Shown in pieces: positions 1 through 26,326 of a stretch of 26,326 nt of DNA. Source of the stretch: Clostridiales bacterium (GTDB taxonomy: Bacteria > Bacillota > Clostridia > Saccharofermentanales > UBA5734); contig SLMY01000065.1 in the NCBI GenBank assembly GCA_007133255.1, positions 1 through 26,326 of the forward strand, written 5' to 3'. Made by a program: the position numbers and the translations under genes. The notes under the pieces were generated by a model. It saw only the letters and a list, made by a program, of their open reading frames with translations. It was not told the origin of the DNA and did not search any database. The first letter of the stretch is position 1; each line of letters begins with the position of its first letter.

Positions 1-502
1 CTGTCAGGATTAGTGTGTCAACCAGAACATTATCAGTATCTCTGATCTCAACGCTGATCGATGCGGGCAGATCCACGTTCCATCCCAGATCTTCCCAGAT
101 CTTCTCTACTGACAGATAGCCCATGAGATATTCGCCTTCACTGTCGCTGATGACCAGATTCTTCGACGGAGTGAAGACCCAGTGCCACGTACCTTTGTCG
201 TATTCGGACAGATCAGCATAACCGCTGCCCTGTCCCCCCCAGTGATAAATTTTGCTATCGTAATCCAGCCAGGCAGCCGTGACAGTCAGGCAGTTATCCA
301 CGGCCAATTCTTCAACATACAGATGGCTCGCTCCTCTTCTTGCTATCGGGAACTCATAAGTTTCAGTTTCGCCATTACAATATTCAACATACAGTGTGCC
401 ATAACCTTCAACCGCGCCGACTGTGATCCCAGCGCCCGCAAGCAACAGCAGCACCAGCAGCACAGCAAGTGCAACTGGAATGATCTTTTTGCGTAATTTC
501 AT
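1..502 (-). CDS. Secreted cell-surface protein with a CnaB-type (Ig-like) domain; 3' end runs off the window
   Basis: Not in the ORF track. My translation from ATG at 502 (RBS GGGAG upstream) is open to the window edge: MKLRKKIIPVALAVLLVLLLLAGAGITVGAVEGYG... (basic n-region plus hydrophobic signal peptide). It ends ...LSVEKIWEDLGWNVDLPASISVEIRDTDNVLVDTLILT, resembling the CnaB repeat start (V.K.W.D...P.SI.V.L). Confidence 0.8.
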   Translation of the reverse strand, partial: MKLRKKIIPVALAVLLVLLLLAGAGITVGAVEGYGTLYVEYCNGETETYEFPIARRGASHLYVEELAVDNCLTVTAAWLDYDSKIYHWGGQGSGYADLSEYDKGTWHWVFTPSKNLVISDSEGEYLMGYLSVEKIWEDLGWNVDLPASISVEIRDTDNVLVDTLILT

Positions 503-824
503 GCTTTCACTCCCTATCTTATTTATGATGTGTAACCGTTTTGATGTGTAGCTGTATTGAAATTCACTGGTTAACTGCCTGCGTCATAAAACAACAATTC
601 AAACAAGGTGAAAGGAATTAAAATCCGTTCAAAGTCAAATCTCACTTACCAATTTGTTTGTACCTGTAAAAGCTATTCGGATGTCTCATGCGCCAATTTC
701 CTTCACTTCTGGATGGTTATCTGTTCAACTGTATCTTGCCTGTACTTTTCAACTCCTTTCTTTCTATCGCTTTATGTCTTCGGTTCACTCCGCTCGCTCT
801 TCACGTCAGATACGTTTTCCTGAG

Positions 825-853
825 CAAAATAAAAACCGGCCATGTGGCCGGTT
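825..853 (-). terminator. Intrinsic terminator forming the riboswitch expression platform
   Basis: Minus strand AACCGGCC-ACAT-GGCCGGTT followed by TTTATTTTG. The first arm (853-846) overlaps the aptamer 3' end. Confidence 0.85.
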
Positions 854-913
854 ACGCTACTTGCATATGCCTGACTAAGCGTCCATCTACCGTCAGACAA
901 TTATCGCATCCAC
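844..913 (-). ncRNA. Cyclic di-GMP class II (c-di-GMP-II) riboswitch aptamer
   Basis: Minus strand reads GTGG-A-TGC-GATAATT-GTCTGAC-GGTAGAT-GG-ACGC-TT-A-GTCAGGC-ATAT-GCA-AGTA-GCGT-AACCGG-CCAC. Pairings: P1 GTGG/CCAC, P2 TGC/GCA, P3 GTCTGAC/GTCAGGC, pseudoknot ACGC/GCGT (covariant with the canonical GCAC/GTGC). The conserved TGG, TT, AGTA and AACCG positions and segment lengths match the class II aptamer as I recall it. It lies upstream of a surface-protein gene, the typical context. Confidence 0.85.
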
Positions 914-1265
914 GAGTTATGAGTCTTTAGCGGGATGACCTACTTCATAAACAGATCCTCTGTGTTTGTTGGGGGCTGCTACTATGGTTCACGATATACG
1001 CCGAAGCTCAGGACATACTCTGCGCCCAGCTGAGATGCTTATTTCATATTGATTGATATAACTGAATTACGATAAAAGCCGAGGCAATTTCAACACTCTT
1101 ATAATCGTTATAGTATCATCGTTTTTGTAGAATATTACAGTTTATTTTCATTTTCTGGATATAATATTAAGATTTTGTTGCAAATTAATTTCTTCTTCAT
1201 TATTTTGACCTGCATCTGGTCATTTGGCAAAAAGCTGTTTATAATGAATACAGGTGAAGGTTCTA

Positions 1266-2513
1266 ATGATAAATGATATGAAAATATGTGAATGGGTTGA
1301 ACATTTTTCCGGTGTCTCAGGCATTGGCCTATTCTGTCTGGATAAAGACTCAAACAGACGTCCGCAAAGCACAGCCAGATGGAAAGACGCTGATTTAAAG
1401 CTGTTAGCCTTTGCTGAGGTAATTGAACGTATACAGGCACTGCCCACATCCTCGTCTGAATCGGACTGTTCCTATGAGACTTTTTTCACACTGACCGGGT
1501 TTGTCTACAATATTCACAGGATTACCCAACAGCAGGTTCATATTGGGACACTGGTTACAGAACCGATGCTCATTCAGCAGCTGGATGAAAATAAGATTCA
1601 GGCTATCTGCGTTCAACGTGGATCATCTATTGCCGAGAAAATTTTATTTAGGAATATTCTGCTCCATGTGCCGGTTGTCAGCTGGCAGCGAGTGTCGCAG
1701 CTTGGGAAGGTCCTGCAAAGCATGTGCTGTGCTTCCATCGGCCATCATCATGTCCGACAGATCAGTTCTGATATACATGGACAGCTGGATCAGCAGCAGG
1801 AAATCCCTCCCAAAACAAGCCCCTTACCAACTCAGGTTGATTTTGGCCAGCTGCCGTCTGAAGACAGATATCAGCAGATCAGGCATGTCATTCAAACCGG
1901 TGATTTATCTGCTTTGAAGCCGCTGCTAAACCATTACAGTCTGACCGACTGCCCCGTTAATCAGAATCCTGATATTGATTTTATCAGGTCAGCCAAAAAC
2001 AGTTCGATCGTGACCTGTACGATGGCCTGTTTTTGTGCCATTGAAGCAGGTTATCCTTATGATCAGGCCATCACTCTGGCACAAAAGCTGATAGACGGGA
2101 CAGAGAGACTACAGGATGTTAATGCGATTTTTAGCAAGATGAAAGACCCAATATCAGATTTTACCGCGGTCGTTGGACTGTATAAAGATAAAACGTACAG
2201 CAAAACGATGCACAAAGTACTGCTTTTTATTCAGAGCCGGTACCAGGAGAAAATCAGTCTGAAAGAGATTGCCGAGTATGTTGGCCATCATCCGAATTAC
2301 TTGTCAAGCCTGGTTAAAAAGGAAACCGGGCTGCCTTTGTTTGAACATATCAACAGAGTACGCGTTGAGATGAGCAAGTATGAGCTGCAGCACACGACAC
2401 GGACCATCGCTGAAATCGCTCAAAATGCTGGTTTTTCGCATCAGAACTACTATGCCCGTATCTTCAAGCGCATGACAGGCGTGACCCCATCAGAATTTCG
2501 CAGTAAGATTTAA
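1266..2513 (+). CDS. AraC-family transcriptional regulator with an N-terminal PocR-like sensory domain
   Basis: C-terminal double HTH: ISLKEIAEYVGHHPNYLSSLVKKETG...IAEIAQNAGFSHQNYYARIFKRMTGVTPSEFR. N-terminus has IGTLVTEPMLI, PocR-like. Start is uncertain (GTG 1254 or ATG 1266 after AGGTGAAGG). Confidence 0.88.
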   Translation: MINDMKICEWVEHFSGVSGIGLFCLDKDSNRRPQSTARWKDADLKLLAFAEVIERIQALPTSSSESDCSYETFFTLTGFVYNIHRITQQQVHIGTLVTEPMLIQQLDENKIQAICVQRGSSIAEKILFRNILLHVPVVSWQRVSQLGKVLQSMCCASIGHHHVRQISSDIHGQLDQQQEIPPKTSPLPTQVDFGQLPSEDRYQQIRHVIQTGDLSALKPLLNHYSLTDCPVNQNPDIDFIRSAKNSSIVTCTMACFCAIEAGYPYDQAITLAQKLIDGTERLQDVNAIFSKMKDPISDFTAVVGLYKDKTYSKTMHKVLLFIQSRYQEKISLKEIAEYVGHHPNYLSSLVKKETGLPLFEHINRVRVEMSKYELQHTTRTIAEIAQNAGFSHQNYYARIFKRMTGVTPSEFRSKI

Positions 2514-2895
2514 TATCCAGATTAACCTGATACAGCCTGGCTATATATGAATTTCGCGAAACCGATGAACCTGAGAGCATGATGCAGTTCATGGTCGTGA
2601 ACTTACATCACCTTTTAGACCTTGAGGGGTGCCGATGTTTTCTTGAACAGTTTAAGCCGTGCCTATCTGTTGTCTGGATTCTACCGGGCTCAAATAGCCC
2701 ATTAGTCAATGACAAAATACAAATGATAGCCCTTTATGATTGTTTGTCCTTTTTCTAGCCTGTAAAATATGAATATCTGTAAACTATATTAGCTGGTCAT
2801 CAATCAACCAGGTGGTTTATTGTCTTCTGGTTTTTCTCAGGAATGGTTTGCTGTCAGCACACGGTTTCGTCCCCAGATCATGAGGATTTGTCTTC

Positions 2896-3567
2896 ATGAA
2901 CTTTCAAGAAAGGTTAACGATCATGTATTGTCGTCATTGTGGCCAGACACTGGGAACCCAGGCTGTTTTTTGTACTCACTGCGGGTCACCGGCTAACGTA
3001 TCAGTCGGTCAGCCTTTTTCGGTTCATCCATCTGCCAAACCCGTGAAACAAAAAAAACTTCTCTCACCTCGAAAAAAACGGATCATTCGCGTAGGTATCG
3101 CTGTTAGCGCTGTCATCTTTCTTGGGCTTGTTGTCTGGCAAGCCGGACATCTCACCGGACAGTGGCAGCGAATGGCGCTAAATCGGTCGATTTCTGCCTG
3201 GGAACGTTATGATGATCGTTCTGAAGTTGAGGACGCGGTTATGACCAGCCTTAACGAAATGGCTGATTTACTGGAAAGAGGCCAGATTAGTGCTGCACTT
3301 GATTATGTGCATTCCGATCAGAAAGAGCGCTATGCCAGTGATTTCGCGCGATATCCAGAGCAGATTCCAATCCTGGTGTCCGCGCTGCGTTCCGCTAACC
3401 TCGTTTTAATCAGCGATGAGCTGGATGCATATGAAACCGACCGAATGGTACGGGTGGAGCTGCAGATTCCGGACGATGCCAACAGCGCCGGACAGGATGA
3501 AGCGCTTGGCAGAGCCTTTACGATCACAATGGTTCTGGACGAAGAAAGGTGGGTGATTGATTCATGA
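2896..3567 (+). CDS. Zinc-ribbon domain membrane protein
   Basis: MYCRHCG...FCTHCG (two CxxC), basic stretch KKLLSPRKKR, one TM helix (IIRVGIAVSAVIFLGLVVW), then an extracytoplasmic domain. Alternative start ATG 2923. Stop overlaps the next start (ATGA). Confidence 0.8.
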   Translation: MNFQERLTIMYCRHCGQTLGTQAVFCTHCGSPANVSVGQPFSVHPSAKPVKQKKLLSPRKKRIIRVGIAVSAVIFLGLVVWQAGHLTGQWQRMALNRSISAWERYDDRSEVEDAVMTSLNEMADLLERGQISAALDYVHSDQKERYASDFARYPEQIPILVSALRSANLVLISDELDAYETDRMVRVELQIPDDANSAGQDEALGRAFTITMVLDEERWVIDS

Positions 3568-6044
3568 TTGAGATGGTAAAACTGCTCAAGGACAGCGTTT
3601 CAAACTCACCAATAGATTATCAATTTGATTTCAGTGCCTTTTCAGAAACAAGCGTCTGCGATCAAAAGCGTAAAACTCATAGGTCTGTTCGTACTAAACG
3701 GATGCCTCTGCGCCTGCTGACTGGATTGCTGGCTTTTTTACTGTTATTCGGCAATGCCGGCAGTCTGGCACATGCCTGGGAGCAGGAAACGCATCAGATC
3801 ATCAATCAGGAAGCGATTCGTCAGTTTAACCAGATGGCAGCTGCCGCCGATAAATATAGAAACAGCCGAGTTGACTTAAGCACATTGGTTGAAGCTCCCT
3901 ATGTCACCAGTACCAGCAGAACCTCCTACTACTACGAACAGGAGTGGCGCCGCCATTCGGGGAATTATTTTATTGTTCATGGCGGCTATTCGTCCGATGA
4001 GCCGCATCTTTATGTCTCGGTCAAACACTTTTATGATCCATTCAAGCTTTCCGCCGTCCATCAGCTGACTGATCTGGCAGAGTATCATGGTCTTGTGTAC
4101 GAAGCGATACCAGCCACCGACTGGGCGCTGACACAACAGGATAATCCATACAGTCTGGTCAACGCGATGAAAAATTACAAAAAGAGTATGGAGATTCCTT
4201 CCAATGCTCAGGTTCGCTCAATACCAGCGACTGCAGATTTTCGTGATTTCGCCGGCCAGCCTGAATCAGTTGAACAGATGCGGGCAATGTACCTTGGCAA
4301 GGCGATGCGCGGTATAGGCGAAGTGATGCACCTGGTGGGTGATATGACGCAGCCGGCGCATGTGAGAAATGACGCCCACCCTAAATGGGAAATCACAGAA
4401 TCGGCTGTGACAGAGGATGTGGCCTGGACTGTTATTCGCGAGCCGAGGCGTGATGGCGTTAATCTGGCTGCAGCAGGCAATGATATTCGCAGAATTATGC
4501 ACGAAATGGCGAAATGGACCAACGAGAATTTTTACTCAGAAGATACCATGCATGATCTGAAGCATGATGTTGAACCCTGGAATGGCCTTAGCTACTATCC
4601 CTCACCTGTTTTTTCGCAGTTTACTGAAACGGTGTATAACGGATATCCAACCTGGGTTGCCCGGTTTCAGGACCTGGAAGTCAATATGTTTCGCAAGGAG
4701 CGAGACTGGTCTTTAGTCAACTACCGGTATATTATTACCAGTGAGTTCGCGGTTGAACAATCGAAGGTGCTGCTGCCCCTGGCCACTGCCGGCTGCGCCA
4801 GAGTCATTGACGTCTTCATGCCAACGCTGACGATGAAACAAGAATTGGCAGAAGTAGAGCCGGACGCAGAATTAGTCAAAAAAGCGGAAGAGCAGGGCGT
4901 TTTGCAGGTCCGCCAGTTTGAAGCTGATCTGCAGCTGGTACATGAAATCGGCCAGGATACACACTGGCGTGATGAGGGACTTGAAATCCGCTATTCCGGT
5001 CCGGGTGAGCTTTGGAAAATCAGCGGTTCAAGGGAAAGAAAAATTGCTGATGTTGAGTTTCTGGACGGCTCTGTCGCCAGGCACCAGGATCCTGTTACCG
5101 GAGAAATGGTTGACGGAAAGCCGCAGCTGATCATGCCGATGGGCGCGCCTTCCAGAGTTAATCTTTCCGGCCCTGAAATTGACTATTCCGTAGAACCAGA
5201 AGACGCGATTTTCACTACAGTTTCAGCTGGGGCTCGTGACATCACATGTGATCCTTACTTTTTCGAAACGGAAGATCCCGAGATCACCCTGAAAACGGAA
5301 AGTCTGCAGGTTATGCCGAGTGAACGGATTGACTTTACTGTTGAGATTAAAAACCCGCCGCAGCGGTATGAGCTGGAATGGCATTTCGGTGATGAAAACC
5401 CGGAAGATCCTGCTTCTTATGAGCCGGTTCGCAGCCGCGGCCTCAATATGACACACGTGTTCGAAAAGGAGCAGGACTATACGGTTACAGTGCGCCTGAT
5501 TGATCGCAAACGTGATGTGGTCAGAGCAGAGGACAGCCTGACCATAACCGCCGAGTTTGGTGATCTGTCGGGAAACTGGGACATCATTCTGACTGTTGAG
5601 GAAGAAAGCACCGTCTTTCGCAATCTGATCATCATGATCATGAAAGGGCTGATTCGCTTCTTTATCTCACCGTTTATAGAGGCACTGGGCGAAGGGCCTG
5701 TAGATGAATCAGTTGTTGAATCGTTTACGTTTGTCGGCTCCACGATTGAGTATAAAACGTATCTTAGCAAAATGGAGGAAGAGGAACATGAAATAGCCTA
5801 TCAGGGAACACTTGATTTTGTCGGTTCTAACACTGGTTATTTCAGCCCTCCGGCAGACAATCTCAGTGTGGTGCTGGTTATGGAAGAGGGTTATCTTGTC
5901 TTCTATGGCGGCGGTTATGATGACAATGGCAACTTTGTTGAGTTTAAATATCTGACTGACGGAAAAATGAACAGCACCAGCAACCTTGAAGGCCGGTTCG
6001 ACATGCCCGGTCAGATCAGCGGTACATGGGTGGCTCGCCGCTGA
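3564..6044 (+). CDS. Secreted Zn-dependent phospholipase C / S1-P1 nuclease superfamily protein with a C-terminal PKD-like domain
   Basis: Signal peptide ...LLAFLLLFGNAGSLAHA|WEQETH exposes an N-terminal Trp. Candidate metal ligands: W1, H6, SSDEP, KHFYDP, MHLVGD, QPAH, HPKWE. PKD-like segment: YELEWHFGD...THVFEKEQDYTVTVRLID. Confidence 0.75.
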   Translation: MIEMVKLLKDSVSNSPIDYQFDFSAFSETSVCDQKRKTHRSVRTKRMPLRLLTGLLAFLLLFGNAGSLAHAWEQETHQIINQEAIRQFNQMAAAADKYRNSRVDLSTLVEAPYVTSTSRTSYYYEQEWRRHSGNYFIVHGGYSSDEPHLYVSVKHFYDPFKLSAVHQLTDLAEYHGLVYEAIPATDWALTQQDNPYSLVNAMKNYKKSMEIPSNAQVRSIPATADFRDFAGQPESVEQMRAMYLGKAMRGIGEVMHLVGDMTQPAHVRNDAHPKWEITESAVTEDVAWTVIREPRRDGVNLAAAGNDIRRIMHEMAKWTNENFYSEDTMHDLKHDVEPWNGLSYYPSPVFSQFTETVYNGYPTWVARFQDLEVNMFRKERDWSLVNYRYIITSEFAVEQSKVLLPLATAGCARVIDVFMPTLTMKQELAEVEPDAELVKKAEEQGVLQVRQFEADLQLVHEIGQDTHWRDEGLEIRYSGPGELWKISGSRERKIADVEFLDGSVARHQDPVTGEMVDGKPQLIMPMGAPSRVNLSGPEIDYSVEPEDAIFTTVSAGARDITCDPYFFETEDPEITLKTESLQVMPSERIDFTVEIKNPPQRYELEWHFGDENPEDPASYEPVRSRGLNMTHVFEKEQDYTVTVRLIDRKRDVVRAEDSLTITAEFGDLSGNWDIILTVEEESTVFRNLIIMIMKGLIRFFISPFIEALGEGPVDESVVESFTFVGSTIEYKTYLSKMEEEEHEIAYQGTLDFVGSNTGYFSPPADNLSVVLVMEEGYLVFYGGGYDDNGNFVEFKYLTDGKMNSTSNLEGRFDMPGQISGTWVARR

Positions 6045-6296
6045 AGATTCAGAAGGAGGCTGCTGCACAATATCCTCTCGCCAAAGAAGGCACTGGCTGC
6101 TGACAGCCACCCGGCGGTTCGAACGCTAAACACAAGGCCAGGGGAACGGACTCATTGCGCAGTGGTCCTGATGGACCCCACAAGGGAGGATAGAACGAGT
6201 CCTCAAACAGCCTTTGCAAGACTATGATGGATCACATTTCAACGGCATTTATTTATTGGGCGACGGGCCAACTCAGATAAGACAGTTATGACGGGG

Positions 6297-6322
6297 CTAT
6301 AAAAGGATTATACGAGCGGAGG
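6297..6322 (+). repeat. Copy 1 of a 26-bp leader repeat containing TATAA-N5-TTATA and the RBS
   Basis: CTATAAAAGGATTATACGAGCGGAGG; 24/26 identical to 21577-21602. Confidence 0.85.
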
Positions 6323-6330
6323 AGGTTCTT

Positions 6331-7344
6331 ATGATGAAAAAGATTAGAACAGCCGTCATCGGATGCGGCTATTTTGGCAGCATGCATGCTGAAATCTATG
6401 CCTCCGCGAGCGGGGCGGATCTGATAGCGGTTGTGGACCGTGATGATGAAAAAGCCGGTGATCTGGCGAAGCGGCTTTTATGCAGGCCATACGGCAGTCT
6501 GGGCGCGGCCCTGTCTTCAGAGGAGATTGATCTGGTCGACGTATGCCTGCCTGACAGCCTGCATACCGACGCGGTCCTGCAGGCGATGGCGGCGGACAAA
6601 CATATTTTTATCGAAAAGCCCCTGGCAGATACGCTTGATAATGCCCGCAGGCTGATGATGGCCGCGGTGGATTACCCGCGCAAAATCACTGTCGGCCATA
6701 TCTGTCGTTTCGATATCCGCTATGTCAAAGCAAGAGAAGCCATTCAAAGCGGAGCACTGGGCGATATCATCTATATCGCCTCAAAACGCAACAGCCCGGT
6801 TCTCGGTGCCAGGCGCTATGCCCGCCACTGCAAGCTGCTGACACATAGCGGTGTCCATGATCTTGATCTGGTTCGCTGGTTTCTGGGCAGCGAATATCAG
6901 CAGGTCTATGCGGCCAGCCGCCGCGTACGCATGATCCATGAGGGTTACCCCGATACCGATGATGCTGTTCTCGCTGTTTTTACGCTCGACAACGGGGTGA
7001 CTTACTCTCTGGAGAATTGCTGGGCGCTGCCAGATCAGTTCCCTAGTTACATCGACGCTAAAATGAATATTGTCGGGACCAGAGGAGCAATCCAGATTGA
7101 TTTTGCTGACCAGGGTTACCAGTTTGCCGGCAATTCCCACTACGAACTGCCGGATATCGCCTACTGGCCGGAAGTAAATGGTCTGCGCAGCGGCGATCTT
7201 CGGCTTGAGCTGGAAGATTTTATTGAATGTATTCAACAAGACAGGCAGCCGCGGGTTACGGTCAGGGATGGGTATGAAGTCGCCCTGGCGGCGGTAAAAG
7301 CCATGGAATCCGCCGCCATTGGCCAGGTGGTGACCCTTCGCTGA
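6331..7344 (+). CDS. Gfo/Idh/MocA family NAD(P)-dependent oxidoreductase
   Basis: Rossmann motif TAVIGCGYFG, HIFIEKP, catalytic HSGVHDLD motif; RBS GGAGGAGG. Confidence 0.93.
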   Translation: MMKKIRTAVIGCGYFGSMHAEIYASASGADLIAVVDRDDEKAGDLAKRLLCRPYGSLGAALSSEEIDLVDVCLPDSLHTDAVLQAMAADKHIFIEKPLADTLDNARRLMMAAVDYPRKITVGHICRFDIRYVKAREAIQSGALGDIIYIASKRNSPVLGARRYARHCKLLTHSGVHDLDLVRWFLGSEYQQVYAASRRVRMIHEGYPDTDDAVLAVFTLDNGVTYSLENCWALPDQFPSYIDAKMNIVGTRGAIQIDFADQGYQFAGNSHYELPDIAYWPEVNGLRSGDLRLELEDFIECIQQDRQPRVTVRDGYEVALAAVKAMESAAIGQVVTLR

Positions 7345-7491
7345 CCTTCCGGACGTCAGTTAGATTTCACCCTCTCACTGATAGGTCACTGCTTTGGCTT
7401 TGGAGGCCGATCATCCAGGTACATGTTCCGGACGCAGCCGCATCCAGGGCCTGCGAACGCAAACCTTTTGCAATCAAATCTGGCGGATTCA

Positions 7492-7500
7492 TGATATAAT
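7492..7500 (+). promoter_or_regulatory. Extended -10 promoter element for the Cof hydrolase gene
   Basis: TGATATAAT (TGnTATAAT) 34 nt upstream of the ATG, with an AAGGAG RBS between. Confidence 0.55.
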
Positions 7501-7534
7501 GCTTTGTGATGCCTAAAGCAAGGAGCGTTTATTC

Positions 7535-8299
7535 ATGAATCTTCAACCCTATGCCGTTTTTCTTGATATCGACGGCACATTGATGGCCCACGGCCAGATT
7601 CCTCAGAAAAATATTGATGCGATCGCTGCTGCACGCAGCCGCGGTCATAAGGTATATATTAATACCGGCCGTTCCTATGCCTGTATCCCGAAATATTTGC
7701 TCGATGCCATTGAGTTTGACGGCATTGTTGCTGGTGTCGGCTCGTATATCAGGTACCGGGACCAGGTGGTGCACAGCCTGATCATTCCGCAGCCGCTGCT
7801 GTCTGAAACTGCTGACTATTTTGTCAGCAAACAGTATGCCTGCGCGTTTGAGGGTGAAGAGAAGATGATTTATCTGAATCTGCAGGCATCCAAAGATTTT
7901 CAAAATGCCTATTATATGGATAAGAAAAATCATTTCAAGTCTACGTATCGCGATGTGCGGATCACCAAGGCAACTGTTTTCGGAACACTTTCAGATGCAG
8001 ATCATGCTTATCTGAAAGATTCGTTCGTTATTTATCAGCATGACCATTATGCTGAAATAGCCCTGAAAGGCTGCAGCAAATCAGTCGGCATGCAGCGCGT
8101 CCTGGATGACCTGTCCATAGGCAGACAATACAGCCTGGCCATGGGTGACAGCACCAATGACCTGGACATGCTGACCGCTGCCGGTATCAGTGTGGCAATG
8201 GGCAACGCGACGGATGAAATAAAAGCCGTCAGCAACTATATCACTGCCGATGTCGCGGCAGCCGGGGTCGCTGAAGCACTTGAGAAATTTCTGCCCTGA
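7535..8299 (+). CDS. Cof-type HAD-IIB family hydrolase (phosphatase)
   Basis: Motif I FLDIDGTL, motif II INTGR, motif III SKSVG, motif IV AMGDSTNDLDML...VAMGNA. Confidence 0.93.
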   Translation: MNLQPYAVFLDIDGTLMAHGQIPQKNIDAIAAARSRGHKVYINTGRSYACIPKYLLDAIEFDGIVAGVGSYIRYRDQVVHSLIIPQPLLSETADYFVSKQYACAFEGEEKMIYLNLQASKDFQNAYYMDKKNHFKSTYRDVRITKATVFGTLSDADHAYLKDSFVIYQHDHYAEIALKGCSKSVGMQRVLDDLSIGRQYSLAMGDSTNDLDMLTAAGISVAMGNATDEIKAVSNYITADVAAAGVAEALEKFLP

Positions 8300-8455
8300 A
8301 AAGCCGGGAACAACCGGAAAGACCGCATGGGCCGGAATGACAGCACCATTCAAGAAAGTTTTGACAAAGCGATCAGCGGCAGCAGGATGAAGAAACGTGA
8401 TCGGTCCGGTTTGTACGATCACCCGGCCAGACCGGGCAGTTAGAGATTGATGATC

Positions 8456-9184
8456 TCAGATCAGGTTGAGACTGTTCACATCCAGCTGGTAAGTCACATC
8501 TTTTCGTTCGACAATAATTGAGATTTTTCCCCTGAGCGGATCACTGTCCTGAATCTTTCTGATCAGTTCTCTGGTCGGATTGATCGCGAACGGCTTGCCG
8601 ACAAGACCAAGCATGGTAAAATCACCCGCAGTATCGCCGTAGGCAAAGCACGCGTCAAGGTCCAGCTGATACTTTTCGGCCATCTCAAGAACTGCAGCCC
8701 GTTTACTTTTCGAGTCCCACATAGGCCGGATCACACCGCTGTAAGCACCGTCCTCACCTATCTCATACACGGTCGCTTTAAAGTCATCCATTTTATATTT
8801 TACAGCCATTTCCCTTACAAGCTCAACCGGTGATCCGGATATGGCGATGACTTTATGCCCTTGCTGCCTGTGCCATTTTAGCCTGTCACGTGTATAGGTA
8901 TAAACCCGGTCATAATTCTGCTCAATCACTTTACGGGCAATATAAGAGACCAGAAAAGCATCTGTATTTTTTACAGTGTCAAGGTATACGTCAACCATTT
9001 TCTGCAGATAATGATCATAATCACCTACCCGCCTGTTCCAGCTCGTAAACGCGGGCTTTACTTCATTTTGCCATTTTGTTTCATCAATCAGCTCATATTT
9101 AACCATTTTGCGAAACAGTTCACTGATCAAACCCTCACGGGTAATGGTCCCGTCTACATCAAAAAAAGCTGCGGATCTGCTCAT
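8456..9184 (-). CDS. HAD-IB (phosphoserine-phosphatase-like) hydrolase
   Basis: FFDVDGT, AISGSP, SKSK, YGDTAGD...INP. Start moved from the track's 9322 to ATG 9184, which follows an AGGAG RBS and removes a 46-aa extension overlapping the upstream sulfatase. Confidence 0.9.
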   Translation of the reverse strand: MSRSAAFFDVDGTITREGLISELFRKMVKYELIDETKWQNEVKPAFTSWNRRVGDYDHYLQKMVDVYLDTVKNTDAFLVSYIARKVIEQNYDRVYTYTRDRLKWHRQQGHKVIAISGSPVELVREMAVKYKMDDFKATVYEIGEDGAYSGVIRPMWDSKSKRAAVLEMAEKYQLDLDACFAYGDTAGDFTMLGLVGKPFAINPTRELIRKIQDSDPLRGKISIIVERKDVTYQLDVNSLNLI

Positions 9185-9275
9185 GTCGGTATCTCCTGTG
9201 TTTTTGTGATTATGTGCCGCTGTATCTGCTTTTCCCAAAACTAAATTCTCTGCGCCGGATAAATCATCGCCAGCG

Positions 9276-10682
9276 TTATACTTTCTGCGGTATTTTCGCG
9301 GCAACGTCTTCCAGCCAGTCATCCAGCTGCCGGCTAAGTCTGGCCGCCAGTGCAGGATGTTGATCTGCTATATTTTTCGATTCCGCAATATCCTGTTCCA
9401 GGTCATACAACTCAATCCGGTCATCTTCAAAAAATCGAATCAGCTTGTATTGGTTCTGACGAAGCGCTGCGGCAGGTGTGCCGCCCTGGTTGCCATAATG
9501 CGGAAAATGCCAGAAGAGGGTATCGCGTTCAAGACTGGCCTGCTGTTTCTCGTCTGTCTGCTCCAGCAAGGGCAGTAAACTGACACCATCTACATGTTGC
9601 CGCGGCTTTAGGGGTAATCCAGCCAGCTCCAGCAAAGTTGGGTAAAGGTCAGGGGTTGTGACCGGTACTTCGCAAAAGGAACCTGGCCTGATCTTTTTTG
9701 GATACTGGATCATCAAAGGTTCACGAATGCCCCCTTCATACATCCAGCCCTTTCCTTCAGACAGCGGGGCGTTACAGGTTGGAGCGCCTTCAGAGGTTGC
9801 CAGGCCGCCGTTATCTGATGTAAAAATAATCGCCGTATCATCGAGCAGGTTCTTCTCTTTCAGGACCGATAATAATCTGCCGACATTCTGGTCGAGGTTT
9901 TTAATCATCGCCGCGTAGCCTGCATCTGACTGCAGGATCCGCCTGGTGACCTGCTGATCTTTCTTATGATCACTGGGGAAGTGTTCTCCTATTACAATCG
10001 GGTCAATCTGATCAAGTTTAAGCCGCTTCGCTTTTTCTTCAAAATAAGCGACATCTGCCGCAGGTGCCTGAATCGGAGTGTGTACGGCATAATGCCAGAA
10101 GTTCATAAAGAACGGTTTGTCTGATTCACGTTTCTCTATCAGCGCAATCGCTTCATCTGTCAGCCGGTCTGTCAGATAAGTTCCAGGTTCACTTTCACTT
10201 AGTGTTTTTATCCCCCAGGGCGCGAAGTAGCCGTTGACTGGATGACCCCAGTCGTTACCGCCGATATTGATATCAAATCCGTGTTTTTCCGGCCAGTAGT
10301 CCGGTGAACCCATATGCCATTTGCCAATATGCCAGGTCTGATAACCACCCTCTTTAAGTGACTTGGCCAGACTGACTTCTTCCAGAGGCAAGTGGTCAAT
10401 ATACGGCGCGTCTATGACTTTGCCGCGAGCAAAACCGCCGATATAGTTTGTCACGCCCACCCGGGCAGGATATTTACCGCTAAGCAGACTGGCTCTTGAT
10501 GGTGAACAAACCGGACAAGAGGCATAAGCCTGAGTGAAGGTCATACCCCCTTTACTCAGCTTATCGATAACAGGCGTTTCGTAAAAAGAACTGCCATAGC
10601 AGCCTAGATCTCGCCAGCCTAGATCATCAAGAAAGATTAAAACAATGTTGGGGCGCTTACTCGATCGTTCTTCTTTTTTCAT
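9276..10682 (-). CDS. Cys-type formylglycine-dependent sulfatase (cytoplasmic, arylsulfatase A-like family)
   Basis: PNIVLIFLDDLG, CSPSRASLLSG, IGKWHMG, YAVHTP, FTSDNG, KGWMYEGGIREP. No signal peptide; AAGGAG RBS. Confidence 0.95.
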   Translation of the reverse strand: MKKEERSSKRPNIVLIFLDDLGWRDLGCYGSSFYETPVIDKLSKGGMTFTQAYASCPVCSPSRASLLSGKYPARVGVTNYIGGFARGKVIDAPYIDHLPLEEVSLAKSLKEGGYQTWHIGKWHMGSPDYWPEKHGFDINIGGNDWGHPVNGYFAPWGIKTLSESEPGTYLTDRLTDEAIALIEKRESDKPFFMNFWHYAVHTPIQAPAADVAYFEEKAKRLKLDQIDPIVIGEHFPSDHKKDQQVTRRILQSDAGYAAMIKNLDQNVGRLLSVLKEKNLLDDTAIIFTSDNGGLATSEGAPTCNAPLSEGKGWMYEGGIREPLMIQYPKKIRPGSFCEVPVTTPDLYPTLLELAGLPLKPRQHVDGVSLLPLLEQTDEKQQASLERDTLFWHFPHYGNQGGTPAAALRQNQYKLIRFFEDDRIELYDLEQDIAESKNIADQHPALAARLSRQLDDWLEDVAAKIPQKV

Positions 10683-10991
10683 CTTCTGCTCCTTATCTTG
10701 CTACCACTTTTCTTTCGTGTTACCTTACTTTCATCCAAACAGGTGATGGTTTTTTGCTTTGCCTTTGCCAGTTCGCATTTCAAATCTCTTCATTTCATCC
10801 TTAGTTAACAAAGCTCGATTTATCTGAATTAAGCATTTGAGTCTCATCAAATCTGATTTTCTTAATCCATATTGAACTGAATCGACCTGATTCGATAAGT
10901 GAATATTTGCTCGGTTCGTTCTTTAACTGTATCGCAACATGCTAAAATGTCGCTTGATGTTTTCACCTATGTATGTCTGTTTAGCAGACGT

Positions 10992-12479
10992 CTACTTCTT
11001 TCGTCGAACGGCTTTCGTTATCGGCAGGCCGGTATCGTAATCAAGCTGACGGGGTTCAAAGTCCTCATCTTCCCGCTGCCGTGTCATTAAGGTATAGTCC
11101 CAGGTGGCTGGCCTCGCGTCTTCACGCCAGGAACGCCTTTCCCACATATAGCCACGGAACGGATCGCGCGTCTGGTTCATAAAGTCAAGAATAGCGTCAT
11201 GCAGCTGATCACGAATGGGCGCAACCCTTTTATCATCAATTAAATTGTGACATTCACCGGGGTCTTCTTCAAGATCATATAGTTCATCGGTCCACAACAG
11301 ATTGATCACCAGCTTATAGCGGCCGTCATAGGCGGCGCGCAGCGGCTGAAACCCGCCAAAGCCGTCGTGGTCAACTTCATACCGGCCAAACTCTATAAAG
11401 ATGGGTTCTGATTGCCGTGGCTGATCAGAAGTCAGCGCCGGCCAGAGATTTTTACCGCTGAAAATCGCAGGAACAGGAAGCTCCAAGGCCCCGAAGATAG
11501 TGGGCGCCATGTCTATATGGGAAATGGGTACGGCATCCGCGCTTCCTGCATGGATGCCTGGCCCGCTGATGATCAGCGGAATATGCGTTATTTCCTCATA
11601 GGCTGCCGGCCCTTTTCCAGATAGTCCGTGACTGCTAAGAAAGTCTCCATGGTCTGATGTATAGATAATCAAGGCGTCCGGGGCCGCTTCACGTACTTTC
11701 GCGGTTACACGGCCAATTTCACTGTCAACAAAACTATTACAGCCAAAAAAGGCCGGGGCTTTGATTTTAACTGGTTTTGATCGCTGATGTGGTGAGCCGG
11801 CCCAGGCTTTCTGGTGCTCTGGCTTATGTTCCAGTGTATCGTATACATTGTCTGAGACAGGAAACTCATAGTCCTCATACATCGAGGCGTAAGGCTCAGG
11901 ACACAGATAGGGACCATGTGGTTCATCGTAGGAAACCACCAGGAAAAAATCTTCCTGACTATGCTTGTCAAGAAAGTTAACAGCTCTGTCACTGCAGCGA
12001 TGCGCGAAAGTAAAGGAAGCGTCTATACCCTCCTGGTTTGTCTCGGGCCTTCGTGAACGAAGCCGATCCTCAGGAGACAGTTCGTCCAGATAGTTTTTCA
12101 TATCATACCAGTACGCCGGATCCCAGCCGGGCGGGCACTTGCCTAGACCAAAATAATCGCCGCCATCCAGATGCCATTTGCCAATATAAGCGGTGTGAAT
12201 ACCGTGTTTTTCAATTCTTTCACCTATTGAGTGTGCGTTTTCAGCGACACCAGCTGAATTAGTCCAGCTATTGACTTCATGCGGATACTGCCCGAAAAAA
12301 AGCGCCGCCCGTGCCGGCTGGCACACAGGCTGCACGGTATAGGCTTTGTCATAGCGGCATCCTTCCGCCGCAAGCTGGTCAAGACAGGGTGTACGAAGAC
12401 CTGTTTCACGATAGCAGCTTAGCATGTCAAAACGCTGAGTATCTGTCATAATAAAAACAACTTGTTTAGGTTTTGTCAT
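10992..12479 (-). CDS. yidJ: YidJ-like Cys-type sulfatase
   Basis: FIMTDTQ, CQPARAAL, YIGKWHLDGGDYFGLGKCPPGWD, SYDEPH, YEVDHDGFGGF and C-terminal DYDTGLP closely match E. coli YidJ as I recall it. Start moved to ATG 12479 (AGGAG RBS). Confidence 0.85.
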   Translation of the reverse strand: MTKPKQVVFIMTDTQRFDMLSCYRETGLRTPCLDQLAAEGCRYDKAYTVQPVCQPARAALFFGQYPHEVNSWTNSAGVAENAHSIGERIEKHGIHTAYIGKWHLDGGDYFGLGKCPPGWDPAYWYDMKNYLDELSPEDRLRSRRPETNQEGIDASFTFAHRCSDRAVNFLDKHSQEDFFLVVSYDEPHGPYLCPEPYASMYEDYEFPVSDNVYDTLEHKPEHQKAWAGSPHQRSKPVKIKAPAFFGCNSFVDSEIGRVTAKVREAAPDALIIYTSDHGDFLSSHGLSGKGPAAYEEITHIPLIISGPGIHAGSADAVPISHIDMAPTIFGALELPVPAIFSGKNLWPALTSDQPRQSEPIFIEFGRYEVDHDGFGGFQPLRAAYDGRYKLVINLLWTDELYDLEEDPGECHNLIDDKRVAPIRDQLHDAILDFMNQTRDPFRGYMWERRSWREDARPATWDYTLMTRQREDEDFEPRQLDYDTGLPITKAVRRKK

Positions 12480-12662
12480 AAAAGGCACGCTCCTGTATGC
12501 TTGATGCTTATTATTATAAGCTATCTTCACGAAGCGTGCTCGGTTGTTATTGTTTTCCATATTTATGTACTGAGGTGCAATAACTTCTATTTTCATCAGA
12601 GTTATTGTATACTGATGTCATATTCAGCCGATTAAGTTTCGGTCTGGTCAGGAGGATGCTGT

Positions 12663-13874
12663 ATGATAGCGAGAAAAGAGTATTTCAACAAGTTGTTGGG
12701 ATATAAGGATAAAAAAATTATCAAAGTTATCACCGGTATACGGCGCTGCGGCAAGTCAACACTGTTGCTGATGTTTCAGGAGTATTTGTTGAAAAGTGGC
12801 ATTGATGAAAAACAGATAGTTTCTATAAACTTCGAGGACTACGATTATGAGAGATTAAGAAATCCTAAAGAGCTTCATAGTTATATTAAGAGCAAGTTGA
12901 TTCCTGATAAGATGGTGTATATTTTCTTGGATGAGGTTCAAAATGTTGATGATTTTCAGAGAGTCGTTGATTCACTGTTATTAAGAGAAAATGTTGATAT
13001 ATATTTGACAGGCTCAAATGCTTACATGCTGTCGGGCGAATTAGCCACCCTGCTTTCAGGACGTTACATTAAAATCGACATGCTGCCGCTGTCTTTTACC
13101 GAGTTCGCAAGCGCAAGACAGAATGAAGGTAACATGAGCGCTGATGAATTATACCTTGAATACCTGGAAACAAGTTCATTTCCATTTGCTTTGACACTGG
13201 CAAAAGACATCAAACAGATCAAGGATTATTTAAGAAGTATTTATGACACTATAGTTGTAAAAGATGTTATCAGCAGAAAATCAATAGCTGATATCATGAT
13301 GCTTGAAAGTGTTTTGAGATTTTTGATGGACAATATCGGCAGCCAGCTCTCGACAAAGAAAATTAGTGATTCCATGACTTCTGATGGCAGAAGAATTAAC
13401 GTTAGGACTGTGGAGTCCTATGTGTCTTCTTTTGTTGAGTCCTATATTGTATACGAAGCAAAACGATATGATATCAAGGGGCGGCAGTATTTGAAAACGC
13501 TTGAGAAATATTATATTATCGACATCGGTTTACGCAATGCGATGCTGGGAGCCCGGCGGAGAGATACCGGTCACATTTTAGAAAATGTTGTATATCTCGA
13601 ATTGATAAGAAGAGGATATGACGTCTATATTGGCAAAATTGATGATGTCGAGGTTGATTTTGTATGTGAGCATGAAACGGGAATCAAATATATACAGGTA
13701 GCCGCGAGTGTTCGTGATGAGAAAACTCTGGCCAGAGAACTAAGACCGTTGGAAAAAATTGATGATCACTACCCCAAATATATAATGACATTAGACAGAG
13801 ATCCAATCGCGGATTACAACGGCATTAAACGCATAAACGCATTAGATTATCTGCTGCATAAAATAGATATTTGA
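12663..13874 (+). CDS. AAA+ ATPase (AAA_14 plus DUF4143-type C-terminal domain)
   Basis: Walker A GIRRCGKS, Walker B YIFLDEVQ, LTGSNA, C-terminal ILENVVYLEL...EVDFV...YIQVA; AGGAGG RBS. Confidence 0.88.
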   Translation: MIARKEYFNKLLGYKDKKIIKVITGIRRCGKSTLLLMFQEYLLKSGIDEKQIVSINFEDYDYERLRNPKELHSYIKSKLIPDKMVYIFLDEVQNVDDFQRVVDSLLLRENVDIYLTGSNAYMLSGELATLLSGRYIKIDMLPLSFTEFASARQNEGNMSADELYLEYLETSSFPFALTLAKDIKQIKDYLRSIYDTIVVKDVISRKSIADIMMLESVLRFLMDNIGSQLSTKKISDSMTSDGRRINVRTVESYVSSFVESYIVYEAKRYDIKGRQYLKTLEKYYIIDIGLRNAMLGARRRDTGHILENVVYLELIRRGYDVYIGKIDDVEVDFVCEHETGIKYIQVAASVRDEKTLARELRPLEKIDDHYPKYIMTLDRDPIADYNGIKRINALDYLLHKIDI

Positions 13875-13988
13875 TACGAGTAAATAAGCGTGCCTGTCAG
13901 TGATCTTATTTCTCAGGTGATCGTCATGTCTTTGTTTGATATCTACTTTTTTCAGTAGTTCTTATTTATGTTTCGTCATCAACTGCTC

Positions 13989-15260
13989 TCAGGCTGACAG
14001 CTGCCGTTTTACCGTCAGCAGCTGAGGCTGACCGCGGCTAAGCAGCCAATAGGCCAGGATGGACAAGGTCAGTGTGAAGGCACCTGCCAGAAGTGTAGGG
14101 ACATAGACTTGAATGTTAAAGGCCTGGAAAAGCTGGCCATACAAAAGCTGGCCGACAGGGGCCGCTGCCTGCGCGGCGGTTCCGATAATCGCCATCACCT
14201 TGCCCAGCAGGTGATTCGGCGTTTCTTTCTGGATAATGGTCACCGCGTACACGGAAAGCATCGCCAGAATCATCATCACCGGCACAGCGAACAGGATGAA
14301 GCCCAGGTAAGCCGGCCAGTAGCCAAGACCGCGTATGTGGGGTGACATCGATAAAGCCATGGGCACTGTTAAAAAAGCCATTGTCGCGATCCAGCGGGGT
14401 AAACTGCTGAATTTAAGCCTGCGTGACAGACGGTCAACAGATAGAGCGCCGACAATACCGCTGAGCTGGATCGCACCCATCGCCGCGCCATACTGAATAT
14501 CACTGCTGGCCAGTGTGATACGTAAAACATACGGCATGCCGATAATGAAGAAAGGTGTCAGAAACAAATTGAGTGAGGCAGCCAGAATCATAGTCCTTGC
14601 GATATAGGGTTTCTCATGCAGGATAAACTTGAACCCGTCAATCATGTCTTGCTTAACGACGGTTACCAGACTGCCGGCCAGCTGGACACGTACATGCGGC
14701 ATCTTGATGAAAAGCTCCAGAATCGCCGACATCAGAAAAGCGGCAGCGCCCAGAATCAACAGCAGATTCAATCCAACCATATTATAAAGAATACCGCCCG
14801 CGATTGGGCCAGCCAGGTTGGAGAGCGCGGCAACGCCGCCGATAAGGCCATTGGCCCGGGCCAGGCCGTTTTCTGTAACCAGCGAGGGAATGCTGGCCCG
14901 CACAGTCGGCTGATAAAGACCGCTGATCAGGGTTAGTAAAGTGATGGTGATGCCTATCAGAAAAAGAGAAGACCGGTTGCTATAAACAGATCCGATGAAG
15001 ACGAGTACCAATATAAAGCTGGCCAGATCGAACCCGACCATCATGTTACGCCTGTTGAGCCGGTCCGCTACCGCTCCGCCAAACGGAACCAGGATGATGC
15101 CGGGTACAATTGACAGCGCCAGCAAGGTGGCGAAAATATCAGCTCTGCCGGTCCGGTCTAGAACATCTAAAGACAAGGCGAATTTTAATATCGCCGCGCC
15201 AAACACCGATATCACCTGGCCGCTGATTAATAGATTGAAATCCTTGTTAAGTACTTTCAT
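13989..15260 (-). CDS. MFS efflux transporter (DHA3/MefA/EntS-like)
   Basis: About 12 hydrophobic segments, MFS motif A GGAVADRLNRR, C-terminal IQKETPNHLLGKVMA motif. Confidence 0.9.
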   Translation of the reverse strand: MKVLNKDFNLLISGQVISVFGAAILKFALSLDVLDRTGRADIFATLLALSIVPGIILVPFGGAVADRLNRRNMMVGFDLASFILVLVFIGSVYSNRSSLFLIGITITLLTLISGLYQPTVRASIPSLVTENGLARANGLIGGVAALSNLAGPIAGGILYNMVGLNLLLILGAAAFLMSAILELFIKMPHVRVQLAGSLVTVVKQDMIDGFKFILHEKPYIARTMILAASLNLFLTPFFIIGMPYVLRITLASSDIQYGAAMGAIQLSGIVGALSVDRLSRRLKFSSLPRWIATMAFLTVPMALSMSPHIRGLGYWPAYLGFILFAVPVMMILAMLSVYAVTIIQKETPNHLLGKVMAIIGTAAQAAAPVGQLLYGQLFQAFNIQVYVPTLLAGAFTLTLSILAYWLLSRGQPQLLTVKRQLSA

Positions 15261-15435
15261 CGTCTGCCTCTTTCGTATCTTCTGCCTGTCTGCAACACAT
15301 AAAATGTGATTGTCCTATCCTTTGACGACCCATTTTCGATTTTGTTCTCAATCTGTTTGATTAATATCCTGTTGGTCTGAATTTGATTTGTTCTTATTGC
15401 TACGCTTATATTTATAATGTATGGCGGCCAAAAAC

Positions 15436-15471
15436 AAACCTGACTTTGGTCAGGTTTATAAGTCAGGTTTG
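15436..15471. promoter_or_regulatory. Palindromic operator A plus an extra half-site, upstream of the MFS exporter
   Basis: AAACCTGAC-TTTG-GTCAGGTTT (perfect 9-bp arms, 15436-15457) followed by a third half-site GTCAGGTTT at 15462-15470. Confidence 0.65.
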
Positions 15472-15603
15472 AACAAACAATCGTGCGTAATCCACTTTTA
15501 AGCCGCAGGTTTAGGTGGAGAGGGTTCACCTTCACAATTGATCTGTCTTAGCTATCGTTTTACTCTATGCATCCGTTATAATAGATATGAACCTTGTTCT
15601 CTC

Positions 15604-15615
15604 ATAAGCGCTTAT
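15604..15615. promoter_or_regulatory. Possible LacI/CcpA-type operator
   Basis: Perfect 12-bp palindrome ATAAGCGCTTAT with a central CG, between a TATAAT (15577-15582) and the RBS of the next gene. Confidence 0.35.
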
Positions 15616-15648
15616 TCGCTTACCTGATCATGGATGGAGATTGCTTAT

Positions 15649-16491
15649 ATGTTACCCGTTATTAATTTTTTTGGTACACCCGTCACTCGGCTCATACTGG
15701 GAGACAACCCGTTCAGCGGGCACTCCTATATACCCGACAAAGCAACCAGTTCTGATATGATCGATTATTACACGGCCAATCAGATCATCAAAACCTTGTT
15801 TGACGCTGAGGAAGCTGGCTATAACACGATGCTGCCTCTGGCGGATCCCTTTATTATGCGGGTGCTGCGTCAGTATCGAAACGAAGGCGGCAAGATGCAC
15901 TTCATCTTTCAGCCTTACCCGGCCATTGATCTGGCAATCAACCTGCGCCAGATGCTGGAGCTGGAACCGATCGCTATTTATCATCAGGGCACAACAACCG
16001 ACGGCCTGCTTGAGGCTGGCGAGTTTGATACACTGATGTCTAATTTAAAACTCATCAAGAAGACAGGGCTGCCGGCAGGTCTTGGCACGCATGTGCCGGA
16101 GACTGTGCTTCGCTCTGAGCAGGAAGGCTGGGGCGCTGATTTTTATATGACCTGCCTGCATAATTCCCGCAAGCGCGGCGCTGAGCCCAGCGGCTTTCTG
16201 ACCGGTAAAGAAAAAACAATTCGCTTTTTTCAGGAAGACAGGCCTTTGATGTTTGATGTGATTGGGCAAGTGGATAAACCTTGCCTGGCCTTTAAGATTT
16301 TCGCCGGCGGCCAGATTTTTCTGGGGCAGGAGGATGAAGCGGTCAGCCGACTGGCGAAAGAAGCGCTTAGCGAGACTTTTAAGCTAATCAAGCCGTCTGA
16401 TGCCGCGGTTGTCGGTGTCTTTCAAAGAGATAAAAACGAGCTTTCTGAAAATGCCCGCCTGGCTCAGGAAGTATTAGACGCGCAGCGATAG
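15649..16491 (+). CDS. Conserved hypothetical protein, probable aldo/keto-reductase-like TIM-barrel fold
   Basis: VTRLILGDNPFSG...GYNT and CLAFKIFAGG resemble AKR-like beta-alpha motifs. Start set at ATG 15649 after GGAG. Function not recognised. Confidence 0.7.
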   Translation: MLPVINFFGTPVTRLILGDNPFSGHSYIPDKATSSDMIDYYTANQIIKTLFDAEEAGYNTMLPLADPFIMRVLRQYRNEGGKMHFIFQPYPAIDLAINLRQMLELEPIAIYHQGTTTDGLLEAGEFDTLMSNLKLIKKTGLPAGLGTHVPETVLRSEQEGWGADFYMTCLHNSRKRGAEPSGFLTGKEKTIRFFQEDRPLMFDVIGQVDKPCLAFKIFAGGQIFLGQEDEAVSRLAKEALSETFKLIKPSDAAVVGVFQRDKNELSENARLAQEVLDAQR

Positions 16492-16523
16492 CGGACAGGA
16501 TCATAACTCCTGCCAGAGCTCTT

Positions 16524-16552
16524 AGCCGGCAGTTATGCTCTGCCGGCTTTTT
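16524..16552 (+). terminator. Intrinsic terminator after the hypothetical gene
   Basis: AGCCGGCAG-TTATGCT-CTGCCGGCT-TTTT. Confidence 0.8.
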
Positions 16553-16611
16553 GACGCGCCAGATATGCTGCGCTTTGTCAGCGAATAAGTCAGATAGACC
16601 AGCCCAACCTA

Positions 16612-16633
16612 AAACCTTACTTTCGTCAGGTCA
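16612..16633. promoter_or_regulatory. Palindromic operator B upstream of the ABC exporter
   Basis: AAACCTTAC-TTTC-GTCAGGTCA; the first 20 nt are 18/20 identical to operator A. Confidence 0.6.
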
Positions 16634-16720
16634 CATAAAAGACCTGTCGTTTTATTATAAAACCAGAAAACGAAAAGACCAGCCGGACAGGCGGCTGGAA
16701 ATAATGGGAGGTAACTCATA

Positions 16721-17641
16721 ATGAAGACACTGGAAACAAAATCACTGGATAAGTTTTATGGTAAGTTTCAAGCGCTGGATAAGGTAGACCTGACACTGGA
16801 ACAAGGAGAGGTACTCGGCTTTTTAGGACCGAACGGCGCGGGAAAAACAACAACGATCCGAATTTTACTGGGGCTGCTGCGAAAGAACAGTGGTGAAGCA
16901 AAGCTTTTTGGGCTTGACGCCTGGCAGGACTCCGTGAAGATTCATCGCCGGCTGGCCTATGTGCCTGGTGATGTCAATCTCTGGCCGAACCTGACTGGGG
17001 GTGAGGTGATTGATCTGTTCAGCAAACTGCGCGGCGGTATTGATTACAAGCGCAGAGAGCAGCTGATGAACCGCTTCGACCTGGATCCGACTAAAAAATG
17101 CAGTACTTACTCAAAAGGTAATCGACAGAAAGTCGGCCTGATCGCCGCTTTCGCTTCTGATGTTGATCTTTATATACTCGATGAGCCAACTTCAGGTCTT
17201 GACCCGCTGATGATGTCTGTCTTCCAGGATTGTGTTCTGGAGATGAAACAGCAGGGTAAAACAGTTCTGATGTCGAGCCATATTCTGGCGGATGTTGAGA
17301 AACTGTGTGACCGGATCAGCATCATCCGCAAAGGGCAGATTGTTGAGACAGGCAGCCTGTCACAGCTGCGGCAGAAAGCCAGGACAACGATTCTGGTTGA
17401 GACCGGTCGGCCGGTGACAGGTCTTGACACAATCGCTCCGGTTTATAACCTGCGCCAAAAAGACAATCAGTATCAGTTTGAGATTGATAACGCACATATT
17501 GACCCGGTTATGCAGTATCTGGCCGGGCGTCATATAAAACAGCTGACCAGCACACCACCCAGCCTTGAAGATTTATTCATGCGTCATTATGGTGATGAAC
17601 TGGCAGAGCTCAACAGCAGAAAGGAAGGCAAATCAGCATGA
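16721..17641 (+). CDS. ABC-2 type exporter ATP-binding subunit (TnrB2/NarA-like)
   Basis: Walker A GPNGAGKT, signature YSKGNRQK, Walker B YILDEPTSGLDP, H-loop SSHIL; GGGAGG RBS. Confidence 0.95.
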   Translation: MKTLETKSLDKFYGKFQALDKVDLTLEQGEVLGFLGPNGAGKTTTIRILLGLLRKNSGEAKLFGLDAWQDSVKIHRRLAYVPGDVNLWPNLTGGEVIDLFSKLRGGIDYKRREQLMNRFDLDPTKKCSTYSKGNRQKVGLIAAFASDVDLYILDEPTSGLDPLMMSVFQDCVLEMKQQGKTVLMSSHILADVEKLCDRISIIRKGQIVETGSLSQLRQKARTTILVETGRPVTGLDTIAPVYNLRQKDNQYQFEIDNAHIDPVMQYLAGRHIKQLTSTPPSLEDLFMRHYGDELAELNSRKEGKSA

Positions 17642-19239
17642 AGAAACAAGATTTTATCGGCACAAAATCATTAGTCAAACTGGCTCTGCGCCGTGACCGG
17701 ATCAGGATACCGGCCTGGGTACTGGCGATTGGTCTCTATTCAGCTTTGGTTATTGTCGCGTACGCTGAATTCTCAGCGAAGGAAATGCAGGAATTGATCA
17801 CGATGGCTTCGATCAGCCAGGGTATGCGGATGCTGGTATCGCCTATCGCTTCCGACCAGGTTGGACAGTTGGGTTCGTTCTTCTTGTTCCGGACATCCTT
17901 TTTACTCAGTATTATCGTTTCCATGATGAATATTCAGCTGGTTACTCGTCATACCCGGCACAATGAGGAATCTGGTTGTGCGGAAATGATCAGCTCCACG
18001 GTTGCCGGTCGGTATGCCAGCCTGGCGGCCAGCCTGATCACGGCGTTTATCGCTAATCTTACGCTTTTCGCGCTTTTTGTCCTTGGCTTTATCGCCAGCG
18101 GTCTTCCTTTAGAAGGTTCCATCGCGGCGGCAGCTTCGTTCGCCCTTATTGGCATGGTCTTTGCCTGTGTCGCGGCGGTGACGTCTCAGCTTTCTGAAAG
18201 CAGCCGCGGCGCTTCAGGGCTGGCATCTATCACTTTCGCGCTGGCCTTCTTCATTAACGCGATCGGAAACGTCATGGGAACTGTCCATGAGCAGTCGATG
18301 GGGTTTTCCAGCAGCTGGATTGCCTGGCTCTCACCTGTAGGCTGGGTTAATCAGACGCAGGCTTTTGACCAGAATCGTTTCGCTGTTCTGCTGCTGTTTG
18401 CCGGCCTCATGCTCATTTTATTCCCGGCAGCGGTCTGGCTTAGCAAACGCCGTGACATCGGGCGGGGGATACTGCCTGCCAGACGCGGCCCAGCCAGGGC
18501 GTCGCGCTTTCTGACCAGCGCTCCTGGCCTGGCCTGGCGCCTGCAGAGAAAAACACTGCTCAGCTGGATGGTGATCATGCTGCTGATCGGGATTACCTTT
18601 GGCGCTGTCAGCCAGGAGTATGGCGCTTCAATTGAGCAGATTGATGTTTTCCAGCAGTTTTTGCTGTCAGCCGACTATTTCATCTTCTCTATGATCGCGA
18701 TTGTTTCTTCGGTCCTGAGCTTGTTTACACTGCAAAGCCTGTTACGGATGCGTTCAGAAGAAGCAGAAGGTCCGCTGGAAACATTCCTCTCCACCCCTGT
18801 CAGGCGTTTCACCTGGATGCTTAGTTTTATCGGTTTCAGCCTTTTAGGAACGCTTGTCCTGTTGATTACATTCGCGTCTGGAGCGGGCCTCGCGGCACAG
18901 TCAAGCGCTTCGGAGACAGTTGAGTTTATCAAGGCTTCTCTTTATCATGGCAGTGCCATTCTTGTGATTGCCGGTCTGGTTATTACGATGTTTGGCCTGG
19001 TACCCAAAATAGCCAGGGGCTTTTCTTGGATCCTTGTCATGATCGCTGTTCTGATCGGACCTGTTTTAGGCCCGATGCTGAATTTACCTGAATCAATTCA
19101 TAATCTGTCTCCCTTTACACATATCGCTTTGCAGCCTGATCAGACATCCACCGCCGCGCTTGTCATACTGACAGGTATTGGACTGCTGCTCACCTTAACC
19201 GGACTTGCCGCGTTCAGCCGCCGTAGTTTAAAACTATAA
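17638..19239 (+). CDS. ABC-2 type exporter permease, 533 aa with two fused halves (TnrB3/NarB-like polyketide/ionophore exporter)
   Basis: N-terminal LALRRDRIRIPAW, TRHNEESG..EMI..T.GR, WLSPVGW, RRDIG.G, EEAEG.LE, LSPFTH and RRSL end motifs; many TM segments; ATGA overlap with the ATPase. Confidence 0.85.
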   Translation: MKKQDFIGTKSLVKLALRRDRIRIPAWVLAIGLYSALVIVAYAEFSAKEMQELITMASISQGMRMLVSPIASDQVGQLGSFFLFRTSFLLSIIVSMMNIQLVTRHTRHNEESGCAEMISSTVAGRYASLAASLITAFIANLTLFALFVLGFIASGLPLEGSIAAAASFALIGMVFACVAAVTSQLSESSRGASGLASITFALAFFINAIGNVMGTVHEQSMGFSSSWIAWLSPVGWVNQTQAFDQNRFAVLLLFAGLMLILFPAAVWLSKRRDIGRGILPARRGPARASRFLTSAPGLAWRLQRKTLLSWMVIMLLIGITFGAVSQEYGASIEQIDVFQQFLLSADYFIFSMIAIVSSVLSLFTLQSLLRMRSEEAEGPLETFLSTPVRRFTWMLSFIGFSLLGTLVLLITFASGAGLAAQSSASETVEFIKASLYHGSAILVIAGLVITMFGLVPKIARGFSWILVMIAVLIGPVLGPMLNLPESIHNLSPFTHIALQPDQTSTAALVILTGIGLLLTLTGLAAFSRRSLKL

Positions 19240-19259
19240 CAGCCGCTGGAGAAAGAAGG

Positions 19260-19520
19260 ATGATTATGCGACATGATGAGTCTTTTACTGATGATCAGAA
19301 TCAGTTTTGGTGGTCCTTTTCGCTGTTGATTGATTCACAGTCTGACATGTGGATTACGCATTGCTTTGATGATGTGACCATTCAAAGCCGGGAGAATCAG
19401 ACGCAGGTCTTTGGATCAGCAGAAGACATTTCTGCCGTATACGGACTGATCACGGGGCTGAGAGATATGGGCACAACCATACTTTATCTTGAGATTAAAA
19501 GAGAAAGCAAGGGTGACTAG
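19260..19520 (+). CDS. Small (86 aa) hypothetical protein, probable ACT/ferredoxin-like fold
   Basis: 20 bp after the permease stop, with GGAG/AAGGA RBS, and before the operon terminator. The segment W...FDDVTI...FG...D.SAVYGLI..LRDMG..IL resembles a small unnamed family I recall near MalT-like LuxR genes. Confidence 0.7.
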   Translation: MIMRHDESFTDDQNQFWWSFSLLIDSQSDMWITHCFDDVTIQSRENQTQVFGSAEDISAVYGLITGLRDMGTTILYLEIKRESKGD

Positions 19521-19621
19521 ATTGAAGCATAAATTTTCATGAAATATGTGGCTTGATCAACAGGGCTGTCTGGCCAAAACGTTAACATAAGCGCTGATAA
19601 ATGAAAAGAAGATCTTTTGCT

Positions 19622-19654
19622 ACTGGCCGGCGGACAACGCTGGCCAGTTTCTTT
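19622..19654 (+). terminator. Intrinsic terminator closing the ABC exporter / small-protein operon
   Basis: ACTGGCCGGCG-GACAA-CGCTGGCCAGT (11-bp stem, one G-U) followed by TTCTTT. Confidence 0.75.
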
Positions 19655-19745
19655 ATATCCTGCCGCTTTTTGTTTATTTTCTTGAAGGGATGGCCGCGAC
19701 ACAATTGTTCTTACAGGAAAATGGAAAACCGCTTTAAAATACAAA

Positions 19746-19774
19746 TTGAAATGTAGCTTACGATATGATATGAT
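19746..19774 (+). promoter_or_regulatory. Sigma-A-like promoter for the radical SAM gene
   Basis: TTGAAA-17 nt-TATGAT, about 105 nt upstream of the ATG. Confidence 0.5.
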
Positions 19775-19879
19775 AATGATTACTACATGTTATTATCTTT
19801 GATATACTGAGAATTAAAGGACACTGCTGTTCTCACATGCAGGCGAAGATATAAACAAAAAAGATCGTTAGGTGATGAT

Positions 19880-21361
19880 ATGAATATACTGCTCGTTTAT
19901 CCTGAGTTCCCCGATACCTTCTGGAGTTTCAAACACGCGCTGAAATTCATACGCAAGCGTGCGGGCGCGCCGCCGCTTGGCCTGTTGACAGTCGCAGCCA
20001 TGCTGCCCAAAAGCTGGAACCTGCGCCTGATCGACCTGAACATAGAAAAGCTGAAGCAAGATGACCTGGACTGGGCCAATTATGTGATGATCAGCGCCAT
20101 GATTGTCCAGCGCGATTCAGCCACACAGTTGGTTGAACGCTGCAAAAAGGCCGGAGTAAAGATGATTGCCGGCGGGCCGCTGTTTACCATGGAATACAGC
20201 CATTTTCCAGATATTGATTACTTTGTCCTTAACGAAGCTGAGCTGACGCTGCCGCCTTTTCTGGAAGATCTGGAGAAAGGATGTGCCAGGCGTATCTACA
20301 GGTCTGCCAAATTTCCTGACATCCGTCAGACACCTATGCCGCTCTGGCATCTGGCGAAACTGAAATACTACGTCACCGTCTCTGTCCAGTTTTCAAGGGG
20401 TTGCCCATTCGGCTGTGATTTTTGCAATGTCACCAGCCTGCTTGGACATCGGCCGCGCACGAAATCAGCCGATCAGATGATTGGTGAGCTGGACAGTCTT
20501 TACCAGGCGGGCTGGCGCGGTGGTGTTTTCTTTGTTGATGATAATTTTATCTGCAATAAACAACAGCTTAAAACACAGCTGCTGCCAGCGCTGATAAACT
20601 GGCGAAAAGATAAAACAGGCATGCCGTTTAATACTGAAGTATCAATCAACCTGGCAGATGATCCCGAGTTGGTCAATCTGATGACAGAAGCTGGTTTTGA
20701 TACAATTTTTGTTGGGATTGAAACACCAAACGAAGACAGCCTGGCCGAATGCAACAAGTCTCAAAACAGGGGCAGGGATCTTCTGGACAGTGTCCGTTTC
20801 CTGCATGAATCGGGCCTGCAGGTGCAGGGCGGTTTCATTGTTGGCTTTGACAGTGACACACCTGATATTTTTGACCAGCAGATCAGCTTCATCCAAAAAA
20901 GCGGTATTGTCACAGCGATGGTTGGTTTGCTGCAAGCTCCGACCGGCACCCGTTTGTTTGAACGAATGGAAAAAGAGGGCCGGCTTGTCACTCATGATAT
21001 GTCGGGAAGTAATACAGATGGTTCGACCAATATTATCCCGAAGATGGGACTCGACAAACTTCTGGAAGGGTATCATCAGCTGCTCAGGCAGATCTACTCA
21101 CCGAAATACTACTATGCTCGTGTTTTGACGTTCCTGAGGCAGTGTCCGCTGCCTAAGATCAAATATCATCTGGATTTCCAGTATTTTCTGGCGCTCTGGC
21201 GCTCTATCATCCGACTGGGTTTATTAGGAGCAGAGAGGCTTCAGTTCTGGAAAATGTTTTTCTGGACATTGCTGCGTCGTCCGCGTCTTTTTCCGCTCGC
21301 CATTACCCTGTCCATTTACGGCTATCATTTCCGTAAAATCGCATATTCAGTTGCCAGATAA
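19880..21361 (+). CDS. Cobalamin-binding radical SAM enzyme (class B methylase-like, DUF4070/HpnP-related family)
   Basis: N-terminal B12-binding domain (YPEFPDTFWSF...PPLGLLTVAA...IAGGP), CxxxCxxC in RGCPFGCDFC, FFVDDNFI, FIVGFDSD, and a helical C-terminal domain. Confidence 0.9.
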   Translation: MNILLVYPEFPDTFWSFKHALKFIRKRAGAPPLGLLTVAAMLPKSWNLRLIDLNIEKLKQDDLDWANYVMISAMIVQRDSATQLVERCKKAGVKMIAGGPLFTMEYSHFPDIDYFVLNEAELTLPPFLEDLEKGCARRIYRSAKFPDIRQTPMPLWHLAKLKYYVTVSVQFSRGCPFGCDFCNVTSLLGHRPRTKSADQMIGELDSLYQAGWRGGVFFVDDNFICNKQQLKTQLLPALINWRKDKTGMPFNTEVSINLADDPELVNLMTEAGFDTIFVGIETPNEDSLAECNKSQNRGRDLLDSVRFLHESGLQVQGGFIVGFDSDTPDIFDQQISFIQKSGIVTAMVGLLQAPTGTRLFERMEKEGRLVTHDMSGSNTDGSTNIIPKMGLDKLLEGYHQLLRQIYSPKYYYARVLTFLRQCPLPKIKYHLDFQYFLALWRSIIRLGLLGAERLQFWKMFFWTLLRRPRLFPLAITLSIYGYHFRKIAYSVAR

Positions 21362-21576
21362 ACAGCTCACTATACATAATATAGCTTCACTGCCGTCTTA
21401 CGACGCCAGTATCACAAGCGCCTGCCGTGAAAAACCTGGCGCTTCACCCATGTTGCACTTTTCAAGCCTGGTTTTAGTCTGTATACTGGATGTTAAGAAA
21501 AACCCACTGTGTTAACTGAAACGTGAATCATGGCGCTTACAGTGCAGCCAGGCAGATATTCAAAGTGATTGTCTGC

Positions 21577-21602
21577 CTATAAAAGTATTATACGAGTGGA
21601 GG
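21577..21602 (+). repeat. Copy 2 of the 26-bp leader repeat
   Basis: CTATAAAAGTATTATACGAGTGGAGG; 24/26 identical to 6297-6322. Confidence 0.85.
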
Positions 21603-21609
21603 GGTGAAG

Positions 21610-22545
21610 ATGAATATTGACGCGCATGTACATTTAGTTGGTGATGGCTGGATAGAGGAACGCTTCTTTTTAAACCTGGCACGGCTTGTCGCTGCTGACG
21701 CGGGAAAATCGACAGGAACATTTCCAGAACCGGCTTCAATGCTGGACGCGATTAAAGACGCGTTGTTTGATACAAGCGGTGACACGCTGATCCGTGAAAT
21801 GGACGCGGCCGATGTGAGCAAAGCCTGCGTTTTCACTGTTGATTATGGACTTCTGACCGGCGAACCGGCTGTATCTATTGAACAGCAGAACAAGACAATC
21901 GCGGACGCTGTCAAGCGCTATCCCGACCGGCTTGATGGTTTTTTCAGCATCGATCCCCGGCGTCCCGGCGCGCTGGCGCTCTTTCGCCGCGGTGTTGAGG
22001 AATGGGGCCTGAAAGGTCTCAAACTTCATCCTGCTTCAGGATGGTATCCGTATGATGAAGCTTTTTTCCCGCTTTACCAGCAGTGCCAGGACTATCAGCT
22101 GCCGCTTCTGATCCATACCGGCGGCCAGCCGGCGCCCATGAAGTCTCGCTTTGGGCGGCCTGCCTATGTTGATGATGTCGCCGCGGCTTTTCCTGAGCTT
22201 AGCATTATTATGGCCCACTGTGGTTATAACTGGTGGGAAGAAGCGCTGATGGTCTGCAATATGAAGGCGAACTGCCTGGTTGATTTTTCCGGCTGGCAGC
22301 AGTCTTTTCTAAGATATCCAGATCATTTTTACCGAGTGCTGAGACAAGTGCTCGATACCATTGGCCCCTGGCGTATTCTCTTTGGTTCAGACGGCCCTTA
22401 TCTGAATGTTGTCTGTCCTTTGAAAAACTGGGTTGGCGCGTTTCGCGATCCTCAGAACTGGCCTGAAGGGATTACCTTTACTGATGATGAGATTGATATC
22501 ATCATGGGCCGGGCGTTCAGCCGGCTGCTTGATCCAGTCAATTGA
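21610..22545 (+). CDS. Amidohydrolase family 2 protein (TIM-barrel metal hydrolase/decarboxylase)
   Basis: IDAHVH, GLKLHP, LIHTG, IIMAHCG, DFSG, ILFGSDGP. ATG 21610 sits 7 nt after GGAGG. Confidence 0.92.
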   Translation: MNIDAHVHLVGDGWIEERFFLNLARLVAADAGKSTGTFPEPASMLDAIKDALFDTSGDTLIREMDAADVSKACVFTVDYGLLTGEPAVSIEQQNKTIADAVKRYPDRLDGFFSIDPRRPGALALFRRGVEEWGLKGLKLHPASGWYPYDEAFFPLYQQCQDYQLPLLIHTGGQPAPMKSRFGRPAYVDDVAAAFPELSIIMAHCGYNWWEEALMVCNMKANCLVDFSGWQQSFLRYPDHFYRVLRQVLDTIGPWRILFGSDGPYLNVVCPLKNWVGAFRDPQNWPEGITFTDDEIDIIMGRAFSRLLDPVN

Positions 22546-25285
22546 TCAACTTTGCCTGCCTGGCCCGGGCAACAGCTTGTGTTCTTCCCCGGACACCCAG
22601 TTTGCCGTAAATATTACTCGTATGCCACTTAACAGTCCCCAGCGTCAGAAATAGTTTTTCAGCAATATCCTGGTTTGACAGCCCCTGGCTGATCAAGGCT
22701 AAAATCTCCAGTTCTCTGGCGCTTAGCTTCTCAACCAGTTCCTCTATAGCGCCTGCATCTGCTAAAACGGCTGCTTCAACGGTATAGCTGATCGTTTCTT
22801 CCTGTTTCTGCCTGAGCTCACTGCCAAGCAGGAGCTTCACAAGCCGATCTGAAAGATGCCTGCCTTCAAATATGTTTGATCTGGCAGCAGGCAGCTTGTC
22901 AATGATTGAGATCAGTTGATCTTTTCTGTCGCTGAAAATCTGGTAATAACCCAATCCTGAACCCATTTCCAGTGCTTCAGTCAGCAAATGTTTTGCCCTC
23001 TTCGTCTGGTTTTCTATCATGGCTAACTGAGCCGCCAGCAGCTTTGCCTCTAATAAAAGCCCTTTGCAGTCACCTACCTCTACCTGTTCACTGACTTTTG
23101 CCAGTATCTGGCTGATCAGAGGGGGCTGGCGGCTTTCTTCTGCCATCATGATCTGCGCCAGGACCAGATAACCTTCTTCATGACCTGGGGTCACTAATCC
23201 GGTTTCCGACAGTCCGGCTTCTGACAGACAGTCTCTCGCGGCAGAAAGCTGGCCTTCCGCCATCATCACACGTGCTTTACGGACCGCGGCGGGAAAGGTG
23301 ATGAATGAAGGAAGCCTTACCTCCAGGTGAAGCAGCTCTATTTCCTTCAAAGTCCGCAGCGCGGCTTCATACTGTTTCTGAGAATAAAACAGATCTGCTT
23401 CGAAAAGATAATTCCAGCCAAGGCATGGTTTTTCTGGTTCGCTGAACAAAATGCCCCGCTCTACTGCCGGCCCGGCTTCATCTAGCTTGCCTTTTTCTCG
23501 CAGCAGCTCACCATATAAAGTCCAGAGTAATCCGGCGCGTGGTATGCTTGATAAGCCCGCAGCTTTCGCTTCACTGAGCAGCCTGTGAACCAGTGCCTCG
23601 GCTTCTTTCAGCCGTCCTGTCTTATATAGGCTGTAAGCTGTCTTGAAGCCTGTGTTCATCTGCAAAACCAGATTTCCGGTTTTACGGCTGCTGACCTGAG
23701 CCTGCTGGTAATAGTCGAGCGCCTGCTTTGCCTGTCCCGAAAACAGCTTGGCGTCACCTAGATAAATCGCTGTATTCATCCGCCAGTAATGATTTTCCGC
23801 CGAAAGCAAAGATAGCGCAGTCCTGGCATATTTCTCCGCCAGCTCGAACTCATTGATAAAAATAGCGTAATAAGCTTTTGTCGCGAATAACATCCCTTCG
23901 TATTCTTTTTGTTCCTGCTGCTCCGGGTAAGTGAGTGTGTCAGCCAAGTCCAAATACCGCTTCGCTTCTGCCTGTCCCTGGTGAATCAGGATATACAAGG
24001 TCATATGCGCCATCAGCCGCGGATACTTCATTTTAAGCGAATCCGGGAAATGATGCAGAATGACATATAGAAGGGACGGACCTTCCGACTTAAGAATTTC
24101 ATCATAATTGTCATGGATAATCTGACCCGCCTGGTCTGTCAGCTTACCTGAGATCATCTGCCGAGCCGCTTCTCCCGGTTCTCCATGTTCCAGAAACCAC
24201 TGGCCGGCACGGTTATACAGCGACGCGACTTGATCTGGCTGCTGGCTTTTTAGCTTAATGGCGAGCACATCAGCAAACAAAGGGTGGTAACGGTACCAGA
24301 TCCCCTGATCATCAAGAGGGATAACAAACAGGTTGATTGTTTCAAGCTGGGTGATCATGGCGGCACTACCCTGCTGCCGGGTAACCGCGTCGCAAAGATC
24401 AGCGCAAAAGCGTGTTAAAATACTCGTTTTTAAAAGAAACGCCTGTACAGTTCCGGTTTGCCTGGAGAAAACCTCTTCAATCAGAAAATGAAGGATATGC
24501 CGGTTGCTGCCTGTAAACTGCTCGATAAACGTGTCCTGGTCCTGCGTCGCGGCAAGAGACAGCGCGGCCAGCTTCAGCCCGGCAATCCAGCCTTCAGTTT
24601 TAGCAAATAAGGCTTTTCTTTGTCTGTCATTCAAACGTAAACCTTCACATTTCGCGAACAGGACATCGGTTTCAGTTTCTGTGAAAGATAACGTATTGAG
24701 ACGGATATCCAGCATGGCGTTTCTGGCACGCCATTTAGAAAGCGGCCAGGGTGGGTCTGAACGCGTTGTAATGGCAAGATGAACCTTGGGCGGCATATTC
24801 TCAATAAAGAAAATCATATGTTTGTGAAGGTCGCTGTTATGGATCAGGTGATAATCATCCAGAACAAGGATGATCTGTTTTTCAAGTAAAAACATCTCAT
24901 TCAGCAGCGGAATCAAAAAGTCTGGACTGCTTTGCTGGCTGGACACATCATTACCAGATGACTGTAGTAAAGCAAGCGCCCCTTTTCCAATCGCGCCATC
25001 ATCTGCCTGTAAAGCTGTAATGATATACATCCAGAAGCGCGTTACATCATTGTCAGCTTCATCGATTGAAACCCAGGCACAATGCATGTTTTTATTCTCA
25101 AGCCATTCACGGACTAGTGTTGTTTTTCCGTAGCCGGCTGGCGCGGAAAGCAAAGTGAGCTGACGGCTAAAATCCAGGCCTACACATAGATCCGCGTCCA
25201 GGCGTTCAATGATATTCTTTCGCGGGACAATGCTTTTATCAAGCGGCGGGACGATGGTTTTTATCTTCAGAAGTTGTCCTGTCAA
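22538..25285 (-). CDS. MalT-like large ATP-binding LuxR-family regulator (STAND ATPase, TPR-like sensor, LuxR HTH)
   Basis: LLKIKTIVPP start motif, Walker A APAGYGKTT, Walker B LVLDDYH, TRSDPPWPL, TEGWIAGLKL, C-terminal LSARELEILALISQGLSNQDIA...TVKWH. Likely TTG start at 25285 after AAAGGAG, rather than the track's 25363, which overlaps the upstream gene. Confidence 0.93.
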   Translation of the reverse strand: MTGQLLKIKTIVPPLDKSIVPRKNIIERLDADLCVGLDFSRQLTLLSAPAGYGKTTLVREWLENKNMHCAWVSIDEADNDVTRFWMYIITALQADDGAIGKGALALLQSSGNDVSSQQSSPDFLIPLLNEMFLLEKQIILVLDDYHLIHNSDLHKHMIFFIENMPPKVHLAITTRSDPPWPLSKWRARNAMLDIRLNTLSFTETETDVLFAKCEGLRLNDRQRKALFAKTEGWIAGLKLAALSLAATQDQDTFIEQFTGSNRHILHFLIEEVFSRQTGTVQAFLLKTSILTRFCADLCDAVTRQQGSAAMITQLETINLFVIPLDDQGIWYRYHPLFADVLAIKLKSQQPDQVASLYNRAGQWFLEHGEPGEAARQMISGKLTDQAGQIIHDNYDEILKSEGPSLLYVILHHFPDSLKMKYPRLMAHMTLYILIHQGQAEAKRYLDLADTLTYPEQQEQKEYEGMLFATKAYYAIFINEFELAEKYARTALSLLSAENHYWRMNTAIYLGDAKLFSGQAKQALDYYQQAQVSSRKTGNLVLQMNTGFKTAYSLYKTGRLKEAEALVHRLLSEAKAAGLSSIPRAGLLWTLYGELLREKGKLDEAGPAVERGILFSEPEKPCLGWNYLFEADLFYSQKQYEAALRTLKEIELLHLEVRLPSFITFPAAVRKARVMMAEGQLSAARDCLSEAGLSETGLVTPGHEEGYLVLAQIMMAEESRQPPLISQILAKVSEQVEVGDCKGLLLEAKLLAAQLAMIENQTKRAKHLLTEALEMGSGLGYYQIFSDRKDQLISIIDKLPAARSNIFEGRHLSDRLVKLLLGSELRQKQEETISYTVEAAVLADAGAIEELVEKLSARELEILALISQGLSNQDIAEKLFLTLGTVKWHTSNIYGKLGVRGRTQAVARARQAKLIN

Positions 25286-25310
25286 CGGTTGCTCCTTTCC
25301 CTGCTGCTTA

Positions 25311-26326
25311 TCACAGATCCAGCTGGCGGGCCAGCAGCGCGGCTTCAGTTCGGCTGCTGACACCCAGCTTACTGTAAAGCTGGCTTGTGTACCATTTAAT
25401 GGTTCCAGGCGACAAATATAATCTTTCGGAAATCGCTTTATTCGTCATTCCCTGGCTGATTAAGTGAAGCACTTCCTGTTCGCGATCTGACAAAGGTTCA
25501 ATAAGCGTCAGACTGTCAGCCGCGCTCTGTGAGACACCTTCGCTGATCGAGTCGGTTTTTTCATTTATTCGTGATTCAGGAAACAAAGACTGTTTCAATA
25601 TCAGCAGATTTTCTTTCTCATTTTGCGAGGTCACTTTCAGGTCAGATAGTACTTGTTTATACAGTGCAGCCAGATCCGTGTCTTCAACACTGTTATCGAT
25701 AACAATCTGAACTCGATGCGCAAAGACTGCCTGATTAACAGCCTTTTCCAGCAGCAAAGGTGCCGCTCTTTTCCTGCCGCAGCGCATGGCCAGCCTTGCC
25801 TGCAGTAATAATCCTTCAATGATCAGCTCAAGGTAGTCTTCTTCAGTCAGCGACTCAATGAGCGATGCCAGGATAGCTATAATCTGTTCCTGCGTTTCTG
25901 CCAGTTGCTTATCTGCTTTTTCTCTGTCTTTCGTCTCCATCAAAAAGAGATGTATAGAAGCGAAATATAGATGCGTCTGTCCCGGCTCCGGCTCTTTTGT
26001 GACCGAAAGAGTTGTGTTTTCCAGTATTTGGCTGGCCTGATCCATAAGATCCATCGCTAAATACAGACGAACGCGCAAAGCGGCAGCAGGCAGCAAAATA
26101 AATCGCGGCAGCCCTGCCTGTTCATCAAGCGACCTTATTCTTTCCGCGAACGTCAGCCCTTCCTGGTATTTTTGCTCAGATAAAGCCAATCTGATCCTGA
26201 ACAACAGGTTCCATGCTAAAGAAGGTTTTTCTGCCTCACTGATTAAAAGACCCCGCTGGATACATCTTCCCGCTTCATCAAACTCACCGCGCGCTCGCAT
26301 AATCTCACCTAGCAGAGTCCAGAGCA
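25311..26326 (-). CDS. Second MalT-like LuxR regulator, C-terminal part (5' end beyond the window)
   Basis: The frame stays open to the edge (LWTLLGEIMRARGEFDEAG...EKPSLAWNLLF), homologous to LWTLYGELLREKGKLDEAG...EKPCLGWNYLF in the downstream paralog. LuxR HTH LSDREQEVL...GTIKWY. Confidence 0.9.
   Translation of the reverse strand, partial: LWTLLGEIMRARGEFDEAGRCIQRGLLISEAEKPSLAWNLLFRIRLALSEQKYQEGLTFAERIRSLDEQAGLPRFILLPAAALRVRLYLAMDLMDQASQILENTTLSVTKEPEPGQTHLYFASIHLFLMETKDREKADKQLAETQEQIIAILASLIESLTEEDYLELIIEGLLLQARLAMRCGRKRAAPLLLEKAVNQAVFAHRVQIVIDNSVEDTDLAALYKQVLSDLKVTSQNEKENLLILKQSLFPESRINEKTDSISEGVSQSAADSLTLIEPLSDREQEVLHLISQGMTNKAISERLYLSPGTIKWYTSQLYSKLGVSSRTEAALLARQLDL

Follow-up and report, generated by a model that had tools for sequence, protein, structure and literature searches.

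Here we describe a family of small proteins that, judging by gene neighbourhoods, appears to be the one constant companion of a large subclass of MalT-like STAND-LuxR activators, its other neighbours being variable. The member from which the analysis set out is an 86-aa protein encoded at 19260..19520 (+) of the window, by which we mean the whole 26,326-nt stretch of DNA analysed. Comparison of loci shows a conserved unit of three parts: a MalT-like activator, an activator-dependent promoter bearing its boxes and, as the constant product, the small gene. Swappable cargo, often efflux- or detoxification-like, is attached to this unit. Our favoured reading goes further, and we give it about an even chance: the small protein would be both constant companion and primary target of this activator subclass, and would bind back to the regulator as a feedback subunit. 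The contact between small protein and regulator, the sign of the feedback and the identity of the protein that binds the boxes are each things that we infer.

The small gene is genuine and under purifying selection. Its ATG-initiated reading frame is preceded by a GGAG-rich ribosome-binding site, GGAGAAAGAAGG (19248..19259, +, by direct reading of the sequence), which starts 9 nt past the stop codon of an ABC-2 permease gene; since the spacing from that stop codon to the ATG is just 20 nt, permease and small gene are probably co-transcribed. Downstream, an 11-pair, 8-GC hairpin followed by a T-run (19622..19648, +) is the best terminator-like site of the region and is predicted to end the operon. 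A congener carries the same flanks in the same gene order, with 85% identity in the permease, 68% in the small protein and 86% in a radical-SAM protein; against the congener copy the small ORF has a dS of 1.43 and a dN of 0.157 (dN/dS 0.11), and dN/dS is 0.06 for residues 31-85. The original prediction had described this same arrangement, an 86-aa ORF with its ribosome-binding site standing last in an ABC operon and followed by a terminator, and had read a residue pattern (W...F..VTI...IL) from the translation, every quoted position of which is found in the protein (W31, F36, V39-T40-I41, T48, G52, D56, S58-A59, Y61-G62, L67-R68-D69, G71 and I74-L75). Homologues and an AlphaFold2 model, both taken up below, add to the annotation.

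The operon opens with a DrrA-like ABC ATPase gene (16721..17641, +), assigned by Pfam ABC_tran and DrrA1-3_C matches with TIGR01188 below cut-off, and continues with the ABC-2 type permease (17638..19239, +), a protein of 533 aa with two internal repeats whose start overlaps the ATPase stop and whose assignment draws on a weak ABC2_membrane_3 match together with the orthologue in the congener. Further upstream in the window lie two sulfatase and two HAD-type hydrolase genes (8456-12596, -) and an AAA_14/DUF4143 ATPase gene (12663-13874), all of which look ordinary.

Neither Pfam nor NCBIfam holds a match for the small protein of the window, and a word-indexed search with it returned only two close relatives. 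The window protein and these two were combined into a profile, with which an exhaustive HMMER search reached about 20 remote relatives of 79-111 aa (25-37% identity, E 1e-10 to 1e-4), which have in common the pattern W-x-[IV]...HLD-W-x-DYF-GL...DG-T-L-G-L-D-SAVYGLI-x-x-LRD-G-x-L-SL, and a second round added 62 clusters, every one annotated as hypothetical. The original prediction had likened the protein to a widespread unnamed family of ~70 aa. We checked the consensus given there by scanning metagenome contigs with the back-translated motif D-Q-A-A-L-H-G-x-L-x-x-I-R-D-L-G, which yielded at least 120 stretches from which 80 loci were taken. The wider family profile matches an ORF in 79 of the 80 motif-derived loci at E 1e-8 to 1e-20, and the consensus of these ORFs (YEIRV-G-LD--WS-WF-GL...DG-T-L-G...DQAALHGLL--IRDLGL-LLSV) reproduces the predicted one nearly letter for letter; ten of them were checked and match no Pfam or NCBIfam model. 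On this sequence evidence the predicted family exists, is large and is nameless, and the window protein is a divergent member of it, with profile-level homology extending over the whole domain.

Most close relatives belong to metagenome-assembled genomes from soda lakes, which span several phyla (Syntrophomonadaceae, Halobacteroidaceae, Limnochordia, Spirochaetaceae and Desulfovibrionaceae), and the window DNA itself occurs in soda-lake and alkaline-sediment sequencing runs. Within the window's own phylum the family is sparse, being present in 10 of 401 sampled genomes. The family search found no fused or longer forms, including fusions of regulator and small protein; three long HMMER matches considered as fusions were ruled out as HEAT-repeat look-alikes of the helix-2 motif. 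PADLOC returned no defence-system match save HTH-only ones.

What stays with the small gene across this diversity is the regulator. The original prediction had placed two MalT-like regulators 3 kb away, and both are found there on the opposite strand, at 22538-25363 and from 25311 to the contig end. The first (22538..25363, -) is a MalT-like STAND activator of 941 aa, assigned by Pfam and NCBIfam matches and by orthology, whose P-loop NOD, TPR_MalT sensor and GerE HTH give it a MalT/LAL-type architecture (AAA_16 at 48-180, TPR_MalT at 494-823, GerE at 879-933). It aligns end to end with NF003420 and scores 374.7 bits against a MalT equivalog cut-off of 537, and because it falls below that cut-off we call it MalT-like rather than a MalT orthologue. 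The second MalT-like LuxR gene (25311..26324, -) is cut by the contig end; the two genes overlap by 53 nt (25311-25363) on the minus strand and are probably co-transcribed. A third MalT-like gene, on another contig of the same genome, has no small gene detected beside it.

Three independent samples of loci were compared with the neighbourhood of the 941-aa regulator. In sample (a), drawn from profile matches in 400 genomes of the phylum with 20-kb neighbourhoods, 8 of 11 loci carry a MalT-like gene (~890 aa, 313-385 bits to the 941-aa regulator) on the same strand 105-1006 bp away, upstream of the small gene in seven of the eight. Sample (b) comprises 22 loci obtained with a degenerate DNA pattern from species genomes, including soda-lake genomes; here a regulator lies within 2.2 kb in 14, mostly head to head with the small gene, and at 700-920 bits to the 941-aa protein these regulators are taken as its orthologues. 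Sample (c) consists of 79 metagenome loci of the DQAALHG type, many of them on contigs too short to judge, and has a regulator within 1.1 kb in 35 loci, 28 of them with the regulator upstream on the same strand (median gap 201 bp). Counted within 2.5 kb, a MalT-like gene is thus present in 8/11, 14/22 and 35/79 loci of the three samples, respectively; where each side of the locus extends for 1.5 kb or more, the counts are 7/8, 7/9 and 9/14. The gap between small gene and regulator is usually 100-400 bp, with sample medians of 200-360 bp, and roughly a quarter to a third of the well-flanked loci have no MalT-like gene within reach. As a control, five genomes of 2.4-4.6 Mb were considered, each with only 2-6 MalT-like genes. 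They hold six small genes, and every one (6/6) adjoins the MalT-like gene that best matches the window's regulator over its full length, where chance adjacency would amount to less than 1% per gene. The association with malT-like luxR genes that had been proposed is therefore recovered in three samples and in the five-genome control. By sequence, the 941-aa protein is an orthologue of the regulators that adjoin the small gene elsewhere.

The DNA between these genes offers a further line of comparison in the form of candidate operators. Intergenic regions of the family loci have in common an 18-bp palindrome, ACCTGAC-N4-GTCAGGT, of which the window holds two copies against 0.11 expected by chance (with a looser search pattern), while 655 kb of family loci contain 8 sites with at most two mismatches against 0.9 expected. 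Overall the palindrome precedes the small gene, or the operon containing it, by 50-90 nt, and at six loci outside the window its distance to the start of the small ORF itself is 51-89 nt. In all 10 of the 10 promoters compared, a -10-like hexamer follows exactly 21 nt past the palindrome without a -35 consensus, which is the geometry of class II activator-dependent promoters.

Both window copies were located by pattern search and conform to this arrangement. At the promoter of the ABC operon, the copy op2 (ACCTTAC-TTTC-GTCAGGT, one mismatch; 16614..16631, +) overlaps the -35 position, and the -10 box TATTAT (16653..16658, +) is exactly 21 nt past it; op2 and TATTAT head the operon of ABC ATPase, permease and small gene, so that at the sequence level this promoter, too, has boxes in place of a -35. 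The palindromic operator and the feedback wiring put forward in the original prediction are in this respect present at the DNA level, op2 lying ahead of the exporter operon to which the small gene belongs. The 5' leader of this operon contains a GC-rich hairpin, CCAGCCGG-ACAG-GCGGCTGG (16679-16698), downstream of the -10 box and ahead of the ribosome-binding site, which could be a leader structure or an attenuator. The other copy, op1, is a perfect palindrome (ACCTGAC-TTTG-GTCAGGT, 15438..15455) with an extra ACCTGAC half-site (15462-15468) 6 nt upstream; on the minus strand, a TATAAA (15411-15416) follows 21 nt further, facing the gene of an MFS efflux-type transporter (13989..15260, -; Pfam MFS_1, TIGR00900). 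Going by this promoter geometry, the same regulator probably acts through op1 on the MFS gene as well. The op1 palindrome and its half-site fall inside a spurious 92-aa ORF (15257-15535) on the minus strand. On the other side of op1, a 285-aa gene (15634-16491) matches no family and lacks a good -10 at the expected spacing.

Beyond the ACCTGAC group, the wider family has other heptamer repeats between regulator and small gene (ATCACCC, ATCCCCC, AACACC/CACACT and AATACTC), placed ~21-23 nt before the -10, and each type of box pairs with its own recognition helix in the adjacent regulator (VKWH-T/S-N, VRSH-x-K, VKGHNRR and ARKHVSN). This co-variation of box and helix suggests that the adjacent regulator reads the boxes. 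In the window, the recognition helix of the 941-aa regulator, GTVKWHTSNIYGKLGV, matches the helices found with ACCTGAC boxes: it carries the VKWHTSNIYGKLGV helix of that group, which the truncated second regulator does not. As its recognition helix is a different one, the second MalT-like protein is probably not the reader of the ACCTGAC boxes.

The remaining neighbours vary from locus to locus and include GNAT, CAAX protease, ApbA-like reductase, DUF6326/DUF4386, TipAS-MerR, S41 peptidase, solute-binding proteins, amidohydrolase and GMC oxidoreductase genes. Translational coupling of the small gene to a large gene downstream is frequent in the close clade. At five loci this coupled gene, whose start the small gene overlaps, encodes ~900 aa with PPDK_N and PEP-utiliser mobile domains, a rifampicin-phosphotransferase-like kinase architecture that suggests antibiotic- or xenobiotic-inducible cargo. 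At three Spirochaetaceae loci it encodes an MMPL/RND-type transporter, one of which carries a fused LolA-like domain, and at two loci an alpha/beta hydrolase. An ABC-2 exporter as cargo is confined to the genus of the window and one metagenome locus. The exporters, which had been proposed as part of the module, are lineage-specific cargo and lie outside its conserved core; ABC genes are absent from nearly all loci outside the genus.

The same distribution bears on the idea that the small protein is an accessory subunit of the ABC-2 exporter, for instance a cytoplasmic regulator of the DrrA-like ATPase specific to this operon. The small gene is indeed the last gene of the ABC operon in both window and congener, one metagenome locus has an ABC-2 permease just upstream of it and another has HlyD and ABC genes nearby; but with ABC genes missing almost everywhere outside the genus, and with the regulator as the constant neighbour, we consider such a subunit very unlikely. 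Particular to the window is its layout, in which the small gene has shifted from the first to the last position of an inserted ABC-2 exporter operon. Its regulator is encoded convergently at a distance of 3 kb, beyond two genes (radical-SAM and amidohydrolase), an arrangement also found at L028 and L139, and as in the window, L095 and L139 have cargo genes between regulator and small gene. The intervening genes, a B12-binding radical-SAM/DUF4070 gene and an Amidohydro_2 gene (19880-22545), are kept in the congener but occur at no other family locus. The PADLOC candidate model PDC-M51A gives a weak match to the radical-SAM protein (E 4e-10).

That radical-SAM enzyme raises a further alternative, in which the small gene would encode a RiPP precursor peptide for it. 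Proximity speaks for this, the B12/radical-SAM/DUF4070 gene lying 360 nt downstream and being syntenic in the congener. It is nonetheless disfavoured to the point that we give it next to no weight: a terminator separates the two genes, the small protein has a confidently predicted globular fold and is conserved along its whole domain, a division into leader and core with a co-occurring maturase is not seen, and the radical-SAM gene is missing from every locus other than those of window and congener.

The fold itself was predicted with AlphaFold2 on a 73-sequence alignment. The model (pLDDT 81) has strands at 16-24, 39-44, 47-54 and 74-83, a short helix at 32-35 and a long one at 57-69, and this second helix is the most conserved segment of the family alignment across phyla. 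Foldseek against the PDB gave nothing at E <= 0.001, and a PDB sequence search with the family profiles gave nothing meaningful. In an exhaustive structural search, the top matches are ACT domains of acetohydroxyacid synthase small subunits (2pc6, Z 8.4, rmsd 6.4 Å over 80 residues; 6u9h, Z 8.0, rmsd 2.1 Å over 68 residues), followed by the PII-like SbtB (6mm2, Z 7.6), the stand-alone RAM protein 2zbc (Z 6.2), RAM modules of Lrp/AsnC, HMA domains and designed ferredoxin folds, in a tool for which Z values of 7-8 are the usual background for unrelated models. The window protein matches no ACT family profile, and ACT is absent among the families matched by the 73 members at E up to 0.1. The description of the protein as ACT-like therefore holds for the topology, as the strands and helices of the model and the presence of ACT among the top structural matches indicate, but does not carry over to membership of the ACT family, given the missing profile match and the generic character of the fold matches. 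By sequence and model, the protein is a cytoplasmic, ferredoxin-like member of the nameless YEIRV...DQAALHG...IRDLGL family.

Topology and size are also what the small protein shares with ACT, RAM and PII-like modules more generally, without a sequence-profile match or an identifiable ligand site and at background Z. One could imagine that, like such modules, it binds a small molecule such as a xenobiotic and either presents it to the TPR sensor or buffers it, acting as a co-sensor or sequestering protein. The appearance of ACT domains, SbtB and stand-alone RAM modules at the head of the structural search is consistent with this, as is cargo rich in resistance- and detoxification-like genes (RPH-like kinases, MMPL, ABC-2 and MFS transporters, a TipAS-MerR neighbour). 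We regard it as distinctly unlikely, for neither ACT nor RAM profiles match, the Z values lie at background, and the best-conserved surface hardly differs between phyla even as the chemistry of the cargo does, which ill fits a site for diverse ligands; moreover, a co-sensor that is made only after induction would be awkward.

In sequence searches, the only named family to recur is WCX (PF25583), which 20 of the 73 members match weakly (best E 5.6e-5). At the PF25583 gathering cut-off of 23.9 bits, neither the window protein nor anything in the window's own genome matches; hhalign of the wider family profile against 30 canonical WCX segments gives a probability of 75% (E 2.4e-5, 55 columns). 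WCX is the C-terminal ferredoxin-like domain of the WYL transcription factors PafBC, DriD, CapW and BrxR, and dimerises through a C-terminal helix alpha-3 that follows a conserved cis-proline (PMC6789036). The weak matches of family members constitute a likeness to WCX, but the window protein stands alone rather than C-terminal to a WYL domain and has neither the cis-proline nor helix alpha-3, the model ending after beta-4. We accordingly rejected filing this stand-alone protein of 86 aa as a WCX domain; WCX is its nearest named family, by a weak relationship.

How might such a protein work? We propose that the activator encoded at 22538-25363 would bind the ACCTGAC-N4-GTCAGGT boxes in place of a -35 at two promoters, one driving the ABC-2 exporter operon with the small protein as its last gene and the other driving the MFS exporter. 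Once made, the small protein would most likely bind back to the regulator, presumably through the invariant face of helix 2 (D-x-SAVYGLI-x-x-LRD-x-G), and serve as a feedback subunit that tunes its off/on switch, with anti-activation the more probable effect, in the manner of MalK, MalY and Aes on MalT or of TraM on TraR. Four considerations lead us to favour feedback: the small protein shares the fate of the regulator rather than that of any cargo; its predicted fold is that of trans-acting regulatory modules; one helix face is nearly invariant across phyla, as would fit a protein partner rather than varied ligands; and small anti-activators induced by their activator are a known design. Distances between small proteins correlate with those between regulator domains in a Mantel-type comparison (NOD 0.69, arm 0.69, sensor 0.68, HTH 0.37), values that do not separate interaction from co-inheritance because co-inheritance alone would yield them, and that do not discriminate between the readings weighed here. 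Counting against the feedback reading are the absence of fused forms and the well-flanked loci that have no MalT-like gene within reach; a mere favourite target of the regulator, too, would be expected to show the same synteny and the same boxes. In the window, moreover, the small protein may have a role tied to the exporter, since its gene is 3 kb from the regulator, convergent with it and third in the exporter operon.

Known circuits provide precedents for either outcome. TraM is an all-helical anti-activator of TraR, and its gene is activated by the LuxR-type regulator that it adjoins. AfsS is a disordered protein of 63 aa, encoded directly downstream of the STAND regulator AfsR as its primary target. 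By analogy, both resemble the present case in that a small-protein gene adjoins a LuxR-type or STAND regulator and is activated by it, although neither protein is homologous to ours and the regulators belong to other subclasses. The AfsS parallel underlies the main rival to our reading, namely that the small protein is an output effector: a conserved first target that would act elsewhere, on RNA polymerase, another regulator or a general stress target, without feedback on the MalT-like protein. In most loci the small gene stands first behind the regulator's own boxes, which fits such an effector, as do the variable cargo and the well-flanked loci that lack a nearby regulator. Yet the protein has no relation to AfsS in sequence or fold, and a generic effector should spread beyond its regulators, where this family is found almost only beside one regulator class; we judge the effector reading to be on the unlikely side.

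For the feedback reading the closest comparison is MalT itself, whose protein inhibitors in E. coli are MalK, MalY and Aes (PMC10427625, PMC4381067). MalT, too, belongs to the STAND activators (P-loop NOD, arm, TPR-like sensor, LuxR HTH) and recognises repeated boxes in the -35 region; its modulator MalK is encoded within its own regulon, closing a feedback loop. The ABC transporter context of the window is reminiscent of MalK. The modulators of MalT differ from the small protein in being enzymes or a transporter subunit with other jobs, and are unrelated to it; the candidate partner here would be a dedicated protein of 70-90 aa, kept with its regulator across phyla. A described small partner of LAL/MalT-like regulators was not found in the literature searched, whose coverage is partial and which is weak evidence of absence. 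The promoter logic is MalT/LuxR-like. The circuit would thus be of MalT type, with as its new element a dedicated small protein that is itself undescribed and matches no described family or partner.

MalT/LAL-type STAND regulators are numerous and govern genes of efflux, resistance and secondary metabolism, and few of them have a known signal. If our reading is true, a conserved small first target and possible modulator would add a general component to the model of STAND activation, and would explain a large family of small proteins now annotated as hypothetical. More broadly, and only tentatively, a large MalT-like subclass across many phyla might consist of two-protein switches, in which a dedicated, activator-induced, ferredoxin-like subunit of 70-90 residues binds the NOD/arm or the sensor and sets the activation threshold; such a switch, if true, would add a general, undescribed layer to the control of STAND proteins and help to de-orphan these regulators. 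Experiments could start simply, from a small gene, its regulator and a single promoter whose boxes are defined. In the uncultured soda-lake Clostridiales bacterium considered here, the predicted regulon would comprise an ABC-2 exporter and an MFS exporter.
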